Origin: Candidatus Aminicenantes bacterium
Lineage (GTDB): Bacteria > Acidobacteriota > Aminicenantia > Aminicenantales > Saccharicenantaceae
Direction: 5' to 3'
Assembly (NCBI GenBank): GCA_963809345.1
Contig: CAWEJF010000013.1
Coordinates: 57,155-121,154, forward strand
Length of the DNA: 64,000 bases
Part shown: positions 1-64,000 of the stretch, piece after piece
How positions within the stretch are numbered: position 1 is the first letter of the stretch
How the letters are laid out: each line of letters begins with the position of its first letter
The notes under the pieces: generated by a model
The model's database searches: none
What the model was told of the DNA's origin: nothing
What the model saw: the letters and a program-made list of their open reading frames with translations, nothing else
Made by a program: the position numbers and the translations under genes

Positions 1-1017
1 GCCCGAAACCTTGTCGGTGATGGAGACCGCGAGGCTGTAATCCCCCGCGGGCAGGGCCTTCTTCTCGGTGCTCAATACGGTCCCCTTCTCGTCCAGCTTC
101 TGGAGGGTCTGGAAGAGGGGCAGCGGCTGGTTGATGAGATAGAGATCGTAGGTCTGGGGGGCCCACTTGATGGCCGCTTTGCCGTCCTTGTCCTGGACCT
201 CGAAAGCCACCTCGAGATCAAGGGCCGGCCTCGGAGCCGTGGCGTCCTTGGGGGACGCGCCAAGAACGAAGAAGAGGATCTCGAGGTTCTCGCCGGAACC
301 AAGCACGCAGGCCGCGTTGGTGACGACCTTGGCCGCGCCCCAGGTAAAATAACCCCGGTGGATGGTCGGGCGCTGGTCGGGCTCGACCTGGTCCATGGCC
401 GTCACGAGGATCGGGTCGGTCGGCCAGAGGGCCGTCGCGTGGGACTCAGCCCCCGGCAGGCTGATGTCGGCGTAGCTGATGCTCAGCTTCTTCAGGTCGG
501 GAGAGGTGAGGACCATGGCCAGCGTGTACTGGCCGGCGGGCAGGCCCATCCCGAACGTGTACCAGTCTTCCTTATCGGCGCTGTAATCCGCGCCGTCCGT
601 CTTCAGCACGACTTGGGATCTGCCGCCGAACTTTGTCGGCTTGAGGGTGCCCGTCGCATCCGCCTGGTAAAAGCCGTAGAACGCGTTGAGGGTCGTTTCC
701 ATCTCGCCCGTTCCCGTGGCAGACGGGGCGTAGCCGAGATCGCCATTCTTGGCCTTGAAGAAGAAGATCGGGTAAAGGTTGTCCTGCTGGGCCGGGAGAA
801 TGAGCTGCTTGAAGAAGGTGAAGGCAAAATCCTGCCGCCCCTTGCGGGTGGCCAGTCCTTCTTGCATGACGGCTATGATCTCTTTGGGCATCATCAGGGC
901 CTTTGCCGCGGCCTTGGGTTCTGGTTTCCCCTGGGGCGCCGCCTGCGCGGAAACGGCAAGAACACCGACAACGAAGAGGAGCGCGAGAGCGGCCGCGATT
1001 GTTCTGGAAGCTTTCAT
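1..1017 (-). CDS. Secreted hypothetical protein, 5'-partial in window (N-terminus MKASRTIAAALALLFVVGVLAVSAQAAPQGK...)
   Basis: Hand translation of the minus strand. ATG is the complement of 1015-1017, followed by a signal-peptide-like N-terminus. The ORF stays open to the window edge and is absent from the ORF track because there is no in-window stop. The complementary plus ORF 358..1029 is Arg/Gly-rich junk. Confidence 0.5.
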   Translation of the reverse strand, partial: MKASRTIAAALALLFVVGVLAVSAQAAPQGKPEPKAAAKALMMPKEIIAVMQEGLATRKGRQDFAFTFFKQLILPAQQDNLYPIFFFKAKNGDLGYAPSATGTGEMETTLNAFYGFYQADATGTLKPTKFGGRSQVVLKTDGADYSADKEDWYTFGMGLPAGQYTLAMVLTSPDLKKLSISYADISLPGAESHATALWPTDPILVTAMDQVEPDQRPTIHRGYFTWGAAKVVTNAACVLGSGENLEILFFVLGASPKDATAPRPALDLEVAFEVQDKDGKAAIKWAPQTYDLYLINQPLPLFQTLQKLDEKGTVLSTEKKALPAGDYSLAVSITDKVSG

Positions 1018-1206
1018 TTTTCCTCCTGAAGGTCTCATCTCATTCACTTCCACTTTCCTTTAGAGCAATTCTCATGCCAAGTCATCTGGCAGGAATAATC
1101 GTCCTGCCGGGCAAGTCGGGTGGGGCCTGTAAAGGACTTTTACAGCGTCCCGTCGCCCCTCACACGGCCTTCGGGCGTGGAAAGAGAAGAAGTAATATAT
1201 CAAATT

Positions 1207-2229
1207 TCAACGATTTTTCAATTCCCGGAATTTCTTCACGGCGTCGAGGTGTTCGCCGAGGGTCCGGCTGAAGGTGTGGGACCCGTCGCCCTTGGCGACG
1301 AAGTAGAGAAATCCCGCCGGCGCGGGATGGAGGGCGGCGTCAATGCTTGACCGGCCGGGATTGGAGATGGGCCCGGGAGGCAGCCCCGCGTGGAGGTAGG
1401 TGTTGTAGGGAGAGTCCAGCTTGAGATCGCGGAAGAGCAGCCGTCCCGTGTAGCGGCCCTCGCGCTTGAGGGCGTAGGCGATGGTCGGGTCGCAGTCGAG
1501 CTTCATCCCGATCTTGAGGCGATTGTGGAACACGGCCGAGACCAGTGGTCGCTCGTCGGGGAGGGCCGTCTCCTCTTCGATAAGCGAAGCCAGCGTGACG
1601 ACGTCCCTGACGCTCATCCCGAGCTCGGCGGCCCGACGCCGGTGTTCCTCGTCGAAGACGGTCCGGAATTCCGCGACCATGGCCGCTACGAGATCGGACT
1701 CGGCGACCTGGCGCGGCATGCGATACGTGTTCGGGAAGAGATAGCCTTCGAGGTCCCTGGCCCGGGGGTCCAGGTCGGCAATGGGTCCGACGTCGAGGCA
1801 AGCGCGGAGGAAGGCCGCGGCGCCGTCCGCGTCGCCCGGTCTGAGAAGCGCGGCCATTTCCTGTCCGGTCAGTCCTTCCGGGATGGTGACCGGCTCGAGA
1901 TGGATGCGGCCGCCGAAAATCAGGAGAAGAGCGTCCTTGACGGCGAGCGGCGGCGCGATGAAATATTCGCCGGCCTTGAAGCGCTCGTCGGGATAGAAGA
2001 TCCGGCAGGCGAGCTGGAGGGGGAGCGAGCTGCGGACGATCTCCTCGCCTTTCAGCCGGCGGACGACGCCGCGCGTGCTCCAGCCCTTTTCGACCTTGAA
2101 GAAGACACCTGGCGACCCCGGGGCCGCGGGCGCGGCGAGCTCCCGGACGAGCCAGCCCGCGAACGCCGGGAGGAGGAACACGGCAGCGAGCAGAGCGGTC
2201 TTAACGATCTTCAGGAACATCGCCCGCAC
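1207..2229 (-). CDS. mltG: Endolytic murein transglycosylase MltG (YceG family)
   Basis: 340 aa with an N-terminal TM helix and YceG-like motifs (FFKVEKGWSTRGVVRRL...LDCDPTIAYAL...NTYLHAGLPPGPISNPG). Confidence 0.85.
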   Translation of the reverse strand: MRAMFLKIVKTALLAAVFLLPAFAGWLVRELAAPAAPGSPGVFFKVEKGWSTRGVVRRLKGEEIVRSSLPLQLACRIFYPDERFKAGEYFIAPPLAVKDALLLIFGGRIHLEPVTIPEGLTGQEMAALLRPGDADGAAAFLRACLDVGPIADLDPRARDLEGYLFPNTYRMPRQVAESDLVAAMVAEFRTVFDEEHRRRAAELGMSVRDVVTLASLIEEETALPDERPLVSAVFHNRLKIGMKLDCDPTIAYALKREGRYTGRLLFRDLKLDSPYNTYLHAGLPPGPISNPGRSSIDAALHPAPAGFLYFVAKGDGSHTFSRTLGEHLDAVKKFRELKNR

Positions 2230-2641
2230 TGCGCTTCCGCTCGAGGTAGGTCGAGAGGATGATGACGGCCGCGATCCGGTCTTCCCAGTCCTTCTTTTTC
2301 CGGCCGTGGAGCTTCTCGTCGTCGAGGGTCCTGAGGGCCTGACGCGTCGTCAAGCGCTCATCGATAAGGACGACGGGCTTCCCGACGGCCTTTTCCAGCC
2401 AAGCCGCGAAGGCGCGCGTCTTGTCGGTCCGCGTCCCCGGAGTGCCGTCCATGCGGAGAGGGTTCCCCAGGACGATCTCACCGACGTCCTGCTGGGCGAC
2501 GAGATCCCGGAAATACTGCCGGTCGACGCTGTCCCGGCCGGTGAGCTCATAGGACCCGAACGGCTGGGCCGTGATCATGAGGGGGTCGCTCAAGGCCAGG
2601 CCGATGTGGCGGTCGCCGTAATCGATGCCGAGGACGCGCAT
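2201..2641 (-). CDS. ruvX: Putative pre-16S rRNA nuclease / Holliday junction resolvase-like YqgF (RuvX)
   Basis: MRVLGIDYGDRHIGLALSD... is the RNase H-like YqgF signature. The start overlaps the ddl stop by 1 nt (TGATG). Confidence 0.8.
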   Translation of the reverse strand: MRVLGIDYGDRHIGLALSDPLMITAQPFGSYELTGRDSVDRQYFRDLVAQQDVGEIVLGNPLRMDGTPGTRTDKTRAFAAWLEKAVGKPVVLIDERLTTRQALRTLDDEKLHGRKKKDWEDRIAAVIILSTYLERKRSAGDVPEDR

Positions 2642-3705
2642 CAGCGGCCCCTGTCGACGCACGCTTTCCGCTCCCGATGCCGCTCGAAGCCGAGCGCGAT
2701 CAGGCGCTCGAGCAGCTTCGGGAACGGCAGTCCCGAAGCGGCCCAGAGCTTGGGATACATGCTGATCTCGGTGAATCCCGGGATGGTGTTGATCTCGTTG
2801 ATGTAAAGGCGGTTCGTTCCCTTCTCCAGGAAGAAATCGACGCGGGCCATGCCCGAAGCGGCCAGGGCCTTGAACGCGGCGACGCCGAGCGCGCGGACGC
2901 GGGCCACGATCCGCGGCGGCAGCACGGCCGGGATGGCGAAACGCGTCTTGCCGTCGATGTATTTGTCGTTATAGTCGTAGAATTCCCCGAAGGGAATGAC
3001 CTCGCCGGGAAGGGAGGCCTCGGGCTTCTCGTTGCCGAGAACGCTCAGCTCGAGCTCGCGTCCGGTGATGCCCTTCTCGACGAGGGCGGTCGTGTCGTAG
3101 CGGAAGGCGGTGGCCAGAGCGGCCGGGAGGCCGTCGGGGCGCCCGACCTTGGTGATGCCGACGCTCGATCCGAGGTTGGACGGCTTGACGAATAGCGGCA
3201 GGGGCAGGGAGCGGCGGACGCGACGCAGGACCGCGCCCGGGCCGTCCTGCCAGTCCGATTCCCGGACGGCCTCAAAGGGGACGATGGGCAGGCCGTGATC
3301 GCGGAGGACGGACTTGGCCAGGGCTTTGTCCATACCCAGGGCCGAACCGGTGACCCCGGCCCCGACGTAGGGGACGCCGGCCATCTCGAGCAGGCCCTGG
3401 ACCGTCCCGTCCTCGCCGAAAGGCCCGTGGAGGATCGGGAAATAGATGTCCACCCCGCCTCCAGGGAGGGGCGCCCCGGCTCCCCAGGGCAGGAAGGAGT
3501 AGGCCGGGCCGCTCTCGAGGGCCCCGATGTCCGTCGAGGGGGCCTCGACGGGCTTCCAGAGGCCGCCCCTGGTGATATAGATGGATCGGATGTCGAATTT
3601 CCCCCTGTCCAGGTTCTTATGGACGGCGGCCGCAGAGATCAGGGAGATCTCATGCTCGGCCGACCGGCCCCCGAAGATCAGGACGACGGCTGTTTTTTTT
3701 GACAT
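2641..3705 (-). CDS. ddl: D-alanine--D-alanine ligase
   Basis: MSKKTAVVLIFGGRSAEHEISLISAA...GEDGTVQGLLE...ATP-grasp motifs. Start chosen at MSKK (complement of 3703-3705); the upstream in-frame extension is unlikely. Confidence 0.85.
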   Translation of the reverse strand: MSKKTAVVLIFGGRSAEHEISLISAAAVHKNLDRGKFDIRSIYITRGGLWKPVEAPSTDIGALESGPAYSFLPWGAGAPLPGGGVDIYFPILHGPFGEDGTVQGLLEMAGVPYVGAGVTGSALGMDKALAKSVLRDHGLPIVPFEAVRESDWQDGPGAVLRRVRRSLPLPLFVKPSNLGSSVGITKVGRPDGLPAALATAFRYDTTALVEKGITGRELELSVLGNEKPEASLPGEVIPFGEFYDYNDKYIDGKTRFAIPAVLPPRIVARVRALGVAAFKALAASGMARVDFFLEKGTNRLYINEINTIPGFTEISMYPKLWAASGLPFPKLLERLIALGFERHRERKACVDRGR

Positions 3706-3863
3706 TCGGACGTTCGGCACGACTAACCTTATGGTTTGATTCATATTATTCGAATCGAGGTCAATTGTCCATCGGGAGCGGGTGCTAACTATATGTTGAC
3801 AGCCGCGAGAACCGGTTCGTATAATACCGCCCGGTGGAACTCGATCGACCAAGAGGTGTGACC

Positions 3864-4667
3864 ATGAGTAGAAAACGGGCCTTTTATGCGGGCATCATCC
3901 TCGTCCTCGCCGGCCTGGTCCTGATCGTCCCCGGGCGGCCCTTCGCTCAGGAGGTGCAGGAGAACCAGATCCAGAGGGCGAAGATATTTGCTGAGACCTA
4001 CCAGTTGATCAATGCGTCGGACCTCAACTGCTCGTTCTACATGCATGAGGAAGGCAAGCTCCTCCCCGACATCCAGATCATCGGCGCCGAGCGGATGAAT
4101 GAAAAGAGCGTCTTCGAAGACGGCGACCTCATTTATATCAACAAGGGCGCGGCCGACGGGCTCGAGATAGGCCAGCTGTTCCTCACGGTCGGACTGCGGG
4201 CCAAGGTCGCCAAGCTCGGCACGGTCATGGAGCGCCACGGCCGGGCCCGCATCGTGCGGCTCGACGACCGGATGGCCTCAGCGAGGGTCGAGAAGGGCTG
4301 CGGCACGATCCTCGTCGGCGATTTCCTCCTGCCCTTCGAGGAGGAATCCGGCGAGATCGGCAAGGACCTCGGCTACGGCGACATGGACCCCAACGCCAGC
4401 AAGCATGGCTATGTCGTCTACATCGAGAACGACTTCCACATCTCGGGCTCAGGCCAGTGGGCCTTGATCAACATGGGCCGTCAGCACTGCGTGCAGATCG
4501 GCGACCAGCTCAACATCTTCCACCAGGCCCGCCCGGACCTGCCGCGGGAGGCCTTCGCCAGCGCCATCATCATCGACGTCCGCGGTGCGACCTCGACGAT
4601 CAAGATCCTCGGCGCCCGCGATGCCGTCGACATCGGCGCCGAAGTCCAGATCAACACCGCTCGCTGA
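3864..4667 (+). CDS. Hypothetical membrane-anchored/secreted protein
   Basis: RBS aagagg then ATG at 3864. The N-terminus is a hydrophobic helix (AFYAGIILVLAGLVLIV). Two internally similar G-x-hydrophobic segments are present. No recognisable family. Confidence 0.5.
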   Translation: MSRKRAFYAGIILVLAGLVLIVPGRPFAQEVQENQIQRAKIFAETYQLINASDLNCSFYMHEEGKLLPDIQIIGAERMNEKSVFEDGDLIYINKGAADGLEIGQLFLTVGLRAKVAKLGTVMERHGRARIVRLDDRMASARVEKGCGTILVGDFLLPFEEESGEIGKDLGYGDMDPNASKHGYVVYIENDFHISGSGQWALINMGRQHCVQIGDQLNIFHQARPDLPREAFASAIIIDVRGATSTIKILGARDAVDIGAEVQINTAR

Positions 4668-4752
4668 TCGATCATTCGGGGGCATGCACTCTCCGTGCGT
4701 GTCCCCATTTTTTTGCCTCGGCGGGCAACGCAATAACCCAGGGCGGCGTCGA

Positions 4753-4847
4753 GGCCGCCCATAGGCCCCCGTGATGGAAGGGGGACCCACCGCAGGTGGG
4801 GGAAACCGGATTCGCAGGTTTCCGGGGTGCGGGGGCAAGGGGCGGCC
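4753..4847 (+). repeat. Structured GC-rich repeat element, copy A (core 4765-4836; flanked by a 38-bp perfect inverted repeat 4723-4760 / 4840-4881)
   Basis: Shares the core GCCCCCGTGA..GGGGGACCCNCCGNAGGNGGGGGAAACC(N8-9)GGTTTCCGGGG.GCGGGGGC with copies at 14962-15054, 30602-30700 and 45811-45905 (reverse complement). Paired positions covary between copies. Confidence 0.8.
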
Positions 4848-4962
4848 TCGACGCCGCCCAAAAAGGGTTATTGCGTTGCCCGCAGTAACCTTCATGTGGT
4901 TGACAGCCTATGGCGATTCTGTTAGTTTAGGGCGTGCCGTCCCTCGAGGGAGGGCCGAGCGG

Positions 4963-5037
4963 GCGGGCGTAGTTCAGTGGTAGAACGTCTGCTTGCCATG
5001 CAGAAGGTCGTGGGTTCAAGTCCCATCGCCCGCTCCA
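4963..5037 (+). tRNA. tRNA-Gly (anticodon GCC)
   Basis: Cloverleaf by eye: acceptor GCGGGCG/CGCCCGC, anticodon loop TTGCCAT, T-loop GGTTCAAGTCC, 3' discriminator T then CCA encoded. Confidence 0.85.
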
Positions 5038-5065
5038 ACGATCCGCCCGTAATCATGACGACCCT

Positions 5066-5141
5066 GGCGCGGTACCCAAGTGGCCAAGGGAGAGGTCTGC
5101 AAAACCTTTATTCGTCGGTTCGAGTCCGACCCGCGCCTCCA
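5066..5141 (+). tRNA. tRNA-Cys (anticodon GCA)
   Basis: Acceptor GGCGCGG/CCGCGCC, anticodon loop CTGCAAA, T-loop GGTTCGAGTCC, CCA encoded. Confidence 0.8.
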
Positions 5142-5231
5142 CTTTCCCCCTAAGGCCCCCTCCTGGCCGCTTCATTGACACCCCGCCCGGCGTTGGGCTA
5201 TCATGAGATCAACTTAAGGGAGGAGGGCCCC

Positions 5232-5822
5232 ATGGATATCGTCCAGAGAGTCCAGTCGATCCTTTTGAAGCCCAAGGAAGAGTGGGTCAAGATCAAGGCC
5301 GAACCCACGACCGTGGCCGGGCTGTTCACCTCGTATATCATGATCCTGGCGGCCATCCCCGCCGGCTTCCAGTTCCTCGGCAACGTCCTCGTGGGGCAGC
5401 GCCTGCCGCTCGTCGGCGTTTTCCGCTGGCCGATCGGCCGGGCCATCGGCTCGGCCATACTGACCTATGTCCTCGCCCTGGCCGCCGTCTACATCTTCGC
5501 CTTGGTCGTCAACGAGCTGGCGCCCACCTTCTCCTCGACCAAGCACATGATCAACGCCCTGAAGCTCACCGCCTACAGCATGACGCCCGGCTGGGTCGCC
5601 GGAGTGCTTTACATCGTTCCCGGCCTGTGGGCCCTGAGCCTCGTGGCCAGCCTGTACGGACTCTATCTCCTCTACCTGGGCTTCGACACGCCCATGATGG
5701 AGACGCCCAAGGACAAGATCGTCGGCTACATGATCCTCAGCATCGTCGTGATCGTCGTTCTCTACGTCGTGTTCGGCTGGATCGGCCGGGGGATCTTCGC
5801 GGTCCGCTATGGCCGGCTCTGA
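5232..5822 (+). CDS. Yip1/DUF1282-family membrane protein
   Basis: RBS aagggagga then ATG 5232. MDIVQRVQSILLKPKEEW N-terminus followed by about 5 TM helices, typical of bacterial Yip1-domain proteins. Confidence 0.6.
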   Translation: MDIVQRVQSILLKPKEEWVKIKAEPTTVAGLFTSYIMILAAIPAGFQFLGNVLVGQRLPLVGVFRWPIGRAIGSAILTYVLALAAVYIFALVVNELAPTFSSTKHMINALKLTAYSMTPGWVAGVLYIVPGLWALSLVASLYGLYLLYLGFDTPMMETPKDKIVGYMILSIVVIVVLYVVFGWIGRGIFAVRYGRL

Positions 5823-6532
5823 TCGAGCTCCCCGACGATCCTCAGAAAGGCTTCGTTCGGCGAGGGCGCGCCCGTGATGGGGCGCCCGATGACAAGATAG
5901 TCCGCCCCTTTGGCCACGGCCTCGGCCGGGGTCATGATCCTCTTCTGGTCCTGGGCCGCCGCCCAGACGGGCCGGATCCCCGGCGTGACGATGATGAGCT
6001 CACGCCCGTATTCCTTGCGCAGGACCTCGATCTCCTGGGGCGAGCAGACGACCCCGTCCATGCCCGCGGCCTTGGCCAGACCGGCCAGGCGCAAGACCTG
6101 GGAGGTGACGTCCGAGCTCAAGCCCACCTCTTCGAGGTCGGCGCCTTTAAGGCTGGTGAGGACCGTGACCCCCAGGAGGATGGGCCTGGGGCCCTTGCCG
6201 CCCTCGGCCGCGGCCTTGGCCGCTTCCGCCGCCTTGGCCATCATCTCCCTCCCGCCCGACGTGTGGATGGTCATCATCTGGACGCCGTGCTTGAAGGCCG
6301 AACGGACCGCCCCCGCCACCGTGTTGGGGATGTCGTGGAGCTTGAGGTCGAGGAAGATGTCCTTGCGCAGGGCCTTGAGCTTTCGGAACAGGGCCGGGCC
6401 CTCGGCCGTGAAGAGCTCCAGTCCGACCTTGAACGTCCGGGCGTCCTTGAGCCCGCTGACGAGCGCGATGCCCTCCTCCTTCGTCTGCACATCGAGGGCG
6501 ATGATGATGCGGTCGGCGTTGGCTGGGGTCAT
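5807..6532 (-). CDS. pyrF: Orotidine 5'-phosphate decarboxylase
   Basis: IIIALDV...FLDLKLHDIPNTV...VIGRPI motifs. Start at MTPANADR (complement of 6530-6532). Confidence 0.85.
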   Translation of the reverse strand: MTPANADRIIIALDVQTKEEGIALVSGLKDARTFKVGLELFTAEGPALFRKLKALRKDIFLDLKLHDIPNTVAGAVRSAFKHGVQMMTIHTSGGREMMAKAAEAAKAAAEGGKGPRPILLGVTVLTSLKGADLEEVGLSSDVTSQVLRLAGLAKAAGMDGVVCSPQEIEVLRKEYGRELIIVTPGIRPVWAAAQDQKRIMTPAEAVAKGADYLVIGRPITGAPSPNEAFLRIVGELDQSRP

Positions 6533-6552
6533 GGGGAGGTCCTTTCTTTGAT

Positions 6553-7485
6553 TTAGGAGACTCGGAGCGTCCCGACGACGTCGCGGACGGCCCCGATACC
6601 GTGGGCCTCGCACCAGCGCTCGATCTCGGCGACGATGCGCGCGGCGGCGTCCGGGTCGGCGAAGCTGGCCGTCCCGACCTCGACCGCGGCCGCCCCGGCG
6701 ACGAGGAACTCGAGAGCGTCCGTCCCGGTCATGATACCGCCCATGCCGATGACCGGCACTTTGAGCCGCGAGGCGACCTGGTGGACCATGCGCAGGGCGA
6801 TGGGCTTGATGGCCGGCCCGCTCAGTCCGCCGTAGACGTTGCCGAGCTTAGGCCGGCGCGTCTCGAGGTCGATGGACATGGCCAGGAACGTGTTGACCAG
6901 GGCCACGGCATCGGTCCCGGCCTCCTCCGCCGCCTGGGCGATCTCGATGATGCTGGTGACGTTAGGGGAGAGCTTGGTGACGACGGGACGCCGGCTCACG
7001 GCCTTGATCCTCTTCACGAGGTCGAACGTCCTTTGCGTTGAGAGGGCCGGGCAGGCCCCTTCCTTCTTGACGTTGGGGCAGGAGATGTTGAGCTCGTAGG
7101 CGGCGACGCCCTCCAGCGTATCCAGGAATTTGACGACCGCTTCGTACTCGTCGTCGTCCGCGCCGCAGACGTTGACGATGACCGCCGTATCGATGCGGCG
7201 CAGCCTGGGCAGGACCTGGGCCGCGAACGCTTCGACGCCGACACCTTGGAGGCCGATGGCATTGATGAGGCCTGACGCCGTCTCGACCAGCCGGGGCGGG
7301 GGATTGCCCTCGCGCGGCCCGTAGTAGAGCCCCTTGACGACGATCCCGCCGAGCTTCGCCAGGTCAACATAGGGCTCGTACTCGAGCCCATAGCCAAACG
7401 TGCCGCTGGCGGTGAGGACGGGATTGCGGAGCTTGAGGAAACCCAGGTCCGTGGTGAGGTCGACGCCTCTCGCCGTTACGGCCAT
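6553..7485 (-). CDS. pyrD: Dihydroorotate dehydrogenase, catalytic subunit (class 1B)
   Basis: NPVLTASGTFGYG...VNISCPN...GGIMTGTDALEF motifs. Confidence 0.85.
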   Translation of the reverse strand: MAVTARGVDLTTDLGFLKLRNPVLTASGTFGYGLEYEPYVDLAKLGGIVVKGLYYGPREGNPPPRLVETASGLINAIGLQGVGVEAFAAQVLPRLRRIDTAVIVNVCGADDDEYEAVVKFLDTLEGVAAYELNISCPNVKKEGACPALSTQRTFDLVKRIKAVSRRPVVTKLSPNVTSIIEIAQAAEEAGTDAVALVNTFLAMSIDLETRRPKLGNVYGGLSGPAIKPIALRMVHQVASRLKVPVIGMGGIMTGTDALEFLVAGAAAVEVGTASFADPDAAARIVAEIERWCEAHGIGAVRDVVGTLRVS

Positions 7486-8261
7486 AGGATGCGCTCCCCG
7501 GGGAAGACCGGGCCTTCCTCGCAGATCTTGACCCAGCCGGCCTCGCCCTCGTTCCTGATCCGGTGGACGCAGCCCCAGCAGGCGCCGATGCCGCAGCCCA
7601 TGATGGACTCGAGCGAGAACTCGGCCGGGATGCCGTGCTTGGCGGTGATCGCGGCCAGGGCCTTCATCATCGGGTCCGGCCCGCAGGCGTAGACAATGGC
7701 CGGCTTTTCCCTGGCCAGCTCCAGGCCGGCGAGCTCGGTGACGAATCCGGGGAAGCCGAAGCTGCCGTCATCGGTCGAGCACAAGAATTCGAGGCCCGCC
7801 TCCTCGAACCGGGTCCGGAGGGGGATATCGGCGAGGCACCGTCCGCCGTAGAAGACCACCGGACGTGTCCCGGCCTTGGCCAACTCGCGGGCCAGGAAAT
7901 AGAGCGGGGCGATGCCCCGGCCGCCGCCGACGAGATAGGCCGTCTTCCCTGTCGTGGCCGGGGAGACGGTGAACCCCTTGCCGAGAGGCCCGAGGATGTC
8001 GAGCCTGTCCCCCGGCTTCTTGCGCGACAGGAGCTCCGTGCCCTGCCCGGCGATCTTGAAGAAGAGCTCGATGCCGTCCGGGTTCGCGTCATGGATGCCA
8101 AGGGGGCGGCGGAGAAGGGGAAAAGCGCTGTCGGAAACCCTGACCATGACGAATTGTCCGGGCCGGGCCGTCCGCCCGAGGGCCGGAGCGTCGATCCCGA
8201 ACCGGAAAAATTCGCCCCAGCACTGGACTTCGCGAAGGCGGGCGTCGCGCTCGATCGTCAT
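7476..8261 (-). CDS. pyrK: Dihydroorotate dehydrogenase electron-transfer subunit (FAD/2Fe-2S)
   Basis: MTIERDARL... start, FAD-binding fold, C-terminal CGIGACWGC cluster ligands. Overlaps pyrD by 10 nt. Confidence 0.8.
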   Translation of the reverse strand: MTIERDARLREVQCWGEFFRFGIDAPALGRTARPGQFVMVRVSDSAFPLLRRPLGIHDANPDGIELFFKIAGQGTELLSRKKPGDRLDILGPLGKGFTVSPATTGKTAYLVGGGRGIAPLYFLARELAKAGTRPVVFYGGRCLADIPLRTRFEEAGLEFLCSTDDGSFGFPGFVTELAGLELAREKPAIVYACGPDPMMKALAAITAKHGIPAEFSLESIMGCGIGACWGCVHRIRNEGEAGWVKICEEGPVFPGERILWP

Positions 8262-8391
8262 GGCGGTTCCGGGGCTCGTTTCGCCCCATAAACTAACAGA
8301 AAAGGCCCGATATTGGCAATCGGAATTTCGGGTCCCGCGTCCTCCGGCCGGCTTGACGAGGGGCGATGGAACGTCATATAAACAGGGGGCG

Positions 8392-9777
8392 ATGAGAACC
8401 CCCCGGGCTGCCCTGCGAGTTATCATTTCCCTTATGAGCCTGGCGCCCCTGGCCTGGACCCAGGACTCCCACTACTGGACGAACCAATACGGGACGCGTG
8501 CCACCCTGCTCGGCGGGGCCGTCATCGGCAGCGTCCTCGACCTTTCCGGGACCTACTACAATCCCGGCGGCATGAGCCTGATCGAAAAGCCGCATACGCT
8601 CATGGCCGCTAACGTTTTCCAATATCCCCGGGTGCTCTTGCGAGGGAACCGTTCCCGGAAGCATCCCCCACAACAGGTTCAGCCCCAGGCCGGCGCCCGT
8701 TCCTGCTGGCCGGGACCCTTCGCGTCCGCGGTCTCCGGAATCACTTGGTTCGGCTATTCCTACGTGGCCCGCCAGGCCGTCAAGCTGGGCATCTCGAGCT
8801 CTCCCGCGGGTGTCCATGACGTTCTCCCGGACATGCCCGGATCGGAGGATTACGTCACCCAGTTTCGGCTCGACGAGAAGCTTTCCGAAAGCTGGTTCGG
8901 CCTGACCTGGTCCACCAAGCTGTCGAAACATATCGGTATCGGAGTGACGCAGTACATCGCGTACCGCTCGCATCGGGCCATCACTCAGGAGCTGGTCGAA
9001 GCGTTAAGCCAGGAGAACCGCCTTGCCGCGGCCCTTGGGGAGAGGCAGTACTCATATTATCATTTCCGGGCCCTGTGGAAGATCGGCCTGGCCTGCGATT
9101 TCGAAACGATCACCCTGGGCCTGACGCTCACTTCCCCCAGTCTGGCCATCGCCGGCAGGGGTTCGACGGGAGTCAATTCCACCCTCACCGGTCTGGACAT
9201 GGACGGGGACGGGGCCTCCGAGGATTTCCTGGCCTCGGATTATCACCGCCGGCTGCCTGTGACCTATGAAACGCCCTTATCGCTCGCGGCCGGCATGACC
9301 TTCAAGATCCAAAAGGTCCGGCTGTACTGGAGCACGGAATGGTTTGCCCGGGTCCGGCCATACACCGTCGTCGACGCGGCGCCCTTCGTCGCCCAATCGA
9401 CCGGGGAGGTCCTATCAACCGATGTCACCCAGGAGCTTTCGGCCGTCCTGAACTGGGGTGTCGGACTGGAGTGGTTCTATTCGCAGCGCTTCAAGGGCTA
9501 TGCCAGCTTCACCACGGACGACTCCGCAAAAAAGCCCGGGACATCGACGAACATCTCGCTGACCGACTGGGATATCCACCACATCGTCACCGGAGGGGAA
9601 TTTATCATCAAGAAATCCTCGGTCACCGTCGGCCTCGGCTTCTCGTTCGGGGGACGGGAGATCGGCGAGCGTCCCGACATCATCGCGCGGAGCGTCCTCG
9701 AAGGGGTTTGGGACCCGTTCGGGTCTCTGAAGTTCCGCTACAACTGCTACAAGCTGATCTTCGGCTTCGCCATCTGA
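8392..9777 (+). CDS. Hypothetical secreted protein, possibly an outer-membrane beta-barrel
   Basis: Start at MRTPRAALRVIISLMSLAPLAWTQDS (signal peptide). Aromatic/Gly-rich alternating pattern throughout. No family recognised. Confidence 0.45.
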   Translation: MRTPRAALRVIISLMSLAPLAWTQDSHYWTNQYGTRATLLGGAVIGSVLDLSGTYYNPGGMSLIEKPHTLMAANVFQYPRVLLRGNRSRKHPPQQVQPQAGARSCWPGPFASAVSGITWFGYSYVARQAVKLGISSSPAGVHDVLPDMPGSEDYVTQFRLDEKLSESWFGLTWSTKLSKHIGIGVTQYIAYRSHRAITQELVEALSQENRLAAALGERQYSYYHFRALWKIGLACDFETITLGLTLTSPSLAIAGRGSTGVNSTLTGLDMDGDGASEDFLASDYHRRLPVTYETPLSLAAGMTFKIQKVRLYWSTEWFARVRPYTVVDAAPFVAQSTGEVLSTDVTQELSAVLNWGVGLEWFYSQRFKGYASFTTDDSAKKPGTSTNISLTDWDIHHIVTGGEFIIKKSSVTVGLGFSFGGREIGERPDIIARSVLEGVWDPFGSLKFRYNCYKLIFGFAI

Positions 9778-9866
9778 GCGGGCCAAGAGGGCCATTGCGC
9801 CGGGGGCCGCGAATTCCTTATAATGAGCCATACGCTTCAAACCCATCATCCAGGGAGGACCCGTCC

Positions 9867-11063
9867 ATGAGAATTTCCCAGCGCGGAAATGATATCCAAG
9901 CGTCCCCGATCCGGAAGCTGAAGCCCTACGCCGACGCCGCCAAAGCCAAGGGGATCAAGGTGTTCCACATCAATATCGGCGATCCCGACATCCCCGCCCC
10001 GGGGCCGGTCATGGACACCTTCCATAACTGGAGCCAGCCCGTCCTCGGCTACGGGCCGGCCCAGGGATTCCTCGAGCTCCGCGAGGCCGTGACCCGCTAT
10101 TTCGCCAACTACAACATTCCGCTCGGGCCGGACGAGGTCCTCATCACGACGGGAGGGTCCGAGGCCATCCACTTCACCTTCTCCGTCATCGGCGACGTCG
10201 GCGACGAGATCGTCATCCCCGAGCCCTATTACACGAACTACAATGGCTACGCCGCCTTCGCCGGGCTCAAGATCGTCCCTTTGCCGCTCAGCGTCGAGGA
10301 CGGCTTCCGCCTGCCCCCGGTCGAGGCCATCGAAGCCAGGATCACGCCGCGGACGAAGGCCATTCTCCTCTGCTCGCCGAACAACCCGACGGGGACCGTC
10401 TACACGCCGGAGGAGCTGGACCGCGTCGTGGGGCTCGTCAAGAAGCACGATCTCTTCCTCGTCGGCGACGAGGTCTATAAGGAATTCATCTACGACGGCC
10501 TGAGGCACAAGAGCATCCTCGAGTACGAGGACATCAAGGAACGGGTCGTGGTCGTCGACAGCATCTCCAAGCGCTACAGCTGCTGTGGTGCCCGGATCGG
10601 CATGATCATCACCCGCAACAAGGACGTCTATGCGGCCGCCCTCAAGTTCGCCCAAGCCCGCCTCTGCCCGCCGTCGGTCGAGCAGATGGCCGCGCTGGCG
10701 GCCTACAACATGCCCATGAGCTACTTCCAGGGCGTCCGTGACGAGTACGACAAGCGCCGCAACATCCTCTACGAGGGTTTGAAGGACATCCCCGGCGTCG
10801 TCATCCGCAAGCCGCAGGGCGCTTTCTATGTCATCATCCGCCTGCCGGTCAAGGACGTCGAGCACTTCGCGGTCTGGCTCCTTTCGGAGTTCTCGCTCGA
10901 CGGCAAGACGGTCATGATCGCGCCGGCCCCCGGCTTCTACTCGACGCCGAGCCTGGGCACCGACGAGGCCCGCATCGCCTACGTCATCAACGAGCACGAG
11001 CTCCGCGAGGCCATCCGGGTCTTCAAGGCCGGCCTCGAGAAATACCAGGCCGTTCACGGCTGA
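9867..11063 (+). CDS. Pyridoxal-phosphate-dependent aminotransferase, class I (aspartate/aromatic aminotransferase-like)
   Basis: RBS cagggagga then ATG 9867. The ...SISKRYSCCGARIG... block is the PLP-lysine region of fold-type I aminotransferases. Confidence 0.8.
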   Translation: MRISQRGNDIQASPIRKLKPYADAAKAKGIKVFHINIGDPDIPAPGPVMDTFHNWSQPVLGYGPAQGFLELREAVTRYFANYNIPLGPDEVLITTGGSEAIHFTFSVIGDVGDEIVIPEPYYTNYNGYAAFAGLKIVPLPLSVEDGFRLPPVEAIEARITPRTKAILLCSPNNPTGTVYTPEELDRVVGLVKKHDLFLVGDEVYKEFIYDGLRHKSILEYEDIKERVVVVDSISKRYSCCGARIGMIITRNKDVYAAALKFAQARLCPPSVEQMAALAAYNMPMSYFQGVRDEYDKRRNILYEGLKDIPGVVIRKPQGAFYVIIRLPVKDVEHFAVWLLSEFSLDGKTVMIAPAPGFYSTPSLGTDEARIAYVINEHELREAIRVFKAGLEKYQAVHG

Positions 11064-11077
11064 GATCGGGCGGCTTC

Positions 11078-11560
11078 GTGAGTGAAGCGCGACGGGCCCT
11101 GCGGCAGGCACTGGCCATCGGGGCGCTCGGTCTGGTCGTCGCCGCGGCTGTCCATTTTCCGCTTATCAAGAGGTTCGCCCGGGGCGAGTTCCGGTCGTCG
11201 TTCTTCCTGACCTCCGAATATCCGGGCGTCCGCATGATCACGCTCGCGGAGGCGGAGGACCTCTGGGTGGCGGGGGAGGCCGTCATCCTGGACGCCCGGG
11301 CCGGCAGCGTCTTCGAGCAAGGCCACGTGCCCCGGGCCCGGAACATCCCCGCCTCCGACCTCGCGAGAGCGCTTCCCCCCGAGGTCCGCGAGCTCTCGAA
11401 GGAGAGGATCATCGTCGTCTACTGCGAAGGCGGGTCCTGCCAATCGAGCCTGGCGCTGGCCAAGCGGCTCCAGGAAGCCGGCTTTCGCGACATCCGGGTC
11501 TTCAGCGGCGGCTGGGAGGAATGGAAGAAAATGAGCCTCCCGGAGGAGACAGGGCGATGA
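11078..11560 (+). CDS. Rhodanese-domain protein (membrane-anchored sulfurtransferase-like)
   Basis: GTG start. N-terminal TM helix. Rhodanese active-site loop VVYCEGGSCQSS. Confidence 0.7.
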   Translation: MSEARRALRQALAIGALGLVVAAAVHFPLIKRFARGEFRSSFFLTSEYPGVRMITLAEAEDLWVAGEAVILDARAGSVFEQGHVPRARNIPASDLARALPPEVRELSKERIIVVYCEGGSCQSSLALAKRLQEAGFRDIRVFSGGWEEWKKMSLPEETGR

Positions 11561-12027
11561 TCCGAAACAAGACCGTCCTCCGCGTCTTTCGTCTCATCCT
11601 CGGCGGCCTGTTCGTCTACGCCGGTGTCGTCAAGGTCCTCGATCCCCTCGATTTCGCGCAGAACATCCGGAACTACGATCTCGTCGGGCCGTCGCTCTCT
11701 TTCATCGCTGCGATCGTCCTGCCCTGGCTCGAGGTCCTGGCCGGCGCCTGCCTCGTCGCCGGGATCTGGAAGCGCGGCGCGGCCCTCGTCATCTCGGGAC
11801 TTCTCGTCTTCTTCATCGTCCTGACCGTCGTGACCATGATCCGCGGCCTCGACGTCGACTGCGGCTGCTTCGGCGCCATCGACCGCAAAGCCGGCCTCAG
11901 CGTCATCCTCGAGGACCTGGCGATGCTCTATTTCAGCCTTTGTATCCTCTTCGCCTCCGAGAAGGAAGATCCCGAAAGAAGTCGAGGAGTCACGGCCCAG
12001 CAAACGCCCCGTTCTTCGCACGGCTGA
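11557..12027 (+). CDS. DoxX/MauE-family membrane protein
   Basis: ATGA overlap with the rhodanese stop. Four TM helices and the CGCFG motif typical of the MauE/DoxX family. Confidence 0.65.
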   Translation: MIRNKTVLRVFRLILGGLFVYAGVVKVLDPLDFAQNIRNYDLVGPSLSFIAAIVLPWLEVLAGACLVAGIWKRGAALVISGLLVFFIVLTVVTMIRGLDVDCGCFGAIDRKAGLSVILEDLAMLYFSLCILFASEKEDPERSRGVTAQQTPRSSHG

Positions 12028-12067
12028 GGGACGGTGACGCCGAGGGAGGAACCGTCCCGAGGCCGGG

Positions 12068-12096
12068 TTGAATTCAGGCGCTAATCCGTGTATATT
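12068..12096 (+). promoter_or_regulatory. Sigma-70-like promoter upstream of ppdK (TTGAAT-17 nt-TATATT)
   Basis: Near-consensus -35 TTGAAT at 12068-12073, a 17-nt spacer, and -10 TATATT at 12091-12096. Lies about 35 nt upstream of the ppdK ATG. Confidence 0.5.
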
Positions 12097-12129
12097 CTCA
12101 CAATTATCCTAAGTATCAGGAGATGACAG

Positions 12130-14895
12130 ATGGCCAAGAAGTATGTGTATTTCTTCGGGGCCGGCGCCGCCGAAGGCAACATGAAGATGAAGGACATCCT
12201 CGGCGGCAAGGGCGCCAACCTGGCCGAAATGGCCGGGATCGGCCTGCCCGTCCCCCCGGGGTTCACGATCTCGACCGAGGTCTGCGCGCTCTTCTACAAG
12301 AACCGCGAGAAGGTCCCCGAGGCCGTCCGCCTCGAGGTCGAGAAGAACCTGAAGAAGCTCGAAAAGACCGTCGGCCAGGCCTTCGGCGATCCCAAGAGCC
12401 CCCTGCTCGTCTCCGTCCGCTCCGGCGCCCGGGCCTCCATGCCGGGGATGATGGACACCATCCTCAACCTCGGCCTCAACGACAAGACGGCCGCGGCCCT
12501 GGCCGTCAAGACCGGCAACGACCGCTTCGTCTACGACAGCTACCGCCGGTTCGTCCAGATGTACGGCGACGTCGTCCTCGGCCTCAAGCCCGTCCACAAG
12601 GACGACATCGATCCTTTCGAAGCCATCATCGAACGGAAGAAGCATGAGCTCGGCATCGCCAGCGACACCGACCTCTCGGCCGCCGACCTCAAGGACCTCG
12701 TGTCCCGTTTCAAAGCGGCCATCAAGGCCAAGGCCGGCCGCGATTTCCCCGACGATCCCAAGACGCAGCTCTGGGGCGCGATCGGCGCCGTCTTCGGGTC
12801 GTGGATGAACGACCGGGCTATCGCCTACCGCAAGCTCTACGACATCCCCGAGGCTTGGGGCACGGCCGTCAACGTCCAACTCATGGTCTTCGGCAACATG
12901 GGCAACGACTCGGGCACCGGCGTCGCCTTCACCCGTGACGCGGCCACCGGAGAGAACGTCTTCTACGGCGAGTACCTCATGAACGCCCAGGGCGAGGATG
13001 TCGTCGCGGGCACCCGCACGCCCAAGCCGATCGCCGAGCTGAAGAAGGACGACGCCAAGGCCTACGCCCGGCTCGAGAAGATCCGGCACACGCTCGAAAA
13101 GCACTATACGGACATGATGGACATCGAGTTCACCATCCAGCAGGGCCAGCTCTACATGCTCCAGTGCCGGGTCGGCAAGCGCACGGCCTTCGCCGCGATC
13201 AAGATCGCCGTCGACATGGTCGGCGAAAAGCTCATCGGCGAGAAGGACGCTCTGGCCCGGATCGAGCCGGACCAGCTCAACCAGCTCCTCCGGCCCATCT
13301 TCGATCACGCCGAGAAGGACGCCGCCTTCAAGGGCGGCCGGCTGCTGACCAAAGGCCTCAACGCCGGTCCCGGCGCCGCCACGGGCCGCATCGTCTTCAA
13401 CTCCGTCGACGCCGAGGCCTGGGCCAAGCGAGGCGAGAAGGTCATCCTGACCCGCATCGAGACCTCGCCCGAGGACATCAAGGGCATGAACGCGGCCGAG
13501 GGCATCCTGACCGCCCGCGGCGGCATGACCTCGCACGCCGCCCTCGTCGCCCGTCAGATGGGCCGGGTCTGCGTCGCCGGCTGCGGCGAGCTCCTCATCG
13601 ACTACGCCGCCCACACGATGACCGTCAAGGGCCGGAAGCTCCATGAGGGCGACTGGATCTCGATCGACGGCACGACCGGCCAGGTCATCGAGGGCCAGCT
13701 CAACACCAAGCCCTCCGAGGTCCTCCAGGTCCTGATCGAAAAGAGCCTCGCCCCGGCCAAGGCGCCCGTCTACCAGACCTTCGCCAAGGTCATGTCCTGG
13801 GCCGACAAATACCGGACGCTCAAGATCCGGACCAACGCCGACCAGCCCGACCAGTCGGCCAACGCCGTGGCCTTCGGGGCCGAAGGCATCGGCCTTTGCC
13901 GGACGGAGCACATGTTCTTCGGCGAAGGCAAGATCGGGCCCATGCGCGAGATGATCCTGGCCGACACGCTCGACCAGAGGCGGGCGGCACTGGCCAAGCT
14001 CCTGCCCCTCCAGAGGAAGGATTTCGCCGGCATCTTCGAGGTCATGGCCGGCCGGCCCGTGACCATCCGGACGATCGACCCGCCGCTCCACGAGTTCCTG
14101 CCCCACGAGGAGAAGGAACAGCGCGAGGTCGCGGCCCAGATGGGCATCTCTTTCGAGAAGGTCCGGGAGCGCGTCGATTCGCTCCACGAGTTCAATCCCA
14201 TGCTCGGCTTCCGCGGCTGCCGTCTGGGCATCATCTACCCGGAGATCACCGAGATGCAGGCCCGGGCCATCTTCGAGGCCGCCGCGGCCACGAAGAAGAA
14301 AAAGATCCCGGTCCTGCCCGAGGTCATGATCCCGCTTGTCGGCCACGTCAAGGAGCTCCAGAACCAGGAGAAGCTCGTCCGGGCCACGGCCGAGGCCGTC
14401 ATGAAGGAACAGGGCATCACGTTCGACTACCTCGTCGGGACGATGATCGAGATCCCGCGCGGCGCCATCACGGCCGACGAGATCGCGACCGTGGCCGAGT
14501 TCTTCAGCTTCGGCACGAACGACCTGACCCAGACGACGCTCGGCGTCAGCCGCGACGACGCCGCCCGCTTCCTCGTCCCCTACGTTGAGAAGGAGATCTA
14601 CGCCAAGGACCCGTTCGAGGTCATCGACCGCGATGGCGTCGGCCAGCTCATGCGCATGGCTGTCGAGAGGGGCCGCAAGACGCGGCCGGGGATCAAGCTG
14701 GGCATCTGCGGCGAGCACGGCGGCGAGCCGTCGTCTGTCGAGTTCTGCCACCTCATCGGCCTGAGCTACGTGAGTTGCTCGCCCTTCCGGGTGCCCATCG
14801 CCCGGCTGGCGGCGGCCCGGGCGGCCCTCCTCAACGCGCCCAAGGCCCCGGCAAATAAGGCCGCCAAAGCGAAGAGGCCGGTCCGAAAGCGCTGA
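12130..14895 (+). CDS. ppdK: Pyruvate, phosphate dikinase
   Basis: 921 aa, N-terminus [12 protein letters not shown]...[10 protein letters not shown]. The catalytic His region ([15 protein letters not shown]) and the PEP-utilising C-terminal TIM-barrel motifs are present. Confidence 0.95.
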
Positions 14896-14961
14896 TTTCG
14901 GGCCGATTCCGGTGCTTCTCCCGTCATCATCGGGGAAGTCCGTCGTGAGGCGGCGAGGGAT

Positions 14962-15054
14962 GTCGCTCAAAAGCCCCCGTGAGGGAAGGGGGGCCCGCCG
15001 GAGGCGGGGGAAACCAGCTACAAGGTTTCCGGGGTGCGGGGGCAAGGAGCGATA
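14962..15054 (+). repeat. Structured GC-rich repeat element, copy B (3' of ppdK)
   Basis: Same core as copy A. Termini GGGATGTCGC ... GCGATATCC are shared with copy D. Confidence 0.8.
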
Positions 15055-15141
15055 TCCTGAGCAAAGCCTCTGAGGGAACTTCCTCGATTCCCAGAGAAGC
15101 ACCTTTTTTCCGGTTCGGTTTTTTGATATGGTGAGGTTCGC

Positions 15142-16137
15142 ATGGGCGATCTGCTCAACCTCGTCAAGGTCCTCGTCGGGAAGCGCTTCCCGTTCCAGCT
15201 CATCTTCAGCAACGAATACTGGATGGTCGAGACCGGCAAGCACGTCTTCCCCCTCCAGAAGTACCGGCTCGTCTACGAGAACCTCCTGGCCATGGGCGCG
15301 AAAAAGGAGAATTTCCTCAGGCCCCGGCCGGCCCCGGACGAGGATGTGCTCCTCGTCCACACCTCGCGCTATCTCAAGCGCGTCAAGACGGGCGGCCTGA
15401 GCCCGGCGGAGCTCAAGGCCCTCGAGGTCCGCTATTCGCCCGAGCTCGTCCGCTTCGCCCTTCTTTCGGTCGGCGGGACGGTCCTCACGGCCCGCAAAGC
15501 CATAGAATCGGGCCTGGCCGTGCACCTCGGCGGGGGCTGGCACCATGCCTTCCCCGACCACGGCGAGGGCTTCTGCCTCCTCAACGACGTGGCCGTGGCC
15601 GCGCGCAAGGTCATCGTCGACAAGCTCGCCGAGCGGGTCATGATCGTCGATTGCGATCTCCACCAGGGCAACGGCACGGCCGCCGCGCTCGCCGGCCGGC
15701 CGGAGATCTTCACCTTCTCCATCCACCAGATGGACATCTACCCCACGGAAAAACCCTTGAGTACCCGCGACGTCGGCCTCTGGGCTGGGGACGGCGACGC
15801 CAAGTACCTGACCGAGCTGCGCGCCCACATCCCCAAGATCTACCGGGAGTTCCGGCCGAACCTCGTCATCTACCTGGCAGGCGCCGACCCCTACGAAAAA
15901 GATCAATTGGGGGGCCTGGCCTTGACCAAGGCCGGATTGAAGGAGCGGGACAAGGTCGTCATCGAGAACGCCCGCGGATTGGGGATCCCCGTCGCTGTCG
16001 TCCTGGCCGGTGGCTACGCGCTGGAGATCAAGGACACCGTCGATATCCACCTCAACACGGTCCGCATCGCCCAGCGCGTGCAGAGGATCTACCCCGAGCC
16101 GCCGCCGGGCCCCCCCGTCGTGCGGCGCCCCGTCTGA
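15142..16137 (+). CDS. Histone deacetylase-family amidohydrolase (AcuC/HDAC-like)
   Basis: HDAC class motifs GGGWHHA...GFCLLNDVA...DCDLHQGNG. Confidence 0.8.
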   Translation: MGDLLNLVKVLVGKRFPFQLIFSNEYWMVETGKHVFPLQKYRLVYENLLAMGAKKENFLRPRPAPDEDVLLVHTSRYLKRVKTGGLSPAELKALEVRYSPELVRFALLSVGGTVLTARKAIESGLAVHLGGGWHHAFPDHGEGFCLLNDVAVAARKVIVDKLAERVMIVDCDLHQGNGTAAALAGRPEIFTFSIHQMDIYPTEKPLSTRDVGLWAGDGDAKYLTELRAHIPKIYREFRPNLVIYLAGADPYEKDQLGGLALTKAGLKERDKVVIENARGLGIPVAVVLAGGYALEIKDTVDIHLNTVRIAQRVQRIYPEPPPGPPVVRRPV

Positions 16138-16164
16138 GTCCGTGCGGCGGCGTCCGCCCCGGTC

Positions 16165-17403
16165 CTATTCCTGCAGGAAGATGTGGCCGAAGACCTTGGC
16201 GTCGCAGACCATGTTGTCGATGATGCAGTACTCGTTCGGCTGGTGGGCCGTCTCGTCGAGCCTGGACCAGCAGGCCGCGGGGAACCCGGCCCGGCGGAAC
16301 ACGGCGGCCACCGTGCCGCCGCCGATGCCCATGGCCCGGGCGTCCTGCTTGTAGACCGTCTGGATGGCCTTCTTGAGGGCCATGACCACGGGGGCCTGGG
16401 CCGGCGTGGGCGGAGCGGCCGGGGCCTTCTGCTGGACCTCGATGTGGATCTTGACCTTGAACTTCTTTTCGATCCGGGCCGCGATCTTCCGGATCGTTTT
16501 CTGGACGTCCTGGACCTTGAACTTGGGCATGATCCGCATGTCCATGTAGAAGACATCCTCGCCGGGGATGGTGTTGACGTTGGGGACGTTGGCCTCTTTC
16601 TTCGTCGGTTCGAAGGTCGAGATGGGCGGATCGAAGAGCCGGTCCCGGCCCGGGTAAACCTTATAGAGGTCGTTTAAAGCGACGATGAAGAAGCTGGCGG
16701 CCTTGAAGCTGTTGATGCCCTTCTCGGGCGTCGAGCCGTGGGCCTGCTTGCCGATCGTCTTGAACTTGAGCCAGAGGAGGCTCTTTTCGGCCACTTCGAT
16801 CATCGTCCCGGTCTCGTTTCCGGCGTCGGGGACGATGATAAGGTCCTGCTTGCGGAAACATTTGTGGTTCTGGAGGACGTGCTCGATGCCCTTCATGCTT
16901 CCCGTCTCTTCATCGGCGACGAGGGCGATGCCGATATCGAAGGCCGGGACGATGCCCTCGGCCCTCAGGGCCTTGACGGCGAAGAGCGAGGCGACCATGT
17001 CCTGCTGGTTGTCCTCGACGCCGCGGCCATGGATCCGGCCCTTCTCGACCCAGGCCTTGAACGGATCGCCGTGCCACAGGGCCAGCTCGCCGGGCGGGAC
17101 GACGTCCATGTGGGTCATGACCCACACCGTCTTGGCGTGGCTCTTCCCCCGGTAATAGGCGAGGATGTTCGGACGGTATCCGGCCGGCGCATCGAGATCG
17201 GGGGATTTGACGACGGAGATGTCGACGAACCCGTTCGCCCTGAGCCACTCGACGAGGAAATCGGCCTTCTTGGCCTCGCCCTCACCGCCGCTCGATGGAG
17301 CGATCGCCGGGATGGCGCACAGGCGCATCTGGAGGTCGACCATCTCATCTCGGTATTTTTCGATCCGGCGGGCCAGCTTGTCGAACGTCGCGTCGGGATT
17401 CAT
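16165..17403 (-). CDS. M20-family metallopeptidase (ArgE/DapE-like)
   Basis: HMDVVP...GRGVEDNQ...DEETGS metal-ligand motifs. Start chosen at MNPDATF. Confidence 0.8.
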   Translation of the reverse strand: MNPDATFDKLARRIEKYRDEMVDLQMRLCAIPAIAPSSGGEGEAKKADFLVEWLRANGFVDISVVKSPDLDAPAGYRPNILAYYRGKSHAKTVWVMTHMDVVPPGELALWHGDPFKAWVEKGRIHGRGVEDNQQDMVASLFAVKALRAEGIVPAFDIGIALVADEETGSMKGIEHVLQNHKCFRKQDLIIVPDAGNETGTMIEVAEKSLLWLKFKTIGKQAHGSTPEKGINSFKAASFFIVALNDLYKVYPGRDRLFDPPISTFEPTKKEANVPNVNTIPGEDVFYMDMRIMPKFKVQDVQKTIRKIAARIEKKFKVKIHIEVQQKAPAAPPTPAQAPVVMALKKAIQTVYKQDARAMGIGGGTVAAVFRRAGFPAACWSRLDETAHQPNEYCIIDNMVCDAKVFGHIFLQE

Positions 17404-17477
17404 GCGGGGACTCCTTGGTGCGGGCATATCGGCCGCATCTTATCATGCCGGCCCGGGAAAAAAAAGGCGGCGCGCAC

Positions 17478-18113
17478 TCATCGGCCTGCGGGGAGCAGGC
17501 GATCCTCCCGGAGCATGCGGACGCCGACGAACGCGTATTGAACGAAGGAGGCGGCCGTAAGAAGGGCCGTCAGGACGTAGAGCCAGCCCAGGGACTGCGG
17601 GGATTTGCCTGTGGCGTTTAGATAGAGCATGAAATACACGAGGAAGATCTGGCAGACCGTGCTGGCTTTCCCGGAAAGGACCGGGCGGAAGGTCCGCTTG
17701 CCCCGGAGCGCGACGATGATCAGGGAACCCAGCGCGATCGCGAGGTCACGGCCGATGCAGAGGACCGTCAGCCACACCGGCAGCGTGTTCGGCAGGCCGA
17801 GGCCCGGAACGGTCAGGACAACGAAGGCCGCCGTCAGCAGGACCTTGTCGCCGATCGGATCGAGCCACAGCCCCAGGTTCGATCTGAGCTCGAATTTCCG
17901 GGCGGCGAATCCGTCGAGCGCGTCGGTCGCTCCGGCGGCCAGGAACACGAAGAAGGCCGGCCAAGGCCGGCCCTGGACGACCAGGAGCACGAAGACCGGC
18001 GTCAGCACGATCCGGAAGAGTGACAGGAGGTTGGGCAGGAGGAAGATCTCGGACCGGCGCGTCCTTGCCGCCGGGGTCTCGACGTCCTCCGCCGATCCTT
18101 TCATCTCTTCCAT
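17478..18113 (-). CDS. pgsA: CDP-alcohol phosphatidyltransferase (phosphatidylglycerophosphate synthase-like)
   Basis: DALDGFAARKFE...LGLWLDPIGDK motif (D-G-x2-A-R...G...D-x3-D). Multi-TM protein. Confidence 0.8.
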   Translation of the reverse strand: MEEMKGSAEDVETPAARTRRSEIFLLPNLLSLFRIVLTPVFVLLVVQGRPWPAFFVFLAAGATDALDGFAARKFELRSNLGLWLDPIGDKVLLTAAFVVLTVPGLGLPNTLPVWLTVLCIGRDLAIALGSLIIVALRGKRTFRPVLSGKASTVCQIFLVYFMLYLNATGKSPQSLGWLYVLTALLTAASFVQYAFVGVRMLREDRLLPAGR

Positions 18114-18125
18114 GTTCGCTGTTCC

Positions 18126-19448
18126 CTACTTGGCCAGTCTCTGGATGATGTCGAGGACCCGGATCGCCTCCTCGCCGGAGACGGTCCTCTCGGGTTCGAA
18201 CCTCCGATCCGGATTGAGGGTCATGACCTGGTAGGCGAGGGCTTTGGTGATCGAAGGAGAGTACATACTGTCCGCGGCCACGTCGGCGATCTGGATCCGC
18301 CGCGTCTCGACCAGGGGCACAAAGCGGGCCCCCCTCTTTTGAAGGACGTCGATGAGCCGGACCGCGGTGTCGGCCAGCTCGGCCCGGTTGATGATCCGCC
18401 GCGGCTGGAAGGTGTGGTTCACCGAGGCTCTGATGATCTCGAGAGAGGCGACGGTCACGATGAAACGCTCGGCCCAAGACGCCGAAATGTCGACGAGGAT
18501 CTCTGTGCGCGCGCCGGGTGTCCCCAGGATGTCCTCGAACTTGACCCCGATCAGGGCGGCCAGGTCCTCCCGGGTGATCGCTTCGAGCGCGGGGATGCCG
18601 TCGTACTGACTGGGTATCTCGTAGACGCCCAGCTTGGCCCTGAGCTCTTCGACCCGTTTGACCACGGCCGTGTCCTTCGGCTCGGCGGCGGCCAGCTTTT
18701 CGAGGACGTCGAGGCTCTGTCCGAGCTCTCCCGCCTCGGCCAGGAACTCGGCGTATTCTCGTAGGACGGCCTTATCTGCCGTGCCCGCCTCCATGGCCGC
18801 CCTGAATTGGACGAGCGCCTCGGCCGTGTTCTTCTCCTGCCGGTAGATGCGGGCCAGCTCGAGGTGAGCGTCCGCCGAATCGGGGGCGTAGGACAGAACG
18901 CGGAGGAATTCCCGCTTGGCCGTCTCGCGGTTGCCCCCGGCGAGGGCGGCGCGGGCCGCGGCCGAGGCGTCCTTGACGAGCTCGTTGCGCAGGGCCGTGT
19001 AGCGCGGCGCGGCCCAGCGATTATCGGGGTCGAGCTCGAGGATCGAGGCGTATGCGGCGAAAACCTTTTCCCGCTCGCGACGGGATTCGTAGATCTGGGC
19101 CAGGCCGACGTACGACGGGATCATCCCGGGCGTGCCCGCGATGGAGGATTTGAACCGTGCTTCGGCGGCCGCGAGGTTGGCCGAAAGGAGGTCCACGTAG
19201 GCCAGGCCCGCTTCGCGGATGGGGTTGGCCGTGCCGAGCTTCATCAGGTATTTCCTCGCCAGTTCGGGCCGTCCGGACCTGAGGGCGTCCCAGGCGTCCT
19301 CGGCCGCGATGCGGTCGTCCAGCCGCAGCCGTATCGTGGCCTCCGCCGGCAACTCCTCGACGAAGAATGCGGGCGGCGCGGGGGGGAGTGTCGCGCAGGA
19401 CCAGGCCCCGAGGAGGGCCAGCCCGATGACGGCGATCCGCTTCACCAT
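18126..19448 (-). CDS. TPR-repeat lipoprotein-like protein
   Basis: Signal/lipobox-like N-terminus (LALLGAWSC), several TPR-like helical repeats, C-terminal globular region. Confidence 0.6.
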   Translation of the reverse strand: MVKRIAVIGLALLGAWSCATLPPAPPAFFVEELPAEATIRLRLDDRIAAEDAWDALRSGRPELARKYLMKLGTANPIREAGLAYVDLLSANLAAAEARFKSSIAGTPGMIPSYVGLAQIYESRREREKVFAAYASILELDPDNRWAAPRYTALRNELVKDASAAARAALAGGNRETAKREFLRVLSYAPDSADAHLELARIYRQEKNTAEALVQFRAAMEAGTADKAVLREYAEFLAEAGELGQSLDVLEKLAAAEPKDTAVVKRVEELRAKLGVYEIPSQYDGIPALEAITREDLAALIGVKFEDILGTPGARTEILVDISASWAERFIVTVASLEIIRASVNHTFQPRRIINRAELADTAVRLIDVLQKRGARFVPLVETRRIQIADVAADSMYSPSITKALAYQVMTLNPDRRFEPERTVSGEEAIRVLDIIQRLAK

Positions 19449-20710
19449 GGCTCAGCTCCTTGCTCGAGATACGGCAGGAAATTGACGATCCCCGCCGGCT
19501 CGGCCATGACCTTGAATTCGACAAAGCGCTCGCTCTCGCGCCTTTTCAGGACGAGCGAACGGTGGGCGAGCGAGTCGGTGATCTCGCGGGTCTCCCGAGG
19601 GACCCGGATGTAATAGACTTTGTACCCGGCGAAGAGGACCTCCCGGAGCCGGCGCATGAAGTCCGAGACGCCCTCACCGGTCTTGGCCGAGAGGGCGATC
19701 GTCTGAGCATGCGCGTCGCCGTTGCGCCGGAGGAGGAGCTCCCGCTCCTCGTCGGGGAGGAGGTCGATCTTGTTGAGGACCTTGACCACCGGGACGTCGG
19801 CGACGCCGATGTCGGCCAGGATGGCCTCGACGGCGCCAAGCTGGCGCTCGCACGAAGCCGAGGCGACGTCGACGATGTGGCAGACGCAATCCGCTTCGCC
19901 GACCTCCTCGAGCGTCGCCCGGAAGGACGTGACCAGCTCGGTGGGCAGCCTCTTGATGAAGCCGACCGTGTCGGTGAGGAAGAAGAACGCGCCGTCGGGG
20001 AAGGAAACGCGCCGCAGCAGCGGGTCCAGCGTGGAAAAGAGGTTCGACGACGTGTAGCGCTGCTCTTTGGCCAGCAGGTTGAACAAGGTCGATTTCCCGG
20101 CGCTCGTGTAGCCGACGAGCGAGACCGTGGGTATGGGGCTCTTGCGGCGGCTTTCCCGCTGGCTTGAGCGCCTCTTTTGGAGGGCGTCGATGTCCCGCTT
20201 GATCCTGGCGATGCGGTCGGTGATCCGCCGTCGGTCGACCTCGAGCTTCTTCTCGCCCGGGCCGCGGGTGCCGATCCCGGCGCCCTGTTGGGTCAGGCTG
20301 AGCCCTTTGCCCCGCAGGCGCGGCAGGCGGTAGCTCAGCTGGGCCAGTTCCACCTGGAGCTTGCCCTCGTTCGTCCGGGCCCGCTGGGCGAAGATGTCGA
20401 GGATGAGCTGGGTCCGGTCGATGACCTTGACTTTGATCTCGTCCTCGAGGTTTCTCTGCTGGGCCCCGTTGAGGGTGTGGTCGAAGATGACGAGGTCCGC
20501 CGCGGCCTCCCCGACCTCTCGGGCGATGTCGGCGACCTTGCCCTCGCCGACGAGCCAGCGGGGGTTGAGGCGCGGCCGGACCTGGAAGGCCTTGCCGGCC
20601 ACCTCGGCCCCGGCCGCGGCGGCCAGGCCGGCCAGCTCGGCCATGGACTCCTCGGCCTCTTCCTTTTCGGCCTTGGTCGTGGCCACGTTGACGAGAATAG
20701 CGCGTTCCAT
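19442..20710 (-). CDS. hflX: GTPase HflX
   Basis: HflX N-domain, then G1 GYTSAGKST, G3 DTVGF, G4 NKID. Confidence 0.9.
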   Translation of the reverse strand: MERAILVNVATTKAEKEEAEESMAELAGLAAAAGAEVAGKAFQVRPRLNPRWLVGEGKVADIAREVGEAAADLVIFDHTLNGAQQRNLEDEIKVKVIDRTQLILDIFAQRARTNEGKLQVELAQLSYRLPRLRGKGLSLTQQGAGIGTRGPGEKKLEVDRRRITDRIARIKRDIDALQKRRSSQRESRRKSPIPTVSLVGYTSAGKSTLFNLLAKEQRYTSSNLFSTLDPLLRRVSFPDGAFFFLTDTVGFIKRLPTELVTSFRATLEEVGEADCVCHIVDVASASCERQLGAVEAILADIGVADVPVVKVLNKIDLLPDEERELLLRRNGDAHAQTIALSAKTGEGVSDFMRRLREVLFAGYKVYYIRVPRETREITDSLAHRSLVLKRRESERFVEFKVMAEPAGIVNFLPYLEQGAEPW

Positions 20711-20725
20711 GATGATCCAGCGTCC

Positions 20726-21649
20726 CTATTGTAATTGGTTTTGGATGTATTGCTCAAGGCCGGGCCCGTCATCAGGGGAGAACCAGACGACACCGGCCAT
20801 CTTCCGGAACCATGTCATCTGCCGCTTGGCGTATTGACGCGTCTCGATCTTGGTCAGCGCGACGGCCTCCTCGCGCCCGATCTCGCCGTGGAGGAGCTTG
20901 AGGACATGGCTGTATCCGAGGGCCCGGAAAGGCGGGGCCGCCTCCGGGACGCCCCGTTCGAGGAGCTCCCTGACCTCGTCGATGAGGCCGCGGGCGAACA
21001 TCCGCTCGACGCGCTCCTCGATGCGCCGGCAGAGCGCCTCGCGCTCCAGCCGGAGGCCGAGGCGAAGGACGGTCCGGCCCGCGACCGGCGAGCGGGTCTC
21101 GCGGAAGTGCTCGGAGATGGGCCGTCCGGTCGCCGCGTGGACCTCGAGGGCACGGATGATGCGGACGCGGTCCCGGCTGCGGACCTTCCTGGCGTATTCC
21201 GGGTCGACGGCTTCGAGACGGCGGAACAGGGCATCGAGTCCCTGCTCTCGGGCTTCGGCCTCGAGAGCCGCCCTTATCGCCGGGTCGCGGCCCGGGCCGG
21301 GGAAAAGGCCGTCGGCGAGGGCCTTGATGTAGAGGCCGGTGCCGCCGGCGACGATGGGCAGCCGCCCCCGGGCGGCGATGCCCCGGGCGGCTTCGAGCGC
21401 GTCCCGGACGAAATCGGCGGCCGTGTACTGGACCTCGGGTCCGACGATGTCGATGAGGTGATGGGGGACGCTCCGCCGTTCTTCGGGGCCCGGCTTGGCC
21501 GTGCCGATGTCGAAACCCCGGTAGACCTGGATGGAGTCGCCGCTGATGACCTCGCCGCCGAGGTGGAGCGCCAGGTCGACGGCGACGCGGCTCTTGCCGA
21601 CGGCGGTCGGCCCGAGGACGATAACGAGGACGGGGGCTTCAGGTTCCAA
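20726..21649 (-). CDS. miaA: tRNA dimethylallyltransferase
   Basis: P-loop GPTAVGKS, and DSIQVYRGFDIGTAKP. Confidence 0.9.
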   Translation of the reverse strand: MEPEAPVLVIVLGPTAVGKSRVAVDLALHLGGEVISGDSIQVYRGFDIGTAKPGPEERRSVPHHLIDIVGPEVQYTAADFVRDALEAARGIAARGRLPIVAGGTGLYIKALADGLFPGPGRDPAIRAALEAEAREQGLDALFRRLEAVDPEYARKVRSRDRVRIIRALEVHAATGRPISEHFRETRSPVAGRTVLRLGLRLEREALCRRIEERVERMFARGLIDEVRELLERGVPEAAPPFRALGYSHVLKLLHGEIGREEAVALTKIETRQYAKRQMTWFRKMAGVVWFSPDDGPGLEQYIQNQLQ

Positions 21650-21715
21650 TTTCGATGAGGATCCAGAGGGCGATCAGGGAGACGAAGAGCAGGAGGGCGA
21701 GAAGCTGGCGCCGCT

Positions 21716-22822
21716 TCACGGGGCCTCTCCCAGCTTCTCCAGGCTCCGGACGAGGGCGGACTCGTGTTCGGGGCCGAGCGTCCGCTTGACGACCAGGACC
21801 TCGGCGGCGAGGATCTCGTCCATGCTCCTCAGCATCGAGCGGCGGCCATCGTCGCCGACGATGTTCGCGCTCACCCGGATCAGCGACTTGAGCTCGAGGC
21901 GTCCGTCCGGCTTGAGCGCCGCGGCCTGGAAAGCCGGGTCGAGGCGGCCCCGGACCTCCTCGAGGGCCTTTCCGATCATGCTGAAGGCGACGGGTCCGAT
22001 CTCTTTCGAGACGTACTTGAAGATGAAGGCGCACTTGGCGTTGAAGAGGCCCATGATCCGGTCCATCCCCGCGAGCGACATGTCGCCGGCGAGCTTCCCT
22101 GTCTTCGGCTTGGTGCCCGCCGTGCCGGCCAAGCCGAGGAGGAGCAGGGCGAAGAGGGACCGGCGGGTCTCGTCCGCGCCGACGTCGCTCCCGGCGCAGA
22201 TCTCATCGCGGGTCTTCGGAGGATCGAGGAGGCCGAGGACGTACTTCTCGGTGAGGGAGAGGCGGAACGCGTCCGCCGAAAAGGCCGGGAGCCGCCGGAC
22301 GACTTCGCCGCGCGCCGGCAGGACCTTGTCCAACGCCGCGTCGTCCTTCATCCGCCGGGCGCCCTCGAGCAGGAGGCTCGGTACGTCGATCGCGTCGACG
22401 TAGGCGCGGGCCGTGGGGCCGCTTCGAGTGTGAAACTCCCGGCCGGCTTCCGCGCTCTCGAAAAGGGCCAGCACCTCTTCCCGGGCGTAGGACTGGAGGA
22501 GCGTCCACAGACGCTCGGGCTCGAAGACCCTGGTCTCGACGAGGGACCGGAGCGTCGAGCCTTCCGTCCTCTGGGCGTGCTCTTCGACGCGGGTCAGGGC
22601 GATGAAGTCCGTCTCGCCTGTGGTCAACAGGAAGCGCAAGAAATCCTTTTCTTCGAACGACACGGAATCGAGGACGAGAAAGCCCCGCTCGAAGGACAGA
22701 CACTTCGGGACGCCGCCGGCCTGGACGTAGAGCGAACCGCTGAGGCCCTGCCTCCAGATCTCGGCCAGGACGCGGGCGACGGGGGCGCGGGAGAATTCCT
22801 CGGAGGCGAACCATTCGTCCAT
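21716..22822 (-). CDS. Hypothetical protein (DUF4388-like N-terminal domain)
   Basis: N-terminal LAEIWRQGLSGSLYV...FERGFLV resembles DUF4388. Remainder unassigned. Confidence 0.5.
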   Translation of the reverse strand: MDEWFASEEFSRAPVARVLAEIWRQGLSGSLYVQAGGVPKCLSFERGFLVLDSVSFEEKDFLRFLLTTGETDFIALTRVEEHAQRTEGSTLRSLVETRVFEPERLWTLLQSYAREEVLALFESAEAGREFHTRSGPTARAYVDAIDVPSLLLEGARRMKDDAALDKVLPARGEVVRRLPAFSADAFRLSLTEKYVLGLLDPPKTRDEICAGSDVGADETRRSLFALLLLGLAGTAGTKPKTGKLAGDMSLAGMDRIMGLFNAKCAFIFKYVSKEIGPVAFSMIGKALEEVRGRLDPAFQAAALKPDGRLELKSLIRVSANIVGDDGRRSMLRSMDEILAAEVLVVKRTLGPEHESALVRSLEKLGEAP

Positions 22823-22858
22823 GGCCTTACTCTAACGACCGATGGACGCGAAGTCAAT

Positions 22859-23566
22859 CTAGCGAAGGAAGCTCATGCCGATGAGGCCGATGCCGATGTT
22901 GGCCAGGGCCTTGAGGAACCACATCCCATAGGACAGGGCCAGGGCCTTGCCGGGCTTGATCTTGAAGATGGCCGCCAGGCCTAAGGCCAGGATGCCGAAC
23001 ATCCAGAGCTGGAAGAAATCGATCTGGGTCAAGATGACGTACGGCGTTGACGTGATCTCCATCTTGGGGAAGAGCAAAGCCAGGCTGGTCGAGGTCTGCA
23101 TCACGGACTGACGGGTCAGCGCAAGGACCAGTCGGACGGCGTTCCCTAATAGGGTATTGACGAGGCTGGCGTGGACGAGCGCCGACAGGACCTGGACGTA
23201 GGTCCCCTGGGTGGAGAGGAGCCGGCCGAGGATGAGCAGGAGAAGGCTCTGGAGGAGCAGCGCGGCGAGGGTGAACAGCGGCGTCGTGACGAAGATCTGA
23301 ATGATCCGGCCGGACTGCGGGGGGTTCTCGGTCCTCTCGATCAGCTTGGCGTAGCTGTCCTCGCCCATCCGCTCCTTGAGCGCGGCGTTGTCCTTCATCA
23401 GGGCGAGCTGGTCCTTCTGCATGTAGGGGAGGATGATGAAGTTGAAGGCGATGAGGGCGACGAGGACGATGACGAGCGTGTCGATCCAGACGGGTCTGAC
23501 GGCCAGCCCTTCGAAGGTCGGACGCGGGCTGAAGAACACGCCTTCGATGCGCTTGAAGAGGTTCAT
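22859..23566 (-). CDS. Yip1-like 5-TM membrane protein, translationally coupled to the upstream ABC ATPase
   Basis: [21 protein letters not shown]... then 5 predicted TM helices. Start overlaps the ATPase stop (ATGA). Confidence 0.5.
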
Positions 23567-24270
23567 GGCGAGGCTCCTTTCCGTTCGTCCTTCTCGATCT
23601 GGCCGTCGCGGATGTGGATGATGCGCTGGGCCTGATCGGCGACTTCGCGGTCGTGGGTGACCATGATGATCGTGTTCCCTTGCTCGTGGATGCGGTGGAA
23701 GAGGTTGAGGATCTCGCGGCCCGTCCGGGAGTCGAGGTTCCCCGTCGGCTCGTCGGCGAGGAGGAGCGAGGGCTCGTTGACGAGGGCCCGGGCGATGGCC
23801 ACGCGTTGGCGCTCGCCGCCCGACAGCTCGGCCGGCTTGTGGTTCATCCGGGCCTTCATCTCGACCCGTTCGAGGGCCCGCCGGGCCTTCTCTTCGCGCA
23901 CGGCCTTCTTCGTCCCGGCGTAAACGAGGGGCAGCTCGACGTTGTGGAAGGCCGAGGCCCGCGGCAGGAGGTTGAAGACCTGGAAGACGAAGCCGATCTC
24001 GTGGTTCCGCGTGAAGGCCAGCTCGTCCTCGGACATGGCGCTGACGAGCTTGCCGTTGAGGCGGTAGATGCCGGAGGTCGGCGTGTCGAGGCAGCCGATG
24101 AGGTTCATCAGGGTCGACTTGCCCGATCCGGACGGACCCATGATGGCCACGAACTCGTTCCGCTCGACCGTCAGGGACACGCCGCGCAGGGCCTCGACCT
24201 CCTGCTCGTCGAGCTTGTAGACTTTCCAGAGGTCCTCGGCGAAGATGACGAAGGGGTCCGGCCCGCTCAT
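23563..24270 (-). CDS. ABC transporter ATP-binding protein (MacB/LolD/FtsE-like)
   Basis: Walker [10 protein letters not shown], signature [15 protein letters not shown], Walker [13 protein letters not shown]. Confidence 0.85.
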
Positions 24271-25514
24271 GAGGTCTTGGCTTCCTTTGTCGTTTCCGCC
24301 TTGATCAGGACGCCGTCCTTGAGCTCGCGCAGGGAGGCATAGGGACCGGTGACGATCTCCTGCCCCTCCTTGAGGCCCGAGGTGATCTCGATCATCATGC
24401 CGCCGGTGATGCCCTTGCCGACCGGCGCGAACTTGACCCTCTGGGCTTCGACCGTGTAAACGCCTTCCTCCTCGCGGGCCGCCGCGGGGGCGTCCTTGGC
24501 GACGCCTTCCTTCTCCCGCAGGACGAGCGACGAAATGGGCACGGCCAGGACCTGAGTCTTCTCGGCCACGATGATGTCGGCCGAAGCGGACAGCCCGGGC
24601 TTGAGCTTCCGGGCCGGGTTGTCGAGCGTGACGACGACCTTGAAGTCCTTGGATTCCTGGGTCGAAAGGCCGCCCGTCGCCTTCTGGAGGGCGGAGCTGC
24701 CGATCTCGGTGACCTTGCCCTCGAAGACCGTGTCCGGCATGGCGTCGACGCGGACCTTGGCCTGCTGCGCGAGGGTAACGCCGACGACGTCGGTCTCGTC
24801 GACCTCGACCTCGACCTCCATGACCGACAGGTCAGCGATCGTCAGCATGACCGTGCCGGGATTGTTCATCGTGCCGATGATGGCCACCTCGCCTTCCTCG
24901 ACCTGAAGGCTGGTGATGATCCCGTCGATCGGGGAGGTATAGGTCGTCTTGGTCAGGTTGTCCGTCGTGCTCCTGAGGGAGGCCTCGGCCTGCTTGATCT
25001 GGAATTCGATGGCATTCATCTGGGCCACGGAGACGTCGTATTGGGCCTTGGCCGCCTCCAGCTGGTCCTTGGAGATGAGATTGTCGTCGAAGAGCTGCTG
25101 CTGGCGGTCGAAGGAGTTCTTGTCCCTCTTCAAACGGGCCTCCGCCTGGATGCGGTCGGCGTTGGCGGCCCGGATGAAGTTCTGATCGCGGTCGGCGATG
25201 GCCTCGTATTGGGTCGAATCGAGCTTGAGCAGAAAGTCGCCGGCCTTGACCTCCTGGCCTTCGACGACGCCGATCTTGATGATCCGGCCGGGGACTTGGG
25301 CGCTGATGTTGATGTTCTTCTTAGGCTTGATCTCGCCGGAAGCCGAGATGATGGAGGTCAGGTTCTGGTTCTTGACCTTGTCCACGGTCACTTTCACCGT
25401 CTTTTCCCGGCGGGACTGCAGGTTGGCGATGACGATGGCGCCGAGCGCCACCAGGACGGCCAGTACGATCAGCAGCTTTTTGCGCCGCTTGAAGAAACTC
25501 GCCTTTTCACTCAT
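24267..25514 (-). CDS. Efflux periplasmic adaptor subunit (HlyD/MacA family)
   Basis: N-terminal TM anchor, long coiled-coil, lipoyl/beta-barrel segments. 4-nt overlap with the ATPase gene. Confidence 0.8.
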
Positions 25515-25661
25515 GGGTACAGCCTTTCCGGTCGGGTTCGATAGTCTTCCGTCTATTATACTACGGAAACAAGCCGTCCGGGTTCAGGTGCCAGGCGATA
25601 AGGCCCCGGAAAGCCGCGTCCCGAATTCCCTTGTCTGCCAAAGGTTTCCCCGCTAAGATAA

Positions 25662-26477
25662 ATGCCTATGGACGATCTTAAAGAATTGGCCGGGGTCGGC
25701 GAGGCCGTCGTCCGCGAGGCCGGACGATATCTGCGGGCGAACCTCGGCCGGCGCGTCGAGGCCTCCTTCAAGGGGGCGGTCGACCTGGTGACCCCGTTCG
25801 ACGTCGGGGCCCAGGAGATCCTCGTCGACCGCCTCGCCTCGGCCTTCCCGACCCACGGTTTCCTGGCCGAGGAGGGCCTGGCCCGGACCGGGAGCTCCGA
25901 TTGCCGCTGGATCATCGACCCCCTCGACGGCACGACGAACTTCGCCCACGGCTTCCCCGTCTTCAGCGTCTCGGCGGCCCTCGAATGCGCCGGCCGGAGG
26001 GTCCTCGGCTTCGTCTACGATCCGATGCGCGAGGAGATGTTCCGGGCCGAGGCAGGAGCAGGGGCCTTCCTCAACGACGCCCCGATCCGTGTCTCCGGCG
26101 TCTCTGAGCTGGGCCGCAGCCTTCTCGCCACGGGCTTTCCTTACGACGTCCGGATGAGCCCGGTGAACAACCTCGACCATTGGGGGCGGTTCATCGTGCG
26201 CGCCCAGGCCATCCGGCGCTGCGGTTCGGCGGCCCTCGACCTGTGTTACGTCGCCTGCGGCCGGTTCGACGGGTTCTGGGAGCTCAAGCTCAAGCCCTGG
26301 GATGTGGCCGCCGGGGCCCTGATGGTCACCGAGGCGGGCGGCCAGGTCACGGACTTCGCGGGGCAGCCTTTTGCGCTCGCCGCGCCGGGCGTCGTGGCGA
26401 CAAACGGGCTCATCCACCCGGCCATCGTCGAAGTCCTGAACATGGCCGGGCCGAAAGGGGAGGGCGATGGCCGCTAA
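25662..26477 (+). CDS. suhB: Inositol monophosphatase family protein
   Basis: WIIDPLDGTTNF...FSVSAALE and DLCYVACGRFDGFWE motifs. Confidence 0.8.
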   Translation: MPMDDLKELAGVGEAVVREAGRYLRANLGRRVEASFKGAVDLVTPFDVGAQEILVDRLASAFPTHGFLAEEGLARTGSSDCRWIIDPLDGTTNFAHGFPVFSVSAALECAGRRVLGFVYDPMREEMFRAEAGAGAFLNDAPIRVSGVSELGRSLLATGFPYDVRMSPVNNLDHWGRFIVRAQAIRRCGSAALDLCYVACGRFDGFWELKLKPWDVAAGALMVTEAGGQVTDFAGQPFALAAPGVVATNGLIHPAIVEVLNMAGPKGEGDGR

Positions 26478-26997
26478 GATATCGACCCGGTCAGTCCTCG
26501 CCGTCGGAGCCGGACTCCTCGGGCTGGCCGCGCTCGCCGCGGGCTGGGGCTCCCCCCAGGTCCCCGGCCAGATCGCGGTCCCCCCGCTCGAAAAGACGGT
26601 CATCGTACCGGCCGACTCCGGCTGGGTGGACACGGCGATCGACGTCGGGCCCGGAGATGAGCTTCGCTTTTCCGCCTCGGGGGAGATCGACCTGCAGAGA
26701 GGGAACCCCGAAGCCGTCTGCGGCGCCGGGGGGATCGATCTCATCACGGGCGAGCAGCCCATCCCGAACGCCAACCTCGGGGCGCTCATCGGCAAGGTCG
26801 TCCAGCTTGTCGCCAGCCGTGTCGACGAAGATTCGGGGATGGAGGTCCGCGACGAGATCTTCGCCCTGTTCCTCATCGGGCAAGAGAACACCGTGACCGT
26901 TCCCTTCAAGGGGCGGCTCTATCTTGGCGTCAACGAGAACGTCCTCAAAGACAACGGGGGTCAGTTCTCGGTCGTCGTCATCCGGCGCCCGCTTTGA
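26467..26997 (+). CDS. Secreted hypothetical protein (beta-sandwich, possibly PA-IL/LecA-like lectin fold)
   Basis: Signal peptide. SGWVDTAIDVGPGDELRFSASGEIDL pattern reminiscent of LecA-type lectins (weak). 11-nt overlap with suhB. Confidence 0.4.
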   Translation: MAAKISTRSVLAVGAGLLGLAALAAGWGSPQVPGQIAVPPLEKTVIVPADSGWVDTAIDVGPGDELRFSASGEIDLQRGNPEAVCGAGGIDLITGEQPIPNANLGALIGKVVQLVASRVDEDSGMEVRDEIFALFLIGQENTVTVPFKGRLYLGVNENVLKDNGGQFSVVVIRRPL

Positions 26998-27010
26998 AGG
27001 GCTGCCGCCC

Positions 27011-28369
<1,359 letters not shown>

Positions 28370-28375
28370 CGGTCC

Positions 28376-28903
28376 TCAGCTCTCCGGCAGGATGGCGAAG
28401 AGCTTCTGCCCGAACTCCACGGGCCTGGCGTTGTCGACGTAGATCTCGACGATCGTCCCGTCGACGTCCGCCTCGATCTCGTTCATGAGCTTCATGGCTT
28501 CGATGATGCAGAGGGTCTTGCCCTTCTTGACATGGTCACCGATGTCGACGAACGGGGCCGAGGTCGGGTCGGGCGCCCGGTAGAACGTTCCGACCATCGG
28601 AGATGTGATCATGCGATGGCCTTTGGCGGCTTCAGCCGCCTGGACGCGGGCTTCGGCCGCGGCGACGGCCTCCGGCGTCAGGGCCGGGGCGGCGGGGGCA
28701 GGTGCCGGGGCCGGGGCCGCGGGCGGCGCATTCCGGGAGATCTTGACCTTCAGGCCTTCGACCTCGAGCTCGAACACCGAGAGGTTCTTCTCCTCGAGTA
28801 AGCCGACGAGCTTACGGATCTCGTCGTAGTCGATCTTGCCGCCCATGGCGCTTTCCTCGGGTCCGACAGGCTTGTTGTTCTTGTCGCTCATGCCCTTGTT
28901 CAC
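28376..28903 (-). CDS. accB: Acetyl-CoA carboxylase biotin carboxyl carrier protein
   Basis: Ala/Pro linker and the C-terminal biotinyl domain with EAMKLMNEI. True start may be one of the internal Met codons. Confidence 0.85.
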
Positions 28904-29229
28904 CTCTCCAGATGTGTTTTACCTTATCGGCATCCCCCCTCTTTGTCAAGGAGCGGCTTGTGGGCAGCCTCCCCTCCTGGAAAAGTTTAAAAACGCCGTT
29001 CAGTGCGCCGGACTCGGCGCTAAAACAACTCGCTCGGCGTGCGCTACGCCTCGCTCAAACACGTTTTGGCGGTTTCCCCTGAAACTGCCCTCGTCCGTCA
29101 CGCTGCCCGGCTAAACTTTTCCAATGTCGGGTTCGGCTGCCCACTTCGCCGCCAGTTCCCCCCCCCAAAAAGGGCTCCAAGTTGACGGACAGGGGAGCTT
29201 TCCTTAAGATGGCCCGAGGGACAGGAACG

Positions 29230-30552
29230 ATGTTCGACCAGCTCGCCGGCGGCCTCGGGAAGATGGTGAAGTTCCTCCGGGGCGAGGTCAAGGTCACGGA
29301 CAAGAACATGGCCGAGGCCCTAAAGATGATGCGCCTGGCCTTTCTGGAGGCCGACGTCAACTACAGGGTGGTCAAGGACTTCGAGGCCCGGATCAAGGAG
29401 AAGGCCCTGGGCGAGGAGGTCCTGAACGGACTCAACCCCGCCCAGCAGGTCATCAAGATCGTCCACGACGAGCTCACCGCCATCCTCGGCGGGGCCCGCA
29501 AGCCCCTCCAATTCGCCAGCCGGCCCCCGTCCATCATCATGCTTGTCGGCCTCCAGGGCAGCGGCAAGACGACGACCTGCGGCAAGCTGGCCCGTTGGGT
29601 CTCAGGGATCGGGAAGAACCCCTTGCTCGTCTCCTTCGACCTCAAGAGACCGGCCGCCCAGGACCAGCTGAGGTCGATCGCCGTGGGACTCGGCTTTCCC
29701 TTCTACGAGATGACGGCCATCCGGATGGCTTCCCCGAAGGAGGCCCTGAAGGAGCTCCTGGAGTACACGGCCAACCGCGGGTTCGATCCCCTCATCGTCG
29801 ACACGGCGGGGCGCCTCCACATCGACGACGAGCTCATGGACGAGCTGCGCCTGGTCAAGGATATCCTCAACCCGATCGAGACGATCTACGTCGGCGACGC
29901 CATGACGGGTCAGGACGCCGTGCGCAGCGCCCAGGCTTTCGAGGAGAGGATCGGCCTCACGGCCGTCATCCTGACCAAGCTCGACGGTGACGCCCGGGGC
30001 GGGGCGGCCCTGTCCATCGTCTCCGCGACCGGCCGGCCCATCAAGTTCATCGGCGTCGGCGAAAAGCCCGACAAGCTCGATGTCTTCCATCCTGAGCGCA
30101 TGGCCTCGCGCATCCTGGGCATGGGGGACATCCTGTCGCTTGTTGAGAAGGCCCAGGACCAGGCCGACGTCGCCGAGGCCGAGGAGATGGCCCGCAAGCT
30201 CCGCAAGCAGGAGTTCACCCTCGAGGATTTCAGGAAGCAGATCGTCCAGATGAAGAGAATGGGCTCGCTCACGGACCTCCTGGGCCATCTTCCCCAGGTG
30301 GGCCCCTTCAAGGCCCTGGGCAAGGCCCAGGTCGACGAGGGAAGGATCGCCCACTTCGCGGCCATCATCGATTCCATGACCCCAGAGGAGCGGGCCGACC
30401 CGCGGCTGCTGAACGGCAGCCGCCGGGCCCGCATCTCCCGAGGCAGCGGCCGGCCGGTGCACGAGATCAATCAGCTGGTCAAGCAATTTCTGGAAATGCG
30501 GAAGATGATGAAGCGCGCCTCGGTCCAGAAGCTCTTCGACGGCCTAAGATAG
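29230..30552 (+). CDS. ffh: Signal recognition particle protein Ffh
   Basis: N/G domain (GLQGSGKTTT, DTAGR, TKLDGD) plus a Met-rich M domain. Start chosen at MFDQLAGGL. Confidence 0.9.
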   Translation: MFDQLAGGLGKMVKFLRGEVKVTDKNMAEALKMMRLAFLEADVNYRVVKDFEARIKEKALGEEVLNGLNPAQQVIKIVHDELTAILGGARKPLQFASRPPSIIMLVGLQGSGKTTTCGKLARWVSGIGKNPLLVSFDLKRPAAQDQLRSIAVGLGFPFYEMTAIRMASPKEALKELLEYTANRGFDPLIVDTAGRLHIDDELMDELRLVKDILNPIETIYVGDAMTGQDAVRSAQAFEERIGLTAVILTKLDGDARGGAALSIVSATGRPIKFIGVGEKPDKLDVFHPERMASRILGMGDILSLVEKAQDQADVAEAEEMARKLRKQEFTLEDFRKQIVQMKRMGSLTDLLGHLPQVGPFKALGKAQVDEGRIAHFAAIIDSMTPEERADPRLLNGSRRARISRGSGRPVHEINQLVKQFLEMRKMMKRASVQKLFDGLR

Positions 30553-30601
30553 ATTCTTGTTCTTCCTGCTTCCAGACAGATTTCCTTTCAAGGCGGCGAG
30601 G

Positions 30602-30700
30602 GAATTCGCCTCGCAGATCCCCGTCCGTGGAGGGGGGACCCGCGCAGCGGGGGGAACCGGACGACTGGTTCCCGGGGGGCCGGGGAGCTAGAGGCGATTC
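30602..30700 (+). repeat. Structured GC-rich repeat element, copy C (3' of ffh)
   Basis: Same three-helix core with compensatory substitutions. Outer stem GAATTCGCCTC / GAGGCGATTC. Confidence 0.75.
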
Positions 30701-30725
30701 CCGAGCGAAGCCGTAGAGAGGAAAT

Positions 30726-31517
30726 CTAGCGTCCTTCGAGGACCTGCTCCACGCACTCGAGCCAGAAAGCGGCGTAGTCCTCCCAGAAGACGAAGTTCAG
30801 CCCCCAGTGCGGGGCGGGGTCGGACATGTAGGCGAGGACGTGGCCCCGGCCGCAGCTCCGGAGGGCCAAGAGGGGGTCGCCCGAATCCCGGACCTCGAGG
30901 AGGACCCGGCCCTCGGGAATGGCCATCGTCTTGTTGTAACCCAGGATGGGCGGCATCGTCCGGAGGTTGATCGACTTGAAGAAGCGCTCGCCGGCGGCCG
31001 TGAGCTCGGCATCGAAGCCCTCCGTGCTCTCCACGAGGTCCTCGTGGTCGAGGCAGCGGACCGGCAGGACCTCCCGCAGCCGCGTGCGGCCCCAGCCGCC
31101 CTTGCCCAGCTCACCGGTGAAGGAGTACCAGCCGCCGAGGAACATGGCCGATTTGCCTTCCTTGATGGCCTCGACGGTCAGCCGGATCCGGTCCGGATAC
31201 GTCAGGACGGCCTTCCCGAACTTCTCGCGGTCGAAAAAATTCGGGGCCAGCTGGAAGAGCTTGGCGTCGACGTCGCTGAAGATGAGGACGTCGTAGTCGG
31301 CGAGAATGCGCTCATAATCCCCCGGGCCGAGGTGGTTGTAGAAGTCCCAGGCCGCGACGGACTCGACCTGGTGCTTCCCGGTCGATTCCAGGGCGTCCTT
31401 CAGCCACTTGCCGTAATTGACGATGTCGAGGCCCTTGGGCGAGTGATAGAATGGCGTCTCGGCGAACACGGGGCCGGTCAGGACCGCCCAATCGCCGACA
31501 TAGTAAATCTTGGCCAT
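30726..31517 (-). CDS. Hypothetical cytoplasmic protein (possibly GATase1-like fold)
   Basis: Start MAKIYYVGDW preceded by GGAGA. No confident family assignment. Confidence 0.45.
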   Translation of the reverse strand: MAKIYYVGDWAVLTGPVFAETPFYHSPKGLDIVNYGKWLKDALESTGKHQVESVAAWDFYNHLGPGDYERILADYDVLIFSDVDAKLFQLAPNFFDREKFGKAVLTYPDRIRLTVEAIKEGKSAMFLGGWYSFTGELGKGGWGRTRLREVLPVRCLDHEDLVESTEGFDAELTAAGERFFKSINLRTMPPILGYNKTMAIPEGRVLLEVRDSGDPLLALRSCGRGHVLAYMSDPAPHWGLNFVFWEDYAAFWLECVEQVLEGR

Positions 31518-31619
31518 GTCCTTTGTCTCCTTCCGCAGGCATAGGATAACAGAGAACGCCGGGCAGAGGAAGGGGTCTGAACAGGGTGTCCTCTCCGGGG
31601 GACAGGGCCGGATTTCCAG

Positions 31620-31648
31620 TTGACTTACCCCTTGAATTCCGATATGAT
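31620..31648 (+). promoter_or_regulatory. Sigma-70-like promoter for the rpsP operon (TTGACT-17 nt-TATGAT)
   Basis: -35 TTGACT 31620-31625, 17-nt spacer, -10 TATGAT 31643-31648. About 40 nt upstream of the rpsP ATG. Confidence 0.5.
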
Positions 31649-31686
31649 TCACCAGCAATTACCTCTACCACGGAAGTGAAACCACA

Positions 31687-31971
31687 ATGATAACCATGCG
31701 CTTGATGAGATTTGGCACCAAAAAGAAACCGACCTACCGGGTCGTGGTGATGGACTCGCAGAGAGCCCGCCAGAGCCAGGCCCTGGACACGTTGGGCACC
31801 TACACCCCCCTCGATGACCCCGCCGGCGTCAAGCTCGACCTCGCAAAAGCGAACACGTGGATCGCCAAGGGTGTCCGCCCGTCGGCCACGGTCCAATCCC
31901 TTCTGGATAGAGTCTCCAAGTCCTCGAAGCCCGCGAAATCCGCGAAACCCGCCCAGGACGCGAAAGCATAA
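31687..31971 (+). CDS. rpsP: 30S ribosomal protein S16
   Basis: [25 protein letters not shown]... matches the S16 N-terminus. Confidence 0.85.
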
Positions 31972-31982
31972 AGGAGGTCACC

Positions 31983-32219
31983 GTGAAAGAACTCGTTGAG
32001 CTCATTGCCAAGGCGTTGGTGGACCAGCCGGAACGGGTGCAGGTTTCCCTGCTCGAGGGAGAACAGACCACCATCCTCGAGCTCAAAGTCGCCCCGGAGG
32101 ACCTCGGCAAGGTGATCGGGAAACAAGGACGGACGGCGCGGGCCATCCGCATCATCCTCGGCGCCGCGGGGATGAAGCTGAAGAGGCGCTTCAATCTCGA
32201 GATCATTGAAAAAGGCTGA
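31983..32219 (+). CDS. KH-domain RNA-binding protein (YlqC/UPF0109 family)
   Basis: GTG start after aaggagg. [15 protein letters not shown] is the KH GXXG loop. Conserved position between rpsP and rimM. Confidence 0.75.
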
Positions 32220-32727
32220 CCTCGTCGCCCTCGGCAAGGTCGTCCGGAGCCAGGGGCGCGACGGCTGCGTCAAGCTCAGGCTCAACGAAAAAGGGCCCAC
32301 CAGGTTCGCCGGCGCGACCGTTTATCTCGGGAGCGGGGACGGCTTCGAGGCCTACGAAGTCGCATCCCTGACCCTCGACCGCAACGCCACTTTCCTGAAG
32401 CTCAAGGGCGTCGACACCCTGGCCGCGGCCGACGCTCTGGCCGGCTGCGATGTTTTCGCCGCCGAGTCAGATTTCGCCGGCCCCGCTGAGGACAGCTTCT
32501 ACGACTTCCAGGTCATCGGCAGCCGGGTCCTGACCCGCGACGGGGCCGAAGTCGGAGTCGTCGCCGCAATCCTGCCCGCCGGCGGGCAGACGCTGCTCGT
32601 CGTGAGGCGGACGGAGGACGAAGTGTACGTCCCCTTTAATGAGGCCATCTGCGTGAGCGTGGACCCCGAGCGGAAAGAGGTCGTCATCGACCCTCCCGAG
32701 GGTCTTTTGGACTTGAATGAGATTTGA
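32206..32727 (+). CDS. rimM: Ribosome maturation factor RimM
   Basis: TTG start. [18 protein letters not shown]-barrel-family motifs. Conserved rpsP-rimM-trmD-rplS order. Confidence 0.85.
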
Positions 32728-33454
32728 TATAATCACGATTTTCCCGGAGATGTTCGCCGGCGTCTTCTCGGGCGGGGTCGTCAAGAGGGCCCTGGACCGG
32801 GAGGTCGTCCGGATCGCGGTGCACGACCTGCGGGATTTCACGACGGACAAGCACCGCCAGGTCGACGACAGGCCCTTCGGGGGCCTGGAAGGAATGGTCT
32901 TGAAGCCCGAGCCCGTCTTTCGCGCCGTCGAGGCCGTCCGTGAGGACGAGGGGAGCAAGGTCTACCTTCTCTCCCCCCAGGGCCGGACCCTGGACGCCGG
33001 GCTGGCGCAGGAGCTGGCCTCGGAGCGTCAGGTCATTCTCATCTGCGGGCGGTATGAGGGAGTGGACGAGCGCGTCGCCGAGCACCTTGTCGACGGCGAG
33101 ATCTCGATCGGCGACTACGTCCTGTCGGGCGGGGAGCTGGCCGCCGCGGTCGTCATCGACGCGGCTGCGCGCTTCGTTGCCGGCGTCGTCGGCAAGGAGG
33201 GGTCCGTTCGGAACGACTCCTTCAACGGCGGGATCCTCGATTATCCCCAGTACACGCGGCCGCGCGAATTCCGCGGCCTCAAGGTGCCGTCCGTCCTCTT
33301 CTCGGGCGACCACAAGAAGATCGAGCGCTGGCGGCGGAAGAAAGCCCTGGAAAAAACGGTCCGGCTGCGGCCGGACCTCGTCAGGCATAGAGACCTGTCC
33401 CCGGAAGACCGGGATCTTCTGGAGAAAATCCCGAACGAAAGGAAGCATGAATGA
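32717..33454 (+). CDS. trmD: tRNA (guanine37-N1)-methyltransferase
   Basis: [13 protein letters not shown]...SPQG...[12 protein letters not shown]...[14 protein letters not shown] motifs. Confidence 0.9.
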
Positions 33455-33795
33455 ACATCATCAACGCGGTCGAGGATAAACATCTCAGGAAGGACCTCGT
33501 GCCCTTCAATGTCGGGGACACGGTCAAGGTCCACGTCATCATCCGCGAGGGCGACAAGGAGCGCATCCAGATCTTCCGCGGCGACGTCATCGCCAAGCGC
33601 GGCGGCAGCGTGAAGGCCACCTTCACGGTCCGCAAGGTCTCCTTCGGCGTCGGCGTCGAGCGCGTCTTCCCCCTCCATTCCAAGATGATCAAGACGATCG
33701 AGGTCGTCCGCAAGGCCAACGTCAGGCGGGCCAAACTCTATTACCTGCGCGACCTCAAGGGCAAGGCCGCCCGGCTCAAAGAGGACCAGGGCTGA
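33451..33795 (+). CDS. rplS: 50S ribosomal protein L19
   Basis: [35 protein letters not shown]... matches L19. Confidence 0.9.
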
Positions 33796-33806
33796 CCGCG
33801 AGGGCT

Positions 33807-34418
33807 GTGGCCAGCTTCAGGCTCGAAAAAAGGCTCGCCCGGGACGGCGCCCGGCTCGTTGCCGGCGTCGACGAGGTGGGTCGGGGCTCCCTTTTCGGGC
33901 CCGTCGTGGCGGCCGCGGTCATCCTGCCGGCCGCGTGGCTCGTGCGCCGTCCTCCCGCCTGGGTCAGCGACATCGACGATTCCAAGCTCGTTGCCCCGGC
34001 CCGGCGCGCCGAGCTCGCCGCCGCCCTCATCCGCGAGGCCGCGAGTGTGGGCGTAGGACTCGCCTCCGCTACCGAGATCGACGCCATGAACATCTATCAG
34101 GCCGCCCAGCTGGCCATGGTCCGGGCCATCGACAGCCTGCCCGAGGCGCCGGACGTCCTCCTGGTTGACGGGTTCCCGATAAAAGAGGTAAAGTACCGCC
34201 AGATGGGCATTCCGCGGGGGGACCGCCTGTGCCGGTCGATCGCCGCGGCGTCCATTGTAGCCAAGGTCTTCCGGGACGGGCTCATGGAGACATTCGATGC
34301 GCTCTACGAAGGCTACGGCCTGGCCCGGAACAAGGGGTACGGAACGGAGGAGCATCTCCGGGCGCTGAGGGAAAAGGGTCCGACGGGACTCCATCGGACC
34401 TCCTTCAAGCTCGGCTGA
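33807..34418 (+). CDS. rnhB: Ribonuclease HII
   Basis: GVDEVGRGSLFGPVVAAAVIL (DEVGRG catalytic motif)...DDSK. GTG start. Confidence 0.85.
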   Translation: MASFRLEKRLARDGARLVAGVDEVGRGSLFGPVVAAAVILPAAWLVRRPPAWVSDIDDSKLVAPARRAELAAALIREAASVGVGLASATEIDAMNIYQAAQLAMVRAIDSLPEAPDVLLVDGFPIKEVKYRQMGIPRGDRLCRSIAAASIVAKVFRDGLMETFDALYEGYGLARNKGYGTEEHLRALREKGPTGLHRTSFKLG

Positions 34419-34429
34419 GGACGGGACGC

Positions 34430-36684
34430 ATGAGCGCGCGCAGCGATCGGGTCAGGATCGTCGAGCAGGCCGAGAAATTCGTCAGGGCTGGCCGGGTCAA
34501 GGAGGCCATCGCCGAATACGAGAGGCTCTCGCTCGGCGACCCCCAGGACGTCGGGACCCTCAACATCATCGGCGACCTCTACATCCGCCTCGGCCAGAAC
34601 GACAAAGCCATCCGCTCCTTCCAGCGGGTCGCCGAGGAATACGAGCGGCGGGGGCTCTTCTCGCAGGCCCTGGCCATCTGCAAGAAGATCCACAAGCTCA
34701 CCCCCGAGAGCACCGACCACGCCCTCAAGCTCGGCGACCTCTACGCCCAGCAAGGCTTCGCCGCCGAAGCCAAGACCGTCTACGCATCGGTCGCCAGCCG
34801 GCTGGCCGGGGCGGGTCAGGCCGTCGAGGCCATCGCCATCTTCGAGAAGATCGTCAAGATCGATCGCGAGGACCACGACGCCCGGAAGGCGCTGGCCCGG
34901 CTGTATCGGGAATCCGGGAACGTCGATGCGGCCGTGACGCAGCTCGACGAGAGCGCCGACGTCCGCATCGAGAAGGGTGAGCTCGACGAGGCCGCCGCCG
35001 TCCTCCACGAGGCCCTGGCCCTGCGGCCGGGCGATCCCCGCAGCATCGTCGCCCTGGTCGACGTCTATAAGCGGCAGGAGCGGACGGACAAGGCCGTCGC
35101 GCTTCTCGAAAAAGAGCTGGCCGCGGCGCCCGACAACGTCCAGCTCCTCAACATCCTCGGCAACATCCATTTCGAGGCGGGCGAGACCACGACGGCCGAG
35201 GAGATCTTCACCCGCATCGTCACCGGCCACCCCCTCAACGTCAACGCCCGCATCAAGCTCGGGCGGATCCAGATCCTCAAGGACAAGCTCGACCAGGCCT
35301 ACGAGCTGTTCGAGCCGTTGATCAACAACCTCGTCAAGAAACATCGCGACGAAAAGGCCATCGGCCTCCTGGGGCTCATCCTGGAGAGCCAAAAGCCCCA
35401 TCTGCCCGCGCTCGAGCGTCTGGCCCTGATTTACCGGTCGAACAAAGAGGTCAAGAAGCTCGAGGTCGTGGACCGGGCCATCCTCGACGAGCTGCGCCGG
35501 ATCGGCGAGAAAGAGCGGATGGTCGGCGTCACCTCGGAGCTCCTCGAGCTCCGTCCCGATGACGCCGATCTCGCCCGGGAGATGCGGGCCCTCCGGCAGG
35601 AGCTGGGTCTGCCGGTCGATGAGGTCCAGGAGGAATCCCCGGACCTTTCGGAGAAGGACCGAGAAGCGATCCGCGAGGTCATGAGCCAGGCCGATCTCTA
35701 CCTCCAGCAGGGGCTCGTGCGGATCGCCCGCCGGCTCCTCGAGAACCTCCGCTTCCGCTACCCCGAGGACCCCCAGATCGTGCGCAAGATCGCCGTCCTC
35801 GACGAGGTCCGGACCCACATCGACGAGGACGAGATCCGCCGGCGCGTCGAGAAGACGACCATCCTCGAGGCCCAGCTCAAGGAAAAGGCCGCCGGCAAGA
35901 GGGCCGAAGGCAAAAAGGCCGAGGAAAAGAAGACCGACGACGCGAAGGGCGAAGTGGGAAAGGCCGAGGCCCGGAAGTCCGAAGAAAGCGTCCCCGAGGC
36001 CCCGAGAACGGAGGACAAGAAGGTCGAGGCAAAACGGAAGCCGGCCGGTCCCTTCAAAGCCGAGGTCCTCGAAGGGGAGAAGATCAGCACGGCCGATCTG
36101 TTCGCCGAGACCGACATCATCCCCTTCGTCAACGCCGAAACGGGAGAGAGGACGTACGACGACCTCCGGGAGGCGGCCGCGGCCGAGCTGCGCTGGATCG
36201 CAGCGGCCCGGGCCCGCATGCTCCAGGGGAACGCTTCGCCGCTCGAGCGGTCGCTCACGGCGATCGTCTCCGATTTCCGCAAGGACTTGGGCAAGACCGC
36301 CATCGCCGAGGACCCCGATACCCATTATGAGCTCGGCCTGGCGTTCATGGGCCAGGGCCTCATCCCGGAGGCGGTCGAGGAGCTGAGGGAGGCGGCCAAG
36401 GACAAGAGGCTGGCCATCGACAGCTACTAGCCTCATCAGCCAGTGCTATCGGCAGAAGCGGGATTTCGACGCGGCCGCGAAGTGGATGAAGACGGCCATG
36501 GCCGAGGCCAAGCCTGGACACCGATCAGTACTACGCCCTCGTCTACGAGCTCGCCGAGATCATGGAAGACTCCGACGATCGCGAGAGGGCCGCCGCGTTC
36601 TTCCGGGAGATCCGCGATTGGAACCCGGGCTTCCGGAACGTCGCCGCCCGCCTCGACGCCCTCGAAAAAACAGCCGTGCGCTGA
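34430..36684 (+). pseudogene. Large TPR-repeat protein. Intact to 36430, but the evident C-terminal continuation (to the TGA at 36682-36684) is split by two +1 frameshifts.
   Basis: Main frame ends ...KDKRLAIDSY* at 36430. The +1 frame continues LISQCYRQKRDFDAAAKWMKTAMAEAKPG. The next +1 frame continues DTDQYYALVYELAEIMEDSDDRERAAAFFREIRDWNPGFRNVAARLDALEKTAVR*. Both read as genuine TPR sequence. Confidence 0.6.
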
Positions 36685-36780
36685 TCCAGATCCAGCGGGA
36701 AAAACTGCCCGGGAAAAGAAGAAGAGGGACGGCTCCCGGGTCAGACTCAGAGCCGGGGACATCCCTCTGGGTGTCTTGAT

Positions 36781-37525
36781 TCAGTCGACGATCTTGGCGG
36801 AGATGATGAGGATGAGGCCCTTGTCGCCGCCGTCGAGCTTGGAGACGCCGACGACCGTCCGTCGCCGGACTTGATGTTGAGAACGTGTTCGATGAGCGTG
36901 GCACATTGATGATGGGCTTTTCGCCCGACACAACCGGTCTGCACGATCCTGCTCCAGCCGGATCTCTGTCTTGATGACCGCCGCTTTTACAGTCCCCAGC
37001 GACGTCCGGCTGGAGGGCTAACTCGAATTCGGCCTTCGGACCGAACTTGACTTCGCGTTCTCCCTGTTGACGGTCCGTACGAGCGTGGCGTCGAGGAACG
37101 TGTAGCCCTTGAAGCGTAGGAGCTTGCGCAGCTCCCGGATAATGGGATCGTTCTGGAGCTCGGGTCGGTCGTGGCGTCGGCTTCCGAACCCAGGACGAGC
37201 TGGACCGTGTAGAGGACGTCGGCCGGCTTGACGTCGAGCTCGCGGATGGCGGCCAGGATCTTCTCGACGTTCTCAGGCGTATCGCTGACCGTAAGGACCG
37301 CTGGCATGTTTGGGTTGAACTGTATGATGCGTCCGTCGCGGCTGACATAGGTGTAGAGCAGATTATCAATGTCCTGGGCCCGGACGTATTTGAGCTTGAC
37401 GATCTCCTTCCGTAGGTTCTTCGTCTCGGCTTTCTGTTCCTGCGTGGCAGGATCAACGGGGTCTTCGGCCAAGGCGGGCATGACGACAGCCAGGGTGAAA
37501 GCCAACGCTAAGAGCGCGATCATTC
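36781..37525 (-). pseudogene. Secretin-N/STN-like periplasmic protein gene, disrupted by at least 3 frameshifts
   Basis: Starts with a signal peptide, MKKGMIALLALAFTLAVVMPALA. Frame 0: KLKYVRAQDIDNLL...FNPNMPAVLTVSDTPENVEKILAAIRELDV (secretin-N-like). Shifted frames then continue as ELQNDPIIRELRKLLRFKGYTFLDATLVRTVNRENAK, then VKFGPKAEFE..., and finally ...VVGVSKLDGGDKGLILIISAKIVD*. The start overlaps the anti-sigma stop (ATGA). Confidence 0.5.
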
Positions 37526-38051
37526 CTTTCTTCATTCTTGTTCTCCTTTGTAATCGAAATTCTTGTCGAGGAACCAGACGACTTGGAGCCCGGTTTCCGG
37601 CGAAACCATGGTGATGGCGACCCTGTCCTGGCGGGGATTCTCCGACGCGATGACCATGCCGCCTTCGCCCGTCTCGCTTTCCGGTCCCGGCGACGGCCCC
37701 CTGAAGGATCACCGAGAGGATGGCCAGCCCGATCACGGCGCCGAGGACCGAGGCCGCGGCCCAGCTCGGCGTGCGGACGGGCCTGCCGGCGTCGGCAGAC
37801 GCCCTCCGGGCTCCCCGCGCCTCCGCGGCCACCCGGACCATCAGGGCGTTCCATTCGCCCTCGCCCCATCCCGGGACGCCTTCCGCTTTTGCCGCGGACT
37901 TGACCTCGGCCAGGGCCGCCCGGAACCCTTCGAGTTCCGCCCGGCAGCCCGGGCAGGCGTCGACATGGGCGCGAACGGCGCGAGCGAGACGCGGCTTCAG
38001 ATCGTCGCCCGCCAAGAGCGGCATGAGCTTGCGGACCTTTCGGCACGTCAT
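37522..38051 (-). pseudogene. Zinc-finger anti-sigma factor (HxxxCxxC, single TM), frameshifted near 37690
   Basis: N-terminus MTCRKVRKLMPLLAGDDLKPRLARAVRAHVDACPGCRAELEGF, then a TM helix AASVLGAVIGLAILSVIL. After the TM the reading frame becomes Arg/His-rich. A -1 shift restores ...GEGGMVIASENPRQDRVAITMVSPETGLQVVWFLDKNFDYKGEQE*. Confidence 0.55.
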
Positions 38052-38631
38052 CGTCCTTCCTCCAGATGGGGGCAGTCCCGCCGGATGGCCTCGCGGAGCT
38101 TGCGCCGGGCCGAGGACAGGTTGACCCGGACCGAGATCGCCGAGCAGCCCAGCACCCGGGACGTCTCCCGGATGTCGAGCTCCTCGAGATCCCGGAGCAC
38201 GAAAACCTCCCGCTCCCTCCGGCTGAGGGCGGCCAGCGAACTCATGATGCCGGCCCGGAGCTCCCGCCGGTCGTGCCCGGCCTCCGGATCGGCGGCCGCC
38301 AACCGGTTGTCGCTGCGGGCGCCCGCCCGACCACCTCGCTGAAGGCCGCCTGCTCCCGCGACCTTTTCCTGGTGCGGTCCCGGGCCTCGTTGGCCGCGAT
38401 CTGGAAAAGCCAGTTCCGGAACGAGCGGGAGACGTCGAAGCGGCCGAGCGAGCGGAAAGCGCGGAGCAGGGCTTCTTGAACGACCTCGAGGGCCTCTTCC
38501 CGGTTGCGGGTCAGCCGGGTCGCGAAGGCGAGGAGCCGGTCCCTGTGAGGGGTGATCAGCGGCTCGAATGCCTCGGTGCGGCCGGAGAGAACCATGTCGA
38601 TGAGCTCCTTCTCCGTCTCGTTCATCCGCAT
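38048..38631 (-). pseudogene. ECF (sigma-70 family group IV) sigma factor, frameshifted near 38320
   Basis: Region 2 lies in frame 38242..38631 (EEALEVVQEALLRAFRSLGRFDVSRSFRNWLFQIAANEARD). Region 4 lies in a different frame, 38048..38250 (LSRREREVFVLRDLEELDIRETSRVLGCSAISVRVNLSSARRKLREAI). The stop overlaps the anti-sigma start. Confidence 0.6.
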
Positions 38632-38773
38632 GGTTATACCCGGCGCCGGGCGGAAACGTTAAGGCCTTCCGGACAGGCATGAAGATAGCACAACAGCCGG
38701 GGGATGCCAAAAGACAGAAAGGCCGTTTCTTAACAGATACTTATAAGCAAGCCGGCCTTCGCCGTGGAGCGGC

Positions 38774-40012
38774 TCAGGCGCCGACGTGGACGAGGTCCTT
38801 GACCTTCTTGAAGACCTCGAGCACCCGGTCGACCTGCGCGTCCGTATGCGTCGCCATGTAGCTCGTCCGCAGGCACGAGAACTCCGGCGTGACGGAGGGC
38901 GGCAGGGCGACGTTGGTGTAGATGCCTTCCGCGAAGAAGATCTTCCAGGCCTCGATGGCCTTCATCATGTCGCCGATCACGATGGGGATGATGGGTGTTT
39001 CGCTCTCGCCGATGTTGTAGCCCATGGCCCGGAGCTCGCCTCTGACCCGAGCCGCGATCGTGTTGACCCGCGCGACGCGTTCCGGTTCCGCTTCGAGGAT
39101 GTCGAGGCAGGCCAGGACCGTGGCCACGTTCGAAGGCGGCAGGCTGGCGCTGAACATGAACGGCCGGGCGAACATCTGGATGAAGTGGACGGCCTCCTTG
39201 GGGCCGGCGATGAAGCCGCCGACCGAGGCGAGGGACTTGCTGAACGTGCCCATGACCAGGTCGACGTCCTTCTGGAGACCGAAGTGCCAGCCCGTACCCC
39301 GGCCGCCGCCGAGGACGCCGATGGCGTGGGCGTCATCCGACATGAACCGGGCGCCGTACTTTCGGCAAAGGGGGATGATCTCGGGCAGCTTGGCGATGTC
39401 GCCGCCCATGCTGAAGACGCCGTCGACGATGACGAGCTTGGCCGGCTCGGACGGCAGGGACTTCAGGACGGCCTCGAGATCGGCCATGTCGTTGTGCTTG
39501 TAGTAGCGGGTTTGGACGTTCTTGACGGCCTTGGCCATGCGAACGCCGTCGATGATGCTGGCGTGGACTTCTCTATCGGTGATGATGATGTCGTCTTTGT
39601 CCATGATGGCCGGGATCGTGCCCAGGTTGACCTGGAAGCCGGTGCTGAAGACGAGGGCCGCCTCCATGCCGACGTACTTGGCCAGCCGCGCCTCGAGCTC
39701 GATGTGGAGGTCGAGGGTGCCGTTGAGGAAGCGCGAGCCGGTGCAGCTCGTGCCGTACTTCCTGACGGCCTCGATGGCCGCTTCCTTGACCTTGGGGTGG
39801 TTGGTCAGCCCGACATAGTTGTTCGAGCCGATCATGATGAACTTCTGGCCGTGGATGTAGACCTCGGTGCCCTCGGCGTGCTCGATGGGGATGAAGTAGG
39901 GGAAGAGGCCCATGGCCTGGGCGGTCCGGGGGTTGAGGGGATAACCGTATTTCTGGGCGACCACGGGGTCGGAGTAGAAGCCGATACATTTCTCGAAAAG
40001 GTCCATTTTCAC
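38774..40012 (-). CDS. PLP-dependent alpha-oxoamine synthase family acyltransferase (Kbl/BioF/serine palmitoyltransferase-like)
   Basis: Fold-type I PLP enzyme with GTFSKS (Lys) and HAS...DG motifs characteristic of the AONS/KBL/SPT family. Confidence 0.8.
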   Translation of the reverse strand: MKMDLFEKCIGFYSDPVVAQKYGYPLNPRTAQAMGLFPYFIPIEHAEGTEVYIHGQKFIMIGSNNYVGLTNHPKVKEAAIEAVRKYGTSCTGSRFLNGTLDLHIELEARLAKYVGMEAALVFSTGFQVNLGTIPAIMDKDDIIITDREVHASIIDGVRMAKAVKNVQTRYYKHNDMADLEAVLKSLPSEPAKLVIVDGVFSMGGDIAKLPEIIPLCRKYGARFMSDDAHAIGVLGGGRGTGWHFGLQKDVDLVMGTFSKSLASVGGFIAGPKEAVHFIQMFARPFMFSASLPPSNVATVLACLDILEAEPERVARVNTIAARVRGELRAMGYNIGESETPIIPIVIGDMMKAIEAWKIFFAEGIYTNVALPPSVTPEFSCLRTSYMATHTDAQVDRVLEVFKKVKDLVHVGA

Positions 40013-40100
40013 GTCCTTTGGGAGGATTTCCGGCCCTCAGTATAGAATTCCCGGCGGGATTAGTCAATTTTCGGGAGGAAAATGGGGACGCTTCTGTTTT

Positions 40101-41045
40101 TCAAGCCGAGCGCGTGATCGGACGGGTCAGGCAGGTCGGCCCGCCGGCGCCCTTGACGGAGATCTCCATCCCTTCATAGCTCAGGACCTCGATGCCGGCC
40201 TTCGCGAGGAGCGCGGCAGTCCCCGGATTACCGGCCAGGGCCAGGCATTTTCCCGGAGCGAGGGCCAGGACGTTCGTGGCCATGGCCGCATACTCGCCGT
40301 CCGGGACCTCGAGGAGCCGGGATCCCATGTCAAGAAGACGCTTGCGGAACGGCACGGGGAGAAGGCGGGAGTAGACGAGAAGGACCCGCTCGTCCACGGG
40401 GCTGAGCATGGACATCAAGTGGAGGACGTCCCCCGGGCCGTCCCAATGGGGAAGAGGCACTTCGATGACCTCGACGCCGTCCCGAGCGACGATCGTCGCG
40501 AATTGCCGGATGCCCTCGGCGTTTGTCCGGTAGCCATGGCCGACGGCGACCGCTCCGCCATCGAGCCAAACGACATCGCCGCCCTCCAGCGTTCCGGGTT
40601 CCCGGATCTCGCCGGCGACAGGCCAGCCGATCTTGTCACAATATTTCTTGATCGCCGCCGGCTCTCCCCGCCGGGGTTCTTTCCCCATCCGGCAGAGGAC
40701 GATACCGCCCGGTGCGACGCATGCCGCGTCACGGACATAGATCGAGTCGAGGCCCGTCCGCGTGTCGGCGGGGAGGAAGCGGACGTCGGTCGCGAACCGC
40801 TTCAGGATCGCGACGAACGCGTCGTACTCGGCGCAAGCCCTTTCAAAATCGGGCTGCGCCGGGTAGCCAAGGTCTTCCCACTGGCCCGCGACATTCCTCT
40901 GGTCGAGCCAAGCTTCGCGCGGGTGTTTGAGGAGGAGCTCCCGGATCGGGGCGACCTCAGAAGCCACGCCGGAGCGCCCGTGTTCGTTTTTCACACCGCA
41001 GCTCCTTTCCTTGAACGAACGCATCTTATCCCCGCTGGACGTCAC
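40101..41045 (-). CDS. Amidinotransferase/DDAH-superfamily protein (dimethylarginine dimethylaminohydrolase-like)
   Basis: Pentein-fold motifs, e.g. ...DSIYVRDAA...GGDVVWLDGG...C-terminal GGPTCLTRPI. The start codon is uncertain; an internal Met is possible. Confidence 0.6.
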   Translation of the reverse strand: MTSSGDKMRSFKERSCGVKNEHGRSGVASEVAPIRELLLKHPREAWLDQRNVAGQWEDLGYPAQPDFERACAEYDAFVAILKRFATDVRFLPADTRTGLDSIYVRDAACVAPGGIVLCRMGKEPRRGEPAAIKKYCDKIGWPVAGEIREPGTLEGGDVVWLDGGAVAVGHGYRTNAEGIRQFATIVARDGVEVIEVPLPHWDGPGDVLHLMSMLSPVDERVLLVYSRLLPVPFRKRLLDMGSRLLEVPDGEYAAMATNVLALAPGKCLALAGNPGTAALLAKAGIEVLSYEGMEISVKGAGGPTCLTRPITRSA

Positions 41046-41337
41046 AGTAAAGGCCCCTGTTGCCAGCCCCCATGAAATCGGCTACCATCCCGCTCAAATG
41101 ACATCGAACCGGGCCTGCCCCGTGGACCCTCTCCGTTCTCGCCAGGAGCGCTTCTCCTCCGCAGAGCCTGGCCGTTCGGCGCGGCCTTGAGTCGCCGACG
41201 CTTTGCTTGCGGACAGCCTTTCGGGTCCGGCATGAATGTCAAGATGCTGAAAATAAATAAGTTGGACAGGCGCCGATGTTTTTTGTGGATTTTCTGGACA
41301 AGATGCGATAAAATCCTTCGACAAATAGGAGGTCAAC

Positions 41338-42585
41338 ATGAAAACAATCTCTCGGATGCTCCTTATCGTGGCGCTGGCCGTGGGCCTGACGACAGGCCTC
41401 TCCGGCAACGGGCTCAACCTGAACGGCTCGGGCGCCAAATCCGACGCCATGGGCGGCGCCTTCGTCGGCCTGGCCAACGATTTCAGCGCGGCCTTCTGGA
41501 ATCCGGGCGGCCTGGCCCAGCTCACCAAGGCGGGCTTCTCCCTTTACGGCGCGGACATCCTGCCCCAGGGGTCTTATGTGCTCGCCCCGTACGGGATCGA
41601 CGCCAAGTCGACCCCCAAGCACTACCTCATCCCGGGCCTGGGCTATTTCCAGCCTCTCGGCGATCGGGTCGTCGTGGGCATCTATGTCTATGCCCCGTCG
41701 GGGGCCGGCGCGGACTGGGACGGCACCGACCTGGCCGCCCTCTCCGGCGGCAAGCCTTTCAAGTGGCACAGCATGCTCGGGATCTTCACCGCTTCGCCCT
41801 CCATCGCGGTCAAGCTCACCGACCAGATCATGCTCGGCGGCACGCTGGATTTCAACTACGGCATGCTCACGATGGATCAGCCGTTCGCCCTGGGCCAGTA
41901 TTCGGAGAAGCTGAAGGGCCTGGCCGTCGGTGGGACGTTCGGCCTGCTCGTCAAACCCGTCAAGCAGTTCAGCTTCGGTGTGACCTATAGGCTGCCCTTC
42001 ACCGCCAAGCTCAAGGGTGACGTCACGATCCCGTTCGCGACTGTTGTGCCGGGCATCACCTCGACCACGGACCACGGGACGCGCCAGGCGGGCTGGCCAT
42101 CGTGGCTCGCCGGCGGCATCGCCATCAAGCCCACCGACAAGCTGACCATCACGGCGGACGTCCAGTACACCAACTGGAAGAAGATGCAGACGATCCCGAT
42201 CAGTTTCGAGGACCCGGTCTGGAACGCCGTTTTTGGCGAAGGCGGCAGCCAAGACCGGACCGATGAGCTGCTCTGGAAAAACACGACAATGCTCCGTTTC
42301 GGGGCCGAATACCTCGTCACCGACACTCTCGCCCTTCGGGCCGGTTATACCAATGACCCGAATCCGGGCCCCATCGCAACCGAGAACATCCTGCTCCCCG
42401 AGTTCAAGTACAACTGGTTCACGTTCGGCTTCGGCTACAATTCGAGGTCCTTCACCGTCAATGCCGCCCTTCAGTATGGCAAGGGCGACAATGTCGACGT
42501 TCCTCTGGTCGGAGACAACGCGATGCCCGGCCTCCATGGCATGAAGATGTGGGTGCCGAGCCTCGACTTCACCTACAAGTTCTAA
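41338..42585 (+). CDS. Outer-membrane transport protein of the OMPP1/FadL/TodX family
   Basis: RBS aggagg. Signal peptide, Gly/aromatic-rich beta-strand pattern, C-terminal ...FTYKF. Confidence 0.7.
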   Translation: MKTISRMLLIVALAVGLTTGLSGNGLNLNGSGAKSDAMGGAFVGLANDFSAAFWNPGGLAQLTKAGFSLYGADILPQGSYVLAPYGIDAKSTPKHYLIPGLGYFQPLGDRVVVGIYVYAPSGAGADWDGTDLAALSGGKPFKWHSMLGIFTASPSIAVKLTDQIMLGGTLDFNYGMLTMDQPFALGQYSEKLKGLAVGGTFGLLVKPVKQFSFGVTYRLPFTAKLKGDVTIPFATVVPGITSTTDHGTRQAGWPSWLAGGIAIKPTDKLTITADVQYTNWKKMQTIPISFEDPVWNAVFGEGGSQDRTDELLWKNTTMLRFGAEYLVTDTLALRAGYTNDPNPGPIATENILLPEFKYNWFTFGFGYNSRSFTVNAALQYGKGDNVDVPLVGDNAMPGLHGMKMWVPSLDFTYKF

Positions 42586-42600
42586 GCGCTCGCTTCTCCC

Positions 42601-42634
42601 GTCCGGGCCCTTTCCCCGCGGAAAGGGCCCGGAC
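42601..42634 (+). terminator. Perfect 13-bp-stem hairpin downstream of the FadL-like gene (GTCCGGGCCCTTT-CCCCGCGG-AAAGGGCCCGGAC)
   Basis: Stable GC hairpin 16 nt after the stop codon. No U-tract, which is common in high-GC genomes. Confidence 0.4.
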
Positions 42635-42768
42635 GTCCTTCCCCCGTCCAAATTGACCCCTTCCGCGGCTTTGTGATATAAGCCGTCTTGGCATCGGACG
42701 TCCGGTCCCATGAAGACACCCATCACCCCCGCCTGCCATCAAAACTCTCCGATAAGGAAGGACTGAAC

Positions 42769-44163
42769 ATGGACGAAACGAAGAAGATCCCCTTGTCCGC
42801 CGAATCCTCCTGGAGCCGGCGGAAATTTCTGGGCGCGGCCTCGACCGCCGCGGCCGGGATCATGATCGTCCCCCGCCACGTCGTCGGGGCGACGCAGAAG
42901 AAGAAGGCGCCGAGCGACACGCTCAATATCGCCTGCGTCGGCGTCGGCGGGATGGGCTTCTCGGACACCCGCGGCGTCCGCTCGGAGAACATCGTCGCCC
43001 TCTGCGACGTCGACGACGAGAGCGTCGCCAACCTTCTCCGCTCCGAAGAGCTCGAGCCGGCCGAGAAGGCCATGTACGAGAAGGCGGCCAAGTACCGTGA
43101 CTTCCGGCGCATGCTGGAGAAGGAAAAGGTCATCGACGCGATCACCGTGACGACGCCCGACCACAATCACGCCGTCATCGCCATGGCCGCCATCAAGCTG
43201 GGCAAGCATGTGTATGTCCAGAAGCCGCTGACCCACACCATCAAGGAAGCCCGGCTCCTGGCCAAGGCCGCCAAGGAAGCCCATGTCGTCACACAGATGG
43301 GCAACCAGGGCCATTCGAAGGAAGGCGCGCGCCTCGTCTGCGAGTGGATCTGGGACGGCGCCATCGGGGACGTTTTCGAGGTTCACTGCTGGACGGACCG
43401 GCCGATCTGGCCCCAGGGCGTCGACGCGCCGACCGAGATCCCTTCCGTGCCTTCGACGCTCGATTGGGACGTCTGGCTCGGCCCGGCCCCCTTCCGGCCC
43501 TACCATCCCGCCTATCATCCTTTCAAGTGGCGCGGACTCTGGGACTTCGGCACCGGGGCCCTCGGCGATATGGGCGCCCATATCATGGACCAGCCGTTCT
43601 GGGCCCTCAAGCTCAAGTACCCGACCGGCGTCCAGGCTTCGTCCACGGTCTTCACGAAGGACTATGCCCCACGGGCCGAGGTCGTGACCTATGAGTTCGC
43701 TGCCCGCGAAGGGATGGTCCCGCTGACCTTGACCTGGTGGGACGGCGGGCTCATGCCGCCGCGGCCGGCCGAGCTCGAGCCCGGCCGGATGATGGGCGAC
43801 GAGGGCGGCGGCTGCCTCTTCCGCGGCACCAAGGGCCTCCTGATGTGCAGCACCTACGGCGAGAATCCCCGCCTCATCCCCGAAACCCGCATGCAGGACT
43901 TCAAGCGTCCGGCCAAGACGATCCCCCGCTCGCCCGGCATCCGCGAGGAGTGGATCGAAGCCATCAAGAAGGGCAACACGTCGACGACCGACTTCGCCTA
44001 TTCCGGACTGTTGACCGAGACGATGCTGCTCGCCAACGTGGCCGTCCGACTCAAGGACAAGAACATGAAGCTCCTCTGGGACGGCGAGAAGATGGAGTTC
44101 ACCAACCTCCCCGAGGCCAACGAGCTCCTGCACTTCCCGTACCGGCCCGGCTGGAGCCTGTAA
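42769..44163 (+). CDS. Gfo/Idh/MocA-family oxidoreductase with a twin-arginine (Tat) signal
   Basis: RBS aaggaagga. SRRKFLGAASTAAAG Tat motif. Rossmann GxGxxG (CVGVGGMG)...EKP-type motif (VYVQKPL). Confidence 0.85.
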   Translation: MDETKKIPLSAESSWSRRKFLGAASTAAAGIMIVPRHVVGATQKKKAPSDTLNIACVGVGGMGFSDTRGVRSENIVALCDVDDESVANLLRSEELEPAEKAMYEKAAKYRDFRRMLEKEKVIDAITVTTPDHNHAVIAMAAIKLGKHVYVQKPLTHTIKEARLLAKAAKEAHVVTQMGNQGHSKEGARLVCEWIWDGAIGDVFEVHCWTDRPIWPQGVDAPTEIPSVPSTLDWDVWLGPAPFRPYHPAYHPFKWRGLWDFGTGALGDMGAHIMDQPFWALKLKYPTGVQASSTVFTKDYAPRAEVVTYEFAAREGMVPLTLTWWDGGLMPPRPAELEPGRMMGDEGGGCLFRGTKGLLMCSTYGENPRLIPETRMQDFKRPAKTIPRSPGIREEWIEAIKKGNTSTTDFAYSGLLTETMLLANVAVRLKDKNMKLLWDGEKMEFTNLPEANELLHFPYRPGWSL

Positions 44164-44186
44164 TTCAAGATGCGGACGAGGGGCTT

Positions 44187-44954
44187 ATGAGATGCGCGAT
44201 CCGAATGAACCGTGGATCCCTCTTGATCGCGGCGGGGATCCTCTTTGCCTTTACCGCCCTCGCCGCAGCCCAGGACCAGTGGCCGATCCATGACCTGAGC
44301 CGGCCCTTGCCTCCGGTCGTGACGCCCGGACCGGCCGGGCCGCCCGTTGCCCCGCCGTCCGACGCCGTTGTTCTTTTCGATGGTCACGGCCTCGGGCAAT
44401 GGACGGACGCCAAGGGCCAGCCGGCGAAATGGAAGGTCGAGAACGGTTACATGGAAGTCGTCCCGAAGACGGGCGGCATCCGCACGGTCAAGGACTTCGG
44501 CGACTGTCAGCTCCACGTCGAGTGGATGGCCCCGTCCCCGGCCCGGGGCACGGGCCAGGACCGCGGCAACAGCGGCGTCTTTCTCATGGAGCTTTACGAA
44601 GTCCAGGTCCTCGACGGCTATGAGAACAGAACTTATGCCGACGGAACGGCCGCGGCCATCTACGGCCAGTACCCGCCGCTCGTCAACGCCTGCCGGCCGC
44701 CAGGCGAGTGGCAGACCTATGACATCGTCTTTCACAGGCCGCGCTTCGACAAGGACGGCCGGGTCCTCGCTCCGGCCCGGATGACGGTATTCCACAACGG
44801 GCTTCTCGTCCACGAGTGCGCCGCCCTGACGGGGCCGACGGCCAACAAGGCCCGGCCGCCCTACAAGATGCACGCGGACAAGCTCCCCATCTCACTGCAA
44901 GACCACGACCACCCGGTCCGCTTCCGGACGATCTGGCTGCGCGAGCTCGAGTGA
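44187..44954 (+). CDS. DUF1080 (3-keto-disaccharide hydrolase / LamG-like) domain protein, secreted
   Basis: Signal peptide, then ...[19 protein letters not shown]...[17 protein letters not shown]...[12 protein letters not shown] pattern typical of DUF1080. Confidence 0.7.
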
Positions 44955-44965
44955 AGGGATCGACC

Positions 44966-45760
44966 ATGAAGAGGACCGTTCCGCTTGCCTTGGCCGTAGC
45001 TGTCATCGCCGGATCCATCGTCTGTTCGGACGCCGCTGTCCAGGCCCCCAACAAGGAAAGGTCCGCCCTCATCGTCTGGGGCGGCTGGGAGGGCCACGAG
45101 CCCAAGCCTTGCGTCGACATCTTCGCTCCCTGGCTCGAGAGCCAGGGCTTCAAGGTCGAGATCTCCCATACCCTCGACGCTTATCTCGATCTCGGGAAGC
45201 TCAAGACGCTCGACCTCATCGTCCACATCTTCACGATGTCCGATATCACACCCGACCAGGAGAAGAACCTCGAAGAGGCGGTGAGGAGCGGGGTGGGCCT
45301 GGCCGGCTGGCACGGCGGCCTCGGCGATGCCCATCGCTCGGCGGTCGAGTACCAGTTCATGGTCGGCGGCCAGTGGGTCGCCCACCCGGGCGGCGTCATC
45401 GACTACGATGTCGACATCACCAACCCCGACGACCCCATCACCAAGGGCCTCAAGCGGCGCTTCCACATGAAGTCGGAACAGTACTTCATGCACGTCGATC
45501 CCGGCAACGACGTCCTGGCGACCACGACCTTCACGGGCGAGCACGCCGCTTGGATCGCGGGCGAGGTCATGCCCGTCGTCTGGAAGAAGATGTACGGCAA
45601 GGGACGCGTATTCTACACCTCGCTCGGCCACGTCGCGGCCGACTTCAGCGTCCCCGAGGCCCGAGAGATCGTCAACCGGGGGCTCCTCTGGGCGGCGCGG
45701 GTCATGGGTGACGATCCGGGGAAGATGGACATCTACGCGCCGTTGCTGAAGAAGAAATAA
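44966..45760 (+). CDS. ThuA-domain protein (trehalose-utilisation-like, GATase1 fold), secreted
   Basis: Signal peptide. ...[12 protein letters not shown]...GWHGGLGDA...FYTSLGH motifs of ThuA family. Confidence 0.7.
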
Positions 45761-45810
45761 GGTTCTGCCCCCGTTTCCGGCCCAGGCATCTCTTCGGCTA
45801 CGCAACGGAT

Positions 45811-45905
45811 ATCGCCCCTGGCCCCCGCGCCCCGGAAACCTGCGAATCCGGTTTCCCCCGCCTCCGGCGGGTCCCCCTTCCATCACGGGGTCTTTGGGGC
45901 GACAT
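45811..45905 (-). repeat. Structured GC-rich repeat element, copy D (reverse orientation)
   Basis: Its reverse complement is nearly identical to copies A and B, including termini GGGATGTCGC...GCGATATCC. Confidence 0.8.
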
Positions 45906-45971
45906 CCCTTGCCGCCTCACGATGGCCTTTCCCGGAAACGGGAGTTTAGCCGGAAATAGGCGAGGCGGGCC

Positions 45972-47546
45972 TCAGGGCCCGCGGCGGACGAAGAGGGACA
46001 GCACGACCTCAGGGCGGAGGCCGTAAAATGTCTGTGCGTACCCCGCCCCGAGCCCAGCGGCGATTTCGTCGGCGAAAGCCGCGGCGGAGATGACCACGGC
46101 CGCCTGGCCGGGCGGGACGTCCCGCCTCGCGGCCTCCACACTTGTCCAATAGCCGACCCGTCCGAACTTCCGGAGATACCAAGGCAGGGGCCATGTTTCC
46201 TCGGGGGGGGCGACGACCTCGATGAGCAGGTCGCGTTTCTCGGGTGCCGCTGCCGCCGTCTTCTCCACCGCGGCGATGAGCTTGAGGAAGTCCGGGCTCG
46301 TCTGGCCGTAGGCGTAAGGGTTCGCCGGGTCCGCCGGGTCTTTGAAATTCGCCCGATGATCCTGACGTGCCAGGTCGGCGAAACCCGGCACGAGGATGAC
46401 CAGGATGAGGACCTTGACCAGCTTGAAGCGGCTGATCCTCAGGAGGAGCGCGACGCCATTTCCGGCCAAGATGACGAGGCCGAGATAGAAGGGGAGCATG
46501 TTCCAAGGGGTCTTGTACGGAATGAGACTGAAGACGGCCGCCGTGATGATAGTGAAAAAGAGGATGAAGCGGAGGAAGCGGGGGCTGCCATCCCGGCCCG
46601 CGTCGCGCCCCAAGGCGGCGATGCCGCCGGCCACGGCGAGGAAAAGGAGGAAGGCCTCGCTCCAGACCGGGCCGCCGGCCGTCTTCGAATAGGCCAGCGT
46701 TTGGAAATAGTAGTTCCACGGGTGGGCGTGGACGCCGGCATGGCCGGCGCGGTCGAACGACGCGACGATGGCCCGGATCGAATCGGCCAGTCCCTGGGGG
46801 TTGTGGAAGAACGAGGTGTAGAGGAGGACGGCGGTCGCGGCGCCGGCGGCGAGGAAGAGCATGGCGTGAACGGCGGAGGGGAGCTTCGTCCGGGCGTCCC
46901 TCCAAACCCAGCCGCCCGCGGCCGTGACGACCCCGTGGCGATGCGTCCCGATTCTTTCGACGAGCGAGAGGAGCGCGAATGCCGCGGCCAGACCGGCGAA
47001 GAGAATGAGGCTCGTTTCTTTCGTGGCGTACATCAGCCCTGCCGCGGCCCCGGCCGCGAGGGCCCAGAGGGCGGAGCGTTTCTTCGCATACCTCCACCCG
47101 GCGCCGATGAGCGCCGCGAGAAAGAAGACGAGCAGCGTCTCCTGGATGTAAAAGCGGCTGTAGTAGGTCAGGGCCGGCGAGACGGCGGCCAGGGCCGCTG
47201 CCGCGAGCGTCGCCTCCCGCGAGAGCCCTCCCGCGAAGAGAAGGAAGAGGAGCAGCAAGGCGGCGCCGGCGAGGGCCGGGACGAGTCGGAGGACCCGCTC
47301 ATCGAGCCCGGCCAGGGTCGTCTCGCGAGCTGCCCAGGCCGCGGGCAAGGTCAGGTAATAGAGGCTCGGCCCGTGGTGGTCCTTGGGGTCGAAGCGATAG
47401 TCGCCCCGCTCAAGAAGGTCCCCGAACTTGACGGCCTGGTTGGCCTCGTCGGCGTGCATAGGCCGGAGGTCCAGGCGGACGGTGCGGAAGGCGATGGCGC
47501 CGAGGAGGGCGCAGAGGAAGAGACCCCGGAAGGCCTTTTTCGTCAT
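45972..47546 (-). CDS. Polytopic membrane glycosyltransferase, GT39/ArnT/PMT-like (TIGR03663-like)
   Basis: About 12 TM helices with an N-terminal D/E-containing loop (RPMHADEANQ). Start ATGA-overlaps the upstream gene stop. Confidence 0.6.
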   Translation of the reverse strand: MTKKAFRGLFLCALLGAIAFRTVRLDLRPMHADEANQAVKFGDLLERGDYRFDPKDHHGPSLYYLTLPAAWAARETTLAGLDERVLRLVPALAGAALLLLFLLFAGGLSREATLAAAALAAVSPALTYYSRFYIQETLLVFFLAALIGAGWRYAKKRSALWALAAGAAAGLMYATKETSLILFAGLAAAFALLSLVERIGTHRHGVVTAAGGWVWRDARTKLPSAVHAMLFLAAGAATAVLLYTSFFHNPQGLADSIRAIVASFDRAGHAGVHAHPWNYYFQTLAYSKTAGGPVWSEAFLLFLAVAGGIAALGRDAGRDGSPRFLRFILFFTIITAAVFSLIPYKTPWNMLPFYLGLVILAGNGVALLLRISRFKLVKVLILVILVPGFADLARQDHRANFKDPADPANPYAYGQTSPDFLKLIAAVEKTAAAAPEKRDLLIEVVAPPEETWPLPWYLRKFGRVGYWTSVEAARRDVPPGQAAVVISAAAFADEIAAGLGAGYAQTFYGLRPEVVLSLFVRRGP

Positions 47547-48220
47547 TTGGCCGGGAGACCGTAGACCTCGACCTCCACATAATGGTTCATGTCGTTCGAC
47601 GTGTTGCCGCCGCTGGTGAGACGGACGTAACGGGCCTTGGCGCCCTTGGGATCGAAGAGCTTGCCGTCGAAGGTTTCGATGTACTCCTTGTCCTTGCCCG
47701 CGCCGAGACCGGAGGTGTTGTCGTGGTCGTTGTTGAACACGGTCGTCACGCCGCTGATGAAATCCTTGTCGTCGGAGACCTGGACGATGACGTCTCGATA
47801 GACGCGGGCTTGACTGTGGTAGTGCCAGGCGACGATGGCCGAGAGCTCCTGGGACTTGCCGAGGTCGATCTGGACCCACTGGAGCATGGGCCCGAGCTCG
47901 ACGTAGTAGCCGTCCTCGCCGGACTTCTTGCCGTCCGTGACGAAGGCGACCTCGCCGATGACGGGCTCCTTGTCACTCGACGTGACGGGCTTGCCCGCGG
48001 AAAGAAGAACGGTGCCGGCGGGGACCATGAAGGGCCCGCGGGGCCTGCCGGTGACCATCTCGAGGTTGGGGGTGCGGATGTTCTTGGGCGTGCCGACGAA
48101 CATCGGCTTGGGAAGCTGGATCTTCAGGACCTCTTTCCCGGTGTCCTGGGCGAGGCCGGCCGGGGCCAGGACGGCCAGGCCGAGGCCGAGGATCGCTATG
48201 CCGCTGAGCCACTTCTTCAT
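47543..48220 (-). CDS. Secreted F5/8 type C (discoidin)-like domain protein
   Basis: Signal peptide MKKWLSGIAILGLGLAVLAPAGLA. WVQIDLGKSQELSAIVAWHYH...NHYVEVEVYG pattern of discoidin domains. Confidence 0.55.
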   Translation of the reverse strand: MKKWLSGIAILGLGLAVLAPAGLAQDTGKEVLKIQLPKPMFVGTPKNIRTPNLEMVTGRPRGPFMVPAGTVLLSAGKPVTSSDKEPVIGEVAFVTDGKKSGEDGYYVELGPMLQWVQIDLGKSQELSAIVAWHYHSQARVYRDVIVQVSDDKDFISGVTTVFNNDHDNTSGLGAGKDKEYIETFDGKLFDPKGAKARYVRLTSGGNTSNDMNHYVEVEVYGLPAK

Positions 48221-49167
48221 CGTCTTGGTCTCCTTGTTCTTGAGGGCCACTTGTCCGCCAGCGTGCCCGCGTTGAATATTCTACACGTTTTGGCCCCGGT
48301 TTTCACGAGGGCCCAGACGGCGGGGTGCCGGCCGCAGAAGTCGGCCACCTCCCCGGTCGACATGACCATGAAGGCGGTCGAGAGGGCGTCCGCTGCCGCT
48401 GCGGAGGGGTGCGAGGACCAGGCCGCCGCGTGCCCGGCGGCCGGAAGGCCGGTCCTCGGGTCGAGGACGTGGGCGCCCTTGACCTCTGTCCCCGAGCCGC
48501 TCAGGGAGCGGTTCAGGAGAACGATGCGGCCCGGCCCGGAGGTCGTTCCCGCGGTCGATCCCGCGCCGACCGGCCAGCCGCGTCCCTTCCCGCCGGCCGG
48601 GCCGGCTCCCGCGGCCAGGGCCGTGCTCGTCCCGGCGTGGAGGAGGACGTTCCGGACGTCCCAATCCCAGAGAACGGTCAGGGCCGCGTCCAAGGCGTAG
48701 CCCTTGCCGACGGCCCCGAGGTCGAGGTCGAGAGCGGGGAGGGACGCCCGGCCCTTGGGACGGAGCCGCGTCACCTCGAAGCCCCGGCCGTCGGTGTCGA
48801 CCCGGACGAGCGAAGTCAGAGGCCGTGGCCGGAGGCTCCTTCCGCGAGCCGCCGGCCGCCCGGCCGAAAGATAGTTGATATCGAACGCGCCTCCCGTCTC
48901 GGATTGGACGAAGGCCGAGAGCCCGAGGACTTCGGCCGTCTCGACGCCGACGCGAAGCGATCCGCCGGGCCCGAGCCGCCCGATCCGGCTCGTCTCGCTC
49001 GACGGGTCGAAGCGGCTGAAGAGCCGCTCGAGCCGGTCGATCTCGTCGAAGGCCGCCCGGGCCGCCTGCCCGGCGTAGGCCTCTTCTTTCTCCGCGACGA
49101 AGATCTCGAACGTCGTCGCCATCGCTTCATGGGCGAAGGTGGTGACGCGGAGCTTCTCAGACGGCAC
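48217..49167 (-). CDS. apbE: FAD:protein FMN transferase (ApbE family)
   Basis: ...AMATTFEI...LGAVGKGYALD... ApbE motifs. 4-nt overlap with the downstream gene. Confidence 0.8.
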   Translation of the reverse strand: MPSEKLRVTTFAHEAMATTFEIFVAEKEEAYAGQAARAAFDEIDRLERLFSRFDPSSETSRIGRLGPGGSLRVGVETAEVLGLSAFVQSETGGAFDINYLSAGRPAARGRSLRPRPLTSLVRVDTDGRGFEVTRLRPKGRASLPALDLDLGAVGKGYALDAALTVLWDWDVRNVLLHAGTSTALAAGAGPAGGKGRGWPVGAGSTAGTTSGPGRIVLLNRSLSGSGTEVKGAHVLDPRTGLPAAGHAAAWSSHPSAAAADALSTAFMVMSTGEVADFCGRHPAVWALVKTGAKTCRIFNAGTLADKWPSRTRRPRR

Positions 49168-49178
49168 CTGGAGGGATC

Positions 49179-52100
49179 CTATTCAGATGTTTTTGGACCG
49201 AGAGGCAGTTCGCGGACGGCATCCGAGCCGACCTTGATGCGCGCGGCGACATCCTTCTCGCCCCGGATCTTCTCATCGGTCAGGTAGTGGACCTCGAGCA
49301 GCCCGTCGGCGTGGAAGCCCGTCCGGAAGTAGTTCATCTCGGCGAGCGATTGACTCCAACCCAGGAGCCAGGTCTCGAGCTCCTTGCGTTGCCGGCCGCC
49401 GCCCAGGAAATGGACGATGATTCGGATGGGGCTGGCCGGCTCGACTTCGCCGCCGTCGCTCGTATCGACGAGGTAGACGCCCCGGACGCCCCACTTCGGG
49501 TCGCCGCAGTGGAAGGCGATCCGTTCGGCCATGCGCAGACGCCAGCGGGCGTGATCGCCGTCGTCGACGGCGCCCGCCCCTTCGGCGGCGCAAGCGGCCC
49601 GCACCGCGGCGTCGGGGGCGGTGAAAAAGCCGACGGCGAGCTCCCGGTCGGCGTTCATGAGCACACGAAGGACCTTGCCGCCGGTCGCCGCGGGGATGTC
49701 GATGACCCTCAGGGTGTCGCCGAGCGCGGCGCATTCGGGACAGTGCTCGGCCAGCGTGTTGGGGGCCTCGAGCAGGAACTTCTCGTTGAACTTGACCCCC
49801 TCGTCGTCGGGATAGAGAGGCAGGTAGCGGATGCCCGACTCGACGAGGTCCTGGAAGAAATGGGTCCCGAAGGACACATCGGGGACGTAGTTGCCCTTCT
49901 TGCGGGCGACCTCGATGAGCATGGCCGAATTGTTGATCTCCGAATAGGTGACGCGGACGCCGAGCTTGATGTCGCCGCGGCTGCCCCACCGTCCCGGACC
50001 CATGAGGATGAACTGGCGGCGCGGCAGGAGCTTGTTGAGCTTGCCGACGGCCTGCCCCACGGCGACGAGGTCGGCGAATTCGTTCAACTCGCCGTAGCGG
50101 TCAGGGTCGACGTAGACGAGATGGGTGACATCGGCGACCCGGCCGTTCGAGATGTGCTTGCGCGCGGTGAAGAGGACGGACTCGTCCTTGAGATTGGCCG
50201 GGATCTCCATGGCCACGTCCTCGGCGCCTTGGCTCTGTGGCCGGCACTGGAGGAGATAGAAGTCGGTCGCGGTCGCGGCGAACTCGATATCGACGGGGAC
50301 GCCCATCGCCGTCGACAGGGTCTTGAGGATGGCCTCGAGCTGGAGCATGAAGGGGGTCCCGGAGATGAGGCCCTCGAAGGTGACGACGGCATCCGACGTG
50401 GCGATGTCCGTGGCCAGGCCCATGGGCCTCTGGAGCAGGCCGTCCCGGTAGATCGAGAAGACCTTGGTCAGGGCGGGGAACTCGTGGCCGACCTCCTTGA
50501 GGACGTCCAGGATGTCTTTGGTCACGAAGGTGTTCTCCTCGAGGTCGATGACGTCGATCTTCTTGGGCGAATAGCGGACGACCTCGTCGGTCGAGACGTT
50601 GACCCTCAGGTTCGGCTGGCTCGGGGAGACGAGGATGGGATAATCGTCGCTGACCCGGTCGACCGCCCGCGTCCCCAGGCCGGGCACGAGCCGGAGCAGG
50701 CCGTCCTCGCGGCGGATGCGCGGCGACCAGCGGAACTCGTTCCGGCTGAAGGCGACGCCGGCGTAGGCCGGGAAAAAGTATTTCCCGGCGCGCGTGCCGA
50801 CGACCTCCTGGATCATGACCGCCATCTCCTCGTAGAAGTCGAGGAGCCCGCGCTCCGCCCGGTACTGGATCGGGTCGGGGCTGAAGATCGAGGCGTAGAC
50901 TTCGGCCACCGCGTCGAGCAGGGCCTCGAGGCGCTTCTGCTTGTCGCCCTGATTGGCCAGGAAGAGGCTCTTGTACTTCCCGGCAAAGGCCGTGCCCAGC
51001 CGGTCCTCGAGGAGGCTCGAGCTGCGGACGACGAGAGGGACCTCGCCGAAGTCGTCCAGGGCCACCGACAGGCCCTTGACGATCTCGGGGGGGAAGGTCG
51101 AGTTCTTGAAAACCTGGACGAGGTGGGGGTATTCCTGGCGGACAATGTCGATGTCCTTGTATTTCTGCTCGTGGATGTCGTCGAGGTTGTTGTAGGTCGT
51201 GAAGGAGATCAGGGCGTCCGAGGTCACGTACCAGGTCTTGGGCCTCTTGACCGCGCCGATGATCTTTGTCCGGCGGGCCGCCTGGGTGAGGATCCGGTGA
51301 CCCAGAAACAGGCCGGCGCTCTTGCCGCCGAGCTTGCCGTGGCTGCCCGGCGGGAAGATGATGCGCTCCATGAGGTCGAAGAAGTCCTCGATGTCGACGT
51401 ACTTCTTGGCGACGTTGATGAACTCGAGCTGCTCGGTGAAGAAGCGGCGGATGAGGGCGACGCGGACGCTGTTGGCCAGGGACCGCGGCAGCTGGATGCC
51501 CTCGGGCGCCAGGATCTTGATCCGGCGCATGCTGTCGAGGACCTCGGCCAGGTCGGCATAGACGTTCTCCAGGTTCTTGACCGACGCGCTGGAGCGGTCC
51601 TCGTTGATCCACTTGTGGATGCGGTCGAGGACCTCCTCGTCGGTCAGGTTGGCCGAGGCGACGCGGAAGGTCTCCTCGGTCAGATCGAAGAAACGGTCCA
51701 TGGATTCCCGGGTCTGGGGAAGGTTGGACTCGCCGAACAGGCCCTCGTTCATCCCGTCGCCGCTGAAGCGCTGAAGGAGGTCGCGGGCCTCGGTGACGCC
51801 GCGCCAGCCGAGGTAGTTCATCATCTTGCGGGAGACCCGGATGAGGAGGCTCGGGTTGGTGTTGCGGAGGAGGTCCAGCGCGATCCGCCAGCCCTGCTTT
51901 CCCGCCGGCCGCCTCGCGGCGCTGGTCGCTGATCTGCTCGTACATGCTCCGCAGGCGCTGATGGAGGATGAAATGGCCGAGGCGCTCGGCGATCGATTGG
52001 ATGAGCTTGATCTCGCCCTTCATGAACGGACCGCAATCGCTCTCCGGCGTCGGCTTCCTGTACGATACGCAGAGACGGCCGACTGAGGCGTCCTGAACTC

Positions 52101-52368
52101 GGATCTCGGCGCAGTGGATGTACGGCGTCTCTTCGAATTCGGGGGATTCGAAGACGTCCGCGCCGTAGGTGATCTGGGCCTGGCAGCAATCGGGGTGCTG
52201 CCAGCCCGGCGGGATGGCCTCGATGACCTGGCGGAAGACCTCCTCCAGAGGGACGTCGTAGATGCTGAGGATCTCCTCGACGCGGTAGAGGCAGCTCAGC
52301 TCCTTGGCCCGCTCGTTGAGGGTGGAGAACAGGGTGCTGACGGCCGTCGGGGTGCGCTGGTTGGACAT
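49179..52368 (-). CDS. Large PEP-utilising-enzyme / pyruvate-phosphate-dikinase-like protein with an extra Cys-containing N-terminal domain; apparent single frameshift near 51895
   Basis: N-terminal 150 aa (MSNQRTPTAVSTLFSTLNERAKELSCLYRVEEIL...) in frame 50101..52368. The remainder (PPDK_N-like PEP/pyruvate-binding region) lies in frame 49179..51824. The junction is at GGCGGGAAAGCAGGGCTGG. Confidence 0.6.
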
Positions 52369-52527
52369 GTCGCCGCGTCCCTCCTCGGCCGCCGTCGCCT
52401 CCCGCTCTCGCGCGGGGCCGGGCAGACGGCCCTTTCTCGTCCGGCCCGGGGCCGGGGGTGAAAAACCCCCGTCCTCCCCGGATTCCCCGGGGAGGAGGGG
52501 CTGTACGTTCGCTGCGCTAAGTGACGA

Positions 52528-53814
52528 TCAAACCCAGCCGCGGTCCCTGCAGGCGTTGGCGACGCGACTGACGGAAATGACGTAGGCGGCGTCCCGCATG
52601 TAGAGCTTCTTCGTCCGGGCCAGGTCGCTGACGGCCTTGAAGGCGGCGGTCATCTTGTCGTCGAGCTTGGTCAGGACCTCTTCCTTGGTCCAGAAGAAGT
52701 TCATATTGCACTGGACCTGCTCGAAGTAGCTGCAGGTGACCCCGCCGGCGTTGGCCAGGAAGTCGGGGATGACGAAGATGCCCCGGCTCTTGATGACGGC
52801 GTCGGCTTCGGGGGTCGTCGGTCCGTTGGCGCCCTCGGCGATGACCTTGACCTTCGGCGCGATCTTCTTGACGGTTTCGGCGTTGATCTGGTTCTCCAGG
52901 GCGCAGGGGAAGAGGATGTCGACGTCCTGTTCGATCCAGGCGTCACCGGGCAGGCGCTCATAGTCGAGCGATTCGGCCTTGGCCTTGTCGATGCCGCCGA
53001 AGCGGTCCGTGATGGCCAGCAGCTCATCCACGTTGATGCCGCTCTTCTTCCGGTAGGTGTAGGAGGCCTGGTCGTTCTGGTCCCAGCAAGCGACCGCGAT
53101 GACCTTGCCGCCGAGCTGGGTATAGAGCCGGATGGCGTACTGGGAGACGTTGCCGAAACCCTGGAATGACGCCGTCGTCGTTTCGGGTTTGATGTCCATC
53201 TCTTTGAGGGCCTCCCGGAGCGTGAAGACGACGCCGAAGCCGGTCGCTTCCGTCCGGCCGAGAGAACCGCCCATGCCCACGGGTTTGCCGGTGATGAAGC
53301 CGGGGTACTTCGCGCCGTGGATGGTCTCGTACTCGTCGAGGATCCAGAGCATGTGCTGCGGGCTGGTCATGACGTCGGGGGCCGGGACGTCACGAAGGGG
53401 TCCGACGTCTTGGGCGAGGGTCCGAACCCAGCCGCGGCAGAGCCGTTCCTGCTCGCGCTGGCTGAGGTCGTGCGGGTCGCAGACGACGCCGCCCTTGCCG
53501 CCGCCGAGCGGGATATCGACGACGGCGCACTTCCAGGTCATCCACATGGACAGGGCCCGGACGGTGTCGATCGTCTCCTGGGGGTGAAAGCGGATGCCGC
53601 CCTTACAAGGGCCGCGGGCGTCGTTGTGCTGGCAGCGGAAGCCGCGGAACACGCGGACGCTGCCGTCGTCCATGCGGACGGGGATCAGGAAATGGTACTC
53701 CCGCATCGGTTGACGCAGGAGGTCCCGGGTCGGTTGGTCAAGTTCGAGAAGGTCGGCGACAGAATCGAACTGTTTCTGGGCCATCTCGAAGGCGTTGAAA
53801 CCTTTTACAGCCAT
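52528..53814 (-). CDS. gdhA: Glutamate dehydrogenase (Glu/Leu/Phe/Val dehydrogenase family)
   Basis: GGGKGG catalytic-Lys box and GFGNVSQ NAD(P)-binding motif. Confidence 0.9.
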   Translation of the reverse strand: MAVKGFNAFEMAQKQFDSVADLLELDQPTRDLLRQPMREYHFLIPVRMDDGSVRVFRGFRCQHNDARGPCKGGIRFHPQETIDTVRALSMWMTWKCAVVDIPLGGGKGGVVCDPHDLSQREQERLCRGWVRTLAQDVGPLRDVPAPDVMTSPQHMLWILDEYETIHGAKYPGFITGKPVGMGGSLGRTEATGFGVVFTLREALKEMDIKPETTTASFQGFGNVSQYAIRLYTQLGGKVIAVACWDQNDQASYTYRKKSGINVDELLAITDRFGGIDKAKAESLDYERLPGDAWIEQDVDILFPCALENQINAETVKKIAPKVKVIAEGANGPTTPEADAVIKSRGIFVIPDFLANAGGVTCSYFEQVQCNMNFFWTKEEVLTKLDDKMTAAFKAVSDLARTKKLYMRDAAYVISVSRVANACRDRGWV

Positions 53815-54012
53815 TGATACGCTCCTAACGAAAATGAGGTGATGAGTGCATGCGAAGATGCATCATTGCCGCGTTGCCGCGACAGAAAATCATAGCCCAA
53901 GGCAGGGGAAATAGCAAGGGCCACGCGGCGGTCCCGACAGGGCCGAGCCAGGGGGATTGAACGGATCGGGGCTTGGGGTTAGGATGGGAACTCGACAAGC
54001 GAGGAGGCCCCC

Positions 54013-55767
54013 ATGAGCGGACAAAGAAAGCTCGGAGAAGACGTTCGAGGGGCGGTCGCCCGGCGCCGCTTCCTGGGCTATTTCGGAGCCGTGGGCCTCG
54101 GTGGGACCCTCCTCCCCGGGGCGCTCCTGGCCGTGGTCCAGGACGCCCCGGAGATCAAGCCCGAGATGGTCGCCGCGGCCGCCAAGATCGCCGGCCTGCC
54201 GCTCACAGCCGAAGCCGAGAAGGCCATCGCCGACGGCCTGAACCGGCGCGACGGGCTGCTCCGGGATTTCCAGGCCCTGCGGGACATGAATTTGGGGAAC
54301 GACACGCCCTCGGCCCTCGTCTTCAACCCGGTCCTCCCGGGGACCCAAATCCCGCCCGGGAAGTCGCTCCTGAAGACGACGAAGGTGCGGGTGGCCAAAC
54401 CACGGACGGACGAGGACCTGGCCTTCTTGCCGGTGACGCACCTGGCCGCTCTCCTCAAGAAGCGCGAGATCAAGTCCGTCGAGCTGACCAAGCTCTGCCT
54501 CGAGCGGCTCAAGAAATATGATCCTATCCTGCACTGCGTCGTCACGCTGACGGAAGACCTGGCCCTCGAGCAGGCGGGCCGGGCAGATAAAGAGATCGCC
54601 GCCGGGCGGTACCGCGGACTCCTCCACGGCATGCCCTGGGGCGCCAAGGACCTCCTGGCCGTCAAGGGCTACAAAACGACCTTCGGCGCCTCGCCCTTTA
54701 AGGACCAGACGATCGACCGGAACGCGGCCGTCTTCGAAAAGCTGACCGGGGCCGGGGCCGTCCTCGTCGCCAAACTGACCTTGGGGGCGCTGGCCATGGG
54801 CGACCGCTGGTTCGGCGGCCAGACGAAGAGCCCCTGGGACCCGAAGAACGCCACACAAGGCTCGAGCGGTTCATCGGCCGGGCCGGCCGCGGCCGTCGCG
54901 GCGGGACTTGTTCCGTTCGCCATCGGCTCCGAAACGCGCGGCTCGATCATCTCGCCCGCGAGCCGCTGCGGTGTCACCGGGCTGCGGCCGTCGTTCGGCC
55001 GGGTCAGCCGTTACGGAGCGATGGCCCTGAGCTTCTCCATGGACAAGATCGGCCCGCTCTGCCGGACGGCCGAGGATTGCGCCGTCGTCCTCCACGCCAT
55101 CAACGGCCCGGACGGGCGCGACAATACGGTCTTCGATGTCCCGTTCGCGTGGGATGCCGGCCGCGACGTCCGCAGTCTCAAGGCCGGCTATCTCAAGGAG
55201 GACATCGAGCGGGAGATCCCCGACGATCCGAAGAACCCGGACAGGGTCCGGAGGATGAAAGAGGCGCAAGCCTTCAACAAGGCCTCGCTCGAGACCATCC
55301 GCAGGCTCGGCGTCGAACCGGTCCCGGTCGAGCTCCCGAAGCTGGGTTCGGGACCGATGGACTTCCTGCTGACGACGGAGGGCGCGGCGGTCTTCGACGA
55401 CCTGGTGCGGAGCGACAAGCTGGACCTGATGTCGGCGGAGCCGGAGAGGAGCGGCTGGGTCGGCTCCTTCCGACTCCACGAGTTCGTCCCCGCTGTGCAG
55501 TACATCCAGGCCAACCGGGCCCGCTACCGGCTGATGGAGGCCTATCATGAGCTTTTCAAGAACATGGACGTCCTCGTCGGCAGCGCCCTCGGGCCGACGA
55601 ACCTGACCGGCCATCCTGAGATCGCTTTTCCTCACGGCTTCGATTCCAAGGGACAGCCTGCGGTCCTGCGTCTGACGGGGAGACTCTTCGGCGAAGCCGA
55701 TATCCTGCTCCTGGCCCACGCTTTCCAGCAGAGAACAGACTTCCATCTCAAGCGCCCTCAACTTTAG
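54013..55767 (+). CDS. Amidase-signature family amidase with a Tat signal peptide
   Basis: RRRFLGYFGAVGLGG Tat motif. AS signature GGSSGSSAG...GSETRGSIISPA with the catalytic Ser-cisSer-Lys context. Confidence 0.85.
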   Translation: MSGQRKLGEDVRGAVARRRFLGYFGAVGLGGTLLPGALLAVVQDAPEIKPEMVAAAAKIAGLPLTAEAEKAIADGLNRRDGLLRDFQALRDMNLGNDTPSALVFNPVLPGTQIPPGKSLLKTTKVRVAKPRTDEDLAFLPVTHLAALLKKREIKSVELTKLCLERLKKYDPILHCVVTLTEDLALEQAGRADKEIAAGRYRGLLHGMPWGAKDLLAVKGYKTTFGASPFKDQTIDRNAAVFEKLTGAGAVLVAKLTLGALAMGDRWFGGQTKSPWDPKNATQGSSGSSAGPAAAVAAGLVPFAIGSETRGSIISPASRCGVTGLRPSFGRVSRYGAMALSFSMDKIGPLCRTAEDCAVVLHAINGPDGRDNTVFDVPFAWDAGRDVRSLKAGYLKEDIEREIPDDPKNPDRVRRMKEAQAFNKASLETIRRLGVEPVPVELPKLGSGPMDFLLTTEGAAVFDDLVRSDKLDLMSAEPERSGWVGSFRLHEFVPAVQYIQANRARYRLMEAYHELFKNMDVLVGSALGPTNLTGHPEIAFPHGFDSKGQPAVLRLTGRLFGEADILLLAHAFQQRTDFHLKRPQL

Positions 55768-55849
55768 GGAAGCGCTTCGGTCGTTTCCCCATAAAAAACC
55801 TGTTTGACAAATCAAAATGACTAGAATATAATATGGGTCATAAGTCACA

Positions 55850-56479
55850 ATGAGACACATTGCGAAAAGGTCCGATATCAGGGACCTAATCCTTGACGCC
55901 GTGGACACCCTCCTGGCCCGGTACGGGTATGGCAAGATGACCATGGAGGATGTGGCCAGGCAGGTCGGCATCGGGAAGGGCACGATCTATCTTCATTTCC
56001 CGTCCAAGGAGGAGCTGGTCCTGGCCCACGTCGACCGCATCGCGGAGACCGTCATCCGGAAGCTCGAGGAACAGGCCGGCTCGTCCGACTCCATCGATAG
56101 GCGGCTCCGCCGTATGCTCGTCCTGCGGGTCCTGCATCGGTTCGACAGCGTCGCCCATTATTCCCAGAGCCTCGGCGACCTCTTGTCGGCGGTCCGGGCG
56201 CCCCTTCTCGTCCGGCGGCAGGCCCATTTCGAAAAGGAGGCGCGGGTCTTCGAGGGCGTCCTCCGGGAAGGGGCCAGGATCGGGTCGCTCGATTGCCCCG
56301 ACCCGCGGACGACTGCGTCCGTCCTCATCCAAAGCACAAATTCCCTGCTTCCGTTCAACCTGTCGGTCGGCGAGCTCGGCCGACGAGACGAGCTGGAGGA
56401 CCAGGTCGGCCGCATCGCCGATCTGCTCATCAAAGGGCTTCTCTCAAGCCCGTCGCGTCCGGCCATCTGGACGCGATGA
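55850..56479 (+). CDS. TetR/AcrR-family transcriptional regulator
   Basis: N-terminal HTH (TMEDVARQVGIGKGTIYLHFPSKEEL). Confidence 0.85.
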   Translation: MRHIAKRSDIRDLILDAVDTLLARYGYGKMTMEDVARQVGIGKGTIYLHFPSKEELVLAHVDRIAETVIRKLEEQAGSSDSIDRRLRRMLVLRVLHRFDSVAHYSQSLGDLLSAVRAPLLVRRQAHFEKEARVFEGVLREGARIGSLDCPDPRTTASVLIQSTNSLLPFNLSVGELGRRDELEDQVGRIADLLIKGLLSSPSRPAIWTR

Positions 56480-56517
56480 ACCGGCTTTGACCGTCATGCC
56501 ATTATGGGAGGTTTGAA

Positions 56518-57855
56518 ATGTCCAAGACGCTCCGTTTGATATTCATCATCACCGTGGCCCTCGTCCTGTGGGTTTCAGCGCTTTTCGCCCAGGAATCCCA
56601 GGCGGCGGCTGTCGACCAGGCCAAAAAGCAGGCCATCGTCGACGAGATCGTGACGCTTCTGAACAAGAACTACGTCTTCCCCGAGACGGCCAAGAAGATG
56701 GAGGACGCGCTCCGGGCCAAGCTGGCCGGGGGCGAGCTCGACAGCGTGAATGAGGCCCCCGCTTTCGCCCAAGCCGTCTCCGCCCTTCTGCTCGAAGTGA
56801 GCAAGGACAGGCACATCGGCTTCTCGTTCAATCGCGAGATGGCCGACAACCTGAGGCGCTTCGCGAGCCGCAGCGAGGACGAGGTGAAGCGGGCCCGCGA
56901 GCAGCAGCTCCTCGAATCCCAGCGCGACAATTTCGGCTTCCGTAAGGTCGAGCGGCTCCCCGGCAACATCGGATACCTCGACTTCCGCGTTTTCAAATCG
57001 GCCTCCGACGCCGGCCCGACGGCCATCGCGGCCCTGAACTTTCTGGCCTATTGCGACGCGGTCATCGTCGACCTGCGCCAGAACGGTGGCGGGGACCCCG
57101 CCGGGATCCAGCTCATCTGCTCCTATTTCTTCGACGAGCCCGCCCACCTCAACGACATCTACATCCGGTCCACGGACAAGACGGAGAATTACTGGACCTT
57201 GCCCTATGTCCCCGGGCCGAAACCGTCCCGCGCCGACCTCTACATCCTGACGAGCGCCCGGACCTTCTCGGGGGCGGAGGAGTTCTCCTACAACATGCAG
57301 AATCTCAAACGAGGGACCATCGTCGGAGAGACGACGGGCGGCGGGGCCCATCCGACGACGGCGGAGATCGTCCAGAACGACTATATCCTCCGAGTGCCCT
57401 TCGCCCGGGCCATCAATCCCGTCTCCAAGACGAATTGGGAAGGGACGGGCGTCACGCCCGATATCGCCGTTCCCGCTGCGGAGGCCTTCGACCGCGCCTA
57501 CGCGATGGCCGTCGATAAGCTCGCGGCCAAAGCCACCGACCCGCAGACCAAGGCCCAGTTCGAGTGGATCCTCGCGGGGCTGAAGGCCAAGCAGGGTCCG
57601 GCGCTCGTCGATCGGAAGACCCTGAAGACCTACGCCGGCATCTACGGCGAGCGCACGGTCACCTTCGAGAACGGGACCCTCTATTATCAGCGCACCGGCC
57701 CCAAGTACCGGCTCATCCCCATGACCGCGACGCTTTTCGCCCTCGACGGGCTCGACTCGTTTCGGATCGAGTTCGTGGTCAAGGACGGGAAGGCGGTCGA
57801 GATCGTCGGTCTCTACGACGACGGCGGGCGCCAGCCCTCACCCCGGACGAAATAG
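56518..57855 (+). CDS. Secreted S41-family peptidase (C-terminal processing protease-like)
   Basis: Signal peptide. GYLDFRVF...RQNGGG...ILTSARTFSGAEEF (Ser) ... catalytic region typical of S41 peptidases. Confidence 0.75.
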   Translation: MSKTLRLIFIITVALVLWVSALFAQESQAAAVDQAKKQAIVDEIVTLLNKNYVFPETAKKMEDALRAKLAGGELDSVNEAPAFAQAVSALLLEVSKDRHIGFSFNREMADNLRRFASRSEDEVKRAREQQLLESQRDNFGFRKVERLPGNIGYLDFRVFKSASDAGPTAIAALNFLAYCDAVIVDLRQNGGGDPAGIQLICSYFFDEPAHLNDIYIRSTDKTENYWTLPYVPGPKPSRADLYILTSARTFSGAEEFSYNMQNLKRGTIVGETTGGGAHPTTAEIVQNDYILRVPFARAINPVSKTNWEGTGVTPDIAVPAAEAFDRAYAMAVDKLAAKATDPQTKAQFEWILAGLKAKQGPALVDRKTLKTYAGIYGERTVTFENGTLYYQRTGPKYRLIPMTATLFALDGLDSFRIEFVVKDGKAVEIVGLYDDGGRQPSPRTK

Positions 57856-57866
57856 ACCGCTCAGGA

Positions 57867-58562
57867 TCAGGACGACGGCGGCCGAGGAGCGTCGAAGAGC
57901 TCGAGGCCGACGAAAACCGTCGCCGCCAGCGCCGAGACGAGCGCGCTGTAGCGGTGGAACTCAAACATGAACCTCTGCCCCGCGGTGCGCAGCAGCGGCA
58001 GCATCGGGAGCAGGGCGGACACCGTCAGCATGAACCCGGCCGCGCCGAAGAGCCAAAAGGCCCAGAGCTTGACCCGCGCCGGGGTGATGCCCATCTTCCG
58101 TGGGTCGAGGAGGGACAAGCTCAGGCTCGCCGGCTTCGGGACGGTGATGAAATCCCGGCCCTTGAAGATGACGATGATCGTGAGGCAGACCGCGAAGACG
58201 CCTCCGGCCGTGACGTGGCCGATGAGGGGATAGCCGAACATGCCGCGGGGGATGAAGATGCCGAAGAAAAAGCCGCTCGCGGCAAGGTAGAGGAAGCTCC
58301 CGTAGAAGCCGATGTAAAGCCACTTTTCTAGGACCGGCTCCCGCCACAACGGCAGCCGTTTGATGTAGGCCCACCATGCTTTCGGCGACGCTTTGCGGGA
58401 CATCTGGACCGTCCGCAGGGCGAGCCAGGCCAGGAACTTCTTGAAGACCTCGGCGTAGAGGATGGTCGATCTGGCCTCTTCGCGGGTCGTCCAGAAGCGG
58501 TGGAAGGCGATCCCGAGGAACGTCCCCGCGACGGCGAGGAGGGTGACGATCGTGAACAGCAT
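57867..58562 (-). CDS. Polytopic membrane protein, possibly a cytochrome-b-like membrane anchor
   Basis: About 5 TM helices with conserved His in or near membrane segments (H21, H126, H203). Immediately downstream of the multihaem cytochrome gene (4-nt gap). Confidence 0.5.
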   Translation of the reverse strand: MLFTIVTLLAVAGTFLGIAFHRFWTTREEARSTILYAEVFKKFLAWLALRTVQMSRKASPKAWWAYIKRLPLWREPVLEKWLYIGFYGSFLYLAASGFFFGIFIPRGMFGYPLIGHVTAGGVFAVCLTIIVIFKGRDFITVPKPASLSLSLLDPRKMGITPARVKLWAFWLFGAAGFMLTVSALLPMLPLLRTAGQRFMFEFHRYSALVSALAATVFVGLELFDAPRPPSS

Positions 58563-58566
58563 GGCC

Positions 58567-60927
58567 TTACCTTTTCTCCATGAACCCGGCGACCCGGCCG
58601 AGCGCGACGAGCCCGGCCAGGAAGAGGAGGGCGCCGGCGACCAACGCGCAGACGGCCAGGACGACCTTGAGGGCCGGCCGGACGATGAACGACAGGCCGA
58701 AGATGCGCTGGAAGATCCCGCCGAGACCCATGAAGGCGGCCGCCGAGCGCTTCTCCACGCGTGCTGTCAGCAGAGGGCCCATGCCCTTGAGCCTGGTGAA
58801 GAAGAAATCGGAGCCGCCGCTATGGCAGTCCGTGCAGCCGTTCCAGCCGAGCGATTGCTGGGCCGGCCGGACGTTGTGGGCCAGGGGCCAGGTCACGGGC
58901 CCGGCGGCCTTGTCCTTGCCGACGACGAGCTTGCCGCTCTTGTCGATCCGGAAGAGCCGGCCGCCGGAGAGGTAGACGGGATCGCCGCGCGGGATCGCTT
59001 TTGTCAGCGCCTCGAGGACGAGGGCGACCTGTTCCTCCGTGAGGGTCTGTTCCGTCCCCGCCTTTGCGGTCACGGTCCGGACATCGAAGTCCGTGGCCAG
59101 GGGAACGACTTTCCCATCGCGAAGCCAGCCGGGACGGGCAGCCCCGGCCGCCTCGGCCGGAGCTTCGGTGATATCGAGATAGCCTCCGGCGATCCGGTAC
59201 ATCGTTTTCCTGACGACGATCACCGGCTCACCGGGCTTGGCCCCGACCGTGCCGAGCGCCTGAAGGAATTCCTGGAACCGCGTCTCCACAGCCGGGTCCT
59301 TATCGCCCGCGGCCGGGTCGAAATCCGGCACCAGGGACAGCACCTCGGCGCCCTTGGCGATCCCCCAAAAGGCCGGCACGTCCGCCTTCGCCCCGGTCCG
59401 CTTGGCCGCGTCGAGGCCGGCGTCGACGTTCGGGGTGAACACGATCTCGCCGGACACGAGGACCGGCGTTTCATCCTCGGCCATGACCTGGCTCAGGGCG
59501 ATGAGGACCTGGGCGATGTGCTCTTCGGGCTTGAGGAGATCGCCCGCCGCGGCCTCGACCTCGGCCGGCTTCAGCGGGACAAGGTTCTTGTCGACCCGGC
59601 GGGCCCAGAAGGCCGGCCAGACGAGCCGCTGCGGCGAGATCTTATGTCCGTCATCCTTCTTATAGACGGGCTCGATGATCGCGGGGGTGTCCGTGGACCA
59701 GGTCGCGACGCCGTAGATCCCGAGCCGGTTGGCCCGCGACGTCCGGACGCGCGTAAACCCTTCCTGCGGTTTCGGGCCCGAGTGGCAGACCGTGCAGGAC
59801 AGCCTCTTGAAGTGGACGAGCGGAATGCCCGTGTGCTTGGGGTAGGGCGCACCGAGGCGGCCCGGCACGACCGACTTCTCTCCCTCGGCGTTCTCGCCGA
59901 GATGGCAGCCCCGGCAAGTGAAGGACTCCGCCGTCCGGTTGCCCGTCTCGGCGGCCTCACCCTCGTAGCCGCGGAGGATGGCGTGACCGAGATCGTTCCT
60001 GTGGCAATCCGTGCACTTCAGGCCGGCCGTAGCGTGAACGTCGGCGTCGGCGCTCCACATGGCCGCGTCCTTCGGCGAGACCGAATGACAGGTCAGGCAG
60101 CGCTCGTTGGAAGGCTGGTAGTTCAGGTCGAAAAAGTAGCGGTGCTTGGAGTCGAAATCGACCGTCCGGTACCTGACGGACGGCACGACGGCCCATTCGT
60201 GATCGTCGAGGTTGGGGCCGTCGTAGATGTCCCACGTTTCCTTGAGACGGGAGGCCATGCCGCCGACCTCGCCGACGCCGCCGGCCGCGGTGGCCGCCCA
60301 GCGCAGGTTCTCGCGGAGGACCTGCTTGGCCCATTCGCTGTGGTCCTGCCGTCCCGAGCGGTTGTGGCAGGCGAGACAGTTGACCTCGGCCTTGCCGGAG
60401 ACGCTCCAGCGGGCCTCGGGATGGTCCGCGACCTCCTCGTCCGAGGGTTCGGCCGGGCCGCCGCCGGGCAGGCTCCTGCCGAAGAGGACGGTGAAGTCCC
60501 AGGCCGTCAGCCCCACGGCTTCGGGAGCGAAGGTCCCCGGCCACTTCCTGTAGGACAGGGGCAGGACCGTCCCCGTTTTCGGATCGACCTGGAGCCAGGG
60601 CTCGCCCGGCCGGCCGCTCTCGGCGGCCGTCATGGCGCCGAAGTGCCAGCCGTTCCGGATCTTCGTGTAATCGTGGCAAGGCCCGCAGGTGAAGCGGGCC
60701 GAATAGGGCAGGGGGTCGGTTTCCGTCGGGATGATGGGCTCGTCGTTCTCGTCGCGCAGGGGAATGAGGTGGGCCGGGAGCGTCCGGTTGCCGTCCCAGG
60801 TGACGAGCTTTTGGGCCCGGGCGGCTTCCGGCGCGGCTGTCTGGCCCAATGCGCCCGCGGCGAGGATGAGGACGGCGGCCAGCGCGCCGCCGAAGGCCTC
60901 GAGAGAGGTCCGTCCGGCGCGGCTCAT
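58567..60927 (-). CDS. Multihaem c-type cytochrome (7 CxxCH motifs) with N-terminal signal peptide and C-terminal TM anchor
   Basis: CxxCH motifs: CGPCH, CLACH, CLTCH, CTDCH, CRGCH, CTVCH, CTDCH. Signal peptide and a C-terminal hydrophobic helix. Start ATGA-coupled to the upstream oxidoreductase. Confidence 0.85.
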   Translation of the reverse strand: MSRAGRTSLEAFGGALAAVLILAAGALGQTAAPEAARAQKLVTWDGNRTLPAHLIPLRDENDEPIIPTETDPLPYSARFTCGPCHDYTKIRNGWHFGAMTAAESGRPGEPWLQVDPKTGTVLPLSYRKWPGTFAPEAVGLTAWDFTVLFGRSLPGGGPAEPSDEEVADHPEARWSVSGKAEVNCLACHNRSGRQDHSEWAKQVLRENLRWAATAAGGVGEVGGMASRLKETWDIYDGPNLDDHEWAVVPSVRYRTVDFDSKHRYFFDLNYQPSNERCLTCHSVSPKDAAMWSADADVHATAGLKCTDCHRNDLGHAILRGYEGEAAETGNRTAESFTCRGCHLGENAEGEKSVVPGRLGAPYPKHTGIPLVHFKRLSCTVCHSGPKPQEGFTRVRTSRANRLGIYGVATWSTDTPAIIEPVYKKDDGHKISPQRLVWPAFWARRVDKNLVPLKPAEVEAAAGDLLKPEEHIAQVLIALSQVMAEDETPVLVSGEIVFTPNVDAGLDAAKRTGAKADVPAFWGIAKGAEVLSLVPDFDPAAGDKDPAVETRFQEFLQALGTVGAKPGEPVIVVRKTMYRIAGGYLDITEAPAEAAGAARPGWLRDGKVVPLATDFDVRTVTAKAGTEQTLTEEQVALVLEALTKAIPRGDPVYLSGGRLFRIDKSGKLVVGKDKAAGPVTWPLAHNVRPAQQSLGWNGCTDCHSGGSDFFFTRLKGMGPLLTARVEKRSAAAFMGLGGIFQRIFGLSFIVRPALKVVLAVCALVAGALLFLAGLVALGRVAGFMEKR

Positions 60928-62303
60928 GCTTTATACTGCTCCGGCCGGAACTCCATGATGCGGCGGGCCTTGACCGCTTCGTTGGTCTTGAGGACGGCGA
61001 CGCAGGATTCGTACGCCAGCTCGGCGGGGCAATTGAGCGTCGTGCCGTTCCGCACGGCGTCGAAGAAGTTCTCGAGGTGCGGCTGGTGGGCCGGCTTGGC
61101 CAGCTCGACCGGCAGCGGCCAGCGCCCCGCTTCGGCCGTCACCCGGACGTCGACGTAGATGTTCTTGGTCGTCGATTTCTGGATGGGCACGGCCTCGGAC
61201 TGGAGAAGACCGGCCTTGGCCAAAGAATCCCACTCGGGGGCGTGGGGCTCGCGCATGGCCCAGTTGCCGCGCTGGGGGATCTCGGACAGGACGAGCGAGC
61301 CGTTCTCGCCCATGAAGGTCTCGTAGAAGCCGCCGTGCTGGGTCGTCGTCTGGACCTGGTAGAAGGCGCGGGTCGGTCCCTCCTTCGTCTCGAACTCGTA
61401 GATGGCCATGACATTGTCGTACCATTCCCAGTTCTTGTAATAATCGAGGCCGCCGCTGGCCACGACGGACTTGGGCGGCGCGCCGTGGACCCAGCTGAAG
61501 AGGTCGATCTGGTGGGAGCCCAGGTCGACCATCGGGCCCCCGCCGTACTTCTTGTACAGGCGCCAGTTGCGGAACTCGGTCATGGAGCCGTAGCCATACT
61601 TGTCGAGCGTGGCCTGGTCGATGGCGTACTTCTCCGGCCAGCCCAGGAGGTCGGCCTTGGCCCTGTTCCACTGGGCATAGGCGACGGTCACCCGCCCGAG
61701 GAGCCTCTGGTCGCGGATAAGCCGGTCGATGGCGTGGATGTAGCGCGGATTGGAGCGGCGCTGGTGGCCGATCTGGAGGAGCTTGCCGGTCGCGCGGGCC
61801 GTGAGGACCATGGACCGGGCCTTGTCGAGCGAGTTCGACATCTCCTTTTCGCAGTAGACCGGCAGCCCGGCCCGGAGAAAGGCGTTGGTCTGCTCGGCGT
61901 GGACCCAGTCGGGGGTCGCGACGATGGCCGCATGGAGGCCTTTTTCGGAGGCCAGGAGGTCGCGGTATTCCTCATAGACGTTGGCGAGGTGGCCGTATTT
62001 CTTGAGGTAGTTCCCGGTGTACTGGCGGCTGTACGACCAGATGTCGCAGATGGCGACGATGCGGACCGAAGGAATGCGCAACATCGACTCGATGAGCACC
62101 CGGCCCTGGGCGCCGCAGCCGATGACGGCCACGCGGAGCTCGTCGGCGCTCTTGCCGCCGGCCGGCGCGGGCGCGGCCTGCGGCAGGCCCTGAGCGAAGG
62201 CCGACCCGGCCAGGGCGGCGCCGAGCCCGGCCGTGGCCGAAGATCTGAGGAAATCCCGGCGGCTGATCCGCTTCGCCGCAGGCGTCTGGACTGCACTGCC
62301 CAT
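60924..62303 (-). CDS. Gfo/Idh/MocA-family oxidoreductase with a Tat signal (periplasmic dehydrogenase)
   Basis: SRRDFLRSSATAGLGAALAGSAFA Tat signal. Rossmann IGCGAQG. Gfo/Idh/MocA C-terminal domain. Confidence 0.85.
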   Translation of the reverse strand: MGSAVQTPAAKRISRRDFLRSSATAGLGAALAGSAFAQGLPQAAPAPAGGKSADELRVAVIGCGAQGRVLIESMLRIPSVRIVAICDIWSYSRQYTGNYLKKYGHLANVYEEYRDLLASEKGLHAAIVATPDWVHAEQTNAFLRAGLPVYCEKEMSNSLDKARSMVLTARATGKLLQIGHQRRSNPRYIHAIDRLIRDQRLLGRVTVAYAQWNRAKADLLGWPEKYAIDQATLDKYGYGSMTEFRNWRLYKKYGGGPMVDLGSHQIDLFSWVHGAPPKSVVASGGLDYYKNWEWYDNVMAIYEFETKEGPTRAFYQVQTTTQHGGFYETFMGENGSLVLSEIPQRGNWAMREPHAPEWDSLAKAGLLQSEAVPIQKSTTKNIYVDVRVTAEAGRWPLPVELAKPAHQPHLENFFDAVRNGTTLNCPAELAYESCVAVLKTNEAVKARRIMEFRPEQYKA

Positions 62304-62472
62304 GGTGTCACTCCTGCCTCGGTTGAGACCGGCCCATCATACTATAAAATGGCCCTCCCGAAGAAAAAAACGGAATTGACTTCGCCCTCTGGCGGATTTA
62401 TCATTCCCCCGCGCTGGCGTGCCCGGCCCCGAACAATGGGACCGCTCGAGCGCGCCCAGGGAGGGGGAGCCC

Positions 62473-64000
62473 ATGCGGTGTCCTCATTGCCAATTCGAGA
62501 ATCAGGCTGATACCCGCTTTTGCGGCAACTGTGCCGCACTCCTCCGCCCCGGCCCGGGCGCCGCGACACCCTCCTCCCCGTCGATGACGACGCCCCTGCC
62601 GTCGCCGGGTTCCCCGACCATGACGGCCCATATCATTTGCGGGGAGATCGTCCCGGGGGCCGAGTTCGCCGGGCGGTACCGGATCCTCGATGAGCTCGGC
62701 CGCGGCGGCATGGGCCGGGTCTACAAGGCCCTGGACCGAGAGATCAGCGAGTCCATCGCCCTCAAGGTCCTCGGGCCCGCGTTCAGCGCCGACGAGAAGA
62801 TGATCGAGCGCTTCCGCAATGAGCTCAAGCTGGCCCGGAGGATCTCCCATAAGAACGTCTGTCGCATCTTCGACCTGGGGAACTGCGAGGGGATCTATTA
62901 CATCACCATGGAGTTCGTCCCGGGCGACAATCTCAAGAGCATCATCCAGATGATGGGTCCGCTTGCCCCGTCCCGGGCCCTGGCGGTCGCCGGACAGGTC
63001 TGCGACGGCCTTGCGGAAGCCCACCGGCTGGGAGTTGTCCATAGGGACCTCAAGTCGTCCAACATCATGATCGATCGCGAGGGAAGCGCCCGGATCATGG
63101 ATTTCGGCATCGCCCGCGCCGCCGAGACCAAGGGCCTCACCGACCGTGGCGCCCTCGTCGGGACGCCCGAGTATATGGCTCCCGAGCAGGTCGAAGGGAC
63201 GGACGTCGATCAGCGGGCCGACATCTACTCCCTCGGCGTCATCCTGTTCGAGATGTCGACGGGGAGGGTGCCCTTCGAGGGCAAGACGCCGCTGAGCGTC
63301 GCCATGCAGCACAAGAGCGCCAAGCCTCCGGACCCCCGCGACCTGAACAGTCAGACGCCGGGTGGTCTGAGCGGGATCATCTCGAAATGCCTGGAGAAGG
63401 ACCCCACGGCCCGCTATCAGAGGATCGAGGACCTTGCCGCCGAGCTCCACGGGGTCGCCGAGGGGCTCACGGATCTCGGAACGGCCAGGCCCCAACCGAC
63501 GACGGCGGGGCTGACGCCCGGAGGCACCCGGATCCTGAACACTATCGCCGTCCTGCCCTTCGCAGACCTCAGCCCCCAGAAAGACCAGGAATATTTCTGC
63601 GAGGGCCTGGCCGAGGAGATTATCACCGCCTTGGCCAAGGTCAGCCACCTCGAGGTGGCGGCCAAGAGCTCGGCCTTTTCGGTCGAGTTCAAGACCATGG
63701 ACATCCGTGAGGTCGGGCGCCGCCTGGGCGTGGCCGCGGTGCTCGAGGGCAGTGTCCGCAAGGTCGAGAACAAGCTCCGCATCACGGCCCAGCTCCTCAA
63801 CGTCTCCACCGGCTACCATCTCTGGTCGGAGAAATTCGATCGGACTTTCGAGGACGTCTTCGCCATCCAGGACGAGATCACATTGGCCATCGTCGACCGG
63901 CTCAGGGTCAAGCTCCTGGGGGACGAGAAGGCCGCCCTCCTCAAGCGGACCACGGACAACCCGGAAGCCTACAATCTCTATCTGAAGGGTCGCTATTTCT
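62473..64000 (+). CDS. Serine/threonine protein kinase with N-terminal zinc-ribbon and C-terminal TolB-N-like domain, 3'-partial
   Basis: RBS gaggggga. CPHCQFEN...CGNC zinc ribbon. Hanks kinase motifs (VHRDLKSSNIM, DFGIA, GTPEYMAPE). IAVLPFADLSPQKDQEYFCEGLAEEI TolB-N-like region. Runs off the window, so it is absent from the ORF track. Confidence 0.85.
   Translation, partial: MRCPHCQFENQADTRFCGNCAALLRPGPGAATPSSPSMTTPLPSPGSPTMTAHIICGEIVPGAEFAGRYRILDELGRGGMGRVYKALDREISESIALKVLGPAFSADEKMIERFRNELKLARRISHKNVCRIFDLGNCEGIYYITMEFVPGDNLKSIIQMMGPLAPSRALAVAGQVCDGLAEAHRLGVVHRDLKSSNIMIDREGSARIMDFGIARAAETKGLTDRGALVGTPEYMAPEQVEGTDVDQRADIYSLGVILFEMSTGRVPFEGKTPLSVAMQHKSAKPPDPRDLNSQTPGGLSGIISKCLEKDPTARYQRIEDLAAELHGVAEGLTDLGTARPQPTTAGLTPGGTRILNTIAVLPFADLSPQKDQEYFCEGLAEEIITALAKVSHLEVAAKSSAFSVEFKTMDIREVGRRLGVAAVLEGSVRKVENKLRITAQLLNVSTGYHLWSEKFDRTFEDVFAIQDEITLAIVDRLRVKLLGDEKAALLKRTTDNPEAYNLYLKGRYF

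Follow-up and report, generated by a model that had tools for sequence, protein, structure and literature searches.

Several described repeats and insertion sequences (ISs) resemble, each in part, the GC-rich repeat of Candidatus Aminicenantes that is analysed here. The bcr1 repeats of the Bacillus cereus group are MITE-like, generate duplications in A/T-rich targets and carry compensatory changes that keep a predicted RNA structure, and a role at the RNA level has been proposed for them; they differ from the present family by the phylum of their host, their sequence, their terminal inverted repeats (TIRs) and their parent transposase. The REP/REPIN sequences are also GC-rich extragenic palindromes located 3' of genes, with hairpins that display paired changes, but neither REP/REPINs nor attC sites show an 8-bp target-site duplication or TIRs of the DDE type. 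Correia/NEMIS, ERIC and the pneumococcal BOX, RUP and SPRITE elements, which like QMITE2 are bacterial MITEs giving long stem-loop transcripts, are intergenic like the family described below and, again like it, SPRITE is associated with terminators. The architecture of QMITE2 from Coxiella, which has 7-9-bp direct repeats, 23-29-bp TIRs and a ~110-145-bp core forming a very stable hairpin, matches that of the Aminicenantes element (PMC10969869). Among ISs, ISL3 elements generate 8-bp direct repeats and show a preference for AT-rich DNA (PMC3469429). Members such as IS31831, IS1411, IS1001, IS1096 and IS1165 are comparable to the present family in their termini starting with GG, their 8-bp repeats and their AT-rich targets; however, the interior of the Aminicenantes element is unrelated to them, GC-rich and highly structured, and what is in common is restricted to 21-23 nt per end.

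The repeats are very probably the hairpin core of a ~190-bp non-coding MITE mobilised by an ISL3 transposase in Aminicenantes. Indeed, the element is small, non-coding and multi-copy, carries TIRs, is flanked by target-site duplications and has an autonomous partner with the same termini. Its family is new, but the kind of element is ordinary and well known. While MITEs are typically AT-rich, this one, with a G+C content of about 68-72%, a branched core that outlasts the TIRs, several interchangeable modules within the same frame of TIRs and arms, and a targeting of terminators, is unusual. As no link between Aminicenantes and MITEs was found in the literature searched, it would be the first MITE family described for this abundant uncultivated lineage of sediments and subsurface, and one that can be tied to a specific ISL3 IS.

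The window, i.e. the whole 64-kb stretch of DNA that was analysed (65% G+C), had been reported in a preliminary description to contain four copies of a ~90-nt structured element. All four copies, hereafter A to D, are present where they had been placed. The core pattern CCCCGTNNNNGNAGGGGGN{1,2}CCCRC matches the window exactly four times (0 expected from 100 shuffles), and a profile HMM and a covariance model (CM) each recover the same number, the CM scores being 145.4 bits for B, 136.2 for D, 111.3 for A and 77.6 for C. All four copies have predicted folds far more stable than those of shuffled sequences, with z values of -10.1 (copy A), -5.5, -3.0 and -5.1; the opposite strand folds nearly as stably. 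The helices originally quoted exist as written except for the closing one: CCCCCG/CGGGGG, said to close all copies, does so in A and B, but C has (T)CCCCG/CGGGG(A) and D has (A)CCCCG/CGGGG. Two other statements have to be corrected. The outer stem, thought to be completely different in each copy, is one consensus arm in B, C and D (GAGGCGGCGAgGGATgTCGCyc / grGGCGATATCC, with few compensatory differences), and only A has an arm of another type. Furthermore, the ~90 nt taken for the entire element are the central part of a ~190-bp unit.

Once the flanks of the genome copies are extended, the full unit measures 187-193 bp. Its successive parts, starting outside, are a TIR and a short variable stem, then a conserved arm (GAGGCGGCGAkGGATrTCGCC), a core of ~70 nt, the complementary arm and the inverted TIR. 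The TIRs are 21-23 nt long (left GGTTCTTCTCCCATTTCCGGGAA, right TTCCCGGAATCGGGAGAAGAACC, also written GGTTCTTCTCCCATTTCCGGG... / ...CCCGGAATCGGGAGAAGAACC) and, among the matches listed, 16 of the 58 genome copies have kept both of them. The core comprises the helix P1, a purine-rich junction J1/2 (GU-NNN-GGARGGGGG), the hairpins P2 and P3 and the junction J3/1 (GGGG). According to the structural model, this internal module would be a GC-rich three-way junction placed atop a long stem made of the arms and TIRs. The cores of A, B and D are of type 1 and that of C of type 2; a type 3 (GTAGCGGA in J1/2) and further variants are found elsewhere.

Within the window, the TIRs display all stages from intact to missing; the coordinates given here for the copies are palindrome limits, approximate for A, B and C. 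Copy B (14911-15103, + strand, 193 bp) is the sole full-length MITE. It consists of a left TIR (GGTGCTTCTCCC...), the arms, a core at 14973-15043 and a right TIR (...CAGAGAAGCACC), directly followed by a T-tract (15104-15109), and it matches positions 2-191 of the full-element HMM with E = 1.4e-45. L032 and L097 share with copy B the unusual GAGAAGCACC end and the right flank, and are therefore orthologous copies. Copy D (45761-45951, - strand, 191 bp, core 45821-45891) matches HMM positions 4-190 (E = 3.9e-37) and has degenerate TIRs (GGCTAAACTCCCGTTTCCGGGAA ... GGGGGCAGAACC); its flanking 8-mers, CTATTTCC and TTATTTCT, share 6 of 8 bases and are a decayed target-site duplication. Copy C (30558-30727, + strand, core 30618-30686, HMM positions 6-169) retains a degenerate left TIR (TGTTCTTCCTGC...) and has lost the right one. 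It occupies the entire 173-nt spacer between two convergent genes assigned by Pfam, ffh (stop at 30552) and a GATase1-like gene (stop at 30726).

Copy A (4715-4890, + strand, core 4765-4836) is a divergent member. It has no recognisable ISL3 TIR and matches the HMM in the core region only (positions 44-139). Its arms are longer and of another type (GGGCGGCGTCGAGGCCGCCC / GGGCGGCCTCGACGCCGCCC), with an additional outer stem of 19 bp, and its predicted fold reaches -104.8 kcal/mol; the copy L029 has arms of the same type with a different outer stem. The gene upstream (3834-4667) has an intrinsic terminator, read from the sequence at 4678-4714 (+ strand) as a hairpin, GGGGGCATGCAC-TCTCC-GTGCGTGTCCCC, followed by T7, and copy A begins immediately 3' of its T-tract. 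Such a T-tract is a typical target of the family. The copy sits between this canonical terminator and a pair of tRNA genes, tRNA-Gly (4963-5037) and tRNA-Cys (5066-5141). Each arm on its own also forms a small palindrome (GGGCGGC-N6-GCCGCCC), which makes a cruciform or an alternative fold with three hairpins possible.

Taken alone, these four copies provide arguments against a MITE, since only B has both TIRs reasonably intact, the duplications are weak (6/8 for D, 4/8 for B) and no ISL3 transposase gene was detected in the window by tblastn. A metagenome scan by the terminal repeat alone, blind to the core, gave 84 loci corresponding to 73 distinct sites. These include 17 canonical elements of ~190 bp, 12 long variants of 295-335 bp, whose P2 and P3 are replaced by another palindromic module of ~200 nt, 6 short core-less derivatives (75-108 bp), shortened copies and two autonomous elements. 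The long class (L123, L125, L130, L136, L147, L170 and others, as well as L014:5060-5230 and L056:2572-2876) has the same TIRs and arms as the MITE, carries the module GGAGCGGAGTCTTCGAAGCGACC... in place of P2/P3 and is flanked by perfect 8-bp duplications such as GAACTTTT and TTTTCTTA. The presence of another module of ~200 nt inside the same TIRs and arms indicates that the internal modules are interchangeable. Conversely, the core is found within arms devoid of recognisable TIRs in copy A, L029 and L111.

The parent IS was absent from the loci found by the core pattern and came from the scan with the TIR. The two autonomous ISs (L163:608-1944, 1337 bp, and L155:3610-4955, minus strand, 1.34 kb) have MITE-type termini and encode an ISL3 transposase. 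They display 73% DNA identity, their transposases being 71.5% identical. Both start with the 21-nt left TIR identical to that of the MITE and have a matching right TIR, which includes the stop codon of the 410-aa transposase ORF. This ORF matches DDE_Tnp_ISL3 (PF01610) with 200 bits for a cut-off of 23, as well as the HTH_Tnp_ISL3 and Zn_ribbon_ISL3 domains (PF13542, 49.5 bits; PF14690, 45.1 bits). With its three transposase domains, 8-bp duplications and AT-rich targets, the parent IS shows the features of an ISL3 element that were examined. The similarity between MITE and IS is limited to the 21-23-nt ends. As the ISs carry the same termini and an ISL3 transposase, the element can be described as an ISL3-derived MITE. 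Both ISs come from metagenome contigs that are unbinned; their link with the genome of the window therefore rests on the identical 21-nt terminus, a similar G+C content and the presence of a MITE on the L155 contig, about 800 bp away from this IS. The two ISs seem to be undescribed, the literature searched containing no description of a particular ISL3 IS associated with the Aminicenantes host lineage, and, judging from their sequences, they are likely the drivers of the MITE family.

The duplications of the target were examined on the 42 two-ended elements found by their TIRs. The 8-mers on either side agree at 5.62 of 8 bases, versus 3.33 +/- 0.24 (maximum 4.14) in 2000 permutations of the flank pairs, and are composed of 87% A+T. 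Perfect 8-bp duplications flank 9 of the 42 elements, and those that are not homopolymers include TAAAATTT, GAACTTTT, TTTTCTTA and TTTTATTC. Some elements are bordered by an A-run on both sides (L033, L036, L078), others by a T-run on both sides (L040, L103, L086) or by a mixed sequence (TGAAATT, L099). Since the same run is found on both sides, A with A or T with T, the flanks are direct repeats lying outside the hairpin.

These features bear on another possible reading, that of a REP/REPIN moved by a tyrosine transposase of the RAYT type (IS200/IS605-like), or of an integron attC-like site. The element is indeed a GC-rich extragenic palindrome with many copies 3' of genes, and GTAG lies beside the hairpin in type-3 cores. 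However, 8-bp duplications are present, the 21-23-bp TIRs are also those of an element with a DDE transposase, the copies are scattered between housekeeping genes instead of forming cassette arrays, and a REP is far shorter and less branched than this unit. Given the target-site duplications, the TIRs and the ISL3 partner, this reading was rejected as extremely improbable.

Many insertions are found at the distal end of a hairpin followed by a T-run (L103, L040, L095, L090), or of such a structure carried by the other strand (L036, L033, L171, L174). In a set of 29 distinct elements whose duplications are T- or A-rich, the folding energy of the adjacent 40 nt is -16.6 kcal/mol on the side where the stem is expected, versus -12.0 kcal/mol on the other side (Wilcoxon p = 0.019), and a fold of -18 kcal/mol or below is found on 15 of the 29 expected sides versus 3 of the 29 other sides. 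The location of the copies just 3' of genes can therefore be explained, because terminator T-tracts are the richest source of A/T 8-mers in a genome with 65% G+C; such tracts would offer safe landing sites to a GC-rich transposon. Copies inserted in T-tracts end as a hairpin followed by a T-run (L040, L103 and B, with T6), whereas those with A-tract or mixed duplications do not.

The gene environment of 58 copies among the matches listed was determined with a crude GC3-based gene caller. Twenty-four lie between convergent genes, 10 between tandem genes in sense and 8 in antisense orientation, and 5 are flanked by divergent genes. The element has a gene 3' end turned towards it in 35 cases on the 5' side and in 39 cases on the 3' side. 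With respect to the T-tract that was targeted, the two orientations are similarly balanced (7 versus 5). An orientation bias was thus rejected: the family has a preference for 3' ends without preference for orientation. In the preliminary description, every copy was said to lie 3' of a gene of the same orientation. This is true for the four copies of the window but not for the family (35 sense, 39 antisense), and four out of four is unremarkable. The lack of bias relative to genes and T-tracts argues against a strand-specific role as RNA. Among the readings initially proposed, the REP/MITE-like one holds, in the form of a MITE with TIRs, 8-bp duplications and an ISL3 partner, while that of a gene-oriented RNA element does not.

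Globally, the following scheme may be proposed for the ISL3-derived MITE. An ISL3-family DDE transposase would act in trans on the 21-23-bp TIRs, a mobilisation deduced here from sequence comparisons, and would insert the element into 8-bp A/T-rich targets that become duplicated. Copies would accumulate 3' of genes, mostly between convergent genes, through their insertion in terminator T-tracts. The GC-rich internal module does not derive from the IS itself, and if the hairpin acted on the host as a terminator or insulator, this would be a secondary consequence.

Beyond the window, the expectation that further copies would exist was borne out, since at least 60 strong CM matches were obtained in ~20 species-level genomes. 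From a scan with the core pattern, using one genome per species, true copies number at least 60, in at least ~20 assemblies that are essentially all Candidatus Aminicenantes; the remaining matches, for example in Streptomyces, correspond to the short pattern only. The HDAC-like protein encoded in the window is 84-93% identical to proteins labelled Aminicenantes or Aminicenantales, which places the window in this lineage. In ~60 kb from three other Aminicenantes genomes, almost no copies were found, which indicates that the copy load is very uneven between lineages. Typical copies also occur in MAGs labelled 'uncultured Eubacteriales' (L010, L074, L099), and a MAG labelled Candidatus Desulfaltia (L037:424-690, L089:7720-7870) contains, within AT-rich flanks, type-3 cores whose P2 is extended by an insert of ~165 nt; either these bins bear a wrong label or the element has passed from one lineage to another.

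As viral contigs contain one stray match to the core pattern and none to the TIR pattern, and plasmids gave no blastn match to the element, a phage or plasmid origin was rejected. The comparison with Rfam, from which a known family might have emerged, left the element without a match: at gathering level two tRNAs alone pass in the whole window, and a permissive scan (E <= 10) of 4600-4960 returned chance-level matches only (E >= 0.2). A known RNA family was thus rejected. Resemblances noticed by eye to hammerhead, HDV-like and twister ribozymes were dropped, being restricted to one subtype or devoid of Rfam support, as was a resemblance to the ACGR loop of guanidine-II, confined to P3 of type 2. 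Besides the tRNAs mentioned above, ARAGORN proposes in the window (39010-39105) a 96-nt 'tRNA-???' with a four-base anticodon, located within a long ORF (38774-40036, minus strand); Rfam makes no tRNA call there and this prediction is probably a false positive.

Several loci illustrate the mobility of the element. Near-identical copies with different flanks coexist in one genome (L033, L040, L086). At L018:4096-4368, a MITE is nested in another one, with 273 bp between the outer TIRs, and at L071:3284-3602 two copies follow each other in direct tandem at a distance of 165 nt, their flanks being duplicated. Short core-less derivatives (L182, L141) have perfect duplications, a deletion by microhomology fuses P2 to the right terminus at L062:1354-1450, and another module has taken the place of the core in L014 and L056. 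At the position of copy B, upstream of the HDAC-like gene, L105 carries no copy and L108:9817-9912 carries a different, core-deleted copy ~70 nt away; the surrounding gene order differs too, so that L105 is not a clean empty site. This junction between the pyruvate phosphate dikinase and HDAC-like genes (14895-15142) appears as a rearrangement hot spot when compared with L105:1500-10001 and L111:6779-10001. One of the relatives harbours there FtsH, TetR and an RND efflux operon and another one GFO_IDH and ThuA, while the window has the MITE alone; MITE remnants are present at the edges of the junction (L105 near 1560 and L108:9817-9912).

The fate of the element after insertion can be followed in four species (L001, L028, L067, L091) in which both flanks are in common, and which therefore carry one orthologous insertion. 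The mean pairwise identity is 0.38 in the neutral spacer, 0.45-0.49 in the outer arms and TIRs, 0.56-0.69 in the unpaired loops, 0.75-0.78 in the inner arms, 0.93 in the flanking coding sequence and 0.91-1.00 in the core stems and junctions. Unlike the loops, the unpaired J1/2 does not drift. TIRs at 45-49% for a core at 91-100% do not fit a purely selfish MITE: a core outlasting the TIRs is the opposite of what such an element should display, as the TIRs would then be the constrained part.

The core (P1, J1/2, P2 and P3) could accordingly be viewed as a functional RNA or DNA module, exapted by the host and kept by purifying selection at many loci, with a role as terminator, insulator, 3'-end stabiliser or platform for protein binding, the MITE merely ensuring its distribution. 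This reading concerns the fate of the copies after insertion and is compatible with a MITE origin. Its best argument is the conservation of the core at the four-species insertion, compared with that of the TIRs and of the spacer, together with the constancy of J1/2 next to drifting loops. Furthermore, the architecture is kept across subtypes despite different sequences and a variable length of P2 (up to the insert of ~165 nt of L037), the core is found within several unrelated closing stems, G.U pairs exceed A.C pairs (38 to 23), and copy C makes up the whole spacer between two convergent genes. However, the orientation is unbiased relative to gene ends (35 versus 39), in tandem contexts (10 versus 8) and relative to T-tracts (7 versus 5), many copies lie beyond an intact terminator, derivatives with a deleted or replaced core persist with their duplications, and three related genomes are nearly free of copies in 60 kb. 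In addition, L091, from the four-species group, and L097, from the group of copy B, both carry the indel signature GGGGA[AT]GCGAGG that typifies the copies of their own genomes, and L097 does so although it shares the unusual right terminus of copy B. This implies gene conversion between dispersed copies, or re-insertion, rather than constraint in situ, and homogenisation by conversion would preferentially affect the core, the segment in which the copies are most alike. Considering all these data, exaptation seems unlikely. The more specific proposal that the ~70-nt core has been domesticated, i.e. that the host keeps it near invariant at fixed loci after the decay of the TIRs, is judged rather improbable as well; such a core might serve as a portable terminator or insulator active in both directions, as a hairpin protecting 3' ends, or as a protein-binding or G-quadruplex site. 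If domestication were true, an ISL3 transposon would be the source of a regulatory or structural element spread over the genomes of a whole uncultivated class. Under the preferred reading, that of an ISL3-mobilised MITE, we infer that the complementarity of the stems and the conservation of the core result from selection on the element itself plus gene conversion among copies.

The covariation of the stems was evaluated with a CM built from 34 type-1 copies and a hand-set structure, to which 63 matches were aligned (62 distinct rows, from about 20 Aminicenantes genomes among the matches listed). A consensus computed by RNAalifold on a MAFFT alignment was set aside, as it mispaired the 5' C-run with the G-run of J1/2. 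In the 62 distinct copies, 95.5% of the cells show standard pairing and 24 of the 37 pairs display two-sided changes. The compensatory substitutions claimed at the outset are thereby found on a larger set: 142 cells are changed on both sides, versus 29 +/- 4 after shuffling and 11-29 in controls with slid 3' partners, for the 62 distinct copies among the matches listed. As the alignment was fitted to the model, these figures lean towards structure; the effect is nevertheless large. It is unevenly distributed, since two-sided variation affects each of the 12 pairs of the arm helix (92% pairing), whereas in the core it concerns 4 pairs in P1, 1 in P2 and 2 in P3, where the two-sided changes are largely differences between subfamilies counted repeatedly. 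The counts of G.U and A.C pairs (38 versus 23) are too close to decide which strand is functional. The initial proposal that covariation reflects selection on the structure of RNA or DNA therefore stands as plausible, not proven, the small G.U excess providing little in favour of RNA.

The complementarity could also be kept by the correction of palindromes or by gene conversion. More generally, it is possible, and less probable than not in our opinion, that neutral processes acting on quasi-palindromic DNA, such as template switching, mismatch correction in an extruded hairpin or gene conversion, added to the inheritance of subfamilies from master copies, suffice to explain it without selection on structure. 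Both strands fold almost equally well, the excess of G.U over A.C is weak, subfamily differences are counted repeatedly (18 sequences for one pair of P3, 11 for one pair of P1) and orthologous sites bear signs of conversion, all of which agree with such processes. By contrast, the two-sided variation of the entire arm helix is less easily accounted for in this way, as are the three compensatory states found at the same stem positions in the four orthologous arms (AGTCC/GGACT, GGTCC/GGACC and ACTCC/GGAGT). The family offers a clean case in which selection, gene conversion and exaptation can be weighed as causes of the hairpin covariation and core conservation of a MITE.

The identification of the ISL3-derived MITE removes, or at least re-labels, a candidate 'novel structured RNA'. 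It can also be used for genome annotation, for checks of MAG binning and for strain typing, and explains assembly breaks at repeats.

Two minor observations concern the core itself. Every core subtype contains four runs of at least four G, located in J1/2, the 3' strand of P2, J3/1 and the 3' strand of P1 (for example at 14973-15043), and this sequence could conceivably form a G-quadruplex in competition with the hairpin fold. Lastly, several independent truncations or interruptions of the element end at or beside P2 (L002, L044:933-1017, L058:196-270, L102:365-428, L149), including the ~1 kb that carries a gene for an AraC-type regulator and splits the left and right halves of a copy at L002:5473-6690; P2 may be a hot spot of breakage or recombination.

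Follow-up and report, generated by a model that had tools for sequence, protein, structure and literature searches.

Frameshifts in a genome assembled from environmental DNA can mark dying genes or faulty sequence. Which of the two applies to one locus of a Candidatus Aminicenantes bacterium is the question considered here. Within the window, the whole 64,000-nt stretch of DNA that was analysed and part of an unannotated MAG contig of 241,257 bp, an initial annotation made from the letters alone had described four adjacent genes broken by frameshifts within ~2 kb. It offered two explanations, indel errors in a low-coverage or collapsed segment of the assembly, or true pseudogenisation of a regulatory module.

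Single-base indels interrupt four adjacent genes

The four genes are broken as described, at positions that proved accurate to ~20 nt. The affected genes and the two events of the TPR gene are as follows (positions in the window, protein lengths after repair):

34430..36684, plus strand: TPR-repeat protein gene, 751 aa (Pfam TPR families)
36428, plus strand: 1-nt insertion of T, AGCTAC[T]AGC, creating an in-frame TAG (MAFFT; base absent in 12/12 orthologs)
36518, plus strand: 1-nt insertion of A, CCTGG[A]CACC, in the TPR gene (alignment with 12 orthologs)
36685..36780, no strand: intergenic junction at which the TPR and secretin-N-like genes converge (blastn synteny breaks)
36781..37535, minus strand: small exported secretin-N-like gene, ~251 aa (three-frame translation, ortholog alignments)
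37532..38051, minus strand: zf-HC2 anti-sigma gene, 172 aa, with one insertion at ~37709 (Pfam zf-HC2)
38048..38631, minus strand: ECF (group 4) sigma-70 gene, 194 aa (Sigma70_r2, Sigma70_r4_2, TIGR02937)

From 36428 to ~38305 we firmly placed nine single-base indels, and there are probably 11 in all. The cluster thus stood, while the earlier count of at least seven was too low (9–11). The firm events comprise five insertions and four deletions, each of exactly 1 nt, and most indels in the window have no identical adjoining base, i.e. they lie outside homopolymers. As deposited, the TPR product is cut off at 666 aa by the TAG that the inserted T creates. The anti-sigma insertion was placed by frameshift-aware and DNA alignments, and the sigma gene carries a 1-nt deletion at ~38305 (GGG to GG) in the linker between regions 2 and 4. 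Pfam finds Sigma70_r2 and Sigma70_r4_2 in separate frames of the deposited sequence and in one frame once it is repaired, in agreement with the earlier observation that region 4 reads out of frame. The zf-HC2 and Secretin_N domains sit on one artificial fused ORF as deposited.

For the secretin-N-like gene, frameshift-aware alignment to 10 orthologs together with DNA alignments yielded firm deletions at ~37164, ~37055 and ~36862 and firm insertions at 36991 and 36948. A further compensating indel pair is probable inside 36904–36938, where the alternative frame scores better (codon log-odds +5.2 vs −11.3; GC3 8/11 vs 4/11). All of these indels (five firm, two probable) fall in codons 122 and beyond, which confirms the breaks and raises the initial tally of at least three shifts to 5–7.

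Only nine one-base edits were needed to obtain four stop-free ORFs of ortholog length (751, 251, 172 and 194 aa), and in frameshift-aware alignments the repaired frames match their orthologs end to end. The repaired sigma factor is recognised as an ECF sigma factor by Sigma70_r2 (62 bits), Sigma70_r4_2 (48 bits) and TIGR02937 (101.8 bits vs a cutoff of 42.9). Directly downstream, the anti-sigma gene has an ATGA overlap with the sigma gene; its product falls into the zf-HC2 (ZAS-type) family, with PF13490 at 34.8 bits (cutoff 22.2) and the N-terminal HxxxCxxC motif present as H-VDA-C-PG-C. An ATGA overlap had also been reported between the anti-sigma C-terminus and the next gene, and the overlaps are there. 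The secretin-N-like protein is less easily assigned: Pfam Secretin_N (PF03958) reaches 24.4 bits, under its cutoff of 28.2, and similarity to the GspD N-domain has E=9e-10, with TIGR02517 at 37.6 bits, far under its cutoff of 351. No secretin C domain was found in its 251 aa, which places it outside the secretins (GspD/PilQ).

The indels are concentrated in 1.9 kb of the window

Nine of the 10 window events fall within 1.9 kb of the 64 kb, a clustering far beyond chance (P upper bound 5e-11), so the local concentration noted at the outset holds. Indels affect ~0.5% of positions in this stretch (36.43–38.31 kb), which is of roughly single-read quality, the rest of the window being nearly clean. 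The remaining event lies in one of the other long genes, all of which had been described as intact:

49179..52368, minus strand: PEP/pyruvate-binding (PPDK_N) gene, 1062 aa after repair (codon-model scan, frames, Pfam PPDK_N)

This gene carries a lone 1-nt insertion at ~51897 (AAA[G]CAG in the minus sense). Its joined product, which reads …GGKQGWRIALD… at the junction, is spanned over 100% of its length by homologues of 1060–1062 aa, so the initial claim that no further long gene is broken was wrong by one. The insertion:deletion ratio of the whole window is 6:4. Apparent phase changes at 31.6–32.2 kb turned out to be intact S16 and KH-protein genes. The initial contrast between a local cluster and a general error rate consequently holds for the cluster and fails for strict confinement, given the event near 51.9 kb. 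Window-wide, ~12 events in 64 kb amount to ~0.18 per kb, the rate of related Nanopore MAG loci, so errors are not strictly local. One variant of the assembly explanation, a collapsed segment, found no support: no direct or inverted repeat within the window involves 36.4–38.4 kb. A collapsed repeat or an invertible segment is thus not supported, and the composition of the stretch is ordinary.

The indels come without other signs of decay

Genuine pseudogenisation would mean that real indels inactivated the sigma/anti-sigma/secretin-N-like module and the tail of the TPR gene. The deposited sequence does show the disrupted ORFs that such a reading calls for: the frameshifts stand in it, four adjacent genes are affected next to clean neighbours, and truncated products have entered a public protein collection (a 129-aa sigma fragment, the 666-aa TPR protein and an 881-aa dikinase-like fragment). 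In mutation-accumulation studies, base substitutions are about tenfold commoner than indels, and indels are concentrated in runs. We counted private substitutions of the window at columns invariant in all other orthologs. There were 12 among 754 (1.6%), the lowest value among the orthologs covered in all four alignments (others 2.1–10.1%); the secretin-N-like gene alone had 3 of 246. At 10 substitutions per indel, such low numbers would be very improbable (P(X<=3)=7e-5 for the secretin-N-like gene, P(X<=12)=4e-6 for the whole region), although the test is weak if the ratio is only 3 substitutions per indel (P=0.28–0.72).

Across the cluster we saw no nonsense mutations, larger deletions, deletion bias or homopolymer bias. 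Relaxed constraint, whether as substitutions, larger deletions or run-associated events, was thus not apparent, against what 9–11 real indels in decaying genes would lead one to expect. The events are all 1 nt long and lie mostly outside homopolymers, unlike spontaneous bacterial indels, and a lesion of this type also occurs in an unrelated gene at a distance of 14 kb. The out-of-frame continuations had been described as good protein that speaks against ancient decay, and this inference is correct.

Related loci are frameshifted only in Nanopore-only assemblies

A comparison with orthologous loci had been proposed as a check. When we carried it out, the genes were intact in non-MFD assemblies and frameshifted in several Nanopore-only MAGs. 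Frameshifts were counted with tblastn, using only codon-model-positive ORFs as queries. Among 33 related loci, 46 frameshifts occurred in 254 kb of the 12 Nanopore-only MFD loci and none in 352 kb of the 21 others (Fisher p=6e-6); an apparent frameshift in locus L019 was a 100-N scaffold gap. Counting private non-triplet indels in DNA alignments was too noisy in the variable genes, where non-MFD loci scored too, and frameshift-aware protein-to-DNA alignment was used in its place. With full coverage, all four genes are intact in the non-MFD MAGs. The three module genes are also intact in short-read metagenome contigs, apart from four weak DP events, two of which form a compensating pair. Among fully covered short-read contigs, single-frame full-length matches were obtained for 49/49 anti-sigma, 38–39/39 secretin-N-like and 37/37 sigma genes. 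The metagenome scan contained no same-species contig (best match 81% identical), the genomes included no species-level relative (best 86% aa identity), and exact-protein look-ups returned no independent copy of the locus.

The MFD MAGs were assembled with Flye --meta and one round of Medaka, without short-read polishing (PMC12313526), and lower coverage has been reported to bring indels and frameshifts into the consensus (PMC12313526, PMC9262707). Their profile is dominated by insertions (44:3), compared with 6:4 in the window (p=0.014); given this difference, the window may come from a pipeline other than that of MFD.

The module is a hotspot that several Nanopore MAGs share

The module is affected in 6 of the 12 independent Nanopore MAGs, which represent different species, as well as in the window, and in most of those MAGs the flanking genes are clean. 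Leaving out L031, we counted 1.2 events per kb in the module vs 0.08 in control genes (p=2e-8). The reference in this first test was the window's own repaired protein, which probably contains a mis-framed segment and could have produced false paired shifts. Repeating the test with clean non-MFD references gave ~1.0 per kb for the module, and the result held. Against these references, 24 events fell in the secretin-N-like gene across the 12 MFD loci, and none in 13 other MAGs or 37 metagenome contigs. The confinement of frameshifts in these genes to Nanopore-only MAGs (0/50 other assemblies) also argues against pseudogenisation.

Such recurrence would suit a systematic artefact, in which modified DNA or a sequence context that disturbs the signal causes nanopore miscalls whatever the coverage; a modification would be invisible to short reads. 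Of the 6 MFD events located in the sigma gene, 5 lie, like the event of the window, in the GC-rich linker (codons ~104–121). The positions of the secretin-N-like events, on the other hand, vary among MAGs, and the base composition of the stretch is unremarkable. Visual inspection of the sequence around 52 strictly placed single-base events brought out no shared motif, and motif-driven errors were rejected on this ground; 2 of the 10 window events adjoin GATC, which is marginal. The module is moreover error-free in three Nanopore MAGs (L027, L003 and L030), which argues against a cause independent of coverage. We therefore regard a systematic artefact as improbable, and there is a slim chance that the hotspot reflects dense or locus-specific base modification in several Aminicenantes species.

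A strain-variable junction within the error-rich stretch

Within its 20-kb neighbourhood, the module diverges most and has a mosaic structure. Many relatives carry an insert of ~3 kb at 36685..36780, which encodes an outer-membrane-like protein and a multihaem cytochrome, the latter called from a weak NCBIfam match far under its cutoff. In blastn comparisons, synteny breaks at this junction against L027, L031, L003, L010 and others, and the ORFs of the insert were read in L027. Two relatives, L065 and L066, are 100% identical over a 2.4-kb stretch that ends midway through the secretin-N-like gene, fall to 72–89% and then become unalignable, their alignment stopping at the TPR/secretin-N-like junction. 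The module thus sits at a breakpoint of recombination and insertion between strains. Such lability, with variable gene content and recombination, would also be in keeping with pseudogenisation. The anti-sigma gene has fewer errors than the secretin-N-like gene even though it diverges more between species, a point against strain heterogeneity as the reason for the clustering. Cross-mapping of co-occurring relatives was considered and rejected: MAGs from the same sample share just 75–93% identity over this locus, and their identity does not peak at the module.

Discussion

The cluster very probably consists of local single-base consensus errors and not of mutations or a pseudogenised module. This reading follows from indels that come without excess substitutions, from nine edits that repair all four genes, and from the intact genes of non-Nanopore assemblies. 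What an artefact predicts was found on three counts: reversing short indels alone restores ORFs of ortholog length, signs of relaxed selection are absent, and the genes are intact where reads are accurate, with frameshifts tracking long-read-only technology. Of the two explanations first proposed, the assembly segment with indel errors is thus strongly favoured. The pseudogenised module, which would have to be reconciled with indels only and with repair by nine edits, is unlikely. Programmed recoding or phase variation, by which ribosomal frameshifting or slippage would read through the shifts, has next to no chance: beyond the good protein encoded by the out-of-frame continuations nothing speaks for it, each protein is read from one frame in the orthologs, the unconserved sites are neither slippery heptamers nor simple-sequence tracts and so do not resemble programmed frameshifting sites, and the four genes would between them require the decoding of nine separate events.

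On the consensus-error reading, all four genes are most likely intact in the organism itself. The restored layout would be a 751-aa TPR gene convergent to a sigma/anti-sigma/secretin-N-like operon joined by ATGA overlaps. As to why the errors are so local, we infer a role for strain heterogeneity. The stretch would straddle a strain-variable junction, where the secretin-N-like gene recombines in its 3′ half and only some strains carry the ~3 kb insert immediately past this gene. If the natural population is a mixture, only a small number of reads might fit the assembled path there, leaving the junction weakly polished.

If so, a false lead is removed, as this Aminicenantes genome most likely keeps an intact ECF sigma regulatory module. 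The truncated products are stored publicly, and pseudogene counts or claims of "gene loss" drawn from such MAGs would mislead. Errors in long-read-only MAGs can cluster extremely, and a genome-wide quality score may mask a 2-kb stretch of near-raw-read quality. Should the link between hotspot and breakpoint hold, spurious frameshift clusters could flag hypervariable loci that need haplotype-aware polishing.

Comparison with known systems

The locus resembles the indel errors described for Nanopore consensus sequences (PMC9262707, PMC12313526), in which single-base indels fragment gene calls. Among the 91 related loci, frameshifts are found in Nanopore-only assemblies alone, and the rate of the window equals that of the related Nanopore MAG loci. 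Classical Nanopore errors lie in homopolymers and are spread by coverage, whereas the window events are mostly outside homopolymers, 9–11 of them fall in 1.9 kb, and the same module recurs as a hotspot in several independent MAGs. With bacterial frameshift pseudogenes the window shares several adjacent ORFs broken by small indels. Unlike these pseudogenes, it has no excess substitutions, nonsense codons, larger deletions or homopolymer bias, and no non-Nanopore assembly supports its breaks.

Once repaired, the genes resemble the operons of ECF sigma factors and their ZAS anti-sigma factors: the sigma factor has sigma-2 and sigma-4 only, the anti-sigma factor has HxxxCxxC, and the ATGA overlaps indicate translational coupling of the predicted operon. 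It differs from such operons in its third gene, which encodes a small exported protein with secretin-N-domain-like similarity only, and in the multihaem cytochrome and outer-membrane-like protein that come after this third gene in many relatives.

Single-base indels split four adjacent genes

The window has a GC content of 65%, and its real genes carry a strong GC3 signal. Within it, ORF listing, three-frame translation and Pfam scans all found four adjacent genes divided among reading frames, confirming the frameshift cluster that the initial annotation had reported. The ATGA overlaps that it had described between the sigma and anti-sigma genes, and between the anti-sigma gene and the next gene, were also present in the sequence. 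The four genes are:

TPR protein gene, + strand: TAG at 36428–36430, then convincing TPR sequence continuing in two further frames to 36684
Small gene with a Secretin_N-like stretch, − strand: repeated frame changes
zf-HC2 anti-sigma gene, − strand: one frame change
ECF sigma gene, − strand: regions 2 and 4 in separate frames as deposited

To place the events, ortholog proteins were aligned to the window by a frameshift-aware method, and the gene DNA was aligned with 9–12 intact orthologs (MAFFT). Nine events were placed, all of them gains or losses of one base unique to the window, and the majority lay outside homopolymers.

Insertions: 36428, 36518, 36948, 36991, ∼37709
Deletions: ∼36862, ∼37055, ∼37164, ∼38305

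Nine single-base edits restored uninterrupted ORFs of 751, 251, 172 and 194 aa; in the repaired sigma protein, regions 2 and 4 share one frame and the TIGR02937 score exceeds the cut-off. Two more compensating indels are probable within a variable segment (36904–36938), bringing the total to ∼11, because the nominally repaired frame of this segment is poor in codon usage (−11.3, GC3 4/11) and another, ortholog-like frame is good (+5.2, GC3 8/11). The earlier count of at least seven thus captured the cluster and understated its size.

We then searched the rest of the window with a codon-usage model trained on its long genes, looking for coding signal that precedes any start or ends long before a stop. 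Outside 36.4–38.4 kb, the scan flagged a single place, at ∼51.9 kb on the minus strand, where 168 N-terminal codons lie in one frame and ∼890 further codons in another:

49179–52368, − strand: PEP/pyruvate-binding (PPDK_N) gene, isolated 1-nt insertion at ∼51897 (minus sense AAA[G]CAG)

Because of the insertion, this gene is divided between an N-terminal piece of 168 codons and a called product of 881 aa. Removing one base yields a joined 1062-aa PPDK_N-domain protein, which homologues of 1060–1062 aa cover in full (100%); we assign the break to one inserted base because they run continuously across the junction (…GGKQGWRIALD…). One of the other long genes is therefore broken, contrary to the earlier statement that all were intact, and the local concentration held: 9 of 10 events fall in 1.9 kb of 64 kb (P upper bound 5e-11).

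Other elements of the window

The window holds three copies of an intergenic, GC-rich element (∼100 nt, several hairpins), whose alignment has a mean column identity of 78%. A compensatory change marks one of the stems (CCCACC…GGTGGG versus CCCGCC…GGCGGG), and no Rfam model reached its gathering threshold. A REP-like element is one possible identity, an as yet undescribed small-RNA or terminator module another. Real tRNA genes, for Gly and Cys, lie near the first copy; an ARAGORN 'tRNA-???' call within the aminotransferase CDS, with an anticodon of four bases and no Rfam support, is almost certainly spurious.

4751–4844 (+), 14931–15034 (+), 45813–45934 (−): copies of the ∼100-nt element
4963–5141: tRNA-Gly(GCC) and tRNA-Cys(GCA) genes
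39010–39105 (+): rejected ARAGORN call

Relatives and locus organisation

Scanning species-representative genomes with the TPR protein gave 33 loci, of which 32 were in Candidatus Aminicenantes-type MAGs (a few with other organism labels) and one in Desulfobacteraceae (25% identity); none was the source, and the best relative had 86% aa identity to the window. The conserved order is RNase HII, TPR, convergent secretin-N-like, anti-sigma and sigma genes, then an aminotransferase. In ten relatives each minus-strand gene is one intact ORF (sigma ∼190, anti-sigma ∼172, secretin-N-like ∼250 aa). One locus, L003, carries an in-frame insertion of ∼80 aa in its secretin-N-like gene (∼14938–15930), Poly_export/Wza-like by eye only; L026 has a similar synteny break and possibly the same insertion.

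Many relatives have an extra ∼3 kb between the TPR and secretin-N-like genes, a site whose counterpart in the window is the junction 36685–36780. At L027:12290–14974, the insert encodes a 493-aa multihaem cytochrome c (CxxCH motifs), with a weak, below-cut-off NCBIfam match to ExtKL-type cytochromes, together with an outer-membrane-like protein of 391 aa; L031, L003, L010, L013 and others carry an equivalent insert. Because relatives hold these genes in this position, the ECF module may control an extracytoplasmic electron-transfer component that is absent from this genome.

Frameshifts follow sequencing technology, and substitutions argue against decay

The initial annotation had left two options, an assembly segment with indel errors or a pseudogenised module, and had proposed a comparison with orthologous loci. 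In a homology-based scan of the 33 loci, frameshifts occurred only in MAGs of the MFD catalogue (46 in 254 kb, 9 of 12 loci hit), whereas the other 21 loci had none in 352 kb (Fisher p = 6e-6); the sole apparent exception, in L019, was a 100-N scaffold gap. The MFD MAGs were built from Nanopore reads alone, using Flye (--meta --nano-hq) for assembly and a single Medaka round for polishing, and the MFD paper itself mentions Nanopore-associated errors at lower coverage (PMC12313526). We fetched 58 further metagenome contigs with the repaired anti-sigma protein, and all fully covered copies were single-frame (49 anti-sigma, 38–39 secretin-N-like, 37 sigma). At ∼12 events in 64 kb, the window as a whole has the same rate as the mean MFD locus (0.18 per kb). 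In the MFD loci, single-base insertions outnumber deletions 44 to 3, and 33 of these 44 insertions have no identical base beside them; we do not claim the window as an MFD MAG, because its 6:4 balance differs from this profile (p = 0.014).

Of 754 columns that do not vary among the other orthologs, 12 (1.6%) carry a substitution private to the window, below every ortholog covered in all four alignments (2.1–10.1%); its secretin-N-like gene has 3 in 246. Bacterial mutation-accumulation studies find substitutions roughly tenfold more frequent than indels. At this ratio, real mutation predicts ∼16 extra changes in the secretin-N-like columns (P(X≤3) = 7e-5) and ∼36 in the whole region (P(X≤12) = 4e-6), and the test loses strength only at an assumed ratio of 3. 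Every event is 1 nt, insertions and deletions are about equally frequent, and the four broken genes show neither nonsense codons nor deletions of greater length. The low substitution load, the 1-nt events and the restriction of frameshifts among the loci to MFD MAGs together make genuine pseudogenisation of the four genes very improbable.

A recurrent hotspot at a variable junction

Errors were unevenly spread within the Nanopore MAGs (frameshift-aware alignment). With L031 left out, a locus of generally poor quality, the three genes of the module in MFD loci had 1.2 events per kb versus 0.08 in four conserved control genes (p = 2e-8), with the window-repaired protein, including its probably mis-framed segment, as reference. 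Because of that segment, we reran the test with intact non-MFD orthologs.

Frameshift events counted with clean references
Secretin-N-like gene: 12 MFD loci, 24 events, 6 loci hit; 13 other MAG loci, 0; metagenome contigs, 0/37
Sigma gene: 12 MFD loci, 6 events, mostly in the region 2–4 linker; 13 other MAG loci, 0; 33 metagenome contigs, 2 events

With the window grouped with Nanopore, 7 of 13 loci have a frameshifted secretin-N-like gene, versus 0 of 50 others (p = 3e-6). The hotspot recurs in MFD MAGs of different Aminicenantes species (L001, L004, L014, L015, L026, L031), and the control genes of these loci are nearly clean. A systematic, locus-specific basecalling problem could in principle act at such a place, and we regard it as a marginal alternative: event positions inside the secretin-N-like gene vary between MAGs, and inspection by eye of the contexts of 52 strictly placed single-base events revealed no common motif. 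Programmed recoding is effectively excluded, because orthologs encode each protein in a single frame.

The module is the most divergent, mosaic part of a 20-kb neighbourhood along which the nearest relative switches (best identity ∼85%, versus 90–95% in the flanks). The clearest case is that of two contigs from different metagenomes, L065:1269–4091 and L066:1–2835. They are 100% identical over 2.4 kb, a stretch that takes in the sigma and anti-sigma genes and ∼350 nt at the start of the secretin-N-like gene; identity falls to 72–89% in the 3′ half of that gene, and past its end the contigs are unalignable. This places a sharp breakpoint, both recombinational and structural, within the gene, and the alignment stops at the very junction in which the 3 kb cytochrome insert comes and goes among relatives. 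Because the window's secretin-N-like events (5–7 of the indels) are confined to codon 122 onwards, and the TPR/secretin-N-like junction falls inside the error-rich stretch, the sampled population was presumably heterogeneous there. The assembler may then have taken one path with few supporting reads, leaving the consensus near raw-read quality (∼0.5% indels). A simple link between divergence and error sits poorly with the anti-sigma gene, which varies more from species to species than its secretin-N-like neighbour yet has fewer errors. Other local causes gained no support: no repeat in the window involves the error stretch, no inverted repeats flank it, its base composition is ordinary, and same-sample relatives showed no special similarity at the module.

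Consequences for the deposited record

We consider it very likely, on sequence comparison, that the frameshifts are consensus indel errors confined to one patch, with intact genes underneath, and so not a real feature of the biology; this is the first of the two options originally offered. Exact look-ups found the window's proteins in a public collection as gene calls on a single unannotated NCBI/ENA contig of 241,257 bp, including three truncated products:

38242–38631: 129-aa sigma
34430–36430: 666-aa TPR
49179–51824: 881-aa dikinase-like

Two of the three are cluster representatives. Since these products are in the collection, the errors sit in the deposited record and have already generated spurious proteins. 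The cluster is of modest use as a quality-control lesson. In an earlier benchmark by the group behind the MFD catalogue, bins below ∼40-fold coverage still required short-read polishing, and frameshifted gene calls arose from consensus indels (PMC9262707).

Follow-up and report, generated by a model that had tools for sequence, protein, structure and literature searches.

A Tat-exported Gfo/Idh/MocA dehydrogenase encoded with its own heptahaem cytochrome c and diverged cytochrome b in Aminicenantes: a candidate route for sugar electrons into the membrane

Planctomycetota, Bacteroidota and Acidobacteriota abound in Tat-exported enzymes of the Gfo/Idh/MocA family, which carry out the first step when glycans are broken down by way of 3-keto-glycosides. 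How the NAD(P)H trapped in such an enzyme is re-oxidised in a compartment without an NAD pool was left open by published work (PMC8121099). At the locus described here, one such dehydrogenase is encoded directly ahead of a multihaem cytochrome and a small membrane protein. The window, that is the whole stretch of 64,000 nucleotides that was analysed, carries the three genes on the minus strand. Gene A (60924-62303) encodes an NAD(P)-type dehydrogenase of the Gfo/Idh/MocA family, 459 residues long and exported by Tat, gene B (58567-60927) a heptahaem cytochrome c of 786 residues, and gene C (57867-58562) a five-helix membrane protein of 231 residues related to the prokaryotic cytochrome b family (PF01292).

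The genes are tightly packed, with an ATGA overlap between A and B (60924-60927) and a gap of 4 nt between B and C (58563-58566). The GC3 of A, B and C is 0.89-0.92, matching real genes of the same genome. A scan for sigma-70 promoters and terminators, which is uninformative for this phylum, found no minus-strand promoter inside A-B-C. The sequence-only reading had reported the three packed co-directional genes, a first gene of Tat-type Gfo/Idh/MocA identity, a 786-residue product with seven CxxCH motifs, a signal peptide and a C-terminal anchor, a five-helix membrane protein bearing histidines, and a second Tat-type Gfo paralogue with DUF1080 and ThuA partners. All of these were recovered at the positions given, and the profile matches, motif counts and hydropathy given below are in accordance with them.

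The family assignment of A is carried by matches to PF01408 (59.3 bits, 8e-16, cutoff 24), PF22725 (49.4 bits) and PF02894 (44 bits). Among 59 orthologues the Rossmann N-terminal domain conserves the GxGxxG motif (IGCGAQG) and the acidic residue after beta2 (ICD), while the C-terminal alpha/beta domain holds an invariant EKP-type lysine (YCEKEM) and an invariant D-x3-H catalytic motif (DLGSHQID). The same orthologues show at least 97% identity at 169 of the 459 positions. The Tat signal was recognised by TIGR01409 (19.4 bits against a cutoff of 16.7) with the motif SRRDFL, the RRxFL core being conserved among orthologues; the score against PF10518 (20.1 bits) lies slightly below the cutoff of 22.7. 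The signal peptide covers residues 1-37 (62193-62303, minus strand), ending at a cleavage-like site between AFA and QG that was read by eye from the sequence. The motifs and the Tat signal together suggest that A binds NAD(P). The match of A to BT_2158_fam (NF058561) reaches 75.1 bits over residues 14-267 only, against a cutoff of 750, which is well short of membership in that family; A forms a highly conserved subfamily of its own, tied to B.

The paralogue is found on the plus strand at 42688-45760 with DUF1080 (3-keto-disaccharide hydrolase) and ThuA. Its Gfo gene (42688-44163) is BT2158-like and scores 550 bits against BT_2158_fam, which is also under the cutoff of 750. Genes of 3-keto-glycoside metabolism recur beside the cluster, namely BT2158-like Gfo, 3-keto-disaccharide hydrolase, ThuA and a xylose-isomerase-like TIM barrel.

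Exactly seven CxxCH motifs were counted in B, at residues 81, 184, 277, 305, 338, 378 and 698, and 14 of its 15 cysteines sit in them. The number expected from composition is 0.007, and in 20,000 shuffles a second motif never arose. From its N-terminus the protein runs through a signal peptide with its hydrophobic stretch at residues 9-27, a domain bearing six haems, an insert rich in beta structure (about 417-680), the seventh haem (698) and a C-terminal transmembrane anchor. The anchor spans residues 755-773 (58609-58665, minus strand; hydropathy 2.79), which the AF2 model places in a long helix at 737-785. Profile matches were obtained to PF14522 (35.2 bits, 1.1e-08, cutoff 24.8) and PF14537. 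The AF2 model of B is good (pLDDT 83.8, pTM 0.82), and a PDB fold search with it gave no significant match. Across 95 sequences from two phyla all seven CxxCH motifs are invariant, as are exactly seven further histidines (53, 95, 298, 315, 365, 372 and 684). Because these extra invariant histidines equal the haems in number, seven putative bis-His haems in B fit the role of a wire rather than that of a catalytic centre; an enzyme-type catalytic haem was dropped as the leading idea on the same count.

The membrane protein C has about five hydrophobic helices and histidines at 21, 116 and 203. On its own, the C of the window scores 8.8 bits against PF01292 (E 1.8, cutoff 30.1), whereas 15 of 15 diverse homologues match this profile (best E 1e-09), and a few homologues also match Ferric_reduct and DUF4405 weakly. 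By transitive homology C is thus best read as a prokaryotic cytochrome b that has diverged far from the rest of its family. In the 15 homologues, which share 20-43% identity, W81, H116, W170, L184, M187, P189 and H203 are invariant. His116 (codon at 58215-58217, minus strand), at the periplasmic end of TM3, is 94% conserved among 63 sequences and His203 (57954-57956, minus strand), at the periplasmic end of TM5, is 95% conserved; both are predicted axial haem ligands. His21 is only 44% conserved. Position 217, which lies 14 residues past His203, is an invariant Phe here and a His in Pirellulales-type homologues, whose C proteins have all four histidines, the last helix carrying two of them as H-x13-H.

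These data bear on two parts of the sequence-only reading. That C is a haem protein is supported by the PF01292 matches of the homologues and by the invariant H116 and H203. The di-haem b fold that had been raised for C is unsupported in this organism, because the second His pair is missing. In FdnI, four transmembrane histidines ligate two b haems; in C of the window clade only H116 and H203 are conserved. The pair on the periplasmic side is retained and the cytoplasmic-side pair lost in Aminicenantia C, and a single b haem is predicted. The AF2 model of C, built from 22 close homologues, is poor (pLDDT 63.7, pTM 0.36), and a PDB fold search with it returned nothing significant; the top entry, 4gd3_A (hydrogenase-1 cytochrome b), had an E of 2.4 and was not counted as evidence.

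Two results had been named beforehand as counting against the electron-transfer interpretation, a membrane protein without the marks of a haem protein and a triple that does not hold together in relatives, and neither was obtained. The triple is conserved as a unit, also when the search is started from A. Among the 66 species genomes with enough flank, 62 have A immediately ahead of B; C is placed directly downstream of B at all loci (71/71), and in the reverse direction B follows 59 of the 69 metagenomic A-subfamily genes with enough flank. Within Aminicenantia the triple is kept throughout, at 45-85% identity of B, and MAGs of Bryobacteraceae and Planctomycetales have it too; even in distant phyla its genes still overlap or nearly abut. 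At least six lineages encode B and C as a single fusion protein (L076, P0361, P0367, P0405, P0441 and P0460), and the heptahaem/cytochrome b module comprises about 500 clusters at 50% identity.

The two modules also occur apart. B-C is found without A in many Planctomycetota, and A with F5/8C, glycosyltransferase and ApbE genes but without B-C at five loci, so the modules are separable. Where B-C is absent, a DoxX membrane protein overlaps the stop codon of A, which suggests that A needs a membrane partner. In the likeliest of the rival explanations, B-C would serve generally as a quinol dehydrogenase or as an electron hub of the periplasm, comparable to CymA, NrfH or CbcL, and A would only be co-transcribed with it. 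A would then be a redox-neutral nicotinoprotein, by the mechanism of GFOR and that proposed for BT2158, or an NAD-dependent glycosidase; its cofactor would be recycled with a second sugar and the haems left untouched. B-C stands alone beside unrelated genes in Pirellulales-type loci, and at L083, where the C homologue matches PF01292 weakly, it adjoins a Rieske/cytochrome b/molybdopterin cluster. Moreover, the redox-neutral mechanism is the accepted model for Tat-exported Gfo enzymes (PMC8121099), and no converter of hydride to single electrons was found in the cluster. However, this explanation does not account for the position of A immediately upstream of B, often overlapped, at the 62/66 and 59/69 loci in three phyla, nor for DoxX taking the same overlapped position without B-C. 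It is judged unlikely, and a dedicated electron path from A into B and C is the reading we prefer.

The triple is part of something larger. The conserved ancestral unit comprises six genes, A-B-C-ApbE-F5/8C lectin-Agl23-like glycosyltransferase, and is split in this window; the conserved unit of the sequence-only reading stands as far as A-B-C goes, but it had left the other three genes unconnected. The first of these (48217-49167, minus strand) encodes an ApbE-family FAD:protein FMN transferase that lacks a signal peptide (PF02424, 115 bits, 4.3e-33) with the motifs GAIGKGYA, HVLDPRTG and DALSTAF. It is displaced from A-B-C by 8.7 kb in this genome. ApbE directly follows C at 25 of the 55 genome loci with enough flank and also at many metagenome loci. 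The second (47543-48250, minus strand) encodes a secreted F5/8 type C (discoidin/galactose-binding-like) protein (PF00754, PF22633), which is 52-91% identical at other loci, lying downstream of C or ApbE. The third (45972-47546, minus strand) is syntenic with both and encodes an Agl23-like or PMT_2-type GT-C membrane protein (TIGR03663, 193 bits, cutoff 126), whose homologue at L120 matches PF13231 PMT_2. The presence of the lectin-like protein and of the GT-C protein in the ancestral cluster suggests that the substrate is a glycan or glycoconjugate.

A second rival explanation is built on this neighbourhood. The six genes would serve the modification of a cell-envelope glycoconjugate, in which a polyprenyl-phosphate donor supplies the sugar that the GT-C protein transfers, the glycan is bound by the F5/8C protein, A oxidises or epimerises a sugar on it and B-C only drains occasional electrons, making the system biosynthetic rather than catabolic or respiratory. 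The TIGR03663 score above cutoff agrees with this, as does the fact that F5/8C, the Agl23-like glycosyltransferase and ApbE accompany A even without B-C (L090, L115, L120 and L126); the F5/8C protein is also the best conserved partner between phyla, at 52-60% identity. On the other hand, in the window's clade 8.7 kb of unrelated genes have come between the halves of the cluster without breaking up A-B-C, and the neighbouring catabolic 3-keto-glycoside genes point to sugar breakdown. The explanation is considered distinctly improbable, and it is compatible with, not opposed to, an electron path from A through B to C.

The ApbE gene raises the question of a flavin. To our knowledge, direct one-electron transfer from NAD(P)H to haem is not an established route. 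Neither a flavin-binding domain nor a canonical [S/T]GA[S/T] flavinylation site was found in mature A, B, C, F5/8C or the glycosyltransferase, and no hydride-to-one-electron converter, flavin or other, was identified in the cluster proteins. The window proteins were searched with both strict and loose motifs, and the six families by conservation, and no credible flavinylation site emerged. Two candidates were set aside: SSAT in A falls within the cleaved Tat signal, and TAA[S/G] in B, the only conserved small-small-[ST] site, is weak and lies in a periplasmic protein. None of 56 ApbE homologues has a hydrophobic N-terminal extension. It is conceivable, at long odds, that the cytoplasmic ApbE attaches FMN covalently to A or to a co-exported partner at a non-canonical site before Tat transport, and that this FMN is the hydride-to-one-electron converter between bound NAD(P)H and the heptahaem wire. 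If so, periplasmic NAD-type glycoside dehydrogenases would respire sugars directly into the quinone pool and would represent a new class of respiratory 'nicotinoprotein-cytochrome' dehydrogenase.

Taken together, we consider it moderately probable that A, B and C form a membrane-anchored, periplasm-facing oxidoreductase that passes sugar electrons through B and C to menaquinone. A would fold in the cytoplasm around tightly bound NAD(P) and then be exported by Tat. In the periplasm it would oxidise a hydroxyl of a sugar or glycoside, probably to a keto-sugar, and would dock on B. Two electrons would travel from A along the seven c-type, bis-His haems of the membrane-tethered B, and would pass from the seventh haem, just before the C-terminal helix, to the single b haem predicted between His116 and His203 on the periplasmic side of C, and from there to menaquinone. 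The co-inherited cytoplasmic-type ApbE may supply covalent FMN for splitting the hydride into single electrons. The electron-transfer chain of the sequence-only reading is strengthened by the conserved triple and by the cytochrome b-like C; synteny is what speaks for transfer from A to B, and this step, like the docking, the direction of flow, the substrate and the one-electron splitting of the NAD(P)H hydride, is put forward conditionally. The reverse flow, from menaquinol through C and B to the cofactor of A acting as a periplasmic reductase of, for example, keto-sugars, would give an anaerobe an electron sink of the kind useful in the anoxic habitats that the source names of the Aminicenantes loci indicate, would find substrate through the 3-keto-sugar-forming enzymes encoded nearby, and could draw on the reversibility of bis-His multihaem wires, but it is very doubtful, running strongly uphill from menaquinol (about -75 mV) to NAD(P)+ (about -320 mV) unless the potential of the bound cofactor shifts greatly, with no energy-coupling element seen and with a C that has no cytoplasmic-side haem.

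The reading preferred here, forward flow from A to menaquinone, would give a concrete and testable answer to the re-oxidation of NAD(P)H, namely one Gfo subfamily provided with its own multihaem cytochrome c and cytochrome b, or with DoxX. Periplasmic sugar oxidation would be coupled to the quinone pool, and Aminicenantes would gain a respiratory capacity. Against this reading stand the usual description of this group as fermenters and the absence of any terminal reductase from the 64,000-nt window. A-B-C also defines a new heptahaem/cytochrome b module, and the cluster draws attention to ApbE proteins of a signal-less class. The system had been called undescribed, and this holds in the literature searched: no description of the cluster was found in work on Gfo/MocA enzymes (the family name searched as the single words Gfo and MocA), glycoside 3-dehydrogenase, ThuB, or Aminicenantes/Saccharicenans with cytochromes. 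The cluster may well be a new means by which electrons from extracytoplasmic sugar oxidation enter the membrane.

Among known systems, the LacABC glucoside 3-dehydrogenase and the FAD-dependent glucose and fructose dehydrogenases, likened here by description, resemble A-B-C in that an exported subunit oxidises sugar in the periplasm and a dedicated c-type cytochrome carries the electrons towards the respiratory chain, with 3-keto-glycoside chemistry as the likely shared reaction. The cytochrome of these complexes has three haems, and we know of no separate cytochrome b subunit in them. Their catalytic subunit is an FAD flavoprotein of the GMC type, so the step from two electrons to one is made by flavin, whereas A is an NAD(P)-type Gfo/Idh/MocA protein lacking a flavin domain. 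LacABC has been cited as cytochrome c-dependent (PMC8121099). With the Zymomonas glucose-fructose oxidoreductase and the Bacteroides BT2158-type enzymes, A shares fold, motifs, Tat signal and length (about 460-490 residues). They lack a cytochrome partner, and the model put forward for them has the cofactor regenerated by a second sugar (PMC8121099), whereas A is paired with B-C and, at 75 bits against the cutoff of 750, belongs to a subfamily of its own tied to B.

On the cytochrome side, quinone-interacting modules such as Geobacter CbcL resemble B-C in layout, a periplasmic multihaem cytochrome c being joined, in one polypeptide or in neighbouring genes, to a membrane cytochrome b of the PF01292 type, the family in which C is placed by transitive homology; the Pirellulales-type C proteins share the four-His pattern as well. 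B-C differs in its seven haems, in the large beta-rich insert of B and in the lack of a significant PDB match for B. The Aminicenantia C differs from FdnI/HyaC-type cytochromes b in lacking the cytoplasmic-side His pair. In the ApbE-associated extracytosolic systems (MsrQ-like, PepSY-like, DUF4405 and FezC; PMC11334425), apbE is found together with a small b-type cytochrome of the membrane, recognised by conserved transmembrane histidines, as is the case here. The ApbE of the present cluster is set apart by the absence of a signal peptide in 56 of 56 homologues, a class that was removed from the published surveys. The present cluster encodes no FMN-bind, DUF2271 or DUF3570 substrate and no [S/T]GA[S/T] site; it has an NAD(P) dehydrogenase together with a multihaem cytochrome c instead.

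The three minus-strand genes that a sequence-only reading had joined into a sugar dehydrogenase/cytochrome chain were recovered by ORF calling in the window: the Tat-type Gfo/Idh/MocA dehydrogenase, here A (60924-62303, 459 aa), the cytochrome c, B (58567-60927, 786 aa), and the small membrane protein, C (57867-58562, 231 aa). The ATGA overlap of A with B and the 4-nt spacing between B and C were confirmed. Third-position GC of the three is 0.89-0.92 in a genome of 65% GC, and such very high values, the mark of genuine genes in this genome, indicate that they are real. The described features were also found: A matched the Rossmann and C-terminal domains of the Gfo/Idh/MocA type and its twin-arginine score exceeded the TIGR01409 cutoff; B carries seven CxxCH motifs using 14 of its 15 cysteines, a signal-like helix at the N-terminus and a transmembrane (TM) helix at the C-terminus; C has about five hydrophobic helices and three histidines. 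By composition 0.007 CxxCH motifs were expected in B, and more than one occurred in none of 20,000 shuffles. Against BT_2158_fam, the NCBIfam equivalog for glycoside 3-dehydrogenase, A scored 75 bits with a cutoff of 750; judged by these profiles, A belongs to the Gfo/Idh/MocA family, yet is no BT_2158 equivalog. The window sequence of C gave no direct Pfam or NCBIfam match. Named homologues are from Candidatus Aminicenantes MAGs. Divergent from A lies a gene (~62471-64000, plus strand) running off the window, whose product starts MRCPHCQFENQ and thereafter resembles a Ser/Thr protein kinase; relatives occur upstream of A in loci L004, L005, L022, L025 and L033.

The conservation of the triple was analysed by scanning a B alignment against one genome per species (GTDB set), which gave 79 loci, in which A and C were placed by tblastn. 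An A orthologue lies directly upstream of B in 62/66 loci having more than 1.5 kb upstream, the exceptions being L071, where A is in two frameshifted pieces, and three Planctomycetota loci without A. A C-like gene directly follows B in all 71 loci with room. In the reverse test, an A alignment against metagenomes gave 80 loci (47-94% identity), and a B-like start was found within 800 nt after A in 59 of the 69 with at least 600 nt available downstream. These counts indicate that A-B-C is kept as a unit in relatives, clearly contrary to one of the outcomes that the earlier reading had named as weakening its interpretation. It is retained down to Saccharicenans-type genomes (identity 45% for B, ~68-70% for A and ~30-35% for C) and, outside the class, in two MAGs, one of Bryobacteraceae (L077) and one of Planctomycetales (L073), with A 52% identical and the three reading frames overlapping or abutting. 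In L141 (3521-8310), the A orthologue is separated from B by another Tat-type Gfo/Idh/MocA gene, of 493 aa.

The seven CxxCH motifs are invariant in 95 B sequences that span Aminicenantia and Planctomycetota at 33-86% identity, and exactly seven further histidines are invariant in the same set (53, 95, 298, 315, 365, 372 and 684). Their count equals what bis-His ligation of all seven haems would require, which argues against an open-haem enzyme and for B being an electron wire. B was modelled confidently by AF2 (pLDDT 83.8, pTM 0.82), and the model comprises a haem-rich N-terminal part (~50-410), a beta-rich insert (~417-680), the seventh haem motif and a long amphipathic and TM helix. No significant match was obtained for B in the fold search of the model against PDB structures or among PDB sequences. 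The insert, lying between haems 6 and 7, is modelled confidently and likewise gave nothing significant against the PDB, with weak sliding-clamp-like matches at E >0.06; homologues from Bryobacteraceae and Planctomycetales (605-660 aa) have a shorter insert or none. It could be a docking platform. The B family contains 519 clusters at 50% identity (E ≤ 1e-30). In L076 (7860-10376) and in the proteins P0361, P0367, P0405, P0441 and P0460, B and C form one polypeptide of 820-1000 aa, which by classical fusion evidence points to a physical B-C complex. Every fusion retains the two His motifs; P0460 is of the Aminicenantes-like type, its C part having only the two-His version.

In 15 C-like proteins of 20-43% identity only W81, H116, W170, L184, M187, P189 and H203 are invariant; among 63 C sequences H116 and H203 are conserved at 94-95% and His21 at 44%. 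By the positive-inside rule, read from the sequence, H116 in TM3 and H203 in TM5 would each sit at the periplasmic end of the helix. PF01292 (prokaryotic cytochrome b561/Ni-hydrogenase cytochrome b) was matched by 15/15 members (best E 1e-09), by the window C alone at E 1.8, and weakly, in precomputed data, by one Planctomycetota homologue. C thus appears to be a diverged PF01292 relative without the four-histidine feature. The Pirellulales-type homologues have two extra TM histidines, one in an added N-terminal helix and the other exactly 14 residues past the H203 equivalent, the layout of the di-haem b ligands in FdnI/HyaC. The latter position is an invariant Phe217 in the clade of the window, so a single periplasmic-side b haem is predicted for its C, rather than the di-haem b fold that the earlier reading had raised as a question to check. 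The AF2 model of C was of poor quality. In the Planctomycetota loci L073 (5201-7183/7184-7669) and L079, the first TM helix is missing from C and a histidine occurs in the C-terminal anchor helix of B (ALVLLHYILGG), as though the helix with the ligand had moved between the two genes.

Three further genes, which the earlier reading did not notice as part of the cluster, lie 8.7 kb from A-B-C on the same minus strand: an ApbE flavin transferase (48217-49167), a secreted F5/8-type-C protein (F5/8C, 47543-48250) and an Agl23-like/PMT_2-type GT-C membrane protein (GT, 45972-47546; TIGR03663 193 bits, cutoff 126). They directly follow C on the same strand in deep-branching Aminicenantia, and do so as well in many metagenome contigs and the two loci from Bryobacteraceae and Planctomycetales; of the 55 genome loci that extend over 6 kb downstream, 25 have ApbE, 23 F5/8C and 21 GT. 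In the clade of the window a S41 peptidase (56518-57855, PF03572), a TetR-type regulator (55850-56479, 209 aa) and an amidase (54013-55767, 584 aa, Tat-like N-terminus RRRFLGYFG), the latter two assigned by eye, are inserted after C. These plus-strand genes travel together in that clade and fill the place that ApbE takes after C in other lineages. Since the unit is contiguous elsewhere and split by insertion here, the ancestral cluster would have comprised six genes. Only 12 nt upstream of ApbE, and likewise on the minus strand, a gene (49179-51824) encodes 881 aa with a PPDK_N domain (PEP-utilising, ATP-binding); it does not belong to the cluster in other lineages.

A hydrophobic N-terminal extension (signal peptide or lipobox) was found in 0/56 cluster-linked ApbE homologues (the window gene, L051 10961-11974, L120 10242-11141 and 53 other loci), so ApbE is predicted to be of the cytoplasmic type. 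Published flavinylation surveys dropped ApbE proteins without a signal peptide, and the cluster would therefore have escaped them. Motif scans gave no canonical [S/T]GA[S/T] site in mature A or in B, C, F5/8C or GT, and the ApbE context thus lacks two features that define the known flavinylation systems. Across the cluster proteins a single small-small-[S/T] site is conserved, B 210-217 (RWAATAAGG), loosely like [S/T]GA[S/T], with T213 and, in most relatives, S/T at 216. This site lies in the periplasm, is modelled as helix and is not invariant.

The second Tat Gfo enzyme with DUF1080/ThuA partners reported earlier is present at 42688-45760 (plus strand) as a BT2158-like enzyme (550 bits), a 3-keto-disaccharide hydrolase (DUF1080) and ThuA, convergent with the GT-F5/8C-ApbE genes. 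Just upstream of the BT2158-like gene is a FadL/TodX-type outer-membrane transport protein (41338-42585, plus strand; PF03349, 2.6e-34), which is unusual company for sugar genes. The same 3-keto-glycoside genes also adjoin the cluster in L044, L046, L051, L052, L058 and L064; of this route, ThuA and a Gfo enzyme are encoded beside it in L120 and a xylose-isomerase-like TIM barrel in L139. This recurrence supports a sugar or glycoside as the substrate of A. Less probably, the cluster may have a glycoconjugate-modifying role.

The modules A, B-C and F5/8C-GT-ApbE are found in all pairwise combinations. The B-C fusion of L076 occurs with F5/8C, and A occurs with F5/8C without B-C in L090, L115, L120, L125 and L126; GT and ApbE are also present in L090, L120 and L126 and GT in L115, the L125 contig ending soon after F5/8C. 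A DoxX-family membrane protein scoring above the Pfam cutoff directly follows A, in place of B-C, in L120 (7386-7871, overlapping the stop codon of A by ATGA), L115 (5532-6017) and L139 (7342-7845, followed by a xylose-isomerase-like TIM barrel). That a different small membrane protein can take this coupled position suggests a membrane partner to be required by A. B-C stands alone amid unrelated genes in many Pirellulales-type loci, and in the Planctomycetota MAG L083 (864-11100) it directly follows genes for Rieske protein, cytochrome b, multihaem cytochrome, molybdopterin oxidoreductase and a small cytochrome c7-like protein, with a Gfo/Idh/MocA gene 1.6 kb downstream of C. Less probably than in the model below, A may be redox-neutral and B-C an unrelated hub.

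The evidence is genomic throughout and is best read as pointing to a periplasmic dehydrogenase anchored in the membrane, in which A would oxidise a sugar hydroxyl with bound NAD(P), the seven haems of B would bring the electrons to the membrane and the b haem of C would hand them on to menaquinone. This forward route is modestly favoured, and electron flow in the reverse direction is less probable. The weak point of the forward model is chemical: NAD(P)H donates hydride and haems accept single electrons, a step which known periplasmic sugar dehydrogenase-cytochrome complexes bridge with flavin or PQQ. No flavin site was found by motif scans in the cluster proteins, though a flavin transferase belongs to the cluster. 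Tat substrates fold in the cytoplasm, and the signal-less ApbE could conceivably reach A there before export.

Among the papers that could be searched, none combined a Gfo-family term with 'multiheme', and the oxidant of BT2158-type enzymes is unidentified according to the Bacteroides BT2158 paper (PMC8121099). In function A-B-C would resemble the membrane-bound complexes of an FAD or PQQ sugar dehydrogenase with cytochrome c, among them the LacABC glucoside 3-dehydrogenase, but it differs from them in its catalytic fold and its cytochrome, and has a cytochrome b in addition.
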